Shown: positions 1-64,000, numbered from the stretch's first letter. The stretch is DNA of 64,000 nt from an uncultured Trueperaceae bacterium (GCA_963815215.1 CAWFFU010000003.1:96001-160000); one strand, 5' to 3'. Notes: a model not told the origin generated them from the letters alone. Translations and numbers: made by a program.

Positions 1-80
1 ACACCGATGTGCGCGAACCCGCGTGCGCCCCCACCCGAGAGCACCAGCCCGATCCGCCCGTTGTCGTTCGGCGTCTCCAT
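1..80 (-). CDS. Patatin-like phospholipase, N-terminal part (runs off the window)
   Basis: Manual translation METPNDNGRIGLVLSGGGARGFAHIG matches the patatin glycine-rich LSGGGARG motif; TAGTCT box 7 nt before the ATG. Confidence 0.85.
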   Translation of the reverse strand, partial: METPNDNGRIGLVLSGGGARGFAHIG

Positions 81-170
81 GATGGTGAGACTAGCACGCT
101 GCTATAGGAGCGTCTGTGCCGCCGTAGACGGCGTTCGTCGGTCTGGCCGGCGGTGGCGGTAGACTCCGGC

Positions 171-1361
171 ATGAGCTCCGAAACGCGGGCGGGACGGGTC
201 CGCGCCACCCCGGACCGACCCCCACCGCGGAGGGCGTACGACGTCGCCATCGTGGGCGGTGGCCTGATGGGCGCTGCGACCGCCGCGCTGTTGGGCTGCT
301 GGGCACCGCGACTCGACATCGTGCTCGTCGAGGCCGGTGGGCTCCCGAACGAGGGCGGCGCGACAGTGGCTTCGCCCGGACTGCTGCCACCGGTCGAGGA
401 CGGCGTCGGCGGCGTCCCGCCGGCCTCCTTGCGGTGGGCGCGGCGCTGGCTGGAGGAGGCACTTCCCGAAGCGCCGGGTCCGCGAGGGGGCTGGCTCGAG
501 CTGCTACCCGAGGGAGCCGTCGACGGCCGACCCCTGGAGGGCCTGCTGGCGGCACCGGCGTTGCAGGCAGTCCGCGACCTGACCGGGGTCGCGGCCGATC
601 ACCCGGCCGTCCTGAGCGCGGGCGGCTACGTGAGCGCCGAGGCGCTGGCGTACCGGTTGGCGCAGGAGGCCGTGCGCAAGGGGGCCGATCTGATGCTCAA
701 CACCCGGGCGCGACCTGTGGGCGAGCATGAGCTCGTTCTGGAGCGTCTCGCGTTCGACCGGCGCATGAGGCTGGGCGTGCGGGCGAGCCACCAGATCCGT
801 GCGGACGCCGTGGTCGTGGCGTGTGGAGCGGACGGCGCCGAGGTAGTCGAGGGCGGGCTCGACCGGCCCATGCGACTCGAGGCCATCTACCGGCAGTTCC
901 CTCGGGTGCGGCTGGCGGCGCTCCCGGTCGGCGTCGCACTCCCCGTCGTCGGCGTGGCGGGTTGGCACTTCCGGCCGGCTCCCGGCGGTGCCTGGCTGGT
1001 GCCGCCCGTCGCGACCCCGGACCCGGTGGGATATGCGCCGGTGGGCGGGCGCCTGCTGGGAGTCCCGGTGGGGTTGCGCCGCGAGCTGCTGGACGCGCTG
1101 CTGGAGGCGCCGGAGCTGGCGGCGTTGCTGGCCTCCGGGCACCTGGATCTCGGCAAGACGGTCCGCTCGGTGCGTGGCGCGCGCTGCAGCGCTCCGCCGG
1201 ACGGTCGCCCGGTCGCGCAGCAGGTCGGCGAGCGCTGGTGGCTCCTGGCCGGCTCCGGAGCCGGCCTGCTCCACGACCTGACCGGCGCCGCCGAGGTGGC
1301 CGCTGCGGTCGCGGCGGACGTGGGAGGGCCGCCGCCCCCATGGCCGCCGCCGCAGCGATAG
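171..1361 (+). CDS. FAD-dependent oxidoreductase (DAO/glycine oxidase-like)
   Basis: N-terminal YDVAIVGGGLMG dinucleotide-binding motif and ADAVVVACG; ATG at 171 follows TAGACT by 5 nt. Confidence 0.75.
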   Translation: MSSETRAGRVRATPDRPPPRRAYDVAIVGGGLMGAATAALLGCWAPRLDIVLVEAGGLPNEGGATVASPGLLPPVEDGVGGVPPASLRWARRWLEEALPEAPGPRGGWLELLPEGAVDGRPLEGLLAAPALQAVRDLTGVAADHPAVLSAGGYVSAEALAYRLAQEAVRKGADLMLNTRARPVGEHELVLERLAFDRRMRLGVRASHQIRADAVVVACGADGAEVVEGGLDRPMRLEAIYRQFPRVRLAALPVGVALPVVGVAGWHFRPAPGGAWLVPPVATPDPVGYAPVGGRLLGVPVGLRRELLDALLEAPELAALLASGHLDLGKTVRSVRGARCSAPPDGRPVAQQVGERWWLLAGSGAGLLHDLTGAAEVAAAVAADVGGPPPPWPPPQR

Positions 1362-1383
1362 CGCGACCTCCTCCACCGCGAAC

Positions 1384-1414
1384 GAGGGAGGGCGGCTCGA
1401 AGCCGCCCTCCCTC
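1384..1414. terminator. Hairpin between convergent genes (probable bidirectional terminator)
   Basis: Perfect 14-bp inverted repeat GAGGGAGGGCGGCT-CGA-AGCCGCCCTCCCTC; no strong U tract. Confidence 0.65.
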
Positions 1415-1445
1415 TGTCTTATTGGCCGATCGTTGCCTCAGGCGC

Positions 1446-2759
1446 TCACTGGCCGGCGCCGTTGGAGCCGCCGGAGCCGTTCGAGTTGGGGGTCTGCTGC
1501 ACCACTTCGAGCGTCACGGTGACGGCCCGCGTCTTGCCGTTGCGCTCGACTTGCAGCGCGAGCTTGTCGCCCGCCTTCTTACCGAGCACGATGCGCTGCA
1601 GATCGGTGACGGTCTTGATGCTGGTGCCGTCGGCCGAGAGGATGATGTCGCCGCCGGCGGGGTAGTTCTGGCCGTTGACGTTGGCCTGGTAGGCGGGGCC
1701 CTGCAGTCCGGCCTTGGCGGCGGGACCGCCGGTCGCCACCTGCATCACCACCGCGCCGTGGTCGGGCATGTTGAGCGTCTTGCGTACGTCGGTCGGGAAG
1801 TTGTCGACGCCGATGACCGACACACCGATCCGCGGCTTGTTCTGGATATCGAGAGCCTGGGCGTAGATGCCGATGAGCCCGCCCTTCTTGAGGTCGGGAA
1901 GCGCCTTCTGGATGAGGCTCGAAGGCACCGAGAAGCCGATGCCGATGTTGCCGGCCTGGCCGTTGGCGCTCATCCCGGGGATGATCATCGTGTTGATCCC
2001 CATGACCTGGCCGGCCGAGTCGAGCAGTGGCCCGCCGGAGTTGCCGGGATTGATGGCGGCGTCGGTCTGGATCATCGGGATCTTGACCTGGCCGATCGAA
2101 GGCAGCTCACGTCCCATGGCGGAGATGATGCCTTCGGTCACGGTCGACTGCAGGCCGAAGGGGTTGCCGATGGCGATCGCCTTCTGGCCCACCTTGACCT
2201 GGGCGACGTTGGCCAGCGGGATGGGCTTGGCGCTCGCCGGCAGATCGCCGGGGTTGTCGAGCTGCAGCAGTGCCAGGTCGTAGTCGGGGTCGGCGCCCAC
2301 CACATGCACCGGCAGCTCCTTCTGGCTACCCGGGAAGGTGACCGTCACCTTGGCGCCGCTCAGGAGGTTGACCGATCCCTGCTGCAGGGCATCCTTCACC
2401 ACGTGGTAGTTGGTGATGATCTGGCCCTTGGCGTCGATCACGAACCCCGAGCCGGCCGCCTGGAAGACCTGCGGCTGCTGCGGGAAGAGCTGCTGGAACT
2501 GCGGAGGAACGTTCTGCTGCTGGAAGGGATTGACCCGTTGCCCCTTGACGGTGACGTTGATCGCCACCACGCTGGGGCCGTAGGTGTTGACGATGTTGAC
2601 CGTGTTCTGCTCGTTCTGCAGGAGCGCCGATGGCTGATTCGCGGTCGTTGTGGTGCTCGACTGAGCACTCACCACCGGGAACAGGTTGGCGCCGGCCAGC
2701 ACCAGACCCACAGCGACGATCAGCGTGCCCATGCCGAAGGCAATGCGCTTGCGAAACAA
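1446..2759 (-). CDS. htrA: HtrA/DegP-family (S1C) serine protease with PDZ domain
   Basis: GSGFVID, TNYHVV, DLALL, IQTDAAINPGNSGGPL motifs and a C-terminal PDZ; TTG start at 2759 preceded by AAGGAGG; N-terminal signal/TM segment. Confidence 0.9.
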   Translation of the reverse strand: MFRKRIAFGMGTLIVAVGLVLAGANLFPVVSAQSSTTTTANQPSALLQNEQNTVNIVNTYGPSVVAINVTVKGQRVNPFQQQNVPPQFQQLFPQQPQVFQAAGSGFVIDAKGQIITNYHVVKDALQQGSVNLLSGAKVTVTFPGSQKELPVHVVGADPDYDLALLQLDNPGDLPASAKPIPLANVAQVKVGQKAIAIGNPFGLQSTVTEGIISAMGRELPSIGQVKIPMIQTDAAINPGNSGGPLLDSAGQVMGINTMIIPGMSANGQAGNIGIGFSVPSSLIQKALPDLKKGGLIGIYAQALDIQNKPRIGVSVIGVDNFPTDVRKTLNMPDHGAVVMQVATGGPAAKAGLQGPAYQANVNGQNYPAGGDIILSADGTSIKTVTDLQRIVLGKKAGDKLALQVERNGKTRAVTVTLEVVQQTPNSNGSGGSNGAGQ

Positions 2760-2929
2760 AGTAGTCCTCCTTCCGAAAAGCCGTCCCCCGGCTTCCGGTC
2801 GCGGTGTCTGTCGGACGCGGGATGCGCCTTGGGGGGCGGGCCCGCACAACCCGCCCACATCGCTACTGTACGAGCGCAGGGTTAACGTGAACGGAGACCA
2901 CAATGAACTTCCTGAGGGGGTGGGTCGGT

Positions 2930-3841
2930 TCAGGTCTCGCGACCGCTGCCGGCCCGCTCCAACCAGGCGACGAGCAGCGCACCGGCCACCAGCAACAGCA
3001 CGAGTGCCAGGGTGCCGGAGCTCAGCCAGGGCCAGGTGACATGGCCGTTCGCCGTCACGAAGGGCCAGACCTTGCGCAGGCTGCCGAGCATGAAGCCCGC
3101 CAGGATGGCCAGGGTGATGTCGTGGGCGCGGCGCAGCAGCCAGGCCAGCAGACGCGCGAAGGTGAGGAGCCCCACCACCGCGCCGATCGCCAGCGGCGCC
3201 AGCACCGCCAGATCCACGTGTGTCACCGCCGCCAGCGCCGCGTCGTACTTGCCGAGAAGCACCAGCACGAAGGCGCCGGAGATCCCCGGCAGCATCAGCG
3301 CGCACACCGCCAGTGCCCCGCTGAACAGCAGGAAGGCGGGGGCGTCGGGCGTGACCGCCGGCGTCAGCCCGACCAGCCAGAACGCTCCGACGGCCGCCAG
3401 CACGGCACCCGCGATGCCGCCGACGGTCCAGTGCCCGACGCGGCGCGCTACCAGTCCGGTCGACGCCAGGATCAGCCCGAAGAACAGGGCGTGTACGCCG
3501 CTCGGGTGGTGGGTCAGCAGCCAGTGCATCACCCTGGAGAGCGCCGCCACCGCCGTGGCGATCCCCAGCAGCACCGCCAGCAGGAAGCCACCGTTGGCCA
3601 ACCGGAAGGCCCGCCGCACGCGCAGCCGGCCGAGTGCGGTCAGGAACGGCGTCGACGTCAGCGATCCCAGGCTGGTGATCAGTTCCTGGTAGATGCCCAG
3701 GATCAGGGCCATCGTTCCCCCCGACACGCCGGGGATGAGGTCGGACGTGCCCATGGCGATGCCGCGCAGGTAGAGCCCCAGAGACCGGCTGGCGAGCGAG
3801 CGAGCGGGCTCCGCCGGGGCGGGCGAGGAGGGGCCGGACAT
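2930..3841 (-). CDS. DUF368 membrane protein (undecaprenyl-phosphate translocase family)
   Basis: GIAMGTSDLIPGVSGGTMALILGIY and MLPGISGA repeats typical of DUF368. Confidence 0.88.
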   Translation of the reverse strand: MSGPSSPAPAEPARSLASRSLGLYLRGIAMGTSDLIPGVSGGTMALILGIYQELITSLGSLTSTPFLTALGRLRVRRAFRLANGGFLLAVLLGIATAVAALSRVMHWLLTHHPSGVHALFFGLILASTGLVARRVGHWTVGGIAGAVLAAVGAFWLVGLTPAVTPDAPAFLLFSGALAVCALMLPGISGAFVLVLLGKYDAALAAVTHVDLAVLAPLAIGAVVGLLTFARLLAWLLRRAHDITLAILAGFMLGSLRKVWPFVTANGHVTWPWLSSGTLALVLLLVAGALLVAWLERAGSGRET

Positions 3842-3952
3842 CCGGGTAAGCTACCACGGGCACCGGCGCCCGCGCCGTTTGGGAGGGGGTCCGGTGCGGG
3901 CCAGCGAATGCCCGGCGAATGCGGTAGGCTTAGCTCAGGAAGGGGCCGTGCG

Positions 3953-4240
3953 GTGAGCGAAGGCGAGGTCCAGGAGCGCGTGAGCGAGTTGCTGTCGGGG
4001 ACGGGCGTGAGCCTGCCGCAACTCGACGACCTGGCTGGCCAGCTGTTGTGGCGTATCGGTCGCGTGAACGACGAGGGCCCGGTCACGGTACGCGTGGGCC
4101 TCGCGTCGAGTGCCGGCCTGTTCCACGAGCTGCCTCGACTCCGGACCGCCAGCGACAGCGAGATCGAGGCCGCTGTGCAAGAGAGCACGTTGCGCGTGGA
4201 GTGGGTGGGCGCGCGGCCGCGCGGCCAGGCTGAAAGGTGA
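3953..4240 (+). CDS. DUF3248-like small protein (Deinococcus-Thermus specific)
   Basis: LLWRIG..VRVGLAS...LPRLRTASDSEIEAAVQ..LRVEWV recognised as a DUF3248 pattern; GTG start. Confidence 0.7.
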   Translation: MSEGEVQERVSELLSGTGVSLPQLDDLAGQLLWRIGRVNDEGPVTVRVGLASSAGLFHELPRLRTASDSEIEAAVQESTLRVEWVGARPRGQAER

Positions 4241-4244
4241 ACGT

Positions 4245-4754
4245 GTGGACCTGACGCACGAGGTGAGCTTCGTTCTAGACCTGGACCTCCCCCGCGAGGC
4301 CGCCCGCGACTTCGTGCGCGACGTGCCCCGTTCGTTGTCGCAGGCGACGTTCCTGTCCGATCTCCAGGTGGTGGAGGGCAAGCCCAAGGTGGTGACCGCC
4401 GCGTTGCCGGTCAACGCCGCCTTGTTCGGGCAGCGCGAGCTCCCGTTCCGATCGGAACTCACCTATACCGCCGACGGCGCGTCGTTGAGCGGTCTGCCGC
4501 TCGCCCCCGAGGGTCCGGGCTGGGCCGAGGTGTCGGGCGATGCCCGCGTGCTGGGGGCGGAGCGGGGCTGCCGCGTGGAGTACAGCTTCCGCATCACCAT
4601 CCACCTGGCGCTGCCGGCGCCCGAGAAATGGGGCGGCCGGGCCTTGCTGAGCATGATCGAGTTCACGACCCAGAGCGTACTGAGGGGTGTGATGGGCAGC
4701 TTCCCGGCGGCGGTGCGGGCCGCCGCGCGTGAGGTCGAGGCCGCTTGGGCCTGA
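4245..4754 (+). CDS. DUF3809-like protein (Deinococcus-Thermus specific)
   Basis: ALFGQRELPFRS and EKWGGRAL..M motifs; directly follows the DUF3248 gene. Confidence 0.6.
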   Translation: MDLTHEVSFVLDLDLPREAARDFVRDVPRSLSQATFLSDLQVVEGKPKVVTAALPVNAALFGQRELPFRSELTYTADGASLSGLPLAPEGPGWAEVSGDARVLGAERGCRVEYSFRITIHLALPAPEKWGGRALLSMIEFTTQSVLRGVMGSFPAAVRAAAREVEAAWA

Positions 4755-4770
4755 GGGCAGCCGGCTCCCC

Positions 4771-6132
4771 TCACTTCCCTACGCAGAAGGTAGCGAAGAT
4801 CGCCGCGAGCGTCTCTTCGGCGACGTCGACACGACCGGTGATCCGGCCGAGCGCGTCGAGCGCGTCCTGCAACTCGAGCGATGCGATGTCGGCCGTGCTG
4901 CCGCGGGCGCCCGTCAGATTGGCGCGCACCGCTTCGAGGGCCTGCACGTGCCGCTCGTTGGAGATCCAGAGTTCGGTACCGGCGGCGTCCCCCAGCAAGT
5001 GCTCGCGCACGCGCAGCTTGAGGGACTCGAGCCCTGTGCCCGAGTGCGCCGAGACCGGCAATGCCGGCGTCGGCAGGGCGTCGTCACCCCAGGCTGGGGC
5101 CAGGTCGGCCTTGCTGGCGAGGACCAGCGTCCGCTCCGGCGGCAACTCGCTCAACAGGGTCAGGTCGTCGGGATGCAGGGGCGCGGAGCGGTCGAACAGG
5201 AGCAGGCATAGATCGGACGCATCGGCGATGCTCTTGGCGATCCTCACACCCGACGCCTCGACGGCGTCCTCGGTGGAGCGGATGCCGGCCGTATCGATAG
5301 CGGTCAGCGGGATGCCGCCCAGCGAGAGCGGTGCCTCGAGGTAGTCGCGGGTGGTTCCCGGCGCTTCGCTGACGATGGACCGCTCGAAGCCCAGCAGCGC
5401 GTTGAGCAGGCTCGATTTCCCTGCGTTCGGCCGTCCCAGCAGCGCCAGGCGAGCACCGTGGCGGCTGATCCGGCCCGCTTCGGCGGTGGCCAGGAGCGCC
5501 TCGACCTGCTCCAGGGCGCGGCTCAGGGGCGCGTCCAGTTCTGCCTCCGGGACGCCCTCCTCGGGGTAGTCGAGACTCGCCTGCAGTGCCGCATAGGCCC
5601 GGGTGACGTCGGTCTGGATGCGGTCGAGGCGGGTCCCGAGCGCGCGCGACAGACCCAGGGCGGCGTTACGGCGGGCGCTTTCGGTCTGGGCCTCGACCAG
5701 CTCCATCACGCTCTCGGCCTGGGCGAGGTCGAGGCGGCCGGCCAGGAAGGCGCGCAACGTGAACTCGCCGGGTCCCGCCAGACGGGCGCCGGCCGCCACG
5801 CACAGGTCGAGCACCGCGCGCAGCACCGCCGGACCCCCGTGCGTCTGGAATTCGACCACGTCCTGGGCCGTGTAGGAGTGCGGGGCGCGGAAGCTCAGCA
5901 GCAAGGCCTCGTCCACCAGTTCCTCGTGAGCGGAGTCCCGTGCGTCCACGATCCGCCCACGGACGACCCGCCCCGCCGGGCGCCGGCTCGGGGGCGCGCC
6001 GCGCATGGGCCGGAACAGCCGATCAGCCACCGCGTGGGCCGCCGGCCCCGAGATCCGCACGATGCCGATGGCCGCCGCACCCGGCGCGGTGGCGATGGCG
6101 GCGATGGTGTCGCCGGTGGGCGGCAGTGGCAT
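4771..6132 (-). CDS. mnmE: tRNA modification GTPase MnmE
   Basis: DTIAAIATAPG, GRPNAGKSS, GTTRD, DTAG and C-terminal FCVGK. Confidence 0.97.
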   Translation of the reverse strand: MPLPPTGDTIAAIATAPGAAAIGIVRISGPAAHAVADRLFRPMRGAPPSRRPAGRVVRGRIVDARDSAHEELVDEALLLSFRAPHSYTAQDVVEFQTHGGPAVLRAVLDLCVAAGARLAGPGEFTLRAFLAGRLDLAQAESVMELVEAQTESARRNAALGLSRALGTRLDRIQTDVTRAYAALQASLDYPEEGVPEAELDAPLSRALEQVEALLATAEAGRISRHGARLALLGRPNAGKSSLLNALLGFERSIVSEAPGTTRDYLEAPLSLGGIPLTAIDTAGIRSTEDAVEASGVRIAKSIADASDLCLLLFDRSAPLHPDDLTLLSELPPERTLVLASKADLAPAWGDDALPTPALPVSAHSGTGLESLKLRVREHLLGDAAGTELWISNERHVQALEAVRANLTGARGSTADIASLELQDALDALGRITGRVDVAEETLAAIFATFCVGK

Positions 6133-6133
6133 C

Positions 6134-7432
6134 TCAGGCGCCCGTCGAGAGGTCCTCGAACGCCGCGGCGGCGGCCTCCACGACCGCCGCGACGTCGTTC
6201 GGGCCGTGCGCGTAGGACAGGAACGCCGACTCGAAGGGGCTGGCGGGCCAGTACACGCCGCGGCGCAGCAGGCCGTGGAACCAGCGCGCGAAGCGCTCGC
6301 GGTCGCACGCGGTGGCGGTGGCGTAGTCGGTCACCTCCGAGCCCGTGAAGAAGACGGTGATCATCGATCCGACCCGCTGGATGCGCACGTCCACGCCGGC
6401 CGCGAGCGCCCCCTGCGCGAGCCCCTCCTGCAGCTGCCGGGCGCGCGTCTCCAGCACCTCGTAGACGTCGCCGGCCTCGTCGATGGCGCTCAGCGTGGCG
6501 AGCCCGGCGGCCATGGCCAGCGGGTTGCCGGAGAGGGTGCCGGCCTGGTAGACGGGGCCGAGCGGCGAGACGCGCTCCATGAAGCGCGCCTTGCCGCCGT
6601 AGGCGCCCACCGGCAGCCCCCCGCCGATGATCTTGCCCCAGGCGATCAGGTCGGGGTCTAGACCGTAGCGCTCGACGGCGCCGCCGCGTGCGACGCGGAA
6701 GCCCGTCATCACCTCGTCGACGATCATGGCCGCACCGTGGGCGCGCGTGAGCTCTCGAACGCCTTCCAGGAAGCCGGGTGCGGGCGGAACGACCCCCATG
6801 TTGCCCGCCACGGCCTCCACGATCACCGCGGCGATCGAATCGGAATGGGCGTCGAACAGCGTGCGCACGCTGTCCAGGTCGTTGAAGTCGGCGACCAGTG
6901 TGTCGGCCGCGGTGCCCGCGGGCACGCCGGCGCTGGAGGGCACGCCCGTGGTGAGGGCGCCGGAACCGGCGGCCACCAGCAGGCTGTCGGCGTGGCCATG
7001 ATAGTTGCCCGCGAACTTCACCAGCCGGTCGCGGCCGGTGACGCCTCGAGCCACGCGGATCGCACTCATCGTCGCCTCGGTGCCGGAGTTGACGAAGCGC
7101 ACCCGGTCGGCGACCGGCACGCGTTGCAGGACGGCCTCGGCCAGGATCACCTCGTCCTCGACAGGGGCCCCGAAGGAGGTGCCGAGCGCCAGCGAGCGCT
7201 GCAGGGCGGCCACCACGGCCGGATGCGCGTGCCCCATGAGCAGCGGACCCCACGAGCCCACCATGTCGATGAAGTGATTGCCGTCGACGTCCTCGAGACG
7301 ACAGCCGGCGCCCGCCCGGATGAAGCGTGGCGAGCCGCCCACCGAGCCGAAGGCGCGGACCGGGGAGTTGACGCCGCCGGGGGTGACCCCGCGTGCGCGT
7401 TCGAAGAGGTCGTCCGATCGAGCCGTGTCCAT
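6134..7432 (-). CDS. hemL: Glutamate-1-semialdehyde 2,1-aminomutase
   Basis: PGGVNSPVRAF, NSGTEATMSAIR, DEVMTGFR, GKIIGGGLPVGAYGG, YQAGTLSGNP. Confidence 0.97.
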   Translation of the reverse strand: MDTARSDDLFERARGVTPGGVNSPVRAFGSVGGSPRFIRAGAGCRLEDVDGNHFIDMVGSWGPLLMGHAHPAVVAALQRSLALGTSFGAPVEDEVILAEAVLQRVPVADRVRFVNSGTEATMSAIRVARGVTGRDRLVKFAGNYHGHADSLLVAAGSGALTTGVPSSAGVPAGTAADTLVADFNDLDSVRTLFDAHSDSIAAVIVEAVAGNMGVVPPAPGFLEGVRELTRAHGAAMIVDEVMTGFRVARGGAVERYGLDPDLIAWGKIIGGGLPVGAYGGKARFMERVSPLGPVYQAGTLSGNPLAMAAGLATLSAIDEAGDVYEVLETRARQLQEGLAQGALAAGVDVRIQRVGSMITVFFTGSEVTDYATATACDRERFARWFHGLLRRGVYWPASPFESAFLSYAHGPNDVAAVVEAAAAAFEDLSTGA

Positions 7433-7569
7433 GCGCGTAGAATCGCACGCGCTCCCGCGGGTCGCAACGGGCCCGGGCGACGTGGCCGCCGCTCGCGAGG
7501 GGCTGCTACAATCCCGGGAGGCCGTGCGGGGCGGCGGTGTCGCCCCCGCACGCACGTCGGGAGGAGCGT

Positions 7570-8430
7570 ATGGAGGTCATCCACGTCCTGCAGTCCGTAG
7601 CCAGCCCCGCGCTCGACAGGCTGATGCTGCTGCTCACCGAGCTCGGCTCGGAGCAGGCCTACATCGTGCTGCTACTGATCGCCTACATCGGGGTGGACGC
7701 CGGGTCCGGGCGGCGCCTGGCGGTCTACTTCCTGGCGGGCTTCTATCTCAACGAGCAACTCAAGGCGCTGTTCCACACCCCCCGTCCGTTCACGATCGAG
7801 CCCGGCATCGTCCGTTCGCCGGCCGCGCTGGCCACGGCGCAGGGCAGCGGCTTCCCCTCCGGCCATGCGCAGTCGAGCACGACGTTCTGGGGCCTGGCGG
7901 CGATCTACGGCAGGCGTGCCTGGCTCACCGTCGTCGCCGTGGCGCTGGTGACGCTGGTATCGATCTCGCGCCTGTACCTCGGCGTCCACCTGCCCGTGGA
8001 CATCCTTGGCGGCATCCTGGTGGGGCTGGCGGTGGTGAGCGCCGCGGCGGCGGTCGACCGCCTGCGCCTGGCGCCGCGCCGAAGCAGCGTGCTGCTCGTT
8101 GGGCTGGGCCTTCCGCTCGCCGTCCACCTGTTGCTCCCGACGCCGGATTCGGGGGTGATGATGGGCGCCCTGGCCGCCTTCGTGATCGGTCCGGAACTCT
8201 TCCCGCACAGCACCCGCGGACCCTGGCCGGGGCGCCTGGTTCTGACGGCCCTGGGTGTCGTACTGGTGTTCGCCGTGCAGCTCGGCAGCGGTCTGCTGCT
8301 CGCTGAACCGGTGCGCCACGCACCCCTGGTGGCGTACGTCCGCTACCTTGCGGTCGGGCTCACCGGGACGGTGCTGGTGCCCGCGCTGGGGCGCGGCCTG
8401 CGGCTGACGCCCGCGGCCGCCGGCGCCTGA
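7570..8430 (+). CDS. PAP2-family membrane phosphatase
   Basis: KxxxxxxRP, FPSGH and SRLYLGVH motifs; GAGGAG RBS before ATG 7570. Confidence 0.9.
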   Translation: MEVIHVLQSVASPALDRLMLLLTELGSEQAYIVLLLIAYIGVDAGSGRRLAVYFLAGFYLNEQLKALFHTPRPFTIEPGIVRSPAALATAQGSGFPSGHAQSSTTFWGLAAIYGRRAWLTVVAVALVTLVSISRLYLGVHLPVDILGGILVGLAVVSAAAAVDRLRLAPRRSSVLLVGLGLPLAVHLLLPTPDSGVMMGALAAFVIGPELFPHSTRGPWPGRLVLTALGVVLVFAVQLGSGLLLAEPVRHAPLVAYVRYLAVGLTGTVLVPALGRGLRLTPAAAGA

Positions 8431-8434
8431 GTCC

Positions 8435-9226
8435 GTGCGCCGCGTCCGTCTCACACTCGAGTTCGATGGATCGGCCTTCTACGGCTGGCAGCGCCAGCTC
8501 GCCGGCGAACGGACCGTTCAAGGCGTCGTCGAGGAGGCCCTTGCCCATCTGCCGGGTGAGCACGGCAGCGTGATCGCGGCCGGCCGGACCGACGCGGGCG
8601 TGCACGCGCTGGCCATGGTCGCGCATGTCGATACCGGCTCGTCGATCCCCGACGAGAAGTTGCGGCTCGCCGTGAACGCGCACCTTCCCAGGGACGTGGC
8701 GGTGCTGCGCCTGGAGACGGCCGCCGACGACTTCCATGCCCAGTACGATTGCCGATACCGCCGTTACCTCTACCGCCTGCGCGTGCTACGCGATGATCGA
8801 CGCGGCCTGGCGCTGCAGCGCCGGCGCGTGCTGGCGGTCTTCCGCCACCTCGACGTGGCCGGCATGCAGGCGGCGTGCGAGAGGATGCTGGGCACGCACG
8901 ATTTCAGCACCTTCGCGACCCGCGAGACCCGTAGCCGAGAGCGCACCCTCTACCTGTGCGAGCTGCGCGAGGAAGCCGGCGAGTTGCGCCTGCACGTCGC
9001 CGGCGACGGCTTCCTGCGCGGCATGGTGCGTACCATCGTCGGAACGCTGCTGTGGGTGGGGAAGGGGAAGCTGCGCCCCGACGACATCCCGACGTTGCTG
9101 GCTGCCAGGGACCGCACGCTCGCCGGGCACAACGTGGCCCCGCACGGCCTGTACTTCGTCGAGGCCGGCTACCGCCCGTGGCGCCCGGAGGTGTCCGAGT
9201 CCGCACTGGAAGGGCTCGTACTGTAG
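8435..9226 (+). CDS. truA: tRNA pseudouridine(38-40) synthase
   Basis: FDGSAFYGWQRQ, AGRTDAGVHA, GTHDFSTF, FLRGMVR. Confidence 0.96.
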   Translation: MRRVRLTLEFDGSAFYGWQRQLAGERTVQGVVEEALAHLPGEHGSVIAAGRTDAGVHALAMVAHVDTGSSIPDEKLRLAVNAHLPRDVAVLRLETAADDFHAQYDCRYRRYLYRLRVLRDDRRGLALQRRRVLAVFRHLDVAGMQAACERMLGTHDFSTFATRETRSRERTLYLCELREEAGELRLHVAGDGFLRGMVRTIVGTLLWVGKGKLRPDDIPTLLAARDRTLAGHNVAPHGLYFVEAGYRPWRPEVSESALEGLVL

Positions 9227-9247
9227 CGTCGCGCCTTACAATGGCCC

Positions 9248-9718
9248 ATGCCGTCGAACCACTTCGAGGACGGACACCCGATCATGGTGGACGTGGGCGC
9301 CAAGGCTCCGACCGTGCGCCGCGCGGTGGCCGAGGCCTTCGTGACGCTGCCCCCGCCAGCCGCGAAGTGGCTGGACGAGGGCGTGCCCAAGGGCGACGCA
9401 CTGCAGATCGCGGAGCTCGCGGGCATCATGGCGGCGAAGCGCACGCCCGATCTCGTGCCGCTGGCCCATCCGCTGCCGCTGACATCGGTGAGCGTTCGGT
9501 CCGAGCGCCTCGGCGCGCGCGTTCGCTTCGAGGCGGCATGCGGCACCACGGCGTCCACGGGCGTCGAGATGGAGGCCCTGACGGCCGCTGCGGTGGCGGC
9601 GCTCACCCTCTACGATATGCTCAAGGGAGCCAGCAAGGACATCGTGATCGAGACCGTGAGGCTGCTTCACAAGGAGGGGGGCCGTTCCGGCTCATGGACA
9701 CGCACGCAAGACCGCTAG
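9248..9718 (+). CDS. moaC: Cyclic pyranopterin monophosphate synthase MoaC
   Basis: MVDVGAK, AGIMAAKRT, TGVEMEALTA, YDMLKG, KEGGRSG. Confidence 0.95.
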   Translation: MPSNHFEDGHPIMVDVGAKAPTVRRAVAEAFVTLPPPAAKWLDEGVPKGDALQIAELAGIMAAKRTPDLVPLAHPLPLTSVSVRSERLGARVRFEAACGTTASTGVEMEALTAAAVAALTLYDMLKGASKDIVIETVRLLHKEGGRSGSWTRTQDR

Positions 9719-10197
9719 AGCCGGACGACGCGCCGACCCTCCACGCCATCGACGCGGCCTACGCACAGGCCTTCGGGCTCGAGCCGCGGGCCGGCGAAGC
9801 CAGCCTTCGCTTCTTCGCCCGCACCGGCCACGCCTTCGTGGCGGAGGGGGAGGGCGGCGTGCTGGGGTTCGCGCTGGCGCAGGCCGTGTTCGACGGCGAG
9901 CGTCCTACGCTCTTCGTGAGCCGCCTCGCCAGCCCGCCTCCGGGCGACGACGATACCGTGCGGGCCCTGCTCCGCGCCGTCACCAAGAGCGCCTACGACG
10001 CTGGCGTTTACGACGTGCAGGTGGATCTGCCTGCCGAGGACGTGGTGGCGGCCGCCGCTCTCGCTGCGCAGGACTACCGCCCGGCGGCGCGGTCGGTCTT
10101 CATGCGTCACCTCGGTTCGCGCGCCGACGCCGTAGCGGCCGCCGCTACCGCGCCGCGCGCCGGCGAGAGCGCCAGGCACAGGAGCGATCGTGGCTGA
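9694..10197 (+). CDS. DUF1999-like GNAT-fold protein (Deinococcus-Thermus)
   Basis: SLRFFARTGHAFVAE, GFALAQAV and ALLRAVTKSAYDAGVYDV pattern. Confidence 0.7.
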   Translation: MDTHARPLEPDDAPTLHAIDAAYAQAFGLEPRAGEASLRFFARTGHAFVAEGEGGVLGFALAQAVFDGERPTLFVSRLASPPPGDDDTVRALLRAVTKSAYDAGVYDVQVDLPAEDVVAAAALAAQDYRPAARSVFMRHLGSRADAVAAAATAPRAGESARHRSDRG

Positions 10198-10414
10198 AGC
10201 GAGCGGCGCTCGGGTGCTGCTGGGGGTGCGCGGCATGGACACCGCAGCCAGCCGACAGCGCGTCGAGGAGGCCCTGAAGTCCGTGCGCGGCGTGACTGCG
10301 GTGGAAGCCAGCAGCGACCTGCAGGTGGCGGTGGAGTACGACGCCGGCGAGGTGACGGTCATGGACCTGATCCGCGCGCTGCGGCGGATCGGCTTCCTCG
10401 CCGGCATGGAGTAG
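10190..10414 (+). CDS. Heavy-metal-associated (HMA)-like domain protein lacking CxxC
   Basis: LGVRGMDTAASRQRVEEALKSVRGV...VEYD...LIRALRRIGF matches the HMA pattern but has no cysteines. Confidence 0.65.
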   Translation: MAEASGARVLLGVRGMDTAASRQRVEEALKSVRGVTAVEASSDLQVAVEYDAGEVTVMDLIRALRRIGFLAGME

Positions 10415-10419
10415 CTCCG

Positions 10420-10728
10420 ATGGCCGGCCACCCGGTGTACGTGGGGGTGCTGCTCATCACCCTGGAGATGCCGGGCGTGCGCAGCCTCAAGCAGAAGCGC
10501 TCGCTCATCCTTCCCGTCACGGAGCGCCTCAAAGCGCGCTTCCCGGTGTCGGTCGCCCGCCTGGAGGGGTTGGACGCCCACGCCTGGGAGCGGATCGGCA
10601 TCAGCGCCATCAGCGCCGATGCGGCGTGGCTCGACAGGACCCTGGGCTCGGCCCTCGCATTCGTCGAGGGTCGCGGCCTGGGCGTGCGTGCGTCGTCGAT
10701 CGAGGTCGAGGTCTGGGACGAGGGGTGA
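10420..10728 (+). CDS. DUF503 (YlxP-like) protein
   Basis: VGVLLITL..PGVRSLKQKRS...LKARFPVSVA motif. Confidence 0.85.
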   Translation: MAGHPVYVGVLLITLEMPGVRSLKQKRSLILPVTERLKARFPVSVARLEGLDAHAWERIGISAISADAAWLDRTLGSALAFVEGRGLGVRASSIEVEVWDEG

Positions 10729-10887
10729 GCCGGCCGTTGCCGGCGGCGGCGGTGCGGTCAAGGCCACGAGGACCCGCCGCGGCACGGGCTAGAATGCGTT
10801 GACGACGTTACCGAGCCCGAACGGCCCGAGCTCGACCCGCTGGCGGCCGACGGTGCCGCTGCGGCGAGTGAACGGGAGGAACCTGGA

Positions 10888-11289
10888 GTGGAGGAAGGCA
10901 AGGCAGGGCAGAACGCGCCCCGCCCCACCAAGCGCAAGGCCAAGGAGCGGGAGATCGATCGCATCCACGTGTCCGACGACGCGCTGGCGTCGATCCTGGG
11001 TCTGGCCGCGCACGAGGTTCCGGGCGTGGTCGGCATGGCGCCCGCCAACATCGGCGAAGGCCTGCGCCGCGTGCTCGGCCTCTCACAGGTCGACGAGGGC
11101 GTCGTGATCGAGCACCCCAAGGGTGAAGCGCGGGCCGACGTGGACATCCACGTGGTGGTGGCGTACGGCGTCAACATCCCGGTGGTGGCGGGGTCGGTCC
11201 GCGAGCGCGCCCGCTACGCCGCTAAGCGCTTCGCCGGCATCGACCTGGACGACGTGCGTGTTCATGTGGACGGGGTCAGCCGTGGCTGA
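10888..11289 (+). CDS. Asp23/Gls24 family protein (YloU-like)
   Basis: AAHEVPGVVGM, VDIHVVVAYGVNIP, VRVHVDGV; directly upstream of the DAK2 gene. Confidence 0.85.
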   Translation: MEEGKAGQNAPRPTKRKAKEREIDRIHVSDDALASILGLAAHEVPGVVGMAPANIGEGLRRVLGLSQVDEGVVIEHPKGEARADVDIHVVVAYGVNIPVVAGSVRERARYAAKRFAGIDLDDVRVHVDGVSRG

Positions 11290-12886
11290 TGTCGCGACCC
11301 GGGAGCCGGAGACCCTGGGAGCGCGTCAGCTCAGCCGCGCCTTCAGCTACGCCACCGAGTGGCTCGGCGTGTACGTCGACGAGGTCAACGCCCTCAACGT
11401 CTACCCGGTCCCCGACGGCGACACCGGGACCAACATGCACCTCACCATGCAGTCGGTCCGGCGCCAGCTCGCAGACGAGAACCCGGGCACCATGGAGGCC
11501 TTCGCGCACGCCCTGTCCTACGGCTCTCTGCTCGGCGCGCGCGGCAACTCCGGAGTGATCCTGTCGCAGGTGCTCAAGGGCTTCGGGGACGCGGCGCGGC
11601 TTCACGAGCGCCTGGGCGGGCGCGAGATCGCGGCGGCTCTGGCGGCCGGGACCAAGAGCGCGTACCACGCGGTCATGAAGCCGGTGGAGGGGACCATCCT
11701 GAGCGTGGTGAAGGCCGCTGCGGAGTCGGCCCGCAAGGTCGGCTCGCGGCCGCCGTTGGACGTGCTGCGCGTGTCGTTCCAGGCCGCCTCGGAGGCGCTC
11801 GAGCGCACGCCCGATCAGCTCGCCATCCTCAAGCAGGCGGGGGTGGTGGACGCCGGAGGCAAGGGCCTCGTGCGGGTGTTGGAGGGGTTGCTCGCGTACT
11901 TCGACGGCCTCGACCTGCCGGCGCCGCCGGAGGTGACGGAGCGGGCGCAGACGCAGTTCGGCGAGGAAGAGTTCGGTTTCTGCACGGAATTCCTTCTTTC
12001 GGACGTGACGGTGGCGACTCGCGAGATCCAGAAGCTGGTCGCGCCGTACGGCGATTCGCTGCTGGTGGTGGGGGCCGAGGGCTACGTCAAGGGCCACATC
12101 CATACCGAGGAGCCTGAGAAGCTGCTCGCGGACGTGGCGCACTTCGGCACCATGGTGCGCTCCAAGGTGGAGGACATGAGCGAGCAGCACCACGAGATCC
12201 TGGCCGACGTGGAGCCGGAGGAGGCCGAGCCGGCGCGCACGGGGCTGGTGGCGGTGTCGAGTGGATACGGCGTGACGCGCGTGTTCCGCAGCCTGGGCGT
12301 CCGCGTGGTCGGTGGTGGCCAGAGCGACAACCCGAGCGTGGAAGACATCGCCGACGCCGTACGGTCGGTGGGGGCGCCCGACGTCATCGTGATGCCGAAC
12401 AACAAGAACATCGTGATGGCCGCCGAGCGCGTTCGCGAGGTGGTCAAGGACAAGCACGTCGAGGTGCTGCCGACGCGAACGCTGGGCCAGGGACTGGCGG
12501 CGGCCGTGCTGTTCCAGGAGGGCGAGGACGTCGCCGCGCTCCTCGAGGCCATGCGGGAGGCGGCGGACGCATCCCTCACGCTCGAGGTGACGAAGGCAAG
12601 CCGCAGCGCCACGATCGAGGGCGTCGAGATCGCGCAGGGGGACTTCATCGGGCTCGCAGACGGCGAGCTCAAGGTCGCCGATGAGGAGGCCGATGCCTGC
12701 CTGCTGGCGCTGCTGGAGGACCGTGCGGCCGACTACGAGATCGCTACGCTGTTCTACAGCGCGTCCTTGGGCCGGGAGCGCGCCGAAGGGCTGGCCGAGA
12801 CGGTCCGGCAGCGCTTCCCCGAGCTGGAGCTGGAGCTGCTGGCCGGCGCTCCCGACCTCTACCCCTACCTGATGTCGCTGGAGTGA
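11282..12886 (+). CDS. fakA: DAK2-domain fatty acid kinase subunit A (FakA/YloV)
   Basis: NALNVYPVPDGDTGTNM, GARGNSGVILSQ, KPVEGTIL, GVVDAGG, FCTEF, GHIHT. Confidence 0.92.
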   Translation: MADVATREPETLGARQLSRAFSYATEWLGVYVDEVNALNVYPVPDGDTGTNMHLTMQSVRRQLADENPGTMEAFAHALSYGSLLGARGNSGVILSQVLKGFGDAARLHERLGGREIAAALAAGTKSAYHAVMKPVEGTILSVVKAAAESARKVGSRPPLDVLRVSFQAASEALERTPDQLAILKQAGVVDAGGKGLVRVLEGLLAYFDGLDLPAPPEVTERAQTQFGEEEFGFCTEFLLSDVTVATREIQKLVAPYGDSLLVVGAEGYVKGHIHTEEPEKLLADVAHFGTMVRSKVEDMSEQHHEILADVEPEEAEPARTGLVAVSSGYGVTRVFRSLGVRVVGGGQSDNPSVEDIADAVRSVGAPDVIVMPNNKNIVMAAERVREVVKDKHVEVLPTRTLGQGLAAAVLFQEGEDVAALLEAMREAADASLTLEVTKASRSATIEGVEIAQGDFIGLADGELKVADEEADACLLALLEDRAADYEIATLFYSASLGRERAEGLAETVRQRFPELELELLAGAPDLYPYLMSLE

Positions 12887-12994
12887 GCGTTCGCGGGCCC
12901 GCGCGGTGCGCCGTGGAGCGGATAAGTGAAGTATGAAGGGAACCGCAACCATGCCTCGAGCACGACGGCTACACTTCGAGTAGGAGGCTTCAAC

Positions 12995-13825
12995 ATGAGA
13001 AGACTCGCATGGATCGCGGCACCGGTCTTGCTGGCGGGTGTGTTGTCGGCATGCAGCATCACCGTCACCTACGACCCTCCTCCCAACGCCACACCCGTCA
13101 CGGCGAACGCAGACAACAACACGCCAGTGGACTCGAGCGTGACCGTGCCGGGCAATTCGACGATGTACTTCGACGTTGCTCTGCCCAGCTCCGTCCGGGC
13201 CTACCCGCTGGTGTACTTCGAGCTCACGGCCGACCTGAACCTGAGCCTGATCAACTACAGCAGCGCCTACCAGACGCTCGCGTCGAGCAGCAGCGCGAGC
13301 TACTTCGCGTCAGGAAGCGTGGGGCTGGCGTCACTCGCCGGCGGTGGCGGGCCGATCGCCCAGTCGATCGGGGTGTCCTACGCCTGTCAGGGCTCGTGCA
13401 TCATCTGGCCGACGAGCGGCACCACCCACTACTACCTGGGGGTGGAGAACACCGGCAGCTCGCCGGCGACGTTCGACCTCTACGTGTACGGCTACCACTA
13501 CCAGGACTCGAATGAGCCGGGGAACAACGTGCAGGCCGGGGCGGTCCCGCTGAGCTCGGGATCGGCGGACTCCGGCGCCATCGAGACGCTCGGCGACGTC
13601 GACTGGTGGTACATGACGGCTTCGGGCAACGTGAGCTTCACCAAGGTGGTGAGCCCGGTATCGTTGCAGGCCCTGCTGTACGACAGCGGTGGCGGCTACA
13701 TCGCTACCTTCAACCCTTCGGCGGGCGGTACCATCCCGGTCGTGGCGGGCGATTCCTTGAAGATCGAGTCCGCCAACGGCTACGCCGGCTCGACGGCCGT
13801 GAGCCGCTACGACCTGACGTACTGA
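12995..13825 (+). CDS. Lipoprotein, Ser/Thr/Tyr/Gly-rich beta-sandwich (PPC-like domain at C-terminus)
   Basis: Signal peptide with lipobox LSAC; DSNEPGNN...GAIETLGDVDWW resembles pre-peptidase C-terminal domains; AGGAGG RBS. Confidence 0.65.
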   Translation: MRRLAWIAAPVLLAGVLSACSITVTYDPPPNATPVTANADNNTPVDSSVTVPGNSTMYFDVALPSSVRAYPLVYFELTADLNLSLINYSSAYQTLASSSSASYFASGSVGLASLAGGGGPIAQSIGVSYACQGSCIIWPTSGTTHYYLGVENTGSSPATFDLYVYGYHYQDSNEPGNNVQAGAVPLSSGSADSGAIETLGDVDWWYMTASGNVSFTKVVSPVSLQALLYDSGGGYIATFNPSAGGTIPVVAGDSLKIESANGYAGSTAVSRYDLTY

Positions 13826-13893
13826 GCGGCCCGGACATCGAGCCGGTCGACGCCTCACATGAAGCTCGCCGCATGGCCCGATAGACTCGGGCC

Positions 13894-14808
13894 ATGCGGC
13901 GTCTCCTACTCGTTCTCATCGTCCTTGTCGTTGGGTCGGTAGCCTCCGCCCAGATCTGCGTCAGCGAGCTTCGTGCCGCTCTCACGGACCTGAGCACCGA
14001 TCGCCCGGCGAGCGGGGTGGACGCGGCGCTGGTGGTGGAGCGGGCGGTGCGGCTGGTGGAGCCGGCGCTTCCGCGCATGGTGGTGGTCGACAAGCTACCC
14101 ATCGCCAAGACCGACCCGCACTACGGTGACGTGCTCTACCTGGCCGAGCGAAGGCTGCTCCCCGGGAGCTGGAAGCCGGGTTCCATCGACGCCGGGACCT
14201 GGCAGGCCATGCTCGATCGCTTCCAGAGCTGGTACAAGGTGAAGCCGTTCAAGGTCCATGCCCCGAAGCGTGTCAGCGACCTGCTGCTCGACGGTGGTAC
14301 GGCGCTCGAACACGTGTCGCGGGCGATCCGTCCGGCTGCGCTGCTCGCCTCCGACCCGACCGATCCGAAGCGCATCGCGTTCTGGGCCATCATCTGGAAC
14401 TGGACGGTGTACCCACGTCTCATCGTGCTGCATCCCCGCAGCGACGTGTCGCTGGCGAACGGACCGACGGCGGTCCTGCAGCACATGGGCGACTGTGCCG
14501 TGCACATCACCAGCTACGTGATGGCGCCCGCCCGGGACGCCGCGCAGCTCTTCCTGGCGACCAACCAGTCGCGCATGTATGTCGTGGGCGGCGTTCCGGC
14601 CGGTACCGCCACGTGGCCGAAGCCGGTCGCCGCCGGGCAAGAGCTCGACACCTTCGCGTTCCGCACGCCCCTGGTGAAGGACCTCGACCGCTTCGCCGCA
14701 GTGTTCGACGGCCCCGGGGTCGGCTTCCGGACCGTCTTCGAATTGCTGCCGAAGCTGCGCACGAACATGTCGCCCACGCGCTTCCTCAGCTACATGAAGA
14801 CGCCCTGA
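13894..14808 (+). CDS. Exported hypothetical protein with a possible degenerate SLH-like segment
   Basis: Sec signal (ASA-Q); PIAKTDPHYGDVLYLAERRLLPGSWKPGSIDAGTWQAMLDRF loosely resembles an SLH repeat; TAGACT 6 nt before the ATG. Confidence 0.55.
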   Translation: MRRLLLVLIVLVVGSVASAQICVSELRAALTDLSTDRPASGVDAALVVERAVRLVEPALPRMVVVDKLPIAKTDPHYGDVLYLAERRLLPGSWKPGSIDAGTWQAMLDRFQSWYKVKPFKVHAPKRVSDLLLDGGTALEHVSRAIRPAALLASDPTDPKRIAFWAIIWNWTVYPRLIVLHPRSDVSLANGPTAVLQHMGDCAVHITSYVMAPARDAAQLFLATNQSRMYVVGGVPAGTATWPKPVAAGQELDTFAFRTPLVKDLDRFAAVFDGPGVGFRTVFELLPKLRTNMSPTRFLSYMKTP

Positions 14809-14832
14809 CGACGGAGGCGGGTGCGGCCGAGC

Positions 14833-15723
14833 TCAGGGGCGCGCGTCGAGCGCGCGGTTGACGGCGTCGCGCATGTCGCGTGCGGCGGCCGCCGCAGCGG
14901 CCGCCAGGTCGTGGACGTTCGTCGCGGGCAGGTAGGTGAGCGAGCGGCTGGCGCTCACCACGGCCCCGAGACCGTTGGCATCGAACGCCGCGGCGACGTC
15001 TTCGGCCGCGGCGCCCTGGGCGCCGTACCCGGGAACGAGCAGCACGCCTGCCGGCACGCGCTTGCGCAGGGCCGCCAGGGCCGCGGGGTAGGTCGCTCCG
15101 ACCACAACGCCGAGCGCCGTGTAGCCGTTGGCGTCGCGGGGGAGGTCTCTCGCTCGGTCCGCCAGCCGATCGGCCAGCGCCTGGTAGAGCATGCGGCCGT
15201 CCGCGAGGGTGAGGTCCTGGAGGTCGGCGCTGCCCGGATTCGACGTCTTGAGCAGCACGAACAGTCCACGGCCGTGGATCAGGGCCGCGTCCAGGAAGGG
15301 TTCGAGCGTGTCGAAGCCGAGGTAGGCGTTGACGGTGAGCGCGTCGGCAGCGAACTCCCCGTCCGCCAGGTATGCCTGCGCGTACGCCTCCGCGGTGCTA
15401 CCGATGTCGCCGCGCTTGCCATCGAGGATGGCCGGGATGCCCAGCTCGTGGGCGGCGCCCAGCAGACCGGAGAGCGCTCGCAGGCCCGGGACCCCCATGG
15501 CCTCGAAGAAGGCGGCCTGCAACTTGCAGCAGGCGATGGTGTCCGCGCTGGCGCGAAGAATCGCTGCGAAACTCGCCTCAACGGCGTCGGCGATCCGCTC
15601 GGCATCGTCGCCCAGGTTCGCCGGATCGGTCAGTGGGCTGAGGGCCGGGCGCGGGTCGATGCCAAGGCAGACACGCGAGTCGATCGCGACGATGCGCTCG
15701 TGCAGACGTCCGACGAAGTCCAT
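14833..15723 (-). CDS. pyrF: Orotidine-5'-phosphate decarboxylase
   Basis: CLGIDP, ILDGKRGDIGST, TVNAYLG, KTSNPGS, VVGAT, LVPGYGAQG, SASR. Confidence 0.95.
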   Translation of the reverse strand: MDFVGRLHERIVAIDSRVCLGIDPRPALSPLTDPANLGDDAERIADAVEASFAAILRASADTIACCKLQAAFFEAMGVPGLRALSGLLGAAHELGIPAILDGKRGDIGSTAEAYAQAYLADGEFAADALTVNAYLGFDTLEPFLDAALIHGRGLFVLLKTSNPGSADLQDLTLADGRMLYQALADRLADRARDLPRDANGYTALGVVVGATYPAALAALRKRVPAGVLLVPGYGAQGAAAEDVAAAFDANGLGAVVSASRSLTYLPATNVHDLAAAAAAAARDMRDAVNRALDARP

Positions 15724-15795
15724 GCCGGGCTCAGCATAGCAGGCGGGGCAAGGTGAGCCGGACCGTGGCCGGCGGCAACCCGGCGTTCGGTGCCG

Positions 15796-15923
15796 GGCCG
15801 CCGCCTTCCCGTGGCGATGGGCATTGCCGGGTGGGAGCATGCCGCCGGTATTGGGGGCTAGGCCGCCGCCTTCCCGTGGCAATGGGCATTGCCGGGTGGA
15901 GTTGTGGCCCCCGGTGTTGGCGG

Positions 15924-15950
<27 letters not shown>
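15796..15950. repeat. Degenerate tandem repeat, 65-66 bp period, 3 copies, the last being the secA 3' end
   Basis: GGCCGCCGCCTTCCCGTGGCRATG at 15796-15819, 15861-15884 and 15927-15950; the first two are followed by GGCATTGCCGGGTGG. Confidence 0.9.
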
Positions 15951-18713
<2,763 letters not shown>

Positions 18714-18862
18714 TCAAGACCTTCCAGCGCGCGCGGGCGGGATGATGGTCGCCTCTTCCGGGCTCCGGGCGCGGCGGTAACATGCTACTTTAGCACGCCC
18801 TCACGGGCCTGCCGGTAGGCGGAGACAGGCTTCCGGCGCCATCGGCGGGGGCCGGCCGGCCC

Positions 18863-19402
18863 TCAGTCCGAGCGCCGCAGCAGAGTCAGGGCGTTGGTCC
18901 CGTAGCGCTTCTCGCGCGGCGCCTCCAGGTCCGGCGGGAGCTCGAGCGTCGGCGGTTCGCGGCTGGGGTGCTGGAACACGTAGAGCCCACCGGCGCGGGC
19001 GCTGCCGGCAGCGAGGATCGCCTGGAAGATGGGCGTCAACGCCAGATCGTACGGCGGTGCCGCGAACACCACACCGAACGCTCGTGGATGCTCGCGCGCG
19101 AAGTGCAGCGCGTCGCCGCGCACCACCTCGACCCGCAGGGCGGCGCGCGCCGCGTTGCCCCGGATGATCGCGGCCGCTTCGCGCGAGAGATCGACACAGG
19201 TGGCGTGCCAGCCGCGGCTGGCGGCCTCCAGGCCGATCGCGCCCGAGCCGCTGAAGAGATCCAGGAAGGTGTCGCCCTGCTCGAAGGCCAGGATGTCGAA
19301 CAGCGCCTCGCGCAGCCTCGAAGGGCTGGGGCGCGTTCCGCGGCGTGGTGTGTCCAACTCGCGGCCCTTGGCGCTACCGCCCAGGATGCGGGGGTGACTC
19401 AC
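18863..19402 (-). CDS. rsmD: RsmD-family 16S rRNA m2G966 methyltransferase
   Basis: RILGGSAKGREL, TRPS..RLREALFDIL, FLDLFSGSGAIGLEAASRG, APPY, KRYG. Confidence 0.85.
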   Translation of the reverse strand: MSHPRILGGSAKGRELDTPRRGTRPSPSRLREALFDILAFEQGDTFLDLFSGSGAIGLEAASRGWHATCVDLSREAAAIIRGNAARAALRVEVVRGDALHFAREHPRAFGVVFAAPPYDLALTPIFQAILAAGSARAGGLYVFQHPSREPPTLELPPDLEAPREKRYGTNALTLLRRSD

Positions 19403-19461
19403 GGGCGGTCCTCGGCGGCCATCACGACCGTCATGCTACCAGCGCTGGGCGCGGCGGCGGG

Positions 19462-20169
19462 TCACAGCCCGAGGTACGCCTCCTTGACGCGCGGGTCGTG
19501 CAGCAGGTCGTCGGCGCCGCCTGTCAGCGCCACCTGGCCGCGCTCGAGCACGTAGCCGCGGTGGGCGACCGACAGCGCGCTGTTGACGTCCTGCTCGACC
19601 AGCAACACGGTGACCCCTTGCTCGTGGATGTCGGCGAGCACCTCGAGCAGCCGTTCCACGATGACCGGCGCCAGCCCCAGGCTCATCTCGTCGACCATCA
19701 GCAACCGCGGCGCCGCCATCAGGCCGCGCGCCATGGCGCACATCTGCTGCTCGCCGCCCGACATGCTCCCGGCGAGCTGGCGGCGCCGTTCGCCCAGAAC
19801 GGGGAAGAGCTCGTACATCCGGTCGAAGTCGCGCCGCACCGCGGCGGCGTCCCGCCGCCGGAACGCGCCCATGCGCAAGTTGTCCTCGACGGTCATGCGG
19901 TCGAACAGTTGGCGTCCCTCGGGCACCTGCACCAGGCCGCGCCCGAAGGCCTCGTCGGGGCTGATCGACGATGCCGGCTGGCCGGCGAATCGGACCTCGC
20001 CGCGGCTGGGGATCACCCCGGAAAGGGCGCGCAGCAACGTCGTCTTACCGGCGCCGTTGCTGCCGACGACGGCGACGATCTCGCCCTCGTCCACGCGCAG
20101 CTCCAGATCATGCAGGACCACGGCGTCGCCGTACCCGGCGCTCAGGCCGGAGACCTCCAACAGTGCCAT
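19462..20169 (-). CDS. livF: Branched-chain amino acid-type ABC ATPase (LivF-like)
   Basis: GSNGAGKTT, VPEGRQLF, MSGGEQQM, SLGLAP, EAYLG. Confidence 0.88.
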   Translation of the reverse strand: MALLEVSGLSAGYGDAVVLHDLELRVDEGEIVAVVGSNGAGKTTLLRALSGVIPSRGEVRFAGQPASSISPDEAFGRGLVQVPEGRQLFDRMTVEDNLRMGAFRRRDAAAVRRDFDRMYELFPVLGERRRQLAGSMSGGEQQMCAMARGLMAAPRLLMVDEMSLGLAPVIVERLLEVLADIHEQGVTVLLVEQDVNSALSVAHRGYVLERGQVALTGGADDLLHDPRVKEAYLGL

Positions 20170-20922
20170 CTAGTGCCGCCTCCTGCCCAGGTACGCTTCG
20201 ATGACCTTGGGGTCGTCGAGCACGTCCTCGGCCGTGCCTTCGGCGATGAGCTGGCCGTACTGCAACACCAGCAGCCGGTCGGAGAGTTGCCGGATGGCCT
20301 TGACCACGTGCTCGATCACCAGGATGGTGGTGCCGCCGTCGCGGATGCGGCGGATGAGGTCGACCACTTCGTCGATCTCCACGGCGTTGAGCCCGGCCAT
20401 GACCTCGTCGAGCAGCAGCAGCCGGGGTTTCAGCGCCAGGGCCTTGGCGAGCTCCAAGCGCTTGCGGTCGGGGCCGCCGAGGGCGTCGGCGGGCTGGTCG
20501 AGCTTGTCGCCCAACCCGGTGAACTCGAGCCAGTGCGCGGCCGCGTCCCGGGCCGCCGGCATCGAGCGTTCCGGCTGACGACCGAACAGCGCGCCGGCAG
20601 TGACGTTGTCGAGGACGCTCAGGCCGGGGAACGGCTTCATGATCTGGAAGGTGCGGCCGATGCCAAGATGGGCGCGGCGGTAAGGGGGGAGGCCCCTGAG
20701 GGGTCTCCCGTCGAACAGGAGCGCTCCGCTGGTCGGTTCCTGGGTGCCGCTGATCAGGTTGATCAGCGTCGTCTTGCCCGCGCCGTTGGGGCCGATGAGG
20801 CCCAGGATCTCGCCCTCGGCGTGGCGGAAGGAAACGTCGGACACGGCTACCAGACCGCCGTAACGCTTGCTGACGTGGCGCGCCTCGAACAGGGCCCCGC
20901 CGCTCCCGGCCGACGCCGTCAC
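20170..20922 (-). CDS. livG: Branched-chain amino acid-type ABC ATPase (LivG-like)
   Basis: GPNGAGKTT, GIGRTFQ, LLLLDE, IEH, VIEAYLG; GTGA overlap with the upstream gene. Confidence 0.88.
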   Translation of the reverse strand: MTASAGSGGALFEARHVSKRYGGLVAVSDVSFRHAEGEILGLIGPNGAGKTTLINLISGTQEPTSGALLFDGRPLRGLPPYRRAHLGIGRTFQIMKPFPGLSVLDNVTAGALFGRQPERSMPAARDAAAHWLEFTGLGDKLDQPADALGGPDRKRLELAKALALKPRLLLLDEVMAGLNAVEIDEVVDLIRRIRDGGTTILVIEHVVKAIRQLSDRLLVLQYGQLIAEGTAEDVLDDPKVIEAYLGRRRH

Positions 20923-21866
20923 AGCCGTGTCTCCCGGACCGTGTCGAGGAAGTAGGCCAGCCCTCGACGGGGGAGTTTGCGCACGGCGTCGATGACGCCG
21001 CGCGGCGTGAACACCACCGCGGCGATGATCACCAGGCCGAAGAAGAGACTGGCCACGCCGGTGACGTAGGACGCCAGCACCTCGGCCACGCCCGACAACA
21101 GGAAGGCGCCGATGACGGGCCCGATGACGGTGCCGGCTCCGCCGAACACCGCCATGATGATCATGCGTACGTTGAGCGAGATATCGAAGGCGCTGGCGGG
21201 ATCGATGAAGGTGATCCAGTAGGCATGGATGCCCCCGGCCAGGGCGCTGAACAGGGCGGCCAGACCGAACGCCAGCGTCTTGTAGAGCGTGGTCGGGATG
21301 CCCATGACTTCGGCGGCGTCCTCGCGTTCGCGGATGGCGATGAGGCCGAAGCCGAAGCGGCTTCGCGACAGCCACAGCACCGTCAGCGTGGCGAGCACCA
21401 CCAGGCCCAGGCTGAGTTCGTAGAACATGGTGTCGCCGCGGATGAGCGGCAGGATGAGTCCGGTGTTGCGACCGGTGATATCGAGGTTGGCGATGATGGC
21501 CGCGACGGCTTCGGAGAGGGCGAGCGTGGTGATGGCGAAGTAGTGGCCCCGCAAGCGCAACACGGGCAGGCCGAGCACCAGCGCGAACCCCACCGCCACG
21601 CCGGCGCCGATGACCAGCCCCAGCCAGAACGGCAGCTTGAACTGTACCATCGCCACCGCCGTACCGTAGGTGCCGAGGCCGTAGAACACCGAGTTCCCGA
21701 ACGAGGCGTACCCGGTGAAGCCGCCGATGATGTTCCAGCCCTGGGCCAGCACCGCCAGCAGGAGCGTGCTGATGCCGAACTGGACGATCACCGGCGACAG
21801 CGTGAACGGCACCAGCGCCAGCGCGGCCACCGCCGCCAGCGCCAGGATCCAGACCAGGGCCCTCAC
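20919..21866 (-). CDS. livM: Branched-chain amino acid-type ABC permease (LivM-like)
   Basis: WNIIGGFTGYASFG, LRLRGHYFAITTL, AIREREDAA, GGAGTVIGP. Confidence 0.88.
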   Translation of the reverse strand: MRALVWILALAAVAALALVPFTLSPVIVQFGISTLLLAVLAQGWNIIGGFTGYASFGNSVFYGLGTYGTAVAMVQFKLPFWLGLVIGAGVAVGFALVLGLPVLRLRGHYFAITTLALSEAVAAIIANLDITGRNTGLILPLIRGDTMFYELSLGLVVLATLTVLWLSRSRFGFGLIAIREREDAAEVMGIPTTLYKTLAFGLAALFSALAGGIHAYWITFIDPASAFDISLNVRMIIMAVFGGAGTVIGPVIGAFLLSGVAEVLASYVTGVASLFFGLVIIAAVVFTPRGVIDAVRKLPRRGLAYFLDTVRETRL

Positions 21867-22723
21867 GTGGTCCTCCCCAGGATGCCGGTGGGGCGAACGA
21901 TCAGCACCAGCACCAGCAGGCCCAGGCTCACCGCGTCACGGTAGGTGGGACCGAGCCACAGGCTGCCGAACGCTTCGGCCAGCCCCAGCACCAGGCCGCC
22001 GACGATGACGCCGAGCGGGTTGTCCAGGCCGCCGATGATGGCGATCGCGAAGGACTTGGCGGTCAGCGGGACGCCCACGTAAGGGGTGAGCTGGGCGACG
22101 ACGCCGTAGAGCGTGCCGGCGCCGCCTGCCAGCGCCGCGCCGATCCCGAACGTCAGGGCGTAGGCGAAGCGCGGCGGCACCCCGTGTAGGCGCGCCGCGT
22201 CGAGGTTCTGGGCGGTCGCGCGGATAGCGCGTCCCCAGCGCTGACGCTTCAGGAAGAGCGCGAGCAGGCCGGTGAGCAGCATCGCCACCACGAAGGCCAT
22301 CAGGTTGGCCCAGGGGATGGTGACGCCCAGGAACTGGAAGTTGCTCCCGGCGTAAGCGGGACGGATGGTCCTGAGGTCGGCCGAGAACAGGAGCTGTGCG
22401 AGATAGGTCAACACCACGTCGATGCCGAAGGTGACGAGCAGCATGTTGAACATGGGGGCGCGGACCAGGAAGTTGAGAAGCCCCCACTGGATCAGATAGC
22501 CGACCACGAACATCGCCGCCATCACCAGCGGCAAGCTCGCGAAGGGGTCGAGGCCCAGGCCCGTGAAGAGGTAGTAGGCAAGGTAGCCGCCCAGCATGAT
22601 GAAGGCCCCGTGGGCGAGGTTGATGATGTCGAGCACGCCCCACACCAGAGCCAGCCCGAGCGCGACGACGGCGTACAGGCCGCCCAGCAGGATGCCGTTG
22701 GTGAGGACCTGGAGGACTAGCAC
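21863..22723 (-). CDS. livH: Branched-chain amino acid-type ABC permease (LivH-like)
   Basis: GLALVWGVLDIINLAHG, GRAIRATAQN, IIGGLDN, VRPTGILG. Confidence 0.88.
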   Translation of the reverse strand: MLVLQVLTNGILLGGLYAVVALGLALVWGVLDIINLAHGAFIMLGGYLAYYLFTGLGLDPFASLPLVMAAMFVVGYLIQWGLLNFLVRAPMFNMLLVTFGIDVVLTYLAQLLFSADLRTIRPAYAGSNFQFLGVTIPWANLMAFVVAMLLTGLLALFLKRQRWGRAIRATAQNLDAARLHGVPPRFAYALTFGIGAALAGGAGTLYGVVAQLTPYVGVPLTAKSFAIAIIGGLDNPLGVIVGGLVLGLAEAFGSLWLGPTYRDAVSLGLLVLVLIVRPTGILGRTT

Positions 22724-22754
22724 GGTCGCCCCCTACGCGGCGGGCGCGTGCAGG

Positions 22755-22790
22755 CGCGCCGCGACCGACCCGGAGGTCGATCGCGGCGCG
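22755..22790 (-). other. Intra-operon stem-loop after the substrate-binding gene
   Basis: Minus strand CGCGCCGCGATCGACC-TCCG-GGTCGGTCGCGGCGCG, a 16-bp stem with one G-U pair. Confidence 0.6.
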
Positions 22791-22850
22791 GGTCGGCGGC
22801 GGCCCGCCTGTCCAGGACGGGCCGCACGCGGACTCCGGGTTCGCAGGGCG

Positions 22851-24053
22851 CTAGCGCGCGCTCCATGCCGGCATCGGATACTGGGGTTGCGTCTCGAAGC
22901 TCGTGCCGCTATAGACGGTGGCCAGCTTGCCGTTCTGGACCTGGATGACGGTCTGCGGCAGGTCGATCTGGCCGGTGGCGCCGAACTGGACGTGGCCGTA
23001 GAGGCTGGCGAACGAGACGTTGGCGATGGCGTCCCGCACGGCTTTCGGATCCAGGCTGCCGGCCGTCTCGAACGCCTTCACGAAGGCTTCGACATCGGCC
23101 ACGCCGGAGGCGGCGTGATAGTCGGGCTCGTAGCCGAAGCGCTTGTTGTAGGCCTGCTCGAACTGCGCGGCGTCCCCGAAGTAGGGGTCCTTGAGGCTCG
23201 CCAACGGCAGCCAGGGCGTCATGCCGAAAGCGTAGTTGGCGTCGGCGGCGAGCGCTTGACGGAAGTCGGCGGTCGGCACGCCCACGGTGAAGGAGTACAT
23301 CTTGGGACTGAAGTTGAGGCTCTTGGCCTGACGGATGAAATTGAGCGACTCGGTCTCGTGGCCGGCGACCAGCACGGCGTCAGGGTTCTTGCTCTTGAGC
23401 TGCGAGATCAGGGTGCTGAAGTCCGACGCGTTGGTGCTGTAGCGCTGGTCCAGTACCACGTCGATGCCGGCGGCTTGCGCCAGCTTCTTGGTGCCCTCGG
23501 CGACGCTGACGTCGAACGAGTCGTCGGCGTAGAGCAGGCCGATCGACTTGACGGGCGGGTTCAGCTTGCCCATCATCTCTATGGTGCTCTTGAAGTACGA
23601 GCCGGCGGCCGGCAGGGTGCCGAAGATGTACTTGTAGCCGCGGCTGAAGATCTGGCCGGAGGACCCGCCGCCTTCGATCATCGGGACCTGGTACTTCTCG
23701 GCCACGGCCGAGGTCACCAGCACGAAGTCGCTCGCGTAGGGCCCGAGCAGGAAGTCGACCTTGTCCTGCGTCAACAGCTGGGTGTACTGACGCACGGCCA
23801 GGTTGTTGTCCGATTGGTTGTCGAGCACCTTGAGCGCGAGCTGGTAGGTCTTGCCGCCCACCGTGACGCCGCCCTGCTGATTGATGGTGTCGATCGCCAT
23901 CTGGAAGGCGTCCCGATAGTAGCGACCGGTGTTGGCGAGGCTGCCGGTGAGCTGCAGCGACGCGCCGAACGTGATGGTCTGAGCCGAGGCTGTGACGCCG
24001 AACCCCACGAGGGCCAGCACCAGGGCAACGACGACGAACTTGACGGTTCGCAT
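22851..24053 (-). CDS. Branched-chain amino acid-type ABC substrate-binding protein (LivK-like)
   Basis: Signal peptide; [33 protein letters not shown]; heads a livH/M/G/F-like operon. Confidence 0.88.
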
Positions 24054-24232
24054 CCGACCTTCCCCCTTTCGGCGCGGCGCTCCGCGCCAAAGAAGCGTGA
24101 ACTCATGTCACCATACCTCGCTGCGTTGGTGGTGGTACATCGTGGCGCCGGGTACACCGCCGTGGGGCGCGCGCCGGCCCCGGCTAGGTCCGGCGCGCGC
24201 CAGGCGCGGGGCATCGGGTAGACTGGTCGACC

Positions 24233-25120
24233 GTGATCCGAAGCCTCACGCCCGACGAGGTCGCCTGGTTCGTGAGCCGGGCCGTCGGCTACCTCGGCCA
24301 CTCCGATCCGCGCGGCCTCGCGCAGCGGCTCGCCCCGCGCCTGCGCGATCCCGCTACCGACGCCGCGCGTTGCTTCGTGCACAGCGTCGAGGGGGAGCCG
24401 TCGGCGGGCGTGTACGTGCGGGCGCCGGCACCCGAGGACGACGACCAGACACTGACGCTGGTGAGTCCCTGGCACGTCGATGACCCACAGGGTTTGCGGG
24501 CCCTGGTCGTGGAGATGCTCGAGCGTTTCCCCCATGAAGCGGCGGCGGCTCCTCTGCACGCCGTCCCGGAACGCGTCTCGGCGGAGCTGGCAACGGTGCT
24601 CGCGCCGTTGGGCTTCAAGCGCGACGAGATCCGGCGGGTGCGCTTCGAGCTGGCCGACGTTCCCCCGCTGGGGTTGCCGCTGGTCCTGGAGTCCTGGTCG
24701 CCGCCGCTGGATCGGTCGTTCCGGGACCTGTACGAGCGCGCCGAAGCGCGCAGCGTGAGCGATCGCTTGTGGGCCTACCTGAAGCGTCGCCACGGATCGT
24801 TCCGGCCCGATCTGTGGTTCGTGGCGAGCGAGACGCTCGATCAGGATCCGGTGGGCTACGCCCTGTGCGGAGCGGAGCGCCGGGGCCTGGACGCCGGATA
24901 CGTCATGAACGGCGTCGGCGTGTTGCAGGAGCATCGCGAGTCGAGCGAGATGCTACGGCGGCTGGTCGTCTCCACGCTGAACGAGCTGGCAGGCGTGAGC
25001 CCCTTCGGCACGGTGTTGGCCGAGCTCAGCACGTCCGACCCCAAGCTGATCGATATCCTGATGTCGCTGGGGTTCACGACCGTGGAGCGCTACGCGCTGC
25101 TTTTCAGGATGCCGGCCTGA
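24233..25120 (+). CDS. Hypothetical protein, probable GNAT-like fold
   Basis: Coding-like ORF; C-terminal PVGYALC...MNGVGVLQEHR...LGF resembles GNAT; TAGACT 8 nt before the GTG. Confidence 0.5.
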   Translation: MIRSLTPDEVAWFVSRAVGYLGHSDPRGLAQRLAPRLRDPATDAARCFVHSVEGEPSAGVYVRAPAPEDDDQTLTLVSPWHVDDPQGLRALVVEMLERFPHEAAAAPLHAVPERVSAELATVLAPLGFKRDEIRRVRFELADVPPLGLPLVLESWSPPLDRSFRDLYERAEARSVSDRLWAYLKRRHGSFRPDLWFVASETLDQDPVGYALCGAERRGLDAGYVMNGVGVLQEHRESSEMLRRLVVSTLNELAGVSPFGTVLAELSTSDPKLIDILMSLGFTTVERYALLFRMPA

Positions 25121-25172
25121 GGTCGACGGGGTTCGTCGACGTCGACGGCGCCTGCGCCGCTATACTCGCGCC

Positions 25173-25535
25173 ATGAATCTCCTTCTGCGTTGGGCCCTCA
25201 ACGCGCTGGCCCTATGGCTGACCGTCGCGCTCCACGTGGGGTTGTCGATCGTGCCCCCCACGGTGGGGGCCTACCTCGTGGCCGCCCTCGTCCTGGGCCT
25301 CGTCAACGCCGTGGTCCGTCCGCTGATGGTGCTGCTCACCCTGCCCCTGACGATCCTCAGCTTCGGGCTGTTCCTGCTGGTGGTCAACGGGCTCGCCATC
25401 GCCGTCGTCGCCGCCCTGACGCCGCTGGCGGTGAGCGGCTTCGGGGGCGCGGTGCTGGGTGCGCTGGTGCTCACCGTCGTCAGCGCCGTGCTGTCGCGGC
25501 TGCTCAGCGACAGGCGCGGCGCCCGCCGCCTCTAG
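25173..25535 (+). CDS. YvlD / 4-TMS 'phage holin superfamily IV' membrane protein
   Basis: LGLVNAVVRP..LLTLPLTILSFGLFLLVVNG; TATACT 6 nt before the ATG. Confidence 0.85.
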   Translation: MNLLLRWALNALALWLTVALHVGLSIVPPTVGAYLVAALVLGLVNAVVRPLMVLLTLPLTILSFGLFLLVVNGLAIAVVAALTPLAVSGFGGAVLGALVLTVVSAVLSRLLSDRRGARRL

Positions 25536-25578
25536 CCCGCCGCCTCTGGGCTGTCCGCCACGTCACCGCTGCATCCTG

Positions 25579-26154
25579 TCAGGGGAGGTACTTCTCCCAG
25601 ATCGGATCGATGTCCGGAAGAACGCCGTAGGCACTGGAGAAGATGAATCGGGGAGCGTAGGGCCGGCGCTGCAGCGCCATCCCCGCCTCGTCGGGCGTGC
25701 GGTCGCGCTTGCGTGCGTTGCACCGCTTGCAGCAGGCCACCACGTTGTCCCAGTTGGTGGGGCCGCCACGGCTGCGCGGCAGGACGTGATCGAGGGTCAG
25801 ATCGTTGCTACGGGTGCCGCAGTACTGGCAGGTGTGGTCGTCGCGCTTGAAGAGGTTGCGCCGGTTGAACGCGACGCGCTGCCTGAACGGGCGCTTCACG
25901 AAGCGCCTGAGCCGGATCACGCTGGGAACAGGGAAATCCCGATTGACGGAGCGGAGCACCTTGTCGCCGTCCTCGACGCGCTCGGCCACCTCGTGCATGA
26001 GCAGGGCCACCGCCCGCTTCAGCGAGCAGACGTGGAGGGGCTCGAAGCTGGCGTTCAGGATGAGGACGCGTGCACTGTTGACGTTGAGAAGCGGCGCCCG
26101 GTACGCCCAGCGCTCGCCTTCGGGAACGGCGCGCTCGGCCCCGGTCCCGGCCAC
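25579..26154 (-). CDS. HNH endonuclease (McrA-like, HNH_5)
   Basis: VLILNASFEPL, PSVIRL, RDDHTCQYCG, TLDHVLPRSRGG, WDNVVACCKRCNARK. Confidence 0.9.
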   Translation of the reverse strand: MAGTGAERAVPEGERWAYRAPLLNVNSARVLILNASFEPLHVCSLKRAVALLMHEVAERVEDGDKVLRSVNRDFPVPSVIRLRRFVKRPFRQRVAFNRRNLFKRDDHTCQYCGTRSNDLTLDHVLPRSRGGPTNWDNVVACCKRCNARKRDRTPDEAGMALQRRPYAPRFIFSSAYGVLPDIDPIWEKYLP

Positions 26155-26254
26155 GCCGGATCCATCGTCGGGCGGATTGTTCGGAGCTCGGGCGGCGGCC
26201 GTTACCTCCAGAATGGACTTGGGCGGAGTATAGCAGAGCGCTCGGCGCGGGCGC

Positions 26255-27292
26255 TCACCGCTCCTGCGTGGCGAGCGCGATCAGGGTGCGGATCAGCTCG
26301 GGGTAGGGGACGCCGGCGGCCTCCCACAGCTTCGGGTACATGCTGTGGCGGGTGAAGCCGGGGATGGTGTTGACCTCGTTGAGCAGCAAGGCGCCGTCGT
26401 CGGGGCGGTAGAGGAAGTCGACGCGCGCCAGGCCGGCGCCGTCGACGGCGCCGAACGCCCGCAGGGCGAGGTCGCGCGCTTTCTCGGCCACCGGCGCGGG
26501 TACGGGCGCCGGGATCAGGAGCTCGGCGCGGCCGTCGGTGTACTTGGCGTCGTAGTCGTAGAAGTCCGCACGGTAGCGGATCTCGCCCACCGGGCTCACC
26601 GTCGGAGCGTCGTTTCCCAGCACCGCCACTTCGAGCTCCCGCACGGGGTGGACGCCCTCCTCGACGATGACTCGGCGGTCGAAGCGGAAGGCGTCTTCGA
26701 TGGCATCGCTGAGCGCGTCGACGGTGTCGACCCGGCGCACGCCGATGCTCGAGCCCAGGTTGGCGGGCTTGACGAAGCGGGGCCAGGGCAAGTCGGCCAG
26801 GGGGTCCAGGCTCGATGCCCGATCGCGCTTCCAGGCCTCGCGGCTCACGCCCGCGTAGGCCACCTGAGGGAACCCGTGAGCAGCGAACACCGCCTTCATC
26901 ACGAGCTTGTCCATGGCCACCGCGCTGGCGAGGACGTCGGACCCCACGAAGGGGATGCCCAGCAATCGCAGCAACCCCTGCACGCTGCCGTCCTCGCCGT
27001 AGGGGCCGTGGAGCAACGGGAACACCACGTCGAAGCCGTCCCGGGCGAGGCGGGCCAGCGCGCCGGCGAACTCATCGCCACCCACGCCCGACAAGGCTCC
27101 GTCGTGCAGCACACGGCGCGAAGCCTCGTCCCCGAGCAGACGCCCGTGGCGGTCGATGACCCGCGGCGTGACATCGACCGCGTCGCCCAACGCTTCGAGC
27201 ACCGAACGCGCGGACGCCAGCGACACTTCGTGCTCCTCCGAGCGTCCGCCGCATAGGAGCAGGATGCGGGGCGCATTCGGGTCCAGCGTCAC
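26255..27292 (-). CDS. ddl: D-alanine--D-alanine ligase
   Basis: GGRSEEHEVSLASA, LHGPYGEDG, FVKPANLGSSIG, YDYDAKY, NEVNTIPGFT, SMYP. Confidence 0.97.
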   Translation of the reverse strand: MTLDPNAPRILLLCGGRSEEHEVSLASARSVLEALGDAVDVTPRVIDRHGRLLGDEASRRVLHDGALSGVGGDEFAGALARLARDGFDVVFPLLHGPYGEDGSVQGLLRLLGIPFVGSDVLASAVAMDKLVMKAVFAAHGFPQVAYAGVSREAWKRDRASSLDPLADLPWPRFVKPANLGSSIGVRRVDTVDALSDAIEDAFRFDRRVIVEEGVHPVRELEVAVLGNDAPTVSPVGEIRYRADFYDYDAKYTDGRAELLIPAPVPAPVAEKARDLALRAFGAVDGAGLARVDFLYRPDDGALLLNEVNTIPGFTRHSMYPKLWEAAGVPYPELIRTLIALATQER

Positions 27293-27308
27293 CCGGGCTC
27301 CGACTTGG

Positions 27309-27323
27309 TGTGTAAGTTACACA
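27309..27323. promoter_or_regulatory. Palindromic operator candidate TGTGTAAGTTACACA at the ddl transcription start
   Basis: Perfect 7-1-7 AT-rich inverted repeat in a very GC-rich background, just downstream of the -10. Confidence 0.6.
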
Positions 27324-27331
27324 TTGACACT

Positions 27332-27360
27332 ATCGTAGGCCGGTGCGTCCCGCGGGTCAA
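27332..27360 (-). promoter_or_regulatory. Sigma70-type promoter of ddl
   Basis: TTGACC-N17-TACGAT on the minus strand. Confidence 0.7.
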
Positions 27361-27365
27361 GCGCG

Positions 27366-28142
27366 CTAGCCACGCCAGCGCGGCTCGCGCTTCTCCAGGA
27401 AGGCCCGCACGCCCTCGCGCAGTTCGTCGCGCTCGCGCGCCTCGGCGTTCACTTCGGCGGCGTGACGCAGACCGTCCTCCAGGCTCAGCGAGGGCACCGC
27501 GGCGAGAAGGGCCTTGCTGATCGCAAGGGAGCCGGGGGCGTTCCGGGCCAGACCGCGGGCCCGGTCGAGGGCGGCCGCCAGCACCTGCCCTGGAGCGGCT
27601 ACGTCGTTGACCAACCCGATGGCCGCCGCTTCCTCCGCCGAGATGAGACGTGCGCTCAAGAGCAGATCGCGAGCGTGCTTGTCGCCCACCTGCCGTACCA
27701 GGAAGACCGACACCAGCGCCGGCACGAAGCCGATGCGCGCCTCGGTGTAGCCGATGCGGGCGTTGCGGTCCATCACGGCCAGGTCGCAGGCGGTCACGAG
27801 TCCCGCCCCGCCCGCCACCGCCGGGCCGTTGACCGCGGCGACGACCGGCTTGGGGAGGGTCGCGATCTGTAGCAGCAGGTCGGCCAGGTCCCGCGAGTCG
27901 GTGCGGTTCTCTTCTGGACTGCGTTCGTTCATACCCTCCAGCTCGCGCAGGTCGAGGCCGGCACAGAAGGCGTCGCCGGCGCCCGTGAGCACCACCGCGC
28001 GCGTGTCCCGGTCGTCGGCCGCCGCGCGGAGCGCATGGCCGAGGGCCGCCCGAAGCTCCACGCTCAGCGCGTTCCGGACGGCCGGTCGATTCAGGGTGAG
28101 GATACGGACCGGGCCCTGGCGGTCCGTTAGGATGGGCTGCAT
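27366..28142 (-). CDS. Enoyl-CoA hydratase/isomerase family (methylglutaconyl-CoA hydratase-like)
   Basis: LTLNRPAVRNALS, FCAGLDL, AAVNGPAVAGGAGL, TEARIG, AFLEKREP. Confidence 0.9.
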   Translation of the reverse strand: MQPILTDRQGPVRILTLNRPAVRNALSVELRAALGHALRAAADDRDTRAVVLTGAGDAFCAGLDLRELEGMNERSPEENRTDSRDLADLLLQIATLPKPVVAAVNGPAVAGGAGLVTACDLAVMDRNARIGYTEARIGFVPALVSVFLVRQVGDKHARDLLLSARLISAEEAAAIGLVNDVAAPGQVLAAALDRARGLARNAPGSLAISKALLAAVPSLSLEDGLRHAAEVNAEARERDELREGVRAFLEKREPRWRG

Positions 28143-28209
28143 AGGAACATTCTACGGGCCGGTCGCGCGGAACCGGCCCGTGGTTCGCTCACTCCTGGGA
28201 GGCCGCACC

Positions 28210-28854
28210 CTGTACGCCACCGTTGACGCTCTGCAGCTCGTCGACTTCCGTCGCCGGGTCGCCGCCATGTACGAGGTTGCGCGGGCCGGGGCCGGTCCCG
28301 CCGAGGCCCGCTGGCGGCGCTTCCGGGCGCTTCGGGACGAGCTGTTCGCGGGCCATCCGTGTTCGCCACTGGGCGCCGCCGACCGCCTGGCGATGACGGG
28401 CATCCCCTACTTCCCATTCGAGCCGTCCGCCAGGGTGCTGGCCACCGCCGAGGACGCCCCGGACGAGCCCTTCGAGATCGTCCTGCATGACGATGGCGTG
28501 CTGGGCCTGGAACGCCTTTCCTGGCTTTCGTTCGAGCTCTTCGGCAAGCCCTGCAGGCTGGCGCTCTACCGCCTGTCGGGCTACGGGGGCGGGCTGTTCC
28601 TGCCGTTCCGCGACGGCACCTCCGGCGAGCGAACGTACGGCGGCGGGCGGTACCTCATCGACACGCGCAAGCTCGCCGATCTCGGCGTCGAGGGCGGTCG
28701 CCTGGTCCTCGACTTCAACTACGCCTACCACCCGAGCTGCGTCTACGGCCCGCGGTGGGATTGCCCGCTGGCACCTCCGGAGAACCGCCTCGAGCTGGCG
28801 ATTGAAGCGGGGGAGTGCCTACCCGTGGATGGCTGGTCGGCGTTGCGTGCGTGA
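28210..28854 (+). CDS. DUF1684 family protein (start uncertain)
   Basis: LFLPFRDGTSG..TYGGGRYL, LDFNYAYHPSC, CPLAPPENRL, AGE. Confidence 0.85.
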   Translation: MYATVDALQLVDFRRRVAAMYEVARAGAGPAEARWRRFRALRDELFAGHPCSPLGAADRLAMTGIPYFPFEPSARVLATAEDAPDEPFEIVLHDDGVLGLERLSWLSFELFGKPCRLALYRLSGYGGGLFLPFRDGTSGERTYGGGRYLIDTRKLADLGVEGGRLVLDFNYAYHPSCVYGPRWDCPLAPPENRLELAIEAGECLPVDGWSALRA

Positions 28855-28923
28855 GCTGCGCTCCGTCGGCCACCGTCGAGTCGGCTGCGCGCGTTGCGTA
28901 GCACGAGCACCTGGGAGGAAACC

Positions 28924-30453
28924 ATGTACAAGCACATCCTTCGGAACGTCCGCCTGACCCGTCTGCGCTTGGGGCTGGTCGCCCTGCTGGGCCTGCTCGT
29001 GGTGGGGGGCGCGATGGCGCAGTCGGTCCCCGCAGGCACCCTGCGGGTGGGGATGGAATCCCCCTCCAAGCTCGACCCCGCCTACGCCTCGAGCGACGCT
29101 GAGGTGGCGGTCCTCAACGCCGTCTACGACTACCTGGTCGATGTCGACGCGGACAACAACATCCAACCGCGGCTGGCGAGCTCCTGGAAGGTCTCTCAGG
29201 ACGGGCTGACCTACACCTTCCAGCTCGCTCCGAACGCCACCTGGCACGACGGCAGCCCGGTCACGGCACAGGACGTGGTCTTCACCTTCGATCGCCTCCG
29301 CAACCCGGACCTCAAGCTGCCGACGTCCGACCTGTACTCCGACATCGACACCATCAAGGCCACCGGCACCCACGAGGTCACCTTCACCCTCAAGCAGACC
29401 AATCCCTTCTTCCTGTACGACCTCAGCGACAACCATGCCGTCATCGTCAAGAAGGGAACCACCAGCTTCGGCTCGACCTTCGACGGCAGCGGCCCCTTCG
29501 TCGTGCAGAGCTACCACCCCGACGACCGCATGGTGCTCAAGGCCAACCCGAACTACTTCATGGCCGGCAAACCCGGGGTCGGCACGCTGCAACTCATCTT
29601 CTTCAGTGACCAGGCAGCTGAGGTCTCGGCGCTCCGGGGCGGGCAGATCGACCTCGCGATGCGGCTCCCGAGCTCGCTCTACGAGTCCCTCAAGGGCGTG
29701 AACGGGGTCACCCGGGTCGACGTGCCCACCAACGGCTTCAACGTCGTGCGGCTCCGCAGCGACCACAAGCCGGGCAGCGACCCCCGGGTCGTCCAGGCCT
29801 TGAAGCTGGCGGTCGATCGCAAGGCCATCACCGAAGCCGTGACCCAGGGGCTGGGCGTCGTCGGCAACGACAGCCCCATCGGCCCGCTGTACAAGGAGTA
29901 CTTCGACGCCGGCGCCACGCCGCCCGCCGCCGATCCCGCCAAGGCCAAGGAGCTGCTCAAGGAAGCCGGCTACGCAGGCGGCCTCAAGCTCGACCTCTAC
30001 ACCCCCAACACCGGCGATAGGCCCGACCTGGCCGTCGTGCTGAAGCAGCAGCTCGCCAAGGCCGGGTTCGACATCAACGTCGTGGTCGAGCCCGAGAGCG
30101 TCTATTACGGCGACAACAAGTGGCTGCAGGTCGACTTCGGCATCACCGGCTGGGGCTCGCGCCCCTACCCGCAGTTCTACCTGAACGTGATGCTCGAGTG
30201 CGGGGCCAAGTGGAACGAGAGCCACTACTGCAATCAGGAGTTCGACAAGCTGGCCAAAGAGGCCGGCAACACCCTGGACGCCCAGAAGCGCATCGATGAT
30301 TACCACAAGATCCAGCAGTTGCTGGCGAGCAGCGGTCCGATCGTGATCCCGTACTTCTTCCCGCAGCTCGGCGCCATCCGCGATGGCTTCACCGGTTTCC
30401 AGATGAAGGCGTTCGCCGGTCGCACCGACCTGGCGGCCGTCCACGCCAACTAG
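28924..30453 (+). CDS. Peptide/nickel-type ABC substrate-binding protein (family 5)
   Basis: Signal peptide; PRLASSW..SQDGLTYTFQL, WHDGSPVTAQDVVFTF, GSGPF; GGAGG RBS. Confidence 0.9.
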   Translation: MYKHILRNVRLTRLRLGLVALLGLLVVGGAMAQSVPAGTLRVGMESPSKLDPAYASSDAEVAVLNAVYDYLVDVDADNNIQPRLASSWKVSQDGLTYTFQLAPNATWHDGSPVTAQDVVFTFDRLRNPDLKLPTSDLYSDIDTIKATGTHEVTFTLKQTNPFFLYDLSDNHAVIVKKGTTSFGSTFDGSGPFVVQSYHPDDRMVLKANPNYFMAGKPGVGTLQLIFFSDQAAEVSALRGGQIDLAMRLPSSLYESLKGVNGVTRVDVPTNGFNVVRLRSDHKPGSDPRVVQALKLAVDRKAITEAVTQGLGVVGNDSPIGPLYKEYFDAGATPPAADPAKAKELLKEAGYAGGLKLDLYTPNTGDRPDLAVVLKQQLAKAGFDINVVVEPESVYYGDNKWLQVDFGITGWGSRPYPQFYLNVMLECGAKWNESHYCNQEFDKLAKEAGNTLDAQKRIDDYHKIQQLLASSGPIVIPYFFPQLGAIRDGFTGFQMKAFAGRTDLAAVHAN

Positions 30454-30462
30454 GTACGTGGT

Positions 30463-30492
30463 TCGTGGGCACGCCGAACGGCGTGCCCACGA
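30463..30492 (+). other. Intra-operon stem-loop after the substrate-binding gene
   Basis: TCGTGGGCACGCC-GAAC-GGCGTGCCCACGA perfect stem. Confidence 0.6.
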
Positions 30493-30524
30493 GCGTCCGA
30501 TGCTCCCCACGATGACCCATTCGC

Positions 30525-31409
30525 ATGCGGGCAGCGGCCATGGCTAGCTCCGTGCGTGCCGCCGTGCGCCGCAGCGGCTGGCTCCGTGGCCTGCTCGAGC
30601 TCTACGGCAGGCCGTCGTCCGCTCTCGGGACCAGCCTGGTAGCGGTCTTCCTGGTCCTGGCTGCGCTCGGACCGCTGGCGACGCCCTACGGGGCCACCGA
30701 GCAGGTCTTCACCGACCGCAGCCAACCCCCGTCCATACGGCACCTGTTCGGCACCGATCACCTCGGCCGCGATGTGTTCAGCAGGGTGGTGGCCGGCGAC
30801 CGCGACATCTTCCTGCTCGCCGGCAGCGGCACGCTCGTCGCGGTGGTGGTGGGCACACTGGTCGGACTTCTGGCCAGCTACCGGGGGGGCTGGGCGGAGG
30901 AGGTCACCTACCGCTTCTTCGACAGCCTGCTGGCGGTGCCGGCGCTGTTGTTGGCCCTGCTGCTGCTGGGGTCCCTGGGCCCGTCGCGCAGCAGCGTGCT
31001 GGCCGTCATCGCCGTCGCCTACACGCCTATCGTGGCGCGGGTGGTGCGGAGTGTGGTGCTCGATACCAGGACCAAGGAGTACGTGCTCGCCGCTCGCATG
31101 CAGGGGGAGAGCACGACCTACATCCTGGGTCGGGAGGTCCTCCCCAGCGTGCTTCCGGCGCTGGCGGTCGAGTCGGCGCTGCGCTTCTCCTACGCCATCT
31201 TCCTGGTCGCCTCGCTGGGTTTCCTGGGCGTTGGGGTGCAGCCCCCCAACCCCGATTGGGGCCTGATGGTCAGCGAGGCGCGTGACTTCGTCTACATCAC
31301 GCCCTGGACGCTGACCTTCCCGGCCCTGGCGATCTCGCTGCTGGTGATCGGCGTCAACCTCCTGGCCGACGGGCTCAAGCGCGTCCTGCAGGTCGGAGCC
31401 GGGCCGTGA
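30525..31409 (+). CDS. Peptide ABC permease (DppC/OppC-like)
   Basis: HLFGTDHLGRDVFSR, EYVLAARMQG, SLGFLGVG..PP.PDWG. Confidence 0.9.
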   Translation: MRAAAMASSVRAAVRRSGWLRGLLELYGRPSSALGTSLVAVFLVLAALGPLATPYGATEQVFTDRSQPPSIRHLFGTDHLGRDVFSRVVAGDRDIFLLAGSGTLVAVVVGTLVGLLASYRGGWAEEVTYRFFDSLLAVPALLLALLLLGSLGPSRSSVLAVIAVAYTPIVARVVRSVVLDTRTKEYVLAARMQGESTTYILGREVLPSVLPALAVESALRFSYAIFLVASLGFLGVGVQPPNPDWGLMVSEARDFVYITPWTLTFPALAISLLVIGVNLLADGLKRVLQVGAGP

Positions 31410-33538
31410 ATGCCGCCGCCGACACCCCCCTGGTCGAATTCGATGGCGTCACCGTCGCTTACCGGCGCGGTCGGCACTGGTCGCGCGCCGTACGCGGCGT
31501 CGACCTCCGCATCCGCGCGGGCGTGACCTACGGGCTGGTGGGGGAGAGCGGCAGCGGGAAGAGCACGCTGGCGCTGGCGTTGCTCCAGGTGTTGCCCCCC
31601 AACGGCCGGGTCATCGAGGGGACCATCCGCTATCGCGGTCGCGTGCTGGCCGACCTCACACCCGACGAGCTCAGAGCCTTCTACCGAAGCGTGGCGCTGG
31701 TTCCCCAGGATCCGTTGCCGTCGCTGAACCCGGCCCGGCGGATCGGACGTCAGATCGAGGAGGTGGTCGATCCCACCGGTGGGTCCGGCTCGCGGACGCT
31801 GTCACGCTCTCTGGAGATGCTCCAGGCCGTGGGGATGGCCGACCCCGAGCGGGTTGCCCGCGCCTACCCCCACCAGCTCTCGGGCGGGATGCAGCAGCGC
31901 GTGCTCATCGCCATGGCGCTCGCCGGCGAGCCCGACCTGCTGGTGCTGGACGAGCCCACCACCAATCTCGACGTCACCACCGAAGCCACGATCCTCGACC
32001 TGGTCCGGGACCTGGTGCGTGACCGCGACACCGCGGTGCTCTACGTCTCGCACAGCCTGGGCGTCGTCGCTGAGCTGTGCGACCGGGTCGCGGTGCTCTA
32101 CGCCGGCGAGCTGGTCGAGGACGCGCCGACCCGGGAGCTGTACGATCGGCCGCGTCACCCGTACACGCAGGGTCTGTTCGACAGCGTGCCGAGGTTGGGG
32201 ACCACCCGTCGGTCGGTCTCGCTGCGACCCATTCCGGGACGCATCCCCTCGCCGTCGGCGCTGCCGCCCGGATGCGTGTTCGCGCCGCGCTGTCCGATCG
32301 CGATCGACGCCTGCCGTGCCGATCAGCCTCCGCTGGAGCCCGCCGGGGAGGGCTCGGTGCGTTGCATCCGATGGCGAGACATCGAGGCTGGGAGCGTGGA
32401 CCCGCATCAGAGTGCGCCCCCCTCCCGCGTCTCGATGCCCCCCGGCGAGGTCGACGCCGTGCTCGACGTCGCCGGCCTGCGCAAGTACTTTCCGCTGCGG
32501 CGGTCGCTGGGCGAGTTGCTTTCGGGCGGACCGCTGCGCGCGGTGCGCGCCGTGGAGGACATCAGCGTGACCGTGAGGCGCGGCCACACGCTGGGCCTGG
32601 TGGGGGAGAGTGGTTCGGGCAAGAGCACCACCGCCCGTGCCATCGTCGGTCTCGACCCCGCCTCCGAGGGCACCATCGAACTCGCCGGCAGGAGACTGGA
32701 CCGTAGGCTCGGGCGCCGCTCCCAGGCCGATGTCCGTCGCCTTCAGATGGTCTTCCAGAGCTCCGACGAAGCGCTCAATCCCTACCGCACGGTCGGCGCC
32801 ACCCTGCGGCGCCCCTTCCGCCGGCTGGCCGGGATGTCCCGCGCCGACGCGGCCGAACGCGTGAGGCGGTTGTTGCAGGACGTGCAGCTCACTGCCGATT
32901 ACGCTGCGCGCCGACCGTCGGAGCTCTCCGGCGGCGAGAAGCAGCGTGTTGCCATCGCCCGCGCGTTCGCCTCCGAGCCGGAGGTGCTGGTCTTCGACGA
33001 GTCGGTGTCAGGGCTCGACGTGTCGGTCCAGGCCGCCATCCTCAACTTGCTCGGCGCGCTGCAGGAGGAGCGCGGCACCGGCTACCTGTTCATCTCCCAC
33101 GATCTTGCCGTGGTCAGCTTCCTGGCCGACTACGTGGCGGTGGTGTACCTGGGCCGGGTGATGGAATCCGGTCCTGCCGGGCGTGTGCTGCGCCCCCCCT
33201 TCCACCCGTACACGGAGGCGCTGCTGTCGGCGATCCCGTTGCTCGACCCCGGCGCCGAGCGTTCCCACGTGCGGCTGGAGGGGGAGGTGCCGAGCCCGGT
33301 GGATACGCCTTCAGGCTGCGTCTTCCACACCCGCTGTCCGCGCTACCTGGGCGACGTGTGCCGGGACGAGTCGCCGCCCTGGCGTGAGGCGGGTGACGAC
33401 CACGGCATCTATTGCCACATCCCGTTGGACGAGCTCGCTGCCTCCCAGGCGCCTGTCTTCCGCCTCGCGACGCGCGACCTTCCCGCGGCCGCGGGGGCCC
33501 CGCGCGCTTCCGGGGCCGAGGGCGACGACCGTGGGTAG
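31406..33538 (+). CDS. Peptide ABC ATPase, fused DppD-DppF type
   Basis: Two GESGSGKS Walker A motifs, two LSGG signatures and two HPYT/oligo_HPY tails. Confidence 0.9.
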   Translation: MNAAADTPLVEFDGVTVAYRRGRHWSRAVRGVDLRIRAGVTYGLVGESGSGKSTLALALLQVLPPNGRVIEGTIRYRGRVLADLTPDELRAFYRSVALVPQDPLPSLNPARRIGRQIEEVVDPTGGSGSRTLSRSLEMLQAVGMADPERVARAYPHQLSGGMQQRVLIAMALAGEPDLLVLDEPTTNLDVTTEATILDLVRDLVRDRDTAVLYVSHSLGVVAELCDRVAVLYAGELVEDAPTRELYDRPRHPYTQGLFDSVPRLGTTRRSVSLRPIPGRIPSPSALPPGCVFAPRCPIAIDACRADQPPLEPAGEGSVRCIRWRDIEAGSVDPHQSAPPSRVSMPPGEVDAVLDVAGLRKYFPLRRSLGELLSGGPLRAVRAVEDISVTVRRGHTLGLVGESGSGKSTTARAIVGLDPASEGTIELAGRRLDRRLGRRSQADVRRLQMVFQSSDEALNPYRTVGATLRRPFRRLAGMSRADAAERVRRLLQDVQLTADYAARRPSELSGGEKQRVAIARAFASEPEVLVFDESVSGLDVSVQAAILNLLGALQEERGTGYLFISHDLAVVSFLADYVAVVYLGRVMESGPAGRVLRPPFHPYTEALLSAIPLLDPGAERSHVRLEGEVPSPVDTPSGCVFHTRCPRYLGDVCRDESPPWREAGDDHGIYCHIPLDELAASQAPVFRLATRDLPAAAGAPRASGAEGDDRG

Positions 33539-34475
33539 GTTCGTGCTGCGGCGTCTGGGCTTCCTGCTACTGACGCTGCTCTTCACGTCGCTGCTCATCT
33601 TCCTGATCACGCAGGCGCTGCCGGGCGACGTGGCGCGCATCCTGCTGGGTCGGGAGGCGAGCCAGCAGGCGCTCGACCAGCTCCGCAGCCAGCTCGGGCT
33701 CGATCGGCCGTTGCCGGTGCAGTACCTGAGCTGGCTCGGCGACTTCGTCCGCGGCGACTGGGGCACGTCGTTCAGCACCGGCCAGAGCGTGCGCGCCCTG
33801 GTGCTGGCGCGGCTCGGGAATTCGCTCGAACTGGCCGGACTTACCCTCGTCATCGCCGTGCCGACCGCCGTGACGCTGGGGGTCATCGCCGCCCTGCACG
33901 AGGAGAGCTGGATCGATACCCTCATCAGCCTCGCCAGCCTTTCGGTGGTGGGTCTGCCCGAGTTCATCACCGGGCTGGTGCTCATCCAAGTCTTCAGCTT
34001 CCGGCTCGGGTGGTTGCCGGCCAACTCATCCATCGCGCCGGACACGGGGTTCATCGCCGCCTTGCCGTCGCTGGTGCTGCCCGCGCTCACGGCCACGCTG
34101 GTGCTTCTCGCCTACGTGGCCCGGTTGACGCGGGCGAGCATGCTGGTGGAGCTCAATCGCCCCTACGTGCGCACAGCCGTCCTCAAGGGCGTGCGCTGGC
34201 GGCGCGTGGTGGTGGCGCACGTGCTACGCAACGCCCTGCTGCCGACAATCACCGTGGTGGCCATCAGCTTCGGGTGGCTGATCAGCGGGCTCATCGTGGT
34301 CGAGAACGTCTTCAACTATCCGGGACTCGGCAGGCTACTGACCTTCGCCATCGCGCGGCGCGACATCCCGCTGATCCAGGCGGTGGCGCTGGTGGCGGTA
34401 CTCGGGTTCGCGCTGGCGAACCTGGTGGCGGATATCTTATACGCGGCCTTCAACCCCCGCATTACTCTGCGTTGA
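33531..34475 (+). CDS. Peptide ABC permease (DppB/OppB-like)
   Basis: LPGDVA, GLDRPLPVQY, GDWGTS, YVRTA..KG, HVLRNAL, VENVFNYPGLG, NPRI. Confidence 0.9.
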   Translation: MGRFVLRRLGFLLLTLLFTSLLIFLITQALPGDVARILLGREASQQALDQLRSQLGLDRPLPVQYLSWLGDFVRGDWGTSFSTGQSVRALVLARLGNSLELAGLTLVIAVPTAVTLGVIAALHEESWIDTLISLASLSVVGLPEFITGLVLIQVFSFRLGWLPANSSIAPDTGFIAALPSLVLPALTATLVLLAYVARLTRASMLVELNRPYVRTAVLKGVRWRRVVVAHVLRNALLPTITVVAISFGWLISGLIVVENVFNYPGLGRLLTFAIARRDIPLIQAVALVAVLGFALANLVADILYAAFNPRITLR

Positions 34476-34506
34476 CGGGCGCCCTCGGGCGCTGCGGAGG
34501 TGTGAT

Positions 34507-35406
34507 GTGCGACGGGCCTGGCTGCTTGCTCTGTTGGTGATCCCCCTGCTGGTGACGGCATGTGCGCCGGGTACGGAGGCGGGCATCGCGGCGCCGACGT
34601 TCACCGTGCTGCAGAGCGGGACGGGCTTCCGATCCGTTGACCCCCCCGGCGTCGGGGCGGGCGCCGCCGTGTTCGACGTCCGCCTCCGAGCAACCAACCC
34701 CAATCCGATCGGCTTCACGGTGGCCAGCCTGGACGGGGACTTCTACCTCGGCGGTCACCCGGCGGCAACAACGACGTTCCGCCAAGGGATCGAGCTGCCG
34801 GCCCACGGCAGCAGTGACCTGACCCTCGAGATCCGGGTGCCGCTGGCGCAGGCGCCCGCTCTCCTCCAGACGCTGGCGGGCCTGCTCACCGGAGCCTCCA
34901 CGGACTACCGTGTCGACGCCACGGTGGGCGTTCGGGTGTTCGGCGCGGTGCAGCGCTTCCCGCGCGCCACGCTGGCGCAGGGGCGCGTGCGATGGTCGCC
35001 GGCCTGGGTCGCGCCGCGGATCCAGCTCGCCTCATCCGGCCCCTCCTTGCACGTCGAATCGCTCACCCGTGTCACCGTGCAGATCGCAGCCACCTTGTAC
35101 AACCCGGCGCCGCTGGGCTACGTGGTGCAGGCTCCGACGGTGCATCTGGCGCTCGCCGGCACCCCGGTCGCCACCGCGCAGCTCGGCCGGGTCGTGGCGC
35201 CCGCAGGCGCCACGGTGCCCGTCAACCTGACGTTCAGCTTCAACCCCCTGCAGGTCGGTCCGGCACTGGCGGCCCAGGTCTCGGCCGTCGCTTCGGGTGC
35301 CGGCAGCCTCGCCTTCGGCGTGTCGGGGCCCCTCGTGCTGGAGGCGCCGGGGCTCGCCACCCACAACGTCGACGCCGCGGCGTTGCTGAGCGGCACGCTG
35401 CGCTGA
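34507..35406 (+). CDS. Lipoprotein with tandem LEA_2/WHy-like domains
   Basis: Lipobox VTAC; NPNPIGF (WHy NPN motif) and a second YNPAPLG repeat. Confidence 0.7.
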   Translation: MRRAWLLALLVIPLLVTACAPGTEAGIAAPTFTVLQSGTGFRSVDPPGVGAGAAVFDVRLRATNPNPIGFTVASLDGDFYLGGHPAATTTFRQGIELPAHGSSDLTLEIRVPLAQAPALLQTLAGLLTGASTDYRVDATVGVRVFGAVQRFPRATLAQGRVRWSPAWVAPRIQLASSGPSLHVESLTRVTVQIAATLYNPAPLGYVVQAPTVHLALAGTPVATAQLGRVVAPAGATVPVNLTFSFNPLQVGPALAAQVSAVASGAGSLAFGVSGPLVLEAPGLATHNVDAAALLSGTLR

Positions 35407-35467
35407 CGGTCGCGCATGCCGCGTCGGCGGCGGTTCGGCCACGATCGCGCGCCGAGCGTGTCGCGGG

Positions 35468-37708
35468 TCAATCGGGACTGAGCTTGCTACGCCGCACCAG
35501 GCGCGCCAACGCCGGCGGCATCCACCAGTTCCAGCGGCCCGCCATCGTCATCACCGCGGGCACCAGCGCCAAGCGAACCAGCGTGCTGTCGAGCAGCACG
35601 GCGACCGACAAGCCGAGGCCGAGGGTGCGCACCAGCACCACGTGGCTGAACAGGAACAGCGCGAACACCGTGATCATCACGGCTGCGGCGCTGGTGATGA
35701 CACCGCCCGTGGCCGAAAGTGCGGTGGCGACCGCCTCTCGGTCGCTCGCTCCGCGGTCGTGCTGCTCCTGGATCCGCGCTACCAGGAACACCTCGTAGTC
35801 CATGCTCAGCCCGAACACGATCGCGAAGATGAACAGTGGCGCGCTGGTGTCGATGTAGCCGAGGACCGGGCCTCCACCGAAGAGCGTGGTGAGCACCCCC
35901 TGTTGGAACACCAGCGTGATGACGCCGTAGGCCGCGGCGACGGTCAGGGTGTTCAGCAAGATAGCCTTGATGGGGATGAGCAACGACCTGAAGGCCAGTC
36001 CCAGCACCACCACCGTGGCGAGGTATACCAGCAGCACGGCCCAGGGGAAGCTGCGGTAGAGCACCGCCGCCCACTCGGACTCCTGCACGTAGCCTCCCCC
36101 GACTCGCGCGTCGAGTCCGAGCGCCTTGGCGCGGCCTTCGATGGAGCGCAGCAACGAGGCGCCCTGCGCCGGGGTGAGCGTGCCCTTGGGGAAGACCCGC
36201 ACCAGCGCGTAGCGCCCGGTCGTACTGATGGTGGCTCTGGCGAGGGGCGCGATCTCGCTCTTCAACGCGATGTCCGGCGAGGCGTAGTACTGGTAGAGGA
36301 ACAGCCGAGGGACGCTGCTCACCGCCATCGGGCTGGTGATGGCCTCCACCCGGTCCAGCGCCGTCAGGCTGCGGTCGAGCTCGGAGACCTTGCGGATGTT
36401 GTCCGGCCGGTAGAAGCCCTTGGGCCCGAAGTCCAGCAGCACGTCGAAGGAACTGAGAAGGCCCTCCAGACCCAGGCTCTCCAGGGCGGTCACGGTGCGG
36501 TTGGCTTCGGTGGACTTGGAGAGCCCCCGGGGTCCGGGATCGGCCACCTGCATGCCGAGTGCCGGCAGCCCTGCCGCGATCAGCACGACGGCCCCGATCG
36601 CCGCCCACAACACGGGCCGTCGCATGATCTCGTGGGCGCGGGCGCGCCAGAAGCTGCGGCTTCGCAGCCCCGGCTCGCGGCGCGTGACCTTCAGCCAGTT
36701 CACCCGATGGCCCAGCAGAGCCAGCGCAGCCGGTAGCGCCGTGACCGATACCGAGACGCTGATCAGCAACACGATGATGGTGCCCACGCCGATGGATCGG
36801 ATGAACGCCAGCGGCGGCACCAATAGCCCGCTCAGCGCCATCACCACGGTGAGACCGCTGAAGGCGACGGCCTTGCCTGCCGTCTGCGCGGTGCGTTCGG
36901 CCGCCTGCCGCGGGTCGAAGGTATGGCGCAGCTCCTCGCGGAAGCGGTTCACCATCAGCAACGCGTAGTCGATGCCGGTCGCCAGCCCGAGCATGGTCAC
37001 GATGGTCTGGGTGAACACGGCGAACTCGACCACCTGCCCCATGGCGTACAGGGCAGCGAGCGACACGGTGATGGAGGCCAGCGCCACCAGCAGCGGCAGG
37101 GCCGAAGCGATGACGGCCCCGAAAGCGATCACCAGGATCAGCAGCGAGATCGGCAGGCCGAACACCTCGGCGCGCCGGGCATCGCGCTCGCTCACATGCT
37201 CCAACTCCTGCACGGTGGCCGGCCCGCCGGCCATGGTGAAGCTCAGGCCCGCCTCCCCGGTGAGCGCCTGTCGGATGTGGTTGGTGATGACCTTGGCCCT
37301 GCCCAGGTCGGGCGCCGCCATGCTGACCAGCGCCACCGTGAAGCGGTTGTCCGCCGACACCAGGTTCAGGCCGGTGACGCTTCGGTGGTCGCGAACCGCG
37401 GTCACGCCCGGAACCGCCTTGATGCGGTCCACCACCCGGGCGAAGGCCTCATCGAAGGCGGGCTGGCCCACGCGATCACCGACGCCGTGCGCCACCAGCA
37501 CCACGTTGTAGTCGTCGGGGAGGGCGAACTGCTGGCGCAACACGGCGCGCACCTGCCGCGCGACGCTGTGGGGCGCCATGCCGGGCTGTGCCGTCAGGAC
37601 GGTCCCGACCCTCGCTGCGAACGGGAGCGAGATCCCTGCCAGCAGCAGCCACGCGGCCAGGACCCATCTCGGGTAGCGGGCCGTGATCCGTGCCATGCGT
37701 GTCAACAT
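35468..37708 (-). CDS. MMPL-family (RND superfamily) transporter
   Basis: GLATGIDYALLMVNRFREE, TAGKAVAFSG, FGLSMDYEVFL, TGGVITSAA, VPAVM..AGRWNWW. Confidence 0.93.
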   Translation of the reverse strand: MLTRMARITARYPRWVLAAWLLLAGISLPFAARVGTVLTAQPGMAPHSVARQVRAVLRQQFALPDDYNVVLVAHGVGDRVGQPAFDEAFARVVDRIKAVPGVTAVRDHRSVTGLNLVSADNRFTVALVSMAAPDLGRAKVITNHIRQALTGEAGLSFTMAGGPATVQELEHVSERDARRAEVFGLPISLLILVIAFGAVIASALPLLVALASITVSLAALYAMGQVVEFAVFTQTIVTMLGLATGIDYALLMVNRFREELRHTFDPRQAAERTAQTAGKAVAFSGLTVVMALSGLLVPPLAFIRSIGVGTIIVLLISVSVSVTALPAALALLGHRVNWLKVTRREPGLRSRSFWRARAHEIMRRPVLWAAIGAVVLIAAGLPALGMQVADPGPRGLSKSTEANRTVTALESLGLEGLLSSFDVLLDFGPKGFYRPDNIRKVSELDRSLTALDRVEAITSPMAVSSVPRLFLYQYYASPDIALKSEIAPLARATISTTGRYALVRVFPKGTLTPAQGASLLRSIEGRAKALGLDARVGGGYVQESEWAAVLYRSFPWAVLLVYLATVVVLGLAFRSLLIPIKAILLNTLTVAAAYGVITLVFQQGVLTTLFGGGPVLGYIDTSAPLFIFAIVFGLSMDYEVFLVARIQEQHDRGASDREAVATALSATGGVITSAAAVMITVFALFLFSHVVLVRTLGLGLSVAVLLDSTLVRLALVPAVMTMAGRWNWWMPPALARLVRRSKLSPD

Positions 37709-37736
37709 GCTGCCTGCCGGGGCCGCGCGGACCCGC

Positions 37737-38477
37737 TCATACCCCCACGAAGCGTTCGATGATGTCGCGGGCGTCGCTCTCGCGTGTAGCGGTCTCGCCG
37801 GACACCTGGCCGTCACGGAGGAACACGATGCGGTCGGCGTGCATGGCGGCGTTGGGGTCGTGGGTGACCATCACCACGGTCCAGCCGAAGGTGTCGACGC
37901 CGTGTCTAAGTAGCTCCAGTACCTCGGTGCCGGTGTGGGTGTCGAGATTGCCGGTGGGCTCGTCGGCCAGCACCACCACGGGGTCGTTGATGAGGGCGCG
38001 CGCCAGCGCCACACGCTGACGCTGCCCCCCCGAGAGCTGGCGGGGACGGTGGTTGAGCCGGTCGGCGATGGCCAGCTGGTCCGCCAGGTCGTGGAGCCGT
38101 TGGGCCGCCTGGGCACCGCGCCCTGCGATCTCGGCCGGCAGCAGGATGTTCTCGCGTGCCGTTAGGTTGGGGATCAGTTCGAAGCTCTGGAACAGGAAGC
38201 CTAGCTTGGTGCGTCGTAGCGCCGTCAGCGCGTCGTCGTCCAGATCCACGGTGGCCTGACCGACGACCTCCACGCTGCCGCGGTCCGGCACATCGAGCAG
38301 CCCCAGAAGGTGCAGCAGGGTGCTCTTGCCGCTTCCGCTGGGCCCCATCACCGCCAGGAACTCGCCCGCCCTGACCGCCAGGTCGATGCCCTTCAGAGCG
38401 TCGATGGTGAGGTCGCCGAGGCGGTAGCTCTTGCTCAGCTCGCGCGCGCGTAGGACTGGACTGTCGTTCGTTGCCAT
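37737..38477 (-). CDS. ABC ATPase, LolD/MacB-like
   Basis: GPSGSGKST, FQSFELIP, LSGGQRQRVALARAL, ADEPTGNLD, VTHD. Confidence 0.92.
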   Translation of the reverse strand: MATNDSPVLRARELSKSYRLGDLTIDALKGIDLAVRAGEFLAVMGPSGSGKSTLLHLLGLLDVPDRGSVEVVGQATVDLDDDALTALRRTKLGFLFQSFELIPNLTARENILLPAEIAGRGAQAAQRLHDLADQLAIADRLNHRPRQLSGGQRQRVALARALINDPVVVLADEPTGNLDTHTGTEVLELLRHGVDTFGWTVVMVTHDPNAAMHADRIVFLRDGQVSGETATRESDARDIIERFVGV

Positions 38478-38479
38478 CG

Positions 38480-41047
38480 TTACTCCACGAATCCCAACGC
38501 TCGGGTGGGGGAGAGTTGAGCCGCACGTCGCGCCGGCAGGAGCGAAGCGAGCAGGCCCACCAGGGGGGATGCCACCAGGGCCAGACCCACCAGGGTCCAG
38601 TCGATCGCCGGCGTCAGCAGGAAGCCGGTCAGGGCGCTCGCGCCCGCGCTGATGACCCGCGCAAGGAGCAACCCGAAGGCCACGCCGAGCACGGCGCCCA
38701 CGAAAGTGACCACCATACCCTCGGAGGCGATGAGACGCCTCACGCCGCCGCGCGTCATCCCGACCGTGCGCAGCACAGCGATCTCATGGCTGCGGCTCAC
38801 GAGGTTCATGCCAAGCGTGTTGGCCACGCCCAGTGCGGCGACCAGCACGGCGATCAACAGCAGCATGTTGGTGGTCTGGAAGGACCGTTGGGTCAGCCGC
38901 AGGATGGCACTCCGGTAGTCGGCGTTGAGGGTGGCGTCCAGATGGAGCCCGGGGAAGGCCGACAACAGTTCCCGGCGCACCTGGTGTGGATCGGCGCCCG
39001 GCTTGTCGGCGATGACGAATAGATCGGGTGACCCGCCCCCGAACTCGGGCAGGTCGTGGATGCTGCCCACCACCGTCTCGCCGCCTCCGGTGAAGTCGAC
39101 CACCACGCCGGCCACCGGGAACTCCCGGAAGCCGTCGACCGTCCGCAGCCGGATGGTGTCGCCCTTCTTGATGCCGTACCTGTCGCGCATGGTGTTGGCC
39201 ACCAGGACCTGGCCACCCTTGGACAGAGCATGGAAGCCCTCGAGATTGTTCCCCTGGCCCTGGATGTACTGGAAGCGGCCGAAGCCGCCGTTGGGATCGA
39301 AACGCTGCGGGTCGACCAGGATCATGGCGATGGAGCGCCCGCGCCCACCTCCCTGCGGCTCGAAGCGGACCACCCGGATCCCCACACCGCTGGCCACTTT
39401 CACACCCGGAAGCTGCTGGGCCCGCTGCTCGAAGTCGTCGGGGAAGCTCACCGGCGAGGTCACGAAGACATCGCCCACGATGGTGGTGTCGACCCAGGAG
39501 GTGATGGCCCGGTTGATCCCGGCGACCATCGAGCCGACGCCGATGATCAGGCCGGTGCCCACTGCCACGGTCCCGATGGCTACCCCGTTGCGGGCGGCGT
39601 TGCGCAGGGCGAAGTTGCTTCCCAGACGGCCCGAGGTGCCGAAGAGGCGCACCAGAAGGGGAGTGAACAGCGCCAGCGCAGGGCGCAGCAGGCTGGGCGT
39701 GGCCATCGCGACGCCGACGAAGAACACGGCCATGGCGGTGCCGCTGGCGACGAGTGCCAGGTACCCCGACCACGGCAGCACACTCAGGACCACGCCCAGC
39801 GCCAGAAGGCTCCAACCGAGCACCGCCTGGCGCGGCGGGGCCGCTTCCTCCGCATTCCGACCGGCCGCGATGGGCGGTGTGCGCGAGGCGTTCCGGGCCG
39901 GAAGCACGCCGGCGGCGAGCGAGACCAGGACGCCGACGCCGGAGGCCAGGGCCACGCTCCGGACCGGGATCACCAAGGTGCGGAAATCGAACCCCAGGCT
40001 GACGGCGTTCATGCGGGTGATGACGTAGGCCAGCCCCACCCCGAGCAGCAGGCCCATCAGCACGCCCACCAGGCTCAGCGCCGCTGCTTCGTACAGCGCC
40101 AGTCGCTGAACGTCACCGCGCGTCATGCAGATGGTGCGCAGCAGGGCGTACTCGCGCGTCCGCTCCACGACCGAGGCCATGAACGTGTTGTAGGCCATGA
40201 AGCCGCCCAACGCTAGCAGCGTCACGGCCAGTACGGACAGTCCGGACTGCAAGGTATCGACGATGCCCGAGGCCACGTTGCCGGACACGGCGGGGTAGGT
40301 CACGGTCAGGTCCTGCGAAAGGGAGGGCAGGCGCGCTTCGATACGGGCCCGCACGTCCTCCACGGGAACCGACGGATCGACCAGGACCTCGATGTGCGAC
40401 GCCCGCCCCTGCATGTGCAGGATGACCCGCAAGTCCTGGATGGCGATGATTCCCACGCGTCCGCCGTTGGTGCTGGCGAGGCCGTAGCCGTCGTCGAGGA
40501 GCCCGGTCACGGTGAGTGGCACGTCGCCGAAGCTGGTCGCGAAGCGGACGGTGTCACCCACCGCGATGCCGCGCTCCTGGGCGAACCCCTGGGCGATGGC
40601 GACGCCGTCCGAGCCGGGTTGGGGCAGCGCGCCCTGGGCCAGCTTGGCCGGCAGGTCGGTCGGGACGGTGGTGACGCGGCCGCTGAGTTGGAAGCCGGTG
40701 TCGACGCCCGGGATGATCGACTTCTGGAAGTCCTGGATGGCGCGCACGGGTTCGGCGCGGGTGTTCAGAACGGGGTACGCGGCCTTCACTCCGGACATCT
40801 TGCGGACCAGGTCGAGAGCGGGACCGTCTTCGAACACGGCTCGCCCTCCCGCGCCCGGCGTCACCAGCAGGTCGGCCTTCCCCGAGGCCGCCTGCAGCGC
40901 ACCGCGCACGTTGGCCTCGACGTTGGCACCGACCGAGAGCGTGGTCAGCACCGCCGCGATGCCGATGCCCACGCCGAGGACGGTGGCAAGGCTGCGCCAG
41001 GGGTGCCGGAGCAGGTTCAGGAGGGCCAATCGACGCAGCGCGGTCAC
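38480..41047 (-). CDS. FtsX/MacB-type ABC permease (duplicated periplasmic + FtsX architecture)
   Basis: RSLATVLGVGIGIA, SVVERTREYALLR..M, SRSHEIAVLRTVGMT and two LPAR.A ends. Confidence 0.88.
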   Translation of the reverse strand: MTALRRLALLNLLRHPWRSLATVLGVGIGIAAVLTTLSVGANVEANVRGALQAASGKADLLVTPGAGGRAVFEDGPALDLVRKMSGVKAAYPVLNTRAEPVRAIQDFQKSIIPGVDTGFQLSGRVTTVPTDLPAKLAQGALPQPGSDGVAIAQGFAQERGIAVGDTVRFATSFGDVPLTVTGLLDDGYGLASTNGGRVGIIAIQDLRVILHMQGRASHIEVLVDPSVPVEDVRARIEARLPSLSQDLTVTYPAVSGNVASGIVDTLQSGLSVLAVTLLALGGFMAYNTFMASVVERTREYALLRTICMTRGDVQRLALYEAAALSLVGVLMGLLLGVGLAYVITRMNAVSLGFDFRTLVIPVRSVALASGVGVLVSLAAGVLPARNASRTPPIAAGRNAEEAAPPRQAVLGWSLLALGVVLSVLPWSGYLALVASGTAMAVFFVGVAMATPSLLRPALALFTPLLVRLFGTSGRLGSNFALRNAARNGVAIGTVAVGTGLIIGVGSMVAGINRAITSWVDTTIVGDVFVTSPVSFPDDFEQRAQQLPGVKVASGVGIRVVRFEPQGGGRGRSIAMILVDPQRFDPNGGFGRFQYIQGQGNNLEGFHALSKGGQVLVANTMRDRYGIKKGDTIRLRTVDGFREFPVAGVVVDFTGGGETVVGSIHDLPEFGGGSPDLFVIADKPGADPHQVRRELLSAFPGLHLDATLNADYRSAILRLTQRSFQTTNMLLLIAVLVAALGVANTLGMNLVSRSHEIAVLRTVGMTRGGVRRLIASEGMVVTFVGAVLGVAFGLLLARVISAGASALTGFLLTPAIDWTLVGLALVASPLVGLLASLLPARRAAQLSPTRALGFVE

Positions 41048-41145
41048 GTCCTCCAGTGTACCGTCGCCGCGCCGCCTCCGCAGGCTCGGGGGACCGTCAC
41101 CCAGCCGAGGCGCTCCTCACGGCGCCGGCGGTAGAATCGGCCGAA

Positions 41146-42375
41146 ATGCGTATCGCTTACGTCACCGATGAGGCGTATCCCGGGTTCGGCGGGCAGGCCA
41201 CCGCCACGGAGGCGCACGTCCGGGCCCTGGCGGACCTCGGCCACGAGCTCCACGTGGTGGTCGGACGGCAGCGCGGTCAGACCGAGCCCCCTGCGGGCGT
41301 GCGGCTGTCGACCCTGCCGGTGTTCCCGTTGGGATCGCTGTCGCACATCGCGTTGCCCCGCAAGAGCGTGCTGGCCCCGGTACTGGACTGGGCCGACATC
41401 GTGCATATCAATCTTCCCGGTCCGTTGGCTGCGGCCACCATGCGTCTGGCCCGTAGACGCGGCCTCCCGGTGGTGATGGGGCTCCACATCCAGGAGCAGA
41501 ACACGTCGATGCACCTACTCGGGCCGCTGCGCCCGATCTTGGAGGGCATCCTGCATCGCTTCTACCGGAGGCTCTTCGGCGAGGCCGACTGTGTCACGGC
41601 TCCTACGGCGTTCGCCGGACGGCTCGCGGGGAGCTACGCGCCGCCCCGCATCGAAGTGGTGTCCAACGGCCTCGATCCGTTCACCGAAGGGCCCGGCTTC
41701 GACGAGGAGGTCGGTACCCTGCGACGCGAGTTGCTCGCAGGTGGCGACGACGTAGTGGTGTCGTACGTGGGCCGACTCTACCCCGAGAAGCATCCCGAAG
41801 AGCTCGTTGCGTTGCTGGCTGCCGCACGCGAGCGCGGGTCGAAGGCGGTGCTGGCGGTGGCGGGACGCGGGCCGATGAGCGAGCGCCTGGTCGAGCTGGC
41901 GCGCCGCGCCGGGGTCGCAGACCACGTGCGGCTCCTGGGCTTCGTCGAAGAACGTCGCAAACGTGCGTTACTTCGCGCCACGGATGTGTTCCTGATGCCC
42001 TCCGAGGTGGAACTCCAGAGCATCGCGACCATGGAGGCCATGAGCGCCGGATGCCCCATCCTCACCGCCGACTACCCTACGAGCGCCGTACCGGATCTGG
42101 TGAAGGAGTGTGGAGCCGGCGTCGCCTACCCGGCGGGGCGACCCGATCGAGGGGCGCAGCTGCTGGTGGAGATGCTGGCCGACGAGGGGGGGATGACGCG
42201 CTACCGGCGGGCGGCCCTCGAGTCGGCCGGCTCGTTCGAGCTACCGGCCATCGGGCGCCGTCTCGCGGCGATCTACGAGGAGCTCATCGCCGGTCACGGC
42301 ACGCCGGGCACGGCACGCCGCCCGCGGGATCGACGGTTCACCCGGGGCGAGGCGCCGCTGCCGGGACGCTCCTGA
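41146..42375 (+). CDS. GT4 glycosyltransferase, glycolipid (diacylglycerol alpha-glucosyltransferase-like) subgroup
   Basis: MRIAYVTD..YP..GG, SNGLD, YVGRLYPEK, FLMPSEVELQSIATMEAMSAG; TAGAAT 8 nt before the ATG. Confidence 0.85.
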   Translation: MRIAYVTDEAYPGFGGQATATEAHVRALADLGHELHVVVGRQRGQTEPPAGVRLSTLPVFPLGSLSHIALPRKSVLAPVLDWADIVHINLPGPLAAATMRLARRRGLPVVMGLHIQEQNTSMHLLGPLRPILEGILHRFYRRLFGEADCVTAPTAFAGRLAGSYAPPRIEVVSNGLDPFTEGPGFDEEVGTLRRELLAGGDDVVVSYVGRLYPEKHPEELVALLAAARERGSKAVLAVAGRGPMSERLVELARRAGVADHVRLLGFVEERRKRALLRATDVFLMPSEVELQSIATMEAMSAGCPILTADYPTSAVPDLVKECGAGVAYPAGRPDRGAQLLVEMLADEGGMTRYRRAALESAGSFELPAIGRRLAAIYEELIAGHGTPGTARRPRDRRFTRGEAPLPGRS

Positions 42376-42399
42376 CCGCGGCCCGGGGGCGATAGGCTC

Positions 42400-43389
42400 T
42401 CATCCCGTCTCCTGGGCGCGTCGCGTCACCAGGTAGCCACCGAGCAGCGGGCCGAGCAGGAAGATCGAGTAGAAGGTCACCAACCGCCACAGCAGCACCA
42501 CACCCGGGACCGACGTACCGCCCCCCCGAGCGATCAGCACGTAGGAGATGCCCAGCTCGAAGAAGCCGCTTCCTCCCGGCGTGGGGACGAAGGTCGACAT
42601 CACCACGACCACCATCTGGGCCGCTTCGATGACGGGGAGCGACACCATCACTCCCAGCCCCCGTGCGAGGAAGAACAGGATCGAGAAGAAGCTGATCCAG
42701 GAGGCGGCCGTGACGGCCTGCAGCGCGAGGTAGAAGCCGAGCGGCGCGTTCTTGAACAGCCGATTCGACTCCAACATCGTCTCTACGAACCGCAGCCCCT
42801 GCCTGCGCCAGCGGATCAGAGGGCCGCGCAGGATCCAGCGTGCGATCGGCTCCAGCCAGGCCAGGCGGAACTGCACCAGGTAGGCGACCGCCGCTGACAG
42901 AACCACGGTGAGCGCTCCCAACGCCAGCCAGGCGGCTCCCTGCGGGTACAGGCCGAGCGCGTAGAGCATCCCCAGCGCGATGGGCAGGCCCCAGGTGTGG
43001 AACAGCGCGTCGGCGCCGAACACGGCCACGCCCACCGCCCACGCGACCCCCGGTGGCAGCTTCTGGCCCTGCAGGGCCAGAGCCAGGGCGGGCGTCGAGC
43101 CGCTGCCGCCGGGCGTCACGGTGGCGCTGAACATGCCGAGGATGTGGGCGCGAAGGGCGTGGAACAGCGGCAGCCGGTAACCGAGCCGCCGGCACATGTA
43201 GATGAGGCGCACGGCGGCCATGGTGAACGCGCCCAGCAGACCTCCGAGGGCCGCCAGCGCGTACGTCCACGGGAGCTGCCGGATGATGGTCAGGTCCTGC
43301 ACCTTGCCGACGCGGAAGACGACCCAGGCGAGCCCCAACGCGCTGAGCACCATCGACACGATGAGCGAGCGCAGGACGGTCCTGTTCAA
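42400..43389 (-). CDS. Flippase-like / LPG-synthase TM (UPF0104) membrane protein
   Basis: FSATVTPGGSG, FVPTPGGSGFFE, LLWRLVTFY; TTG start overlaps the upstream TGA; GGAGG RBS. Confidence 0.85.
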   Translation of the reverse strand: MNRTVLRSLIVSMVLSALGLAWVVFRVGKVQDLTIIRQLPWTYALAALGGLLGAFTMAAVRLIYMCRRLGYRLPLFHALRAHILGMFSATVTPGGSGSTPALALALQGQKLPPGVAWAVGVAVFGADALFHTWGLPIALGMLYALGLYPQGAAWLALGALTVVLSAAVAYLVQFRLAWLEPIARWILRGPLIRWRRQGLRFVETMLESNRLFKNAPLGFYLALQAVTAASWISFFSILFFLARGLGVMVSLPVIEAAQMVVVVMSTFVPTPGGSGFFELGISYVLIARGGGTSVPGVVLLWRLVTFYSIFLLGPLLGGYLVTRRAQETG

Positions 43390-44561
43390 GGAGCCTCCGT
43401 CAAGTCCGCCAGGTGCGCAGCGATGGCGAGCGTCCCGGGCCGGAACCCCAAGGCTGCGACGCGCTCCTGCCAGGTGCGAAGCGGCGCACGGTCCTCGCAC
43501 AGGGGCGCGAGCAGCGCCACGACGTCGCGCGGCCGGGGCACATAGCCGCCGATGCCGTGCTGCGTGCAGTAGTCGAGGTTGCGCTTCTCGTTCGGAGCCA
43601 CGTAGCTGGTGTGGAAGATAGGCCGTCCCAGGGCCAACGCCTCGAAGGTGGAGGCCGCGCCCGCTTTGCCGATCACCAGATCACTGGCTGCGATCCACTC
43701 GGGCATGTTGGTGGCGAAGCCCACGACCTGCAGGCGGGTCCGCCCGCCGGCCGCGGCGTGGGCGTCGGCCAGTTGCTGCAGGCGCGCTCGGAGCTGCTCG
43801 TTGCGGCCCGTCACGACCACGTACTGCAGGTCGAGATCGGCCGCGAGCACGGCGCCGGCGATGCCCTCGACGTTGCCTCCGATGCCCTCGCCTCCCGGCG
43901 TGTGGAGCACGGTGAGACGGCCGGCGTCGAGGCCGAGGCTACGGCGCGCGGCCGCGAGGGTGGGGACCTCGTCCACGAACGCCAGGCCGAGCGGGTAGCC
44001 GAAGATCCGCAGGCGCTCCGCGGGCACGCCCTTGGCGTTCAGCAGCGCGCGCGCTTCATCGCTGGCCACCACGATCTCGTCGACGTCCCGGACCGCCCAC
44101 AGGGCGTGGCCGTCGAACGGATCGGTATCGATGCCCACCAGCGTGGCATCGAACTCACCCCGACGCCGGGCCATGGCGGCCGCGAGGAGCGGCATGAAGT
44201 GCACGCCCACCACCAGATCGTAGCCCTGAGCGCGAACGAAGGCGGCCAGCCTCCGGCTGAAGCCCTTCAGCATCCATGCCTGGACCGCCTGCGTCCAGGT
44301 CACCGGGATCACGCGGTCGAGAAGGTTCTGGAGCACGAAGGTGACGCGCGGATGGGCGAGCATCCACTTCCAGCTCTGCTTGTGGCGACGATCCAACGCT
44401 TGCTCGCCGAGATGGTGCATGATGTCGAGCACGTCGATGTCGAAGCGGTCCGGCCAGCTCCGTTGGAGGGCCGCCTGCAGAGCCATGGCCGGGGCGCGGT
44501 GTCCGCCGCCGGCTTCGATCATGGCGATGAGGATGTGCGGGCGCCCGCCGCCGGGGGTCAT
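43386..44561 (-). CDS. MGDG synthase / UgtP-type GT28 glycosyltransferase
   Basis: AGGGHRAPA, VGVHF, DTD, GYP, PGGEG.G, VTGRN, GFATNM..W..ASDLVIGKAGAASTFEA, NEKRN. Confidence 0.88.
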   Translation of the reverse strand: MTPGGGRPHILIAMIEAGGGHRAPAMALQAALQRSWPDRFDIDVLDIMHHLGEQALDRRHKQSWKWMLAHPRVTFVLQNLLDRVIPVTWTQAVQAWMLKGFSRRLAAFVRAQGYDLVVGVHFMPLLAAAMARRRGEFDATLVGIDTDPFDGHALWAVRDVDEIVVASDEARALLNAKGVPAERLRIFGYPLGLAFVDEVPTLAAARRSLGLDAGRLTVLHTPGGEGIGGNVEGIAGAVLAADLDLQYVVVTGRNEQLRARLQQLADAHAAAGGRTRLQVVGFATNMPEWIAASDLVIGKAGAASTFEALALGRPIFHTSYVAPNEKRNLDYCTQHGIGGYVPRPRDVVALLAPLCEDRAPLRTWQERVAALGFRPGTLAIAAHLADLTEAP

Positions 44562-44586
44562 GGCGTCGTCTCCGGTTTCTTGCCCG

Positions 44587-45687
44587 TCACACGTCCGGCA
44601 GCGTCTCGAAGGTCTTGAGCGCCTGAGCGACCACCTGGTCCATGTTGTAGTAGCGGTACGTGCCGAGGCGGCCGGCGAAGGTGACATGCTCGAGCTCGGC
44701 GGCCATGGCGCGGTACGCCTCGTAGAGCGCCCGGTTCTCGGGTCTGGGAACCGGATAGTAGGGGTCGCCTTCGGCCCGCGGGTGCTCGTACACGAGCACC
44801 GACTTGGCGTGACGCTGGCCTGTCAGGTGCTTCATCTCGGTGCGCCGCGTGTACGCGTAGTCGTTCGGGTAGTTGGTGGTGCCGGTCTCCTGCACCTGCT
44901 CCTGGTCGTGGGTGACGAACTCGAACTCCAACGAGCGGTAGGGCAGGGGACCGAGCTCGTGTTGGAAGTAGCCGTCGATGGGTCCGGTGTAGATCAGGTG
45001 CTTGTGAGGGACGAGGTCGGCCACCTCGCGGTAATCGGTATTGAGCATGACCTTGATGTTGGGGTGCCGCAGCATGCGGCGGAACATCGCCGTGTAGCCG
45101 TGCAGCGGCATGGCCTGGTAGGTGTCCGTGAAGTAGCGATCGTCGCGATTGGTGCGTACCGGCACCCGGGCGGTCACGGAGGCGTCGAGCTCCTTGGGCT
45201 CGAGTCCCCACTGCTTCTTGGTGTAACCGCGGAAGAACTTCTCGAACAGCTCCTGGCCGACCCGGGCCACCACCACGTCCTCGGACGTCACGATGCGCTC
45301 GCGCTTGATCGCCCGGGCCGCGAAGAACGCCTCCACCTCGGGAGCCGACAGGTCGAGGTTGTACAGCGTGTTGATGGTGTCGAGGTTGATGGGGATGGGC
45401 ACCAGCTGGCCGTCGACCAGGGCTCGCACGCGGTGCTGATAGGGGCGCCAGGCGGTGAAGCCGGACAGGTAATCGAAGACGCTCTTGGCGTTGGTATGGA
45501 AGATGTGCGGCCCGTAGCGGTGGACCAGCACGCCGTCGTCGTCGTGCTCGTCGTAGGCGTTGCCCGCGATGTGATCGCGGCGGTCCACCACCAGCACGCG
45601 GCCGCCACGCTGGGTGGCGATCCGTTCGGCGAGGACGGCTCCCGAGAAGCCAGCGCCCACGATGAGGAAGTCGAATCCCTCGCTCAT
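44587..45687 (-). CDS. glf: UDP-galactopyranose mutase
   Basis: LIVGAGFSG, HIAGNAYD, HRYGPHIFHTN, GYTKKQWG, YFTDTYQAMP, PYYP, GRLGTYRYYNMDQ. Confidence 0.97.
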   Translation of the reverse strand: MSEGFDFLIVGAGFSGAVLAERIATQRGGRVLVVDRRDHIAGNAYDEHDDDGVLVHRYGPHIFHTNAKSVFDYLSGFTAWRPYQHRVRALVDGQLVPIPINLDTINTLYNLDLSAPEVEAFFAARAIKRERIVTSEDVVVARVGQELFEKFFRGYTKKQWGLEPKELDASVTARVPVRTNRDDRYFTDTYQAMPLHGYTAMFRRMLRHPNIKVMLNTDYREVADLVPHKHLIYTGPIDGYFQHELGPLPYRSLEFEFVTHDQEQVQETGTTNYPNDYAYTRRTEMKHLTGQRHAKSVLVYEHPRAEGDPYYPVPRPENRALYEAYRAMAAELEHVTFAGRLGTYRYYNMDQVVAQALKTFETLPDV

Positions 45688-45741
45688 GTCGCGCCACCAT
45701 ACCATCGCTGCCGACGCGTCCGCGGGGTGTGGTGGGGGCAG

Positions 45742-46728
45742 CTAGGTGGGGGTCAACGCGCCGACCGAGCGTCGCAACCCCTCGCGCCAGGACACCACCG
45801 GACGGTAGCCGAGCTCCTCCACCGCATGCCGGATGCTGAAGTGCACGTCCCGCGTCATCAGGCCGGCACGGTAGCGGGTCATGGGGGGCTCGTTGCGGGG
45901 GAAGAGGGCGCCCCAGGTCGCCTCGACACCACGCGCCAGAGCCTTGGTGGGGGTGCCCGGGAGGCGCAGCCGCGGCGGTCGCTCGCCCAACAGCCGCGCC
46001 AGTTCGGAGAGCAACTCGCGCCAGCTCGGCATGCCGTCGTCGGCGATGACGTAGGTCCGGTGGGCGGCCTCGGGCCGTTCCAACGCAAGCCGTACCCCGA
46101 GCGCGAAGTTCTCGGCATAGGCGGTGTTGATGACGCTGTCGCCGCTTCCCACCATCGGCAGCAGGCCCTGCTCGAGGGCGCGCACGACGCGGCGGAGGTT
46201 CGGGTCGCGGGAGCCGAACGGCCACAGCCCGGGACGCACGATCACACCTTCGATCCCACCGACCCCGCGGACCAGGTCCTCGGCCATGATCTTGGAGTGC
46301 GCATACGGCTCGCGGACGTTGTCGCGAGGGACCTCGCGCGGGTCAGCGTCGCGGAAGCCGCTGTAGCGATGGACGGCGACGCTCGAGATGAGCACGAATC
46401 GGCTCACGCCGACGTGTACGGCTTCCTTCAGGAGCTGCTCCGTGCCCACCACGTTGGTCCGGTAGAAGGCGTCCCACGGTCCCCAGTCGGCAACGCGCGC
46501 CGCCGCGTGCACCACGGCATCGATGCCGTCGCAGGTGCCGACGAGGGCGCCCTCTCGACTGAGGTCGGCGCGCTCGATCTGCAGGCTCCGCTCGTCGAGC
46601 ACGGCGCCAAGGTTGGCGATCGTCCCCCAGGGCGACACCAGGGCGCGCACCTGATGGCCGGCGGCCAGCAGGTGTTCGCTGATGTGGCTCCCTAGGAAGC
46701 CATGGGCACCGGTAACCAGAACGTTCAT
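45742..46728 (-). CDS. Extended SDR / NAD-dependent epimerase-dehydratase (candidate ceramide or 3-ketosphinganine reductase)
   Basis: VLVTGAHGFLG, HAAA, NVVGT, ISS, YAHSK; the reductase role is inferred from operon context. Confidence 0.75.
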   Translation of the reverse strand: MNVLVTGAHGFLGSHISEHLLAAGHQVRALVSPWGTIANLGAVLDERSLQIERADLSREGALVGTCDGIDAVVHAAARVADWGPWDAFYRTNVVGTEQLLKEAVHVGVSRFVLISSVAVHRYSGFRDADPREVPRDNVREPYAHSKIMAEDLVRGVGGIEGVIVRPGLWPFGSRDPNLRRVVRALEQGLLPMVGSGDSVINTAYAENFALGVRLALERPEAAHRTYVIADDGMPSWRELLSELARLLGERPPRLRLPGTPTKALARGVEATWGALFPRNEPPMTRYRAGLMTRDVHFSIRHAVEELGYRPVVSWREGLRRSVGALTPT

Positions 46729-46803
46729 GTCAGCCGCCGCAGCCCAAGCCTACCAGGAAGGGGGTCCGGGCGGTCCTTCCGGGCGCGTCGGCCGGCCACG
46801 ACG

Positions 46804-47538
46804 TCAACCGTGGAACAGCAGGCCCTGGTGGTAGAGAACGAACACATCGGTGGACAGGCCGATGACCAGGTGGATGATGGTGGAGTACAGCACCGACCGG
46901 CTTCGCAGCGCCAGCACACCGAACAGCAGACTGGCGGGCAGGGCGGCCAGCAGTTCGGTCATGGGCTTGCCGAGATGGATGAGCGTGGCCGCCAGCGACT
47001 GCACCCAGATGGCTTGCGGCGCGCCCCAGGCGTCAGCGACGATGCGCTGCAGGAAGCCGCGGTAGAAGAACTCGAAGGCCACGTAGTACAGGCCGTAGAT
47101 CACGGCCCACAGCCCGATGTTGGCGAGGCTTCGACCTACCCACGCGCCAGCCCACGGGTAGGTCGCCTCGAGCCCTTTGTCGAAGCTGCCCAGGTACATC
47201 AGCGGGATGACGATCACGGCGCCGCCGAGCGCCGCCGAGAGGCCGAAGCGCACGTCGCCCAGGCGGAGCCCCACGTGCTTGAGGTCGATCCCCACCACAG
47301 CCAGCAGCAACGCGGGCAGCGCCAGCAGGAACACCAGCGACCACGCCACCGTGGTGACCCCCGTCAGCAGGGTGCGCGGTTGGAACTGCATCAGCGCAGG
47401 CCCGGGACTGGCGACGTACCAGAAGCCGGCCTGCAGGAGCACGGCGGCCGTCAGCAGGAACCACAGCCGCGCGTGCTTCCGGTCGAAGAGCTGCGCCAGG
47501 TCGGCGAACACCACACCGACCGAACGCAGCGGGTTCAC
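46804..47538 (-). CDS. CPBP (Abi/CAAX protease) family membrane protein
   Basis: FEFFYRGFL, IHLGKP..E and IIH motifs; multiple TM segments; GTGA overlap with the upstream gene. Confidence 0.8.
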   Translation of the reverse strand: MNPLRSVGVVFADLAQLFDRKHARLWFLLTAAVLLQAGFWYVASPGPALMQFQPRTLLTGVTTVAWSLVFLLALPALLLAVVGIDLKHVGLRLGDVRFGLSAALGGAVIVIPLMYLGSFDKGLEATYPWAGAWVGRSLANIGLWAVIYGLYYVAFEFFYRGFLQRIVADAWGAPQAIWVQSLAATLIHLGKPMTELLAALPASLLFGVLALRSRSVLYSTIIHLVIGLSTDVFVLYHQGLLFHG

Positions 47539-48644
47539 AGCGCCTTCTGGTACATGCGGTAGGTCTTGTAGAGCTCGGCGCCCGCCGCCTCGATCCCGCG
47601 GTTCATGGCGTCGTTGTCCTCCAGCACCCAGCTGCACTCGCCGCCGGTGTAGCCGATGGCGCGACCGCGCCTGGCCGTCTCGGCGATCATCAGCAGCTCG
47701 AAGCCCTTGTGGCGGTATTCGGGCAGCACCCCGAGGATGGCCAAGCGCCCCTGAGTGATGATCTTCTTGCGGTTGAGCAGGTGGAAGATCCCGAAGGGGA
47801 TGAGCCGGCCGTTGAACTTGGCGAGGACCTGGTTGAGGTCGGGGATGGTGATCGACAGCCCGACGGTCTCGCCCTTGTACTCCAGGAACAGCGCCAGCTC
47901 GGGCTCCATGATCATCTTGAGGTCGTTGGCCAGATAGTCGAACTCGGCGTCGGTGCCGCGCACCTGCCCCCAGTTCTCCTCCCACGCCACGGTGTAGAGG
48001 TGCTTGAGCAGGCCGACCTCGCGCTTGAACTGCTTCATGTCGGCGGGTCGCACGGTGACGTCGTAGCGTTTGCGGATGCGGTCGGCCATCCGCTCCAAGT
48101 GCTCGGTGGCGCCGTGGCGGATGTCGATCTTCCAGGCGTAGAGGTCCTTGACCTTCTGGTAGCCGGCGGCCTCCGCGAAGCCCAGGTAGTCCGCCGGATT
48201 CTGCAGCATCATGATGAACGGTCTGGTTTCGAAGGCGTCGATCTGGAAGCCCGCGCCGTCGTCCATGGTGGGGTTCGCGGGACCGCGGACGGTGTCCCTA
48301 CCGAGGGCCCGCGCCTCGGCCTCGACGGCCCCGTAGAGTGCCGAGGCGACCTCGGCGTCCTCGGCCTCGAAGAAGCCGAAGAACACCAGGTTGTCGCCGA
48401 ACTGTTCGTTGTGGGCGTCATTGTCGATACAGGCGACGCGACCGACGATGCGTCCGTCGCGTTCGGCTAGGTAGGGGGTGATCCGACCGTGCTGGAAGAA
48501 GGGGTTCTTCTTCGGATTCAGTTTGTCGAACTCCCCCATGCGGAGCGGAGGGACGAAGGTCGGATCACCCCGGTACTTGTCGTAGACATAATCAATGAAG
48601 CGACCCAGGTCGCGTTTCGTCGCGACCTTCTTGATCTCGACCAT
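47535..48644 (-). CDS. GNAT-fold N-acyltransferase of the YghO / bacterial ceramide synthase (bCerS)-like family
   Basis: FIDY...YRGDP.FVPPL, NPFF, GRIVGRVA, FGFFE, VRGP.NP, NP..Y, NWG, PDLN, LGVLPEYR.KG, ECSWVLEDN..M, YKTYRMY pattern. Confidence 0.75.
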   Translation of the reverse strand: MVEIKKVATKRDLGRFIDYVYDKYRGDPTFVPPLRMGEFDKLNPKKNPFFQHGRITPYLAERDGRIVGRVACIDNDAHNEQFGDNLVFFGFFEAEDAEVASALYGAVEAEARALGRDTVRGPANPTMDDGAGFQIDAFETRPFIMMLQNPADYLGFAEAAGYQKVKDLYAWKIDIRHGATEHLERMADRIRKRYDVTVRPADMKQFKREVGLLKHLYTVAWEENWGQVRGTDAEFDYLANDLKMIMEPELALFLEYKGETVGLSITIPDLNQVLAKFNGRLIPFGIFHLLNRKKIITQGRLAILGVLPEYRHKGFELLMIAETARRGRAIGYTGGECSWVLEDNDAMNRGIEAAGAELYKTYRMYQKAL

Positions 48645-48668
48645 GGCTGATCACCCCTTTTTCGGCTG

Positions 48669-49925
48669 TCAGATTACACCAAGCCCCTTGCCCACCGTCT
48701 CGAATGCGGTGAGCAGGAGGTCGAGCTCCTCGGCGCTGTGGTTCGCATTGACGCTGGTGCGGATGATCGAGTGCCCGGGAGCGACGCCGGGCGGGAGCGC
48801 GGGGGTGGTGAACACGCCCGCGTCCCACAGCCCCTTCCAGAAGGCCAGCGCACGGTCGTCCTCACCCACCAGCACGGGCACGATCGGCGTCTCGGAGCCG
48901 AGCGTGTCGAACCCCAGGCGCTGCATGCCGGTGCGGAAACGCTTGACGTTCTTCCACAGTTGCACGCGGTGCTCGGGCTCGGTCTCCATGATGTCGAGCG
49001 CGGCCAGTGCGGCTGCCATCTGCATGGCGGGCAGCGCGGCGGTGAAGATGAACGGGCGCGCGTGGTGCTTGACGAACTGCACCACCTTGCGGTCGCCGGC
49101 CATGAAGCCGCCCACGCTGGCGAACGACTTCGAGAAGGTTCCGATGATGACGTCGACCTCGTCCTCGAGACCGAAATGCTCGCCGGTGCCGCGGCCGCTG
49201 TCGCCCAGAACGCCGCTGGCGTGGGCGTCGTCGATCAGCAGACGCGCGCCGTAGCGGCGCTTCACATCGACCAGGCCCGGCAGGTCCACGATGTGACCGC
49301 TCATGGAGAAGACGCCGTCGGACACGATGATGCGCCCGCCCGGCTTGTCCGCGTCCGCGGCGAGCAGGCGCTCGAGGTGCTCGAGGTCGTTGTGGTCGTA
49401 CTTCCGCAACGTCGCGTACGAGAGCCGCGCGGCGTCGTACAGCGACGCGTGGTTCTCACGGTCGTAGTACAGGATGTCGTGCCGCCCTGCGAGGGCGCTC
49501 ACCACCGACAGGCAGCCCAGGTAGCCGGCGCTGAAGGTGAGGGCTGCCTCCTTGTTGAGGAAGCTCGCGAGGCGTTGCTCGAGCGTCTCATGGAGCGTCA
49601 GGGTGCCGGTCAGGAAACGCGAGCCGGTGCAGCTCGTGCCGAAGTCGTCGAGGGCGTCGCGGGCGGCGCTCTTGAGCCGTTCGTCCTGCGTGAGGCCCAG
49701 GTAGTCGTTCGAACCGGTGATCACCATCTCCCGGCCGTTGGCGCGGACGGTGCCGCCATGCTGGGCGGCGATGGGCTTGAAGTAGGGGTGCAGGCCCGCC
49801 GATTCGGCCAGTTCGGCTCGATTGAACGCGAAGGCCTTGGTGAAGGCGTCTCGAGCACGCGCCGAGCGCTGCGCGGCGTCGTCCTCGATGACCGGGTTCT
49901 GGCGGGTGTCAACGACCTCAGACAA
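48669..49925 (-). CDS. spt: Alpha-oxoamine synthase, serine palmitoyltransferase-like (alternative start 49937)
   Basis: HPYFKPI, GSNDYLGLT, GTSCTGSRFLTGT, NHASLYD, DGVFSM, DDAH, GTFSKSFASVGG, RPFIFTAALP; GGAGG before TTG 49925. Confidence 0.72.
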   Translation of the reverse strand: MSEVVDTRQNPVIEDDAAQRSARARDAFTKAFAFNRAELAESAGLHPYFKPIAAQHGGTVRANGREMVITGSNDYLGLTQDERLKSAARDALDDFGTSCTGSRFLTGTLTLHETLEQRLASFLNKEAALTFSAGYLGCLSVVSALAGRHDILYYDRENHASLYDAARLSYATLRKYDHNDLEHLERLLAADADKPGGRIIVSDGVFSMSGHIVDLPGLVDVKRRYGARLLIDDAHASGVLGDSGRGTGEHFGLEDEVDVIIGTFSKSFASVGGFMAGDRKVVQFVKHHARPFIFTAALPAMQMAAALAALDIMETEPEHRVQLWKNVKRFRTGMQRLGFDTLGSETPIVPVLVGEDDRALAFWKGLWDAGVFTTPALPPGVAPGHSIIRTSVNANHSAEELDLLLTAFETVGKGLGVI

Positions 49926-49960
49926 GACTTCCTCCAACGCGGCTACAAGCCAATTAGGGC

Positions 49961-49969
49961 ACTATAGCA
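49961..49969 (-). promoter_or_regulatory. Extended -10 promoter for the spt operon
   Basis: TGCTATAGT on the minus strand, ~35 nt upstream of the start. Confidence 0.5.
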
Positions 49970-50243
49970 CGCACCCGTCGGAGTCCAGCACGGGCGCGGC
50001 GGGTCGTCACACCCTACGCAAATGGACTCGAATGCGCAAGCGAGATCCGCGTCATGGCCCCGGCTCGGGCCTCGAGCGGGGGACGCCCAGAGGGCTCCCG
50101 GGTCCGGGGCCCGGGCGGATCGGCCCGCGCCCCGGCTGTGTGGGCTTGTGACCCAGTCGTCTGCGCGCGTCACGACGGGCGCGTTATACTTGCGCCGTGG
50201 CCGTCACAACCTACGTGCCGTGCATGCTTGGAGTGCCGGAAGG

Positions 50244-50780
50244 ATGAGCGCATTGAATCTGACGTCGCCCGGTGCCCTGACGCGTCCCGCCGATGCCTCG
50301 GACGCCACCTTGGTCCACCGCCTCTACGAGAAGACCCCTGGCTATTTCGACGTGATCTCCATCCCTGTCCCGACCCTGGCCGAGGTCAGGACGGACCTCG
50401 AAACCGCGGTCCGGGACGCCCGCAGGCACACCGAGCTGGTGCTCCTGCCGCCCGCTGAGCGGGCGCCGCGCGACGCGGAGCTGACGGACCCGGTGAGCGG
50501 TCGTCAGGTCGTCGGCTACCTCGATTACAAGGTCGACTACCCGGACACCGGGGACGCCACCGTCAACCTGCTCCTCATCGAGGGCGATCTGCAAGGACGC
50601 GGCATCGGCGGCCACTGCGTGCGGGATCTCGAGGGGCGCCTTCGCGGCCGCGTGCGCCGCGTGCTCGCCAGCATCTACGGGCAGAACCCACGTGCCCGCC
50701 GCTTCTGGGAGAGGCTGGGGTACGCCTTCGCGATCGATGCGAAGCCCGTGCTCGACTGGTACGCCAAGCAGCTCGTCTGA
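50244..50780 (+). CDS. GNAT N-acetyltransferase
   Basis: LLLIEGDLQGRGIG and NPRARRFWERLGY motifs. Confidence 0.8.
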   Translation: MSALNLTSPGALTRPADASDATLVHRLYEKTPGYFDVISIPVPTLAEVRTDLETAVRDARRHTELVLLPPAERAPRDAELTDPVSGRQVVGYLDYKVDYPDTGDATVNLLLIEGDLQGRGIGGHCVRDLEGRLRGRVRRVLASIYGQNPRARRFWERLGYAFAIDAKPVLDWYAKQLV

Positions 50781-50858
50781 CCCCTGTCCGGTCGCGCCGG
50801 ACCGCCCTCGAGGCCGGCCGGGCATGCCGTGCGAGGGGAGCGGTGTATCCTTTCCGTC

Positions 50859-51761
50859 ATGAAGCATGTCGTGAGTGTCTCGCTCGGTTCCGCCACGCGT
50901 GACACCGACCAGACCGTGACCATCCTCGGGGAGCAGGTCCACCTTGAGCGGCGGGGGACGCAGGGAGATTTCGACGCCGCCCGCGCTCTCATCGGCGAGC
51001 TCGACGGCCGGGTCGACGCCATCGGGCTCGGCGGCATCGACCTGTTCTTGCCGGTGGGCGCCAGGCGCTACTACTTCCGCGACGCCCGCAGCCTCGCTGC
51101 GGCGGCCACGCGGACGCCCGTGGTGTGCGGCGCCGGGCTGAAGAACAGCCTGGAGCGGGCGATGGTAAGGGCGCTCGCCGGCCGGTTGTCATGGCAGGGT
51201 CGGAAGGTGTTGATGGTCTCGGCGCTCGACCGCTTCGGTATGGCCGAGGAGCTGGTGGCGCACGGTGCCCATGTGCTGTTCGGCGACTTCATCTTCTCGC
51301 TGGGGTTGCCCATCCCCCTGTACCGCCTGGGCACGCTGCACGCCCTGGCCACGGTTCTGTTGCCGGTGTTCGTCAGGTTGCCGTTCAAGTGGCTCTACCC
51401 GGTGGGCGCGAGCCAGGAGACCGAGGCGACCACCGAGCGTTTCGAACGCTACTATCGCTGGGCCGACGTGGTGGCCGGCGATTGGCACTACATCCGGCGT
51501 TACGCGCCCGCCGACCTTCATGGCAAGACGGTGCTCACCAACACCACCACCGAGGCGGACGTGGCCTTCCTGAAGGCGCGCGGCGTGCGCACGTTGATCA
51601 CCACCACGCCGCGCTTCGACGGCCGCAGCGTGGGAACGAACCTGTTGGAGGCCGCGTTCGTCGCCATCGACGGGGGCACGGGCGAGCTCTCCGCCGAACG
51701 CTACCGTGCGATGATCGAGGCCGCGGAGCTCGAGCCGTCCGTGCTCGAGCTCGCGTCCTGA
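50859..51761 (+). CDS. Conserved hypothetical protein (family often labelled 'quinate 5-dehydrogenase')
   Basis: VVSVSLGS..RD, LDGRVDAIGLGGID, GLKNSLER, DRFGMA, TNTTT, TTPRFDGRSVGTN; recognised from Thermus/Firmicutes homologues. Confidence 0.65.
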   Translation: MKHVVSVSLGSATRDTDQTVTILGEQVHLERRGTQGDFDAARALIGELDGRVDAIGLGGIDLFLPVGARRYYFRDARSLAAAATRTPVVCGAGLKNSLERAMVRALAGRLSWQGRKVLMVSALDRFGMAEELVAHGAHVLFGDFIFSLGLPIPLYRLGTLHALATVLLPVFVRLPFKWLYPVGASQETEATTERFERYYRWADVVAGDWHYIRRYAPADLHGKTVLTNTTTEADVAFLKARGVRTLITTTPRFDGRSVGTNLLEAAFVAIDGGTGELSAERYRAMIEAAELEPSVLELAS

Positions 51762-51907
51762 AGGCGCCCAGCGCATGGTGTGGGCGGCACGCCACGGCGG
51801 TAGCGTTGCGTGCCCGGGTGCTACACTGTGCTGCGTCTTGAACTTCCGCGAGCGCGTGCCGCCCCATTGCGGTCGGTTCCGTGCCGTGATGCGTCGGAGG
51901 CTAGTGG

Positions 51908-52464
51908 ATGATCAGTGTGACGGACCTGCGCAACGGGACGAAGGTCGAGATGGACGGCGGCCTGTGGGAGTGCTTGGACTACCAGCACCAGAAGATCGGC
52001 AGGGGTGGCGCCAAGGTGCTCGGCAAGTTCCGCAGCCTGGAGAGCGGTTCGATCGTCGAGCGTACGTTCAGCGCCACGGAGAAGCTGCAGGACATCTTCA
52101 TCGACTATCGCCAGATGCAGTACCTGTTCGCCGACGGCGACCTGTACACCTTCATGGACATGGAGACGTTCGAGCAGCCCGTGTTGAGCCGCGACCAGAT
52201 CGGCGACACGGCCCGCTTCCTCAAGCCCAACCTGGAGGTGACGGTGGACTACTACCAGGGTAGGCCCCTCAAGGTCACGTTGCCCAACGTGGTCGAGCTC
52301 GAGATCACGAGGACCGATCCCGGCGTGCGCGGCGACACCGTGTCGGGCGGCAGCAAGCCTGCGCTGCTCGAGTCGGGGGCGAGCGTGAACGTACCCCTGT
52401 TCATCGAGCAGGGCGAGGTGATCCGCGTCGACACGCGCAGCGGCGAGTACCTGGGACGGGCCTG

Positions 52465-52465
<1 letters not shown>
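51908..52465 (+). CDS. efp: Translation elongation factor P
   Basis: DLRNG, QHQKIGRGGA, FMDMETFEQ, DPGVRGDT, VPLFI..GE.IRVDTRSGEYLGRA. Confidence 0.97.
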
Positions 52466-52962
<497 letters not shown>

Positions 52963-52980
52963 GGCTCGGGGACAGGCGCC

Positions 52981-54318
52981 GTGTTCCGGAAGATCCTGAT
53001 CGCCAACCGAGGCGAGATCGCCCTGCGCGTGCTTCGCGCCGCGCGCGAGCTCGGCATCCAGACGGTCGTGGTGTACTCGCAGGCCGACGAGAACTCGCTT
53101 CCCGTGTTGCTCGCCGACGAGGCGATCTGCATCGGGCCCGCGCCGGCCGCCGTGAGCTACCTCAACGTGCGCAACCTTCTCTCCGCGGCGCTGGTGACGG
53201 GTGCCGAAGCCATCCATCCCGGGTACGGCTTCCTGGCCGAGAACGCCGAGTTCGCCGAGAAGTGCGAGGAGCACAACCTCGTCTTCATCGGTCCTCGCGC
53301 CGAGACCATCCAGCGCATCGGCGACAAGGCCGCGGCCCGGCGGCTGGCTGAGGAGGCGGGGGTCCCGATCACGCCCGGCTCGCAGCCACTCAAGGACCTC
53401 GAGGCGGCGCACGCGTTCGCCCGGACCATCGGCTTCCCCCTCATCTTGAAGGCCTCGGCGGGCGGTGGCGGGCGTGGTATGCGCGTTGTCCACAGCTTCA
53501 ACGACTTGGAGCGCCAGTTCGTCAACGCTCAGGAGGAAGCGCGCGCCGCGTTCGGCAACCCCGAGCTCTACATGGAGAAGTACCTGGAGGAGCCCAAGCA
53601 CATCGAGGTTCAAGTGTTCGGGGACGGCCAGGGCAACGTCATCCACTTCTTCGAGCGCGACTGCTCGATCCAGCGGCGCTACCAGAAGATGCTCGAGGAG
53701 GCGCCGAGCATCGTCGATGACGATCTTCGAGAGCGCATCATCGAGTCCGCGGTGGCGCTGGCACGACACATCGAGTACCGCGGTGCCGGCACCTGCGAGT
53801 TCCTCGTCGATCGCGACGGCAACTTCTACTTCAGCGAGATGAACACGCGCATCCAGGTCGAGCACCCGGCGACCGAGATGGTCACCCGCTTCGACCTGGT
53901 CCAGGAGCAGTTCCGGGTAGCGGCCGGCATGGGGCTCTCGCTGGCCCAGGAGGACGTACGCCTGGAGGGACACGCCATCGAGGTGCGCGTCACCGCCGAA
54001 GACCCCGACCACGATTTCCGTCCTTCGGCGGGCATCATCAGCGACGTCCACTGGCCCGGCGGCCCCGGTATCCGCGTGGACTCGCACGTCTACGCGGGCT
54101 ACCGGATCCCGCCGAACTACGACAGCCTCATCGCCAAGATCATCGCCTGGGCGCCCACGCGGCAGGAGGCGATCGCCCGCATGGAGCGCGCTCTTCGCGA
54201 GACCGTCATCGAGGGGGTCAAGACCACCGTGCCGTTCCACCTCAAGGTGCTCGACAACGCCTTCTTCCGGCGTGGCGCGGTCTACACGAACTTCATCGCT
54301 CGGAGGATGTCCACGTGA
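52981..54318 (+). CDS. accC: Acetyl-CoA carboxylase biotin carboxylase
   Basis: ILIANRGEIA, HPGYGFLAEN, GGGGRGM, ERDCSIQRR, EMNTRIQVEH, YDSLIAK. Confidence 0.97.
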   Translation: MFRKILIANRGEIALRVLRAARELGIQTVVVYSQADENSLPVLLADEAICIGPAPAAVSYLNVRNLLSAALVTGAEAIHPGYGFLAENAEFAEKCEEHNLVFIGPRAETIQRIGDKAAARRLAEEAGVPITPGSQPLKDLEAAHAFARTIGFPLILKASAGGGGRGMRVVHSFNDLERQFVNAQEEARAAFGNPELYMEKYLEEPKHIEVQVFGDGQGNVIHFFERDCSIQRRYQKMLEEAPSIVDDDLRERIIESAVALARHIEYRGAGTCEFLVDRDGNFYFSEMNTRIQVEHPATEMVTRFDLVQEQFRVAAGMGLSLAQEDVRLEGHAIEVRVTAEDPDHDFRPSAGIISDVHWPGGPGIRVDSHVYAGYRIPPNYDSLIAKIIAWAPTRQEAIARMERALRETVIEGVKTTVPFHLKVLDNAFFRRGAVYTNFIARRMST

Positions 54319-54668
54319 CCGAAGGCCCCGAAGGTCCTGACCTCGAGATCGCTGCCGACGTGCTCTACGGCATCGCTCAACTGGCGCTCGACGAGATCGA
54401 GGGACTGCGTCCCATCGTTCCGCCCGCCCGCGTCGGCGAATTCCTGAGCGGTCGTCGGGCCAAGGGGATCCAGATCGAGCGTGAAGGCCCGGACGTCTAC
54501 GTCGACCTACGCGTGGCGGTGGCCTACGGGGTGGAGATCCCCAGCGTGGCGGCGCGGGCGCAGACGGCGGTGCGGGAGGCGGTAGCTTCGATGACCGGCC
54601 TCCAGGTCCGCAGCGTCAACGTCAACGTCGAGATCGTCGACCCGCCGGAGGAACTGCTCGGTGGCTAG
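54315..54668 (+). CDS. Asp23/Gls24 family protein (YqhY-like)
   Basis: VDLRVAVAYG..IP, VASMTGL.V..VNVNV; sits between accC and nusB. Confidence 0.85.
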   Translation: MTEGPEGPDLEIAADVLYGIAQLALDEIEGLRPIVPPARVGEFLSGRRAKGIQIEREGPDVYVDLRVAVAYGVEIPSVAARAQTAVREAVASMTGLQVRSVNVNVEIVDPPEELLGG

Positions 54669-55116
54669 GCGGAAGGCGCGCGAGCTGGCATTCCGTACCC
54701 TGTTCCAGTCCGAGCGCGGAGGTTCTCCGGTGCTGGAGGTCTGGCACCAGGTCCGTGAGGAGGCGCTCGAGGATCCGGAGCCGGAGGCCGATGCGGCCTA
54801 CGGTGAGGGCCTCGACACGCCGTCCCTCGACTTCGCGCAGACCCTGGTGACGGCCTACGCCGAGCATCGGGATTCGATCGACGGCGAGCTCGTCGAGCTG
54901 ATCAGCGGGTGGAGCTTCGGCCAGATGGCGCAGACCGACCTCAACATTCTGCGCCTGGCCGTCACCGAGATGCGGTACGGGCCTCCCGGGCCCCCTGAAG
55001 TGGCGATCGAGATGGCGGTCCGGCTGGCCAAGAAGTTCGGCGGCGAGGAGTCCGGCCGGTTCGTCAACGGTGTGCTGGCCAAGCTGTTCCGGCGCTTGGC
55101 TGGTGAACGAGCATGA
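54661..55116 (+). CDS. nusB: Transcription antitermination factor NusB
   Basis: RRKARE.A...LF, DLNILRLA, AVRLAKKFG, FVNGVL. Confidence 0.93.
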   Translation: MARRKARELAFRTLFQSERGGSPVLEVWHQVREEALEDPEPEADAAYGEGLDTPSLDFAQTLVTAYAEHRDSIDGELVELISGWSFGQMAQTDLNILRLAVTEMRYGPPGPPEVAIEMAVRLAKKFGGEESGRFVNGVLAKLFRRLAGERA

Positions 55117-55130
55117 GATGAGGTAGTCAG

Positions 55131-55973
55131 GTGGCGGCGATCAGACTCGACGGCAAGGTGGTCTCGGCGAAGGTGGTCGAGCGCCTCCAGGAAACGGTGG
55201 CGGCGCTCTCCTTCACGCCCAAGCTGGTGTTCGTGCGGGTGGGCGAGGATCCCGCCAGCGCCTACTACGTGCGCTCCAAGACCCGCATGGCGAAGCGCGT
55301 CGGGGTCGAGTCCGAGACGCACGTGCTGCCCGCGGACGCCGGTCAGGCCGAGCTCGAGGCCCTGATCCGAAGCCTGAACCAGGATGCCGGGGTCGACGGC
55401 ATCCTGCTGCAGTTGCCCTTGCCCGACGGTCTGGCGGCGCAGCCGGTCCTCGACCTCATCGATCCCGACAAGGACGTCGACGGGCTCCACCCGGTGAACG
55501 TGGGACGGCTGTGGACCGGCCGCCCCGCGCTGGCGCCGGCCACGCCACGCGGTCTGCTCGCGTTGCTCGACCACTACGAGGTAGCGATCGAGGGACGTCA
55601 CGTGGTCATCGTGGGCCGTTCGAACCTGGTCGGCCGGCCGGCGGCGGCGCTCTTCCAACACCGCAACGCCACCGTCACCATGGCTCACTCGCGCACGAGC
55701 GACCTCGCCGGGGTGGTCCGTCAGGGGGACATCGTGGTGGCGGCTGCGGGCCGTGCCCGCATGATCACCGCAGCTATGGTGAAGCCGGGAGCGGCGGTGC
55801 TGGACGTGGGCATGACGCGTGAGGAGGAGGGGATCGTGGGGGACGTCGCGCCGGATGTCGCCGAGGTCGCCGGCCACCTGACCCCGATGCCGGGGGGCAC
55901 GGGCCTGATGACGGTGGCGATGGTCATCGATACCACCGTGGAGGCAGCCCGGCGCAGGCGTTCGGGCGGATGA
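55131..55973 (+). CDS. folD: Bifunctional methylenetetrahydrofolate dehydrogenase/cyclohydrolase
   Basis: GEDPAS..YV..K, GILLQLPLP, KDVDGLH, GRSNLVGRP, TPMPGGTGLMT. Confidence 0.96.
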   Translation: MAAIRLDGKVVSAKVVERLQETVAALSFTPKLVFVRVGEDPASAYYVRSKTRMAKRVGVESETHVLPADAGQAELEALIRSLNQDAGVDGILLQLPLPDGLAAQPVLDLIDPDKDVDGLHPVNVGRLWTGRPALAPATPRGLLALLDHYEVAIEGRHVVIVGRSNLVGRPAAALFQHRNATVTMAHSRTSDLAGVVRQGDIVVAAAGRARMITAAMVKPGAAVLDVGMTREEEGIVGDVAPDVAEVAGHLTPMPGGTGLMTVAMVIDTTVEAARRRRSGG

Positions 55974-56413
55974 ACACGGTCCTTGCGAACAGCGGGTTGT
56001 TGACCGCACTGATCGCGACCGTGTCTGCGCAGGTCCTGAAGGTGCTGCTCGTCGTGGTGACGGAACGGCGCCTGGCGCTCGGCCGCCTGCTGGAGACGGG
56101 AGGCATGCCCTCGTCGCACACGGCGGCCGTCACCGCCCTGGCAACCTCGCTCGGCCTCCACTTCGGCTGGGCGAGCGCGCAGTTCGCCATCGCGGCGGTC
56201 TTCGGTTCGATCGTGATGTACGACGCCACCGGGATCCGCCGGGCGGCCGGCGTGCAGGCCGAGTTGATCAACGATCTCGTGCAGGAGCTCGCCCACCTGT
56301 TCGACGAGGGATTCCAACCCCAGGCGCTCAAGACGCTTCTCGGGCACACCTATCCGCAGGTGGTCGTGGGGGCGGCGGTGGGCATCACCACGGCCCTCCT
56401 CGTCGCCCTCTGA
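55970..56413 (+). CDS. Divergent PAP2 family (DUF212) protein
   Basis: TGGMPSSH, VMYDATGIRRAAG.QA, LGHT..QV. Confidence 0.9.
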   Translation: MNTVLANSGLLTALIATVSAQVLKVLLVVVTERRLALGRLLETGGMPSSHTAAVTALATSLGLHFGWASAQFAIAAVFGSIVMYDATGIRRAAGVQAELINDLVQELAHLFDEGFQPQALKTLLGHTYPQVVVGAAVGITTALLVAL

Positions 56414-56474
56414 GCACGGGCACGTGCGCCCAGAGGGGTGCGGGGCGTGCCGCGGCACAGGTACGGGCACCTGA

Positions 56475-57104
56475 TCAACGTTCGGAGCGGGCGATGACGG
56501 CCACGCGGACCTCGAGGGCGCCAGCGGCCAGCAGCGCGTCGCGGCAGGCGCCGGTGGTGGCGCCGGTGGTGAGCACGTCGTCCACCAGCAGGATGACGGC
56601 GCCGGGTACCGGTGTGGCGACGAATGCGCCGGCCACGTTGCTCATGCGAGCGGCGCGGCTCAACCGGGCCTGTGGTCGCGTGGGCCGGACCCGCGCCAGC
56701 AGGGAGCGGCAAGGAAGGCCGAGCGCGGCGGCCGCTCCGCGAGCGAGCAGCAGCGCCTGGTCGTAACCGCGCTCGCGGTGACGGGCCGGGTGCAGGGGGA
56801 CCGCGCACACGACGGTGGGGTGCCAGGAGGCCGCGGCGACCTCGCGGGCGAGCGCCGTAGCCAGCCAGCCTGCCAGGCGGGTGGCGCCGCGGTACTTGAG
56901 CGCGCGCACCGCCCTGCCCAGCGGCCCGGCGTACGGTCCCAGCCACAGTGTGGGGCCCAGGCGCCCCGGGCGGACCGCGAGGCGCCGGCACGGCGCGCAG
57001 CAACCCCGGGCGCCGGCCGGCCGCACGCCGCAGGCGGGGCAGGGCAGGAGCGCCCCCAGCAGGGCATCGCGCACGGCCCGGAGCGCCCGCAGGAGGACGG
57101 CCAT
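56475..57104 (-). CDS. comF: ComF-family phosphoribosyltransferase-like protein
   Basis: CPACG Zn finger, LKY, VPLH, RERGYDQA, LLVDDVLTTGAT. Confidence 0.88.
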   Translation of the reverse strand: MAVLLRALRAVRDALLGALLPCPACGVRPAGARGCCAPCRRLAVRPGRLGPTLWLGPYAGPLGRAVRALKYRGATRLAGWLATALAREVAAASWHPTVVCAVPLHPARHRERGYDQALLLARGAAAALGLPCRSLLARVRPTRPQARLSRAARMSNVAGAFVATPVPGAVILLVDDVLTTGATTGACRDALLAAGALEVRVAVIARSER

Positions 57105-57186
57105 GGCCGACGCTAGCCCACGCGCGCCGTTGGGGGGAACGGCGGCCGGGCAGGAGCCGGGCGGGTCTAGGGAGGCGCCGGTCGCC

Positions 57187-58203
57187 TCAGGTGGAGCGGA
57201 GCGCGAGGGAGCGAAGGAGGCTCTCCAACTCGCGAGTGGCCGCGCGTCCGGGGAGCGCCTTCAAGGCCTCGGCGAGTCGCTCGAGCCCGCGCCGTGCGCG
57301 CTGCTCCGCGACCGATTGGGCGTAGGCGAGCGAACCGTGCCGCTCGATCGCCGCGAGCACATCGCGCACCCCCTCCGGTCGCCTGGCGTCACGCGGCCGG
57401 GTCAGCTCTTCCCGGATCGCCTCACCCTCGTCGCGCGAGGCGTGCGCCAGCAGGTGCGCGAGGATCAGGGTGCGCTTGCCTTCGTACAGGTCGCCGGCGA
57501 ACTCCTTGCCGTAGGCGACCCCCGGTGTCAGGTTGAGGACGTCGTCGCGGATCTGGAACGCGATCCCCAGGTCGATGCCGGCCGCCTCGAAATCGGGGGA
57601 GGGGTCGACGCCGGCGCAGGCGGCGCCCAGCCGCAGCGGACAGACGACCGTGTAGTAGGCCGTCTTGAGCGTCACCATGGTGAGGTAGTCCTCCTCGGTG
57701 ACGTCGAACCGGCCGGCGGCGACCCAGCTCAGGTCGAGGTGCTGTCCCTCGGCGGTCCGTTCGATCATCCACAGGAACTCGTGCAGCACAGCCTCGCGAT
57801 CGAGGCCGTCGGACGAGGCCGCGGGCAGCGTCATCAGCAGACGCCACATCGCCACGTGAAGGGCGTCACCGACGTTGATCGCGATCGGTGAACCGACGAG
57901 GCGATGTAGCGCCGGCCGGCCCCGGCGCTCCTCCGAGTCGTCCTCGATGTCGTCGTGGATCAGCACCCAGTTCTGGAACAGTTCCACGCCCGCGGCGGCG
58001 GTCAGTGCCGCCCGCTCGTCGCCGCCGTGGGCCTGCGCCGAGAACACCACGATCTGCCCGCGCAGCGTCTTGCCGGCCCGGCCAGGGTAGTCGCGCAGGA
58101 GCGAGGCGAAGCGCCGGAGCTCGGGATGGCCGTTGCCTTCGGGCAACGCCGACAGCACGGTCTGTCGGATGCGGGTGGAGAGGTCTCCGACGGCCTGGCT
58201 CAT
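57187..58203 (-). CDS. Polyprenyl diphosphate synthase (GGPP/FPP synthase family)
   Basis: GKTLRG, LIHDDIEDDSEERRG, GQHLD, KTA.Y, FQIRDD, GDLYEGKRT. Confidence 0.92.
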   Translation of the reverse strand: MSQAVGDLSTRIRQTVLSALPEGNGHPELRRFASLLRDYPGRAGKTLRGQIVVFSAQAHGGDERAALTAAAGVELFQNWVLIHDDIEDDSEERRGRPALHRLVGSPIAINVGDALHVAMWRLLMTLPAASSDGLDREAVLHEFLWMIERTAEGQHLDLSWVAAGRFDVTEEDYLTMVTLKTAYYTVVCPLRLGAACAGVDPSPDFEAAGIDLGIAFQIRDDVLNLTPGVAYGKEFAGDLYEGKRTLILAHLLAHASRDEGEAIREELTRPRDARRPEGVRDVLAAIERHGSLAYAQSVAEQRARRGLERLAEALKALPGRAATRELESLLRSLALRST

Positions 58204-58252
58204 GCTGCGGCCTCGGCGCCCGACGCCGGCCGGACCACGACAGGCGGCACCC

Positions 58253-59266
58253 TCAGGGCCGGCGGATGCAGGCTTTGAAGTGCCCGGGGCTCACCTCTTC
58301 GAGCGGCGGCACCACGTGGGCGCAGTCGTCCACAGCGATCGGGCAGCGCGTGCGGAACACGCAGCCCGAAGGCGGGTTGATGGGGCTGGGGATATCGCCC
58401 TGGAGGAGGACACGCTCGCGTTTGATGGTGGGGTCCGGGATGGGCACGGCCGACAGCAGCGCCTCGGTGTACGGGTGCACCGGGTTCGCGTACAGGTCCT
58501 TGGAGGGAGCGACCTCCATGACGCGACCCAGGTACATCACCACCACGCGGTCGCTGATGTACTCGACCACGCCCAGGTCGTGGGCGATGAACAGCAGCGT
58601 CAGGCCCAGCTCCTCCTTGAGATCCTGGAGGAGGTTGACGACCTGCGCCTGGATGGATACGTCGAGGGCCGACACCGGCTCGTCGGCCACGATGAACTGC
58701 GGGTCGACGGCGAGAGCGCGGGCGATGCCGATACGCTGCCGCTGCCCGCCCGAGAACTCGTGGGGGTAACGGCGCATGTGGTTCGGGGACATGCCGACGC
58801 GATCCAGCAGGTCCGCAACACGCTGTTCCTTGGTCTTGCCGCGGGCGAGGTTGTGGATGGTCATGGCCTCGCCGATGATGTCGCCCACCGACATGCGCGG
58901 GTTGAGGCTGGCGAAGGGGTCCTGGAAGATGATCTGCATCTCCTTGCGGTACTCCCGCATCTTCCCCTTGGGCAGCTTGGCGATGTCGACGCCGTTGAAC
59001 AGGATCTCGCCTGCGGTGGGCTCGATGAGCCGGAGGATGCTGCGGCCGGCGGTGGTCTTGCCCGACCCCGACTCGCCCACGAGTCCCACGACCTCGCCCT
59101 TCTTGATCTCGAAGGACACGTCCTCCACGGCCTTGACGTTCGCCACCACACGGGAGAAGATGCCGCCGCGGATGGGGAAGTACTTCCGCAGGTTGCGGAC
59201 CTCGAGGAGGTTCTCCTTGGCGTCGCGGATCGCTTCGGTCTGCACGCGGGTCGTCGACGACGTCAT
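58253..59266 (-). CDS. oppF: Oligopeptide ABC ATPase OppF/DppF
   Basis: [39 protein letters not shown]. Confidence 0.9.
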
Positions 59267-60276
59267 GCCACCATCTCCTGCTTGAGATCGAGGTCCTTCC
59301 AGCGGATGCAGCGCACCATGTGGCCGTTGCCGGTGTCCTCGAGCGCCGGGATGGCTTGCTTGCACTCGTCGGTGGCGAAGCGGCAACGGGGGTGGAAGGC
59401 GCAACCCTCCGGCAGGTAGAGCGGGTTGGGGACGTTCCCGGGGATGGCTTCGAGGCGGTCCTGGTGTTCGGCGGCGCGGTCGACGCGCGGGATGGAGTTC
59501 ATCAGGCCCAGCGTGTAGGGCATCTGCGGACGGGCGAAGATGTCGTTGACATCGCCTTCCTCGACGGCCCGCCCGGCGTACATCACCACCACGCGATCGG
59601 CCACCTCGGCGACCACGCCCAGGTCGTGGGTGATGAACAGGATGGACATGCCGATCTCGCGCTGGAGCTTGCGCATCAGGTCGAGGATCTGCGCCTGGAT
59701 GGTGACGTCGAGGGCCGTGGTGGGCTCGTCGGCGATGAGCAGCTTGGGCCCGCAGGACAGCGCCATGGCGATCATCACGCGCTGCCGCATGCCGCCCGAC
59801 ATCTGGTGGGGGTAGTTCTTCACGCGCTTGGCGGGCTCGGGGATGCCGACCAGGTCCAGCATCTCGATCGACAGCTTCATGGCGTCGCGATAGCTCTTGC
59901 CCTGGTGCAGCACGATCGCTTCGGCGATCTGATCGCCCACCGTGTAGACGGGATTGAGGCTGGTCATGGGCTCCTGGAAGATCATGGAGATCTCGTTGCC
60001 CCGGATGCGGCGCATATCGCGCTCACTCTTGCCGACCAGATCCTCACCTTCGAACAGCATCCGGCCCGAAGCGATCCGTCCCGGAGGGGTGGGGATGAGG
60101 CGCATGACCGAGAGGCTGGTCACGGACTTGCCGGAGCCGGACTCGCCAACCACGGCCAGCGTCTCGCCGCGATCGAGGTGGAAGCTCACTCCGTCGACGG
60201 CCTTCACGACGCCTTCGTCGGTGTCGAAGTAGGTCTTGAGGTCCGTGACCTCGAGTAGCCGGTCGGAACTAGGCAT
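59263..60276 (-). CDS. oppD: Oligopeptide ABC ATPase OppD/DppD
   Basis: [46 protein letters not shown]. Confidence 0.9.
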
Positions 60277-60604
60277 CAGCGCGTACACTCCTCACAAGGT
60301 TCGATTCTACCCGAATACGTCGGGCTCGGACGGGAGCCAAACCCCTGTCCGGGACGCGGTGGATCCCACGCAAGATGGTGAGACGCCGCTGCGTCCAGTG
60401 AGATACCCCCATTGCAAGGAAATACCGGTTCCCGCCCGCGACTGCTCCCGGATACGGAAGCGCCGTGATTGCGGCGGCGCCGAGCCCCGATCGGGCGACG
60501 CCCGCCCGCGATCGGGAGTGCCGGACTGGCCGAGGTGTGGATCGAGCTCGGGGTGCGCTCCGCGGGGGAGCGGCCCGCTCGTGTTCGGCGTGCCGGTCCC
60601 CGAG

Positions 60605-60633
60605 AGAATATAGCGCGCGCGCGCGTAGGTCAA
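60605..60633 (-). promoter_or_regulatory. Internal sigma70-type promoter in the oppC-oppD gap
   Basis: TTGACC-N17-TATTCT; the spacer is almost entirely alternating (GC)n. Confidence 0.6.
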
Positions 60634-60684
60634 ATGCCGGGCCCACCCCGCCGCCGGCACGTTGGGGCGGCGGCGTGAAGCGCG

Positions 60685-61896
60685 TCAACGTCGGCTCTTC
60701 GGGTCGAAGGCGTCGCGCAGCCCGTCGCCCAGCAGATTCCAGGTGAGCACGGCGATGAAGATGGCGACGCCGGGCGTGAAGATCCACCAGCGGTCGCCGA
60801 GGCCCGTGACGCCGGCGAACGACTGGGCCGTTGACAACATCAGCCCCCAACTCGTCGAGGGGGGCTGGATCCCCAGCCCGAAGAAGCTCAGGACCGACTC
60901 GGCCAGGGTGTACTCGGGGATCTGGATCGACAGCGAGATGATGATGAAGCTGAGCGTCTGGGGGAGCAGGTGACGGGTGATCACGCGCATGTTGCTCGCC
61001 CCCAGCGCCTGGGCGGCCACGGTGAAGTCGCGCTCGCGCAGGCTGAGCACCTGGCCCCTGACCGCGCGCGCGATCTGTCCCCAGCCGATGACCGAGAGTG
61101 CCACGATGATCACCATGAACTGCGTGGTGGAGGGAAGATGAAGCGGATAGAAGACCGCGGAGAGGGTGAGCAGCAGGAACAGGAAGGGGATGGCTGAGAG
61201 GGCCTCCACGAAACGTAGGATGACCTCGTCGAGCCAGCCTCCGTAGAAGCCCGCCAGCCCCCCCATGAGCATGCCGATGACGATGGCCACGAGGCTCGCC
61301 AGGATGCCGATGGTGAGGCTGATGCGCGCACCGAACATGAGCTTGCCGAAGACGTCGGCGCCCAGGTCGTCGGTGCCCAGCAGATGGATCTGGGCCTGGT
61401 CGCCGGCGTCCGCCACGCCGAACAGGTGGAGCGTCGCCCAGGGCCGGATGCCCAGCACCTGGCGGAGCTGCACCGGGATGAGATTCACCGGGAAGGGGAC
61501 GTAACGGTCGCGCAGGCCGGTGCGGCGCACGAAGAAGCGGACGCGGTAGGCGTGCGCGGTGTCCGTCGTCCATACCGACGCGAAGGTCGTCATGTTGATC
61601 GACTTCTTCATGCCGAAGACGTAGGGCCAGGTGAGGTGACCGCGCGCGTCGAGGAAGTGGACGACTGTCGGCGGCTCGAAGGTGGCGTTGGGGTTGATGT
61701 CGTGCTCGGGGTAGGGGGCGAAGAAGTCCGCGAAGGCGGCAAGCAGGTACATGATGCCCAGGATGACGAGCGCCGTGCGTGCCAGCGGGTGCTTCTTGAA
61801 CTGCTGCCAGGCGATGGTGGTGAGGCTGGCGCCCTTCACGACCTGCCGGTCGGCGGTGTCGACGGCGCCTCCGGCGTCCGGGTTCACGGGCTCCAT
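60685..61896 (-). CDS. oppC: Oligopeptide ABC permease OppC
   Basis: HLLGTDDLGAD, GARISL, RERDF..AA.ALGA, ESVLSFFGLG..PP..SWG, GDGLRDAFDP. Confidence 0.9.
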   Translation of the reverse strand: MEPVNPDAGGAVDTADRQVVKGASLTTIAWQQFKKHPLARTALVILGIMYLLAAFADFFAPYPEHDINPNATFEPPTVVHFLDARGHLTWPYVFGMKKSINMTTFASVWTTDTAHAYRVRFFVRRTGLRDRYVPFPVNLIPVQLRQVLGIRPWATLHLFGVADAGDQAQIHLLGTDDLGADVFGKLMFGARISLTIGILASLVAIVIGMLMGGLAGFYGGWLDEVILRFVEALSAIPFLFLLLTLSAVFYPLHLPSTTQFMVIIVALSVIGWGQIARAVRGQVLSLRERDFTVAAQALGASNMRVITRHLLPQTLSFIIISLSIQIPEYTLAESVLSFFGLGIQPPSTSWGLMLSTAQSFAGVTGLGDRWWIFTPGVAIFIAVLTWNLLGDGLRDAFDPKSRR

Positions 61897-61897
61897 G

Positions 61898-62878
61898 TCA
61901 GTACCGGATCCTGGGGTCGATCATGGCCAGTGCCAGGTCGGACAGGAGGTTCCCCACCATCAGCAGCAGCGTCAGGATGGTGAGCAGGGCCATCACCACG
62001 TAGACGTCCTGCGCGAAGATGGAGCTGATGAACAGGGGCGTGATGCCGGGCCAACCGGTCACGTACTCCACCGACCCCGCGCCCGAAACCAGGCCGGGCA
62101 AGGTGGAGCCGATGATCGCGACGATCACCAGGATGGCGTTGCGCAGCGCGTGCTTCACGTTCACCGTGCGCTCCGACAGGCCCTTGGAGCGGGCGGTGCG
62201 GATGTAGTCCTGGCTGAGCACCTCGAGCATCTCGCCGCGCATGACGCGGCTGACGAACGCCAGCGACGACAGCGTCACCACGGTCACCGGTCCGATCAGG
62301 TGCCACCCGACGTCCAGGACCTTCCGGAGCGGTCCGAAGCTGCTGAAGTCCGTGCTCGTCATGCCGCCGGTCGGGATGAGGAACCAGTGGTGGAAGTGGA
62401 ACCACTGGACGCTGAGGGCCAGGATGATCAGGGCGAGGAAGAAGTTGGGGACGGCCAGACCGAGCAGGCTGAACACGGTGAGGATGCGGTCGGCCAGGGA
62501 GTACTTGTGCAGCGCCGAGTACACCCCGATGGGGATGGCGATAGCGAAGGCCAGCACGGTAGCCGGGATCAACAGCACCATGCTGTTGCGCATCAACGGC
62601 AGGATCAGCGCGGTCACGCTGGCCTTGCTCGTCATGCTGGTACCGAAGTTGAAGTGCAGGACGACGTTGCGAAGCCAGTACAGGTAGCGGATGTACCACG
62701 CCTGGTCGAGCCCCAGCAGCTGGCGGATGCGCTCGGCCTTGTTGGGGTCGACCTGGTCGAAGGCGAACTGGGTGGCGAAATCCCCGGGGGCTGCCTGGAT
62801 GATGCCCCACGCGAGGAAGGTCGCGATGACGAAGGTGGGGATGAGGTTGAACAGCCGGCGAACGATGAACGGCAGCAT
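61898..62878 (-). CDS. oppB: Oligopeptide ABC permease OppB
   Basis: APGD, LGLDQ, DYIRTARSKGL, KHALRNA, WPG, DPRIRY. Confidence 0.9.
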   Translation of the reverse strand: MLPFIVRRLFNLIPTFVIATFLAWGIIQAAPGDFATQFAFDQVDPNKAERIRQLLGLDQAWYIRYLYWLRNVVLHFNFGTSMTSKASVTALILPLMRNSMVLLIPATVLAFAIAIPIGVYSALHKYSLADRILTVFSLLGLAVPNFFLALIILALSVQWFHFHHWFLIPTGGMTSTDFSSFGPLRKVLDVGWHLIGPVTVVTLSSLAFVSRVMRGEMLEVLSQDYIRTARSKGLSERTVNVKHALRNAILVIVAIIGSTLPGLVSGAGSVEYVTGWPGITPLFISSIFAQDVYVVMALLTILTLLLMVGNLLSDLALAMIDPRIRY

Positions 62879-63008
62879 CGTGAAGAGGGGCCTCCGGGGT
62901 CGGTTTCTTGGGCGTGCCCTGACGACTGGGGGCATCTGCCCGGCGATGCAATGGAGCATTCTATGCCACACGGACCGGCGACCGGGAGCGAGAAACGCAC
63001 CACGGTCC

Positions 63009-63038
63009 GGGGGCCCCGGCCTTGCGGTCGGAGCCCCC
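63009..63038 (-). other. Stem-loop downstream of the substrate-binding gene
   Basis: Minus strand GGGGGCTCCGACC-GCAA-GGCCGGGGCCCCC (GNRA loop). Confidence 0.55.
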
Positions 63039-63069
63039 GTCCCTCGTCAGGGATTGCCTCTCGAACGCC

Positions 63070-64000
63070 TCAGCGGACGGTCAACAACTCCCGGTAGCTG
63101 CCCGGGTTGTAGGGCGACTGGATGCTGTTGGCGTCGAGCGCGGACTTGGGCCAGGTGTTGCCCAGGTCGGTGTAGAAGCTGAAGGCCTGGCTGATGAGCG
63201 GCGTGATCGGCAGCCACTCGCGCATCAGGGCGGCACGCTCGTCGTAGAGCTGCACGCGCTTCTGCAGGTCGAGCGCCGAGTTCATGTCGACCGTGTACTG
63301 GCCCATCAGCGTTTCCCAGGGCTTCAGGTCGGTCTTGCTCTTGTTCCAGGAGTTGAGGTTGGTGCCCGGACGCAGGCCGTTGTCGAAGCTGGGGTTGTCC
63401 ACGTCGCCGCCGGCGAGGCCCCAGATCTGGGCGTCGTAGTTGACCTTGCGGCCCTTGGCCGGGTCGTAATCGGCGCTGGTGCCGACGATCGAGTTGGCCC
63501 AGATCTCGGTGGAGACCTCACGCGGGTTGATCTTGACGCCGTAGGGCGCGACCGTCTGCGCGATGACCTGAGCTTCCTGGCCGCGACGCGTGTTGCCGCT
63601 GTTGTACTGCAGGTCGAACGCCACCTTGCAGCCGGTGGTGGGGTTCATCAGCACCCCGTCTTTGTCCTTCTGCGTGAAGCCGATGTTGTGCAGCAGCTGG
63701 ACGCCCTGCTCGGGGTCGAAGGCGAACGGCTTGAGGTTGGGCGCGTTGAACGGCTTGGCCGCCTCGCTGTTCCAGTCCTTGGCCGGGAAGCCGAGGCCGC
63801 CCAGGGCGGCGTTCACCAGCGCGTTCCGGTCGATCATGTCGCTGATGGCGCGCCGGAAGTAGACGTTGCTGAACATGTCGGCCTTGCACTTGTCGGTGTT
63901 GTTGAAGTTGTAGGTGATGAAGTCGACGGCGCTGCTGGGGCCGATGTTGGCGTACAGGTCGCCCTTGATGGTGCCCTTGTCGATGGCGTCCTTGACGGCC
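63070..64000 (-). CDS. Peptide ABC substrate-binding protein (family 5), C-terminal part; 5' end outside the window
   Basis: FITYNFN, FRRAIS..IDR, FDPEQG..LL..GF; upstream of oppBCDF. Confidence 0.8.
   Translation of the reverse strand, partial: AVKDAIDKGTIKGDLYANIGPSSAVDFITYNFNNTDKCKADMFSNVYFRRAISDMIDRNALVNAALGGLGFPAKDWNSEAAKPFNAPNLKPFAFDPEQGVQLLHNIGFTQKDKDGVLMNPTTGCKVAFDLQYNSGNTRRGQEAQVIAQTVAPYGVKINPREVSTEIWANSIVGTSADYDPAKGRKVNYDAQIWGLAGGDVDNPSFDNGLRPGTNLNSWNKSKTDLKPWETLMGQYTVDMNSALDLQKRVQLYDERAALMREWLPITPLISQAFSFYTDLGNTWPKSALDANSIQSPYNPGSYRELLTVR

Follow-up and report, generated by a model that had tools for sequence, protein, structure and literature searches.

One of the closest known counterparts of the gene cluster described here is the bacterial ceramide pathway of Caulobacter, E. 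coli B and Sphingomonas, for which the relevant sections of two studies (PMC9386255, PMC11087976) name the genes spt, acpR, aasR, epi (equivalent to CerR) and aca (equivalent to bCerS and YghO). Enzyme assays have been reported for the SPTs of E. coli BL21 and S. wittichii (PMC9386255), and the legend to Figure 9 of that paper lists E. coli yghO (ECD_02850) together with Caulobacter CC_1154 as the ceramide N-acyltransferase. As read from the genome, the E. coli cluster has the order yghO, aasR-epi-acpR-spt, lptG-lptF, and in Sphingomonas the GNAT gene adjoins NAD(P)H-binding-acp-spt...lptF-lptG. In the Bacteroidota, the three genes are reported as unclustered in the section of PMC11334938 that deals with them.

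The DNA analyzed here, referred to in the following as the window, is a 64,000-nucleotide stretch from an uncultured Trueperaceae bacterium (GCA_963815215.1, CAWFFU010000003.1:96001-160000). ORF listing and Pfam/NCBIfam assignment showed seven co-oriented genes on the minus strand at 42400–49937, in the order α-oxoamine synthase (AOS), GNAT, CPBP, SDR, Glf, GT28 and flippase-like protein. The successive junctions are a 24-nt gap, a 4-nt overlap, gaps of 75, 36 and 25 nt, and another 4-nt overlap, so that the co-oriented run with 4-nt overlaps or short gaps described in the initial annotation was borne out, with gaps of 24–75 nt. These junctions leave no room for an ACP gene within the cluster, and a scan for promoters and terminators inside it gave nothing above the shuffled expectation. 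The GC content of the cluster, 0.66–0.71, is unremarkable. The gene order is largely conserved among 80 related loci, so that the arrangement is not due to chance. We consider it rather probable that the seven genes constitute an operon that produces a sugar-bearing, ceramide-like membrane lipid of the sphingolipid type. This reading is based on the assignment to families, together with homology, phylogeny and the conserved synteny, from which we also infer all substrates, the product and the sequence in which the steps occur. Like the Caulobacter, E. coli and Sphingomonas pathway, the window has an Spt-type AOS, a YghO-type N-acyltransferase and an epimerase-like SDR, but it lacks a dedicated ACP or acyl-ACP synthetase. 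The LptF/G paralogues that adjoin the E. coli and Sphingomonas genes likewise have no counterpart beside the cluster, which instead includes GT28, Glf, an MprF-TM-like flippase and CPBP. Unlike the Bacteroidota genes, the three genes are adjacent.

The AOS gene (48669–49937, minus strand; 422 aa, with an alternative TTG start at 49925, the one used in the initial annotation) encodes a protein of the PLP-dependent AOS fold, scoring 194.9 bits against Pfam Aminotran_1_2. Its top NCBIfam model was SerpalmtaseCFB (NF047600), but the protein fell short of all three NCBIfam Spt equivalog cut-offs: 424.3 bits against 640 for NF047600, in which it differs from the Bacteroidota SPT, 376.9 against 500 for NF047599, and 293.8 against 670 for NF047603. 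The scores were 381 bits with the bioF model (cut-off 426) and 348 bits with the Kbl model. The best PDB match was the Sphingobacterium SPT (8guh/3a2b; 349.5 bits, residues 37–409), compared with 288 bits for Thermus BioF/Kbl, 258–269 bits for proteobacterial SPT structures and 262 bits for the cysteate-C-fatty acyltransferase structure. The Schiff-base lysine motif, GTFSKSFASVGGF, aligns to GTFSKSLASLGGF in the S. multivorum SPT and to GTFSKSVGTVGGF in PDB entry 2x8u, while Thermus BioF/Kbl has ATLSKAWAGIGGY at this position. GTFSKS is common to the AOS and three SPT structures, and the likeness to the Sphingobacterium enzyme covers GTFSKS..GGF. The GTFSKS motif is generally regarded as typical of SPT, also beyond the entries compared here.

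A tree with a small reference set (three Spt, four Kbl, two BioF and three HemA sequences) grouped the AOS with the E. coli, Sphingomonas and Roseomonas Spt proteins, apart from Kbl, BioF and HemA, with support of 98/98; these Spt references, all from outside the Bacteroidota, are counterparts from strains other than those assayed and are called Spt from their gene context. In a second tree, from which two long-branch rows and four close relatives had been dropped, the Spt grouping received an SH-aLRT support of 98, and an AU test rejected grouping with Kbl (p 0.0045). By pairwise BLAST, Bacillus Kbl scored slightly higher (290 bits, 39% identity) than E. coli Spt (273 bits). A second AOS of the same genome falls in the Kbl clade, with support of 100/100, so that the genome already has an enzyme for the housekeeping role. 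The AOS in the window is Spt-like, and is predicted to condense serine with a long-chain acyl thioester. It has no adjacent ACP gene, as is described for the non-Rhodobacteria SPT subgroup in the corresponding section of PMC9386255.

The GNAT gene (47535–48644, minus strand) encodes a protein of 369 aa that is 32% identical to annotated E. coli YghO over its full length (residues 1–369; E 2e-53; blastp E 1.5e-63). The identity is 30.5% to the GNAT of the Sphingomonas spt-acp cluster and 37% to that of Roseomonas, also over the full length, and 55% to that of Rubrobacter radiotolerans. The score against Pfam Acetyltransf_1 was 19.8 bits, under the cut-off, and no NCBIfam model matched. An AlphaFold2 model (pLDDT 82.9) has a tandem GNAT fold, and its top PDB fold matches were tandem GNAT amine acyltransferases, which is evidence for the fold only. 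By homology, the protein is of the bCerS/YghO type, with a predicted role in N-acylation of a long-chain base; its relation to CC_1154 goes via YghO, the equivalence of these two being taken from the Figure 9 legend of PMC9386255. YghO-type GNATs are also found in genomes without an AOS (neither of two genomes in group g26 has one at E 1e-30), showing that the family is wider than ceramide synthesis.

The SDR gene (45742–46728, minus strand; 328 aa) scored 98.3 bits against Pfam Epimerase. The Rossmann motif TGAHGFLGS at residues 6–14 and a catalytic YxxxK, YAHSK, at 142–146 place the protein among the extended SDRs. Its best NCBIfam models, both under cut-off, were OleD 2-alkyl-3-oxoalkanoate reductase (153.9 bits) and HpnA (131.4 bits). 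It was only 26% identical to the E. coli epi/CerR homologue (E 4e-13) and 27.6% identical to the Sphingomonas NAD(P)H-binding protein (E 9e-9), whereas a Rubrobacter SDR matched the same two reductases with E-values of 1e-27 and 5e-31. With such weak identity, and with OleD and HpnA as the closest families, orthology to CerR (CC_1164/ECD_02852 type) was ruled out, and the window SDR belongs to another, OleD/HpnA-like subfamily than the E. coli and Sphingomonas reductases. For Caulobacter CerR, PMC11087976 reports a periplasmic location in the section concerned, whereas the NAD-binding motif of the window SDR lies directly at the N-terminus, MNVLVTGAHG. According to the NCBIfam family description, OleD-type enzymes reduce 2-substituted 3-oxo long-chain substrates, and we propose the SDR as a chemically fitting candidate 3-ketoreductase.

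The CPBP gene encodes an Rce1-like polytopic membrane protein (46804–47538, minus strand; 244 aa; 40.8 bits against PF02517, cut-off 22.4). The ORF as listed reaches 47985, an over-extension into the GNAT gene; a GTG at 47538 gives a 4-nt overlap with the GNAT stop. The elements E..FYRG, H.GKP..E and H...G...D are kept in 42 homologues. Glf (44587–45705, minus strand; 372 aa) is identified as a UDP-galactopyranose mutase at the equivalog level by its 386.6 bits against TIGR00031 (cut-off 303.75). The GT28 gene (43386–44561, minus strand) has an ORF open to 44687, with the likely start at ATG 44561, giving 391 aa. As in MGDG synthase and UgtP-type enzymes, the protein combines MGDG_synth (PF06925, 36.7 bits, cut-off 25) and Glyco_tran_28_C (PF04101, 35.7 bits, cut-off 22), and in the PDB it matched Arabidopsis MGD1 best (103.6 bits), followed by a processive DAG glucosyltransferase (65.9 bits). 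These nearest solved relatives glycosylate membrane lipids. Known MGDG-synthase-type enzymes take diacylglycerol, not ceramide. The flippase-like gene (42400–43389, minus strand) has an ORF open to 43500, and a TTG start at 43389 gives 329 aa and the 4-nt overlap. It has the LPG_synthase_TM domain of MprF-type flippases (PF03706, 92.3 bits, cut-off 33.4) and matched TIGR00374 (81.3 bits, cut-off 43.2), but a sequence search of the PDB returned no match. The known MGDG, UgtP and MprF-type enzymes have derivatives of diacylglycerol or phosphatidylglycerol as substrates, whereas the acceptor in the window is proposed to be ceramide-like. Convergent with the cluster is a GT4 glycosyltransferase gene (41056–42375, plus strand; Pfam Glycos_transf_1 and Glyco_transf_4), a homologue of which was found near the cluster in 24/80 loci, including Rubrobacter-type loci at 41–42% identity. 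GT4 is probably an accessory enzyme adding a second sugar.

The related loci belong to genomes of the Trueperaceae and Rubrobacteraceae types, and two phyla are named in the titles of the loci. AOS is directly upstream of GNAT in 68 of the 72 assessable loci, and SDR (53/61), GT28 (42/56) and the flippase gene (33/50) lie downstream of GNAT on the same strand. Loci with same-strand GT28 and flippase include ones titled Rubrobacteraceae or Actinomycetota. CPBP is downstream of GNAT in 38/68 assessable loci, and among loci with a named title only in those labeled Deinococcota. Full-length Glf was present in only four of the 80 loci (L001, L002, L004 and L074), and a partial copy in one more (L029). 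The SDR slot holds the window-type enzyme in 40 loci and another SDR subfamily in 20; that the slot is filled even by another subfamily argues for a needed reductase step. The cluster on plasmid 1 of the actinobacterium Rubrobacter radiotolerans (NZ_CP007515.1, L083) has the same AOS-GNAT-SDR order, with AOS and GNAT proteins 69% and 55% identical to those of the window. The SDR encoded there represents the other type: it shares 31.6% identity with that of the window and matches the E. coli reductase at E 1e-27. The gene after it is of the LTA-synthase family, not CPBP, Glf or GT28. The initial annotation had proposed an Spt-bCerS-CerR trio. The SPT-type call is upheld by the tree (on the Spt side, not with BioF or Kbl), the best solved relatives and the GTFSKS motif, and the YghO-type call by the full-length homology; AOS, GNAT and an SDR are indeed conserved together, but the SDR is not a CerR orthologue. 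Conservation of these three with a lipid glycosyltransferase and a flippase makes a ceramide-like long-chain-base amide lipid the best reading.

In the proposed pathway, the Spt-like AOS would join an amino acid, most likely L-serine, to a fatty acyl thioester, yielding a 3-keto long-chain base. As there is no gene for a dedicated ACP or acyl-ACP synthetase, the acyl donor is probably acyl-CoA or a housekeeping acyl-ACP. The YghO/bCerS-type tandem GNAT would then attach an amide-linked acyl chain, and the presumably cytoplasmic OleD/HpnA-like SDR would reduce the 3-keto group, either before or after N-acylation. At the inner leaflet, the MGDG-synthase-like GT28 would put a hexose on the lipid; in the Trueperaceae genus of this genome, Glf may supply this sugar as galactofuranose, and the convergent GT4 may attach a second one. 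Finally, the MprF-TM-like protein would flip the glycolipid outward. As the end product, we consider a glycosylated dihydroceramide-like lipid most likely. If this is correct, the known bacterial sphingolipid pathway reaches a new lineage, represented by a genome related to Deinococcus, and the cluster offers a candidate lipid flippase.

The same logic would apply if the AOS used alanine, glycine, threonine or cysteate instead of serine, leading to a 1-deoxy, sulfonolipid-like or other non-canonical N-acyl long-chain amino-alcohol glycolipid. The missed Spt equivalog cut-offs and the score of the cysteate-C-fatty acyltransferase structure, within the range of the proteobacterial SPTs, are consistent with such a substrate, and Ding et al. 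report abundant bacterial 1-deoxysphingolipids in the relevant part of PMC11334938. We nevertheless regard it as unlikely, since, among the solved structures, a bona fide serine palmitoyltransferase leads by about 60 bits and the tree places the AOS with Spt. The headgroup glycosyltransferase, moreover, would require a free hydroxyl, such as the C1-OH of a serine-derived base would supply.

More unlikely still are two unrelated neighboring modules, in which AOS, GNAT and SDR would make a soluble or signaling N-acyl amino ketone or alcohol, while Glf, GT28 and the flippase, with GT4, would convert diacylglycerol into an ordinary glycoglycerolipid. The solved GT28 relatives do act on diacylglycerol, and the flippase and GT4 weakly matched the NCBIfam glucosaminyl-phosphatidylglycerol flippase and synthase families, at 55 and 39 bits. 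In family f3, where 3/3 genomes have an Spt-like AOS, AOS and GNAT lie apart from each other, and neither has a GT28 or flippase gene nearby; in the R. radiotolerans plasmid cluster the LTA-synthase-family gene takes the place of GT28. However, the same-strand conservation of GT28 and flippase extends to loci titled Rubrobacteraceae or Actinomycetota, and translational coupling through 4-nt overlaps and short gaps spans the entire cluster, both of which speak against two separate modules.

As another reading, the initial annotation had suggested that these genes produce the lipid backbones characteristic of Deinococcus-Thermus, long-chain alkylamines or 1,2-diols, a role that we now consider highly improbable. 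Such lipids are known from Deinococcaceae and Thermaceae, and the products of AOS chemistry are 2-amino-3-oxo compounds rather than alkylamines or 1,2-diols. The GNAT was absent from three other Deinococcota families, judged by their size probably Deinococcaceae and Thermaceae (f2, 0/125; f4, 0/23; f5, 0/68), which argues against this alternative, and the cluster also occurs in Rubrobacteraceae. In its favor, acyl compounds of T. radiovictrix have ECLs that fit iso-C18:0 and iso-C15:0 1,2-diols, the ECL being the sole identification given in the relevant section of PMC3072082. Least credible of all is a housekeeping BioF or Kbl clustered here incidentally: the bioF and Kbl scores are not far under that of the best Spt model and the identity to Bacillus Kbl is 39%, but the AU test rejects the Kbl grouping, the genome has its separate Kbl-clade paralogue, no tdh or bio genes were found among the neighboring ORFs assigned, and AOS adjoins a YghO-type GNAT at 68 of the 72 assessable loci.

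The premise that the host is a diderm lacking LPS is doubtful, as the same genome has LpxA/C/D-like genes, of which LpxD exceeds its cut-off while LpxA and LpxC narrowly miss theirs. The polar lipids of T. radiovictrix are described, in the corresponding passage of PMC3072082, only as uncharacterized glycolipids and phospholipids. Beyond GT4, the minus strand carries genes for a MacB/FtsX-type duplicated ABC permease (38480–41047; Pfam FtsX and MacB_PCD) and an ABC ATPase (37737–38477; ABC_tran, 112.8 bits). A homologue of the permease was present in 23/80 loci, and the pair is possibly associated with the cluster.

The window has a G+C content of ≈69%, and spurious open reading frames (ORFs) are so abundant in it that genes were accepted only where they had family support. 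Between 42400 and 49937, seven minus-strand genes were accepted on this basis: an alpha-oxoamine synthase (AOS; 48669–49937; profile family matches), a 369-residue GNAT-like protein (47535–48644; a weak Pfam match and homology to YghO), a CPBP/Rce1-like membrane protein (46804–47538; family match), an extended SDR (45742–46728; family match and motifs), a UDP-galactopyranose mutase (Glf; 44587–45705; 386.6 bits against TIGR00031, cut-off 303.75), and, by family match, an MGDG-synthase-like GT28 (43386–44561) and a LPG_synthase_TM/TIGR00374 flippase-like protein (42400–43389). The CPBP, GT28 and flippase ORFs as called were over-extended at the 5′ end, and have in-frame starts at GTG 47538, ATG 44561 and TTG 43389, respectively. 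With these starts, four junctions are gaps (24, 75, 36 and 25 nt) and the other two are 4-nt overlaps, in agreement with the initial annotation, which had described seven co-oriented genes with short gaps or 4-nt overlaps and proposed a ceramide operon. A promoter and terminator scan of the cluster gave no candidates exceeding those in shuffled sequences.

The top NCBIfam model for the AOS was NF047600, a Bacteroidota-type serine palmitoyltransferase (424 bits, cut-off 640), followed by the bioF (381 bits, cut-off 426) and Kbl (348 bits) models; none of the NCBIfam models reached an equivalog cut-off. The best match among solved structures was the Sphingobacterium multivorum SPT at 349.5 bits, compared to 288 bits for Thermus BioF/Kbl and about 258–269 bits for proteobacterial SPT structures and a cysteate acyltransferase structure. 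The lysine motif, GTFSKSFASVGGF, agrees with the SPT structure entries and differs from the Thermus BioF/Kbl entry. In pairwise BLAST, a Bacillus Kbl (290 bits) scored slightly above E. coli Spt (273 bits). Phylogeny placed the AOS on the Spt side, as the initial annotation had anticipated, in trees built on only three Spt references, all from outside the Bacteroidota. In a first tree, with annotated plasmid- and chromid-borne reference sequences, the window AOS formed one clade with its Deinococcota and Rubrobacter relatives (100/98), sister to Sphingomonas and Roseomonas Spt (98/98), while the second AOS of the same genome grouped with Vibrio and Ralstonia Kbl (100/100). A second tree, to which E. 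coli Spt was added and from which six rows were removed (two long-branch, four close relatives), had a single branch (SH-aLRT 98) parting Spt and the window clade from Kbl, BioF and HemA. Joining the window clade to Kbl, a grouping chosen after the first tree was seen, was rejected by the AU test (p 0.0045).

The GNAT had a sub-threshold match to Pfam Acetyltransf_1 and no NCBIfam match. By tblastn against plasmid records, 45 of which matched, and with blastp in agreement, it was 32% identical to annotated E. coli YghO over residues 1–369, and 30.5, 37 and 55% identical to its homologues in Sphingomonas parapaucimobilis, Roseomonas and Rubrobacter radiotolerans, respectively; identity to Bacteroides, Prevotella and Phocaeicola homologues was 27–32%. 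A sequence search against solved structures gave no match (best E 0.1). AlphaFold2 gave a tandem GNAT fold (pLDDT 82.9), closest among solved structures to those of tandem-GNAT amine acyltransferases (2wpw, a glucosamine N-acetyltransferase, and MshD; TM ≈0.6). The E. coli layout consists of yghO, then genes for an acyl-AMP ligase, epimerase, ACP and AOS, then lptG and lptF; the Sphingomonas homologue lies in a cluster that runs NAD(P)H-binding protein, ACP, AOS and, further on, LptF, LptG, desaturase and GNAT. Passages of PMC9386255 list those same E. coli BL21 genes and match two Caulobacter genes to them: the acyl-CoA N-acyltransferase gene aca (CC_1154) corresponds to yghO (ECD_02850), and epi (CC_1164) to ECD_02852. 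In our comparisons, Caulobacter bCerS and CerR were represented by YghO and by the clusters of E. coli, Sphingomonas and Roseomonas, and the proposal that the GNAT is bCerS-like is supported through its homology to YghO and the equation of YghO with CC_1154 in those passages, rather than through the Caulobacter protein itself.

The GNAT family is large, with 3779 proteins at E ≤ 0.001 among 8000 candidates scored. As a lead only, look-alike clusters of ≈370 residues were seen in Planctomycetota, Bacteroidota, Actinomycetota, Pseudomonadota and Thermodesulfobacteriota. Divergent YghO-type paralogues (25–38% identity) were also seen at three loci in Trueperaceae-family genomes (L102 and L103, in genomes G322 and G324, and L105). 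The two g26 genomes among these, with GNATs of 28–38% identity, had no AOS at E 1e-30 (0/2), which argues that the YghO family is wider than sphingolipid synthesis.

Genome contigs were searched with a GNAT profile built from a 20-sequence alignment. This matched 597 stretches, 213 of which encode relatives; the best 80 were kept. By title, 38 of these 80 are Deinococcota taxa (mostly Trueperaceae), 20 are Rubrobacteraceae, Rubrobacterales or Actinomycetota, and 22 are labeled only "uncultured bacterium". When gene positions relative to the GNAT were mapped by tblastn with the window proteins, the AOS was directly upstream in 68 of 72 assessable loci among these best 80 of 213; one of the remaining loci had its AOS elsewhere and three had none within reach. 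Downstream on the same strand were the SDR (53/61 assessable loci), GT28 (42/56) and flippase (33/50), and the CPBP gene was downstream in 38/68.

The window SDR has Rossmann and YxxxK motifs, and the protein begins directly at the NAD-binding motif. Its best family matches, OleD 2-alkyl-3-oxoalkanoate reductase (154 bits) and HpnA (131 bits), are both below cut-off. Identity to the CerR homologues of E. coli (26%, E 4e-13) and Sphingomonas (27.6%, E 9e-9) is low, and the label "CerR-like" given to it initially fits poorly. Rubrobacter-type loci carry, at this position, an SDR that resembles the CerR-type proteins more (E 1e-27 and 5e-31) than the window SDR does, and that is only 31.6% identical to the latter. 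Among the best 80 of 213 loci, the slot holds the window type in 40 and another type in 20, so the slot is kept while the subfamily is not. This pattern is consistent with a keto reduction that is needed but carried out by enzymes that are not orthologous. PMC11087976 reports a periplasmic location for Caulobacter CerR, whereas the window SDR looks cytoplasmic, by inspection of its sequence only.

Glf was full-length in only four of the best 80 of 213 loci. In those four loci, GT28 was 54–97% identical to that of the window, the 54% value belonging to an 89-residue fragment at the end of locus L074. In two close relatives without Glf (L003 and L005), GT28 was 48–49% identical, although AOS, GNAT and SDR were 74–85% identical. 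This divergence suggests that GT28 may be a Galf-specific transferase in this genus. The best PDB match for GT28 was Arabidopsis MGD1 (103.6 bits), and the flippase-like protein had no sequence match among solved structures. The CPBP protein may not be a conventional protease; positions E..FYRG, H.GKP..E and H...G...D are conserved in 42 homologues. It carries FEFFYRG, in which the first Glu of EExxxR, the canonical motif of the CPBP family, is replaced.

Within the phylum, the GNAT was found in 125/364 genomes: 104/127 in the window's own family (f1), 19/19 in family f3 and 1/1 in f6, with none in f2 (0/125), f4 (0/23) or f5 (0/68). One of the genomes counted (G325) is flagged as unpublished. 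At the three f3 loci compared, the GNAT (≈40% identity) was not adjacent to an AOS, a Spt-like AOS was encoded elsewhere in the genome and the other cluster genes were not nearby. The f3 AOS was 57–60% identical to that of the window, compared to 66–72% between Deinococcota and Rubrobacter-type AOS. Transfer into the window's family alone would give such values, but was ruled out by a tree of AOS sequences with proteobacterial Spt as its outgroup, on a long branch. In this tree, f1 and f3 fall into a single clade (SH-aLRT 99), f3 being a long branch inside f1, and Rubrobacter-type sequences branch below. The 66–72% identity, the tree and the plasmid-borne cluster copy in R. radiotolerans point to movement of the cluster between phyla, with either direction possible. 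That plasmid copy (L083; plasmid 1, NZ_CP007515.1, 7707–13299) consists of AOS, GNAT and SDR followed by an LTA-synthase-family (phosphoglycerol-transferase-like) gene instead of GT28, which suggests a phospho-headgroup variant of the cluster. Just upstream is a type I-D CRISPR-Cas block.

The seven-gene cluster is real and conserved, and most likely an operon for a sphingolipid-type glycolipid, made by a variant of the known pathway; its steps are predictions drawn from protein families, homology, phylogenetic placement and gene order. The Spt-like AOS would produce a 3-keto long-chain base, which the YghO-type GNAT would N-acylate and the OleD-like SDR would reduce at C3. At the inner leaflet, the MGDG-synthase-like GT28 would then add a sugar to this ceramide-like product, possibly using UDP-Galf supplied by Glf, and the flippase-like protein would move the product outward. 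A convergent GT4 glycosyltransferase (41056–42375), with homologues near 24 of the best 80 of 213 loci, including Rubrobacter-type ones, might extend the headgroup.

A broader proposal is considerably more speculative, and we hold it only tentatively: that Trueperaceae and Rubrobacteraceae share, via inter-phylum transfer, a self-contained glycosphingolipid operon that encodes both a headgroup transferase and an MprF-TM-like flippase, the latter the first candidate for a bacterial (glyco)sphingolipid flippase; that the OleD/HpnA-like SDR is a non-orthologous replacement for CerR; and that long-chain bases could account for part of the "1,2-diol" peaks of T. radiovictrix. These putative 1,2-diols were assigned by equivalent chain length alone, according to the relevant lines of PMC3072082, and the Caulobacter workers describe the sphingolipid flippase as still unidentified in a passage of PMC11087976.

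If true, this would provide a compact, syntenic pathway in cultivable extremophiles (R. radiotolerans, R. taiwanensis and possibly Truepera), with the CerR step filled by a different reductase family, and would offer conserved genes as candidates for headgroup transfer and for the missing flippase. Bacterial sphingolipid synthesis by Spt, bCerS and CerR was itself defined only recently. Trueperaceae and Rubrobacteraceae are radiation- and desiccation-tolerant, and Rubrobacteraceae are a Gram-positive actinobacterial lineage, in which sphingolipid-type lipids would then occur. The operon reading is directly testable in cultured Rubrobacter and Truepera. A literature search for sphingolipids with Deinococcus, Deinococcota, Rubrobacter or Truepera returned nothing relevant, though these taxa may have been listed earlier in supplementary tables. 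The finding is less surprising in view of Ding et al. 2024 (PMC11334938), where Spt-like genes were already inferred for 38 phyla from a single water column.

The premise that the organism is a diderm lacking LPS was weakened by an early lipid A gene block in the same genome, outside the window (G000:C3:908981–913799, plus strand). LpxD scored above its cut-off (301.6 bits), and LpxA (229.2 bits, cut-off 231) and an LpxC-like protein (171.6 bits, cut-off 187) just below theirs, all mutually within 4 kb; it would therefore be unsafe to treat this lineage as lacking LPS. In the same genome, the only sign of LpxB was a Pfam trace of 21.6 bits at most, LpxK had no match, and the LpxC model had no match in Thermus and Deinococcus control genomes. 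If it reflects a lipid A-like pathway, the block would be unexpected for a Deinococcota genome.

In E. coli (L098; NZ_MG591698.1, 9000–24000) and in Sphingomonas and Roseomonas (L084, L085 and L086), a yghO-type GNAT and spt have LptF/LptG paralogues as neighbors, a hint that sphingolipids may have an Lpt-like export route of their own. In Roseomonas, the neighbors further include a diacylglycerol-kinase-family gene and a CDP-alcohol phosphatidyltransferase. The window cluster has no LptF/G, but a MacB/FtsX-type ABC transporter (37737–41047) is encoded nearby, with homologues in 23 of the best 80 of 213 loci.

On the other side of the cluster, the biotin carboxylase gene accC (52981–54318, plus strand) led us to reject as a gene a long antisense ORF (52252–54240, minus strand, 662 residues). 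An ORF at 50829–51761 (plus strand) is kept in 26 loci, yet has no Pfam or NCBIfam match. Divergent from the AOS is a small RimI-like GNAT (50022–50780, plus strand), which adjoins the cluster in 37 of the best 80 of 213 loci, the named ones all being Deinococcota-labeled; a small RimI-like GNAT also adjoins the divergent paralogues at L102 and L103.
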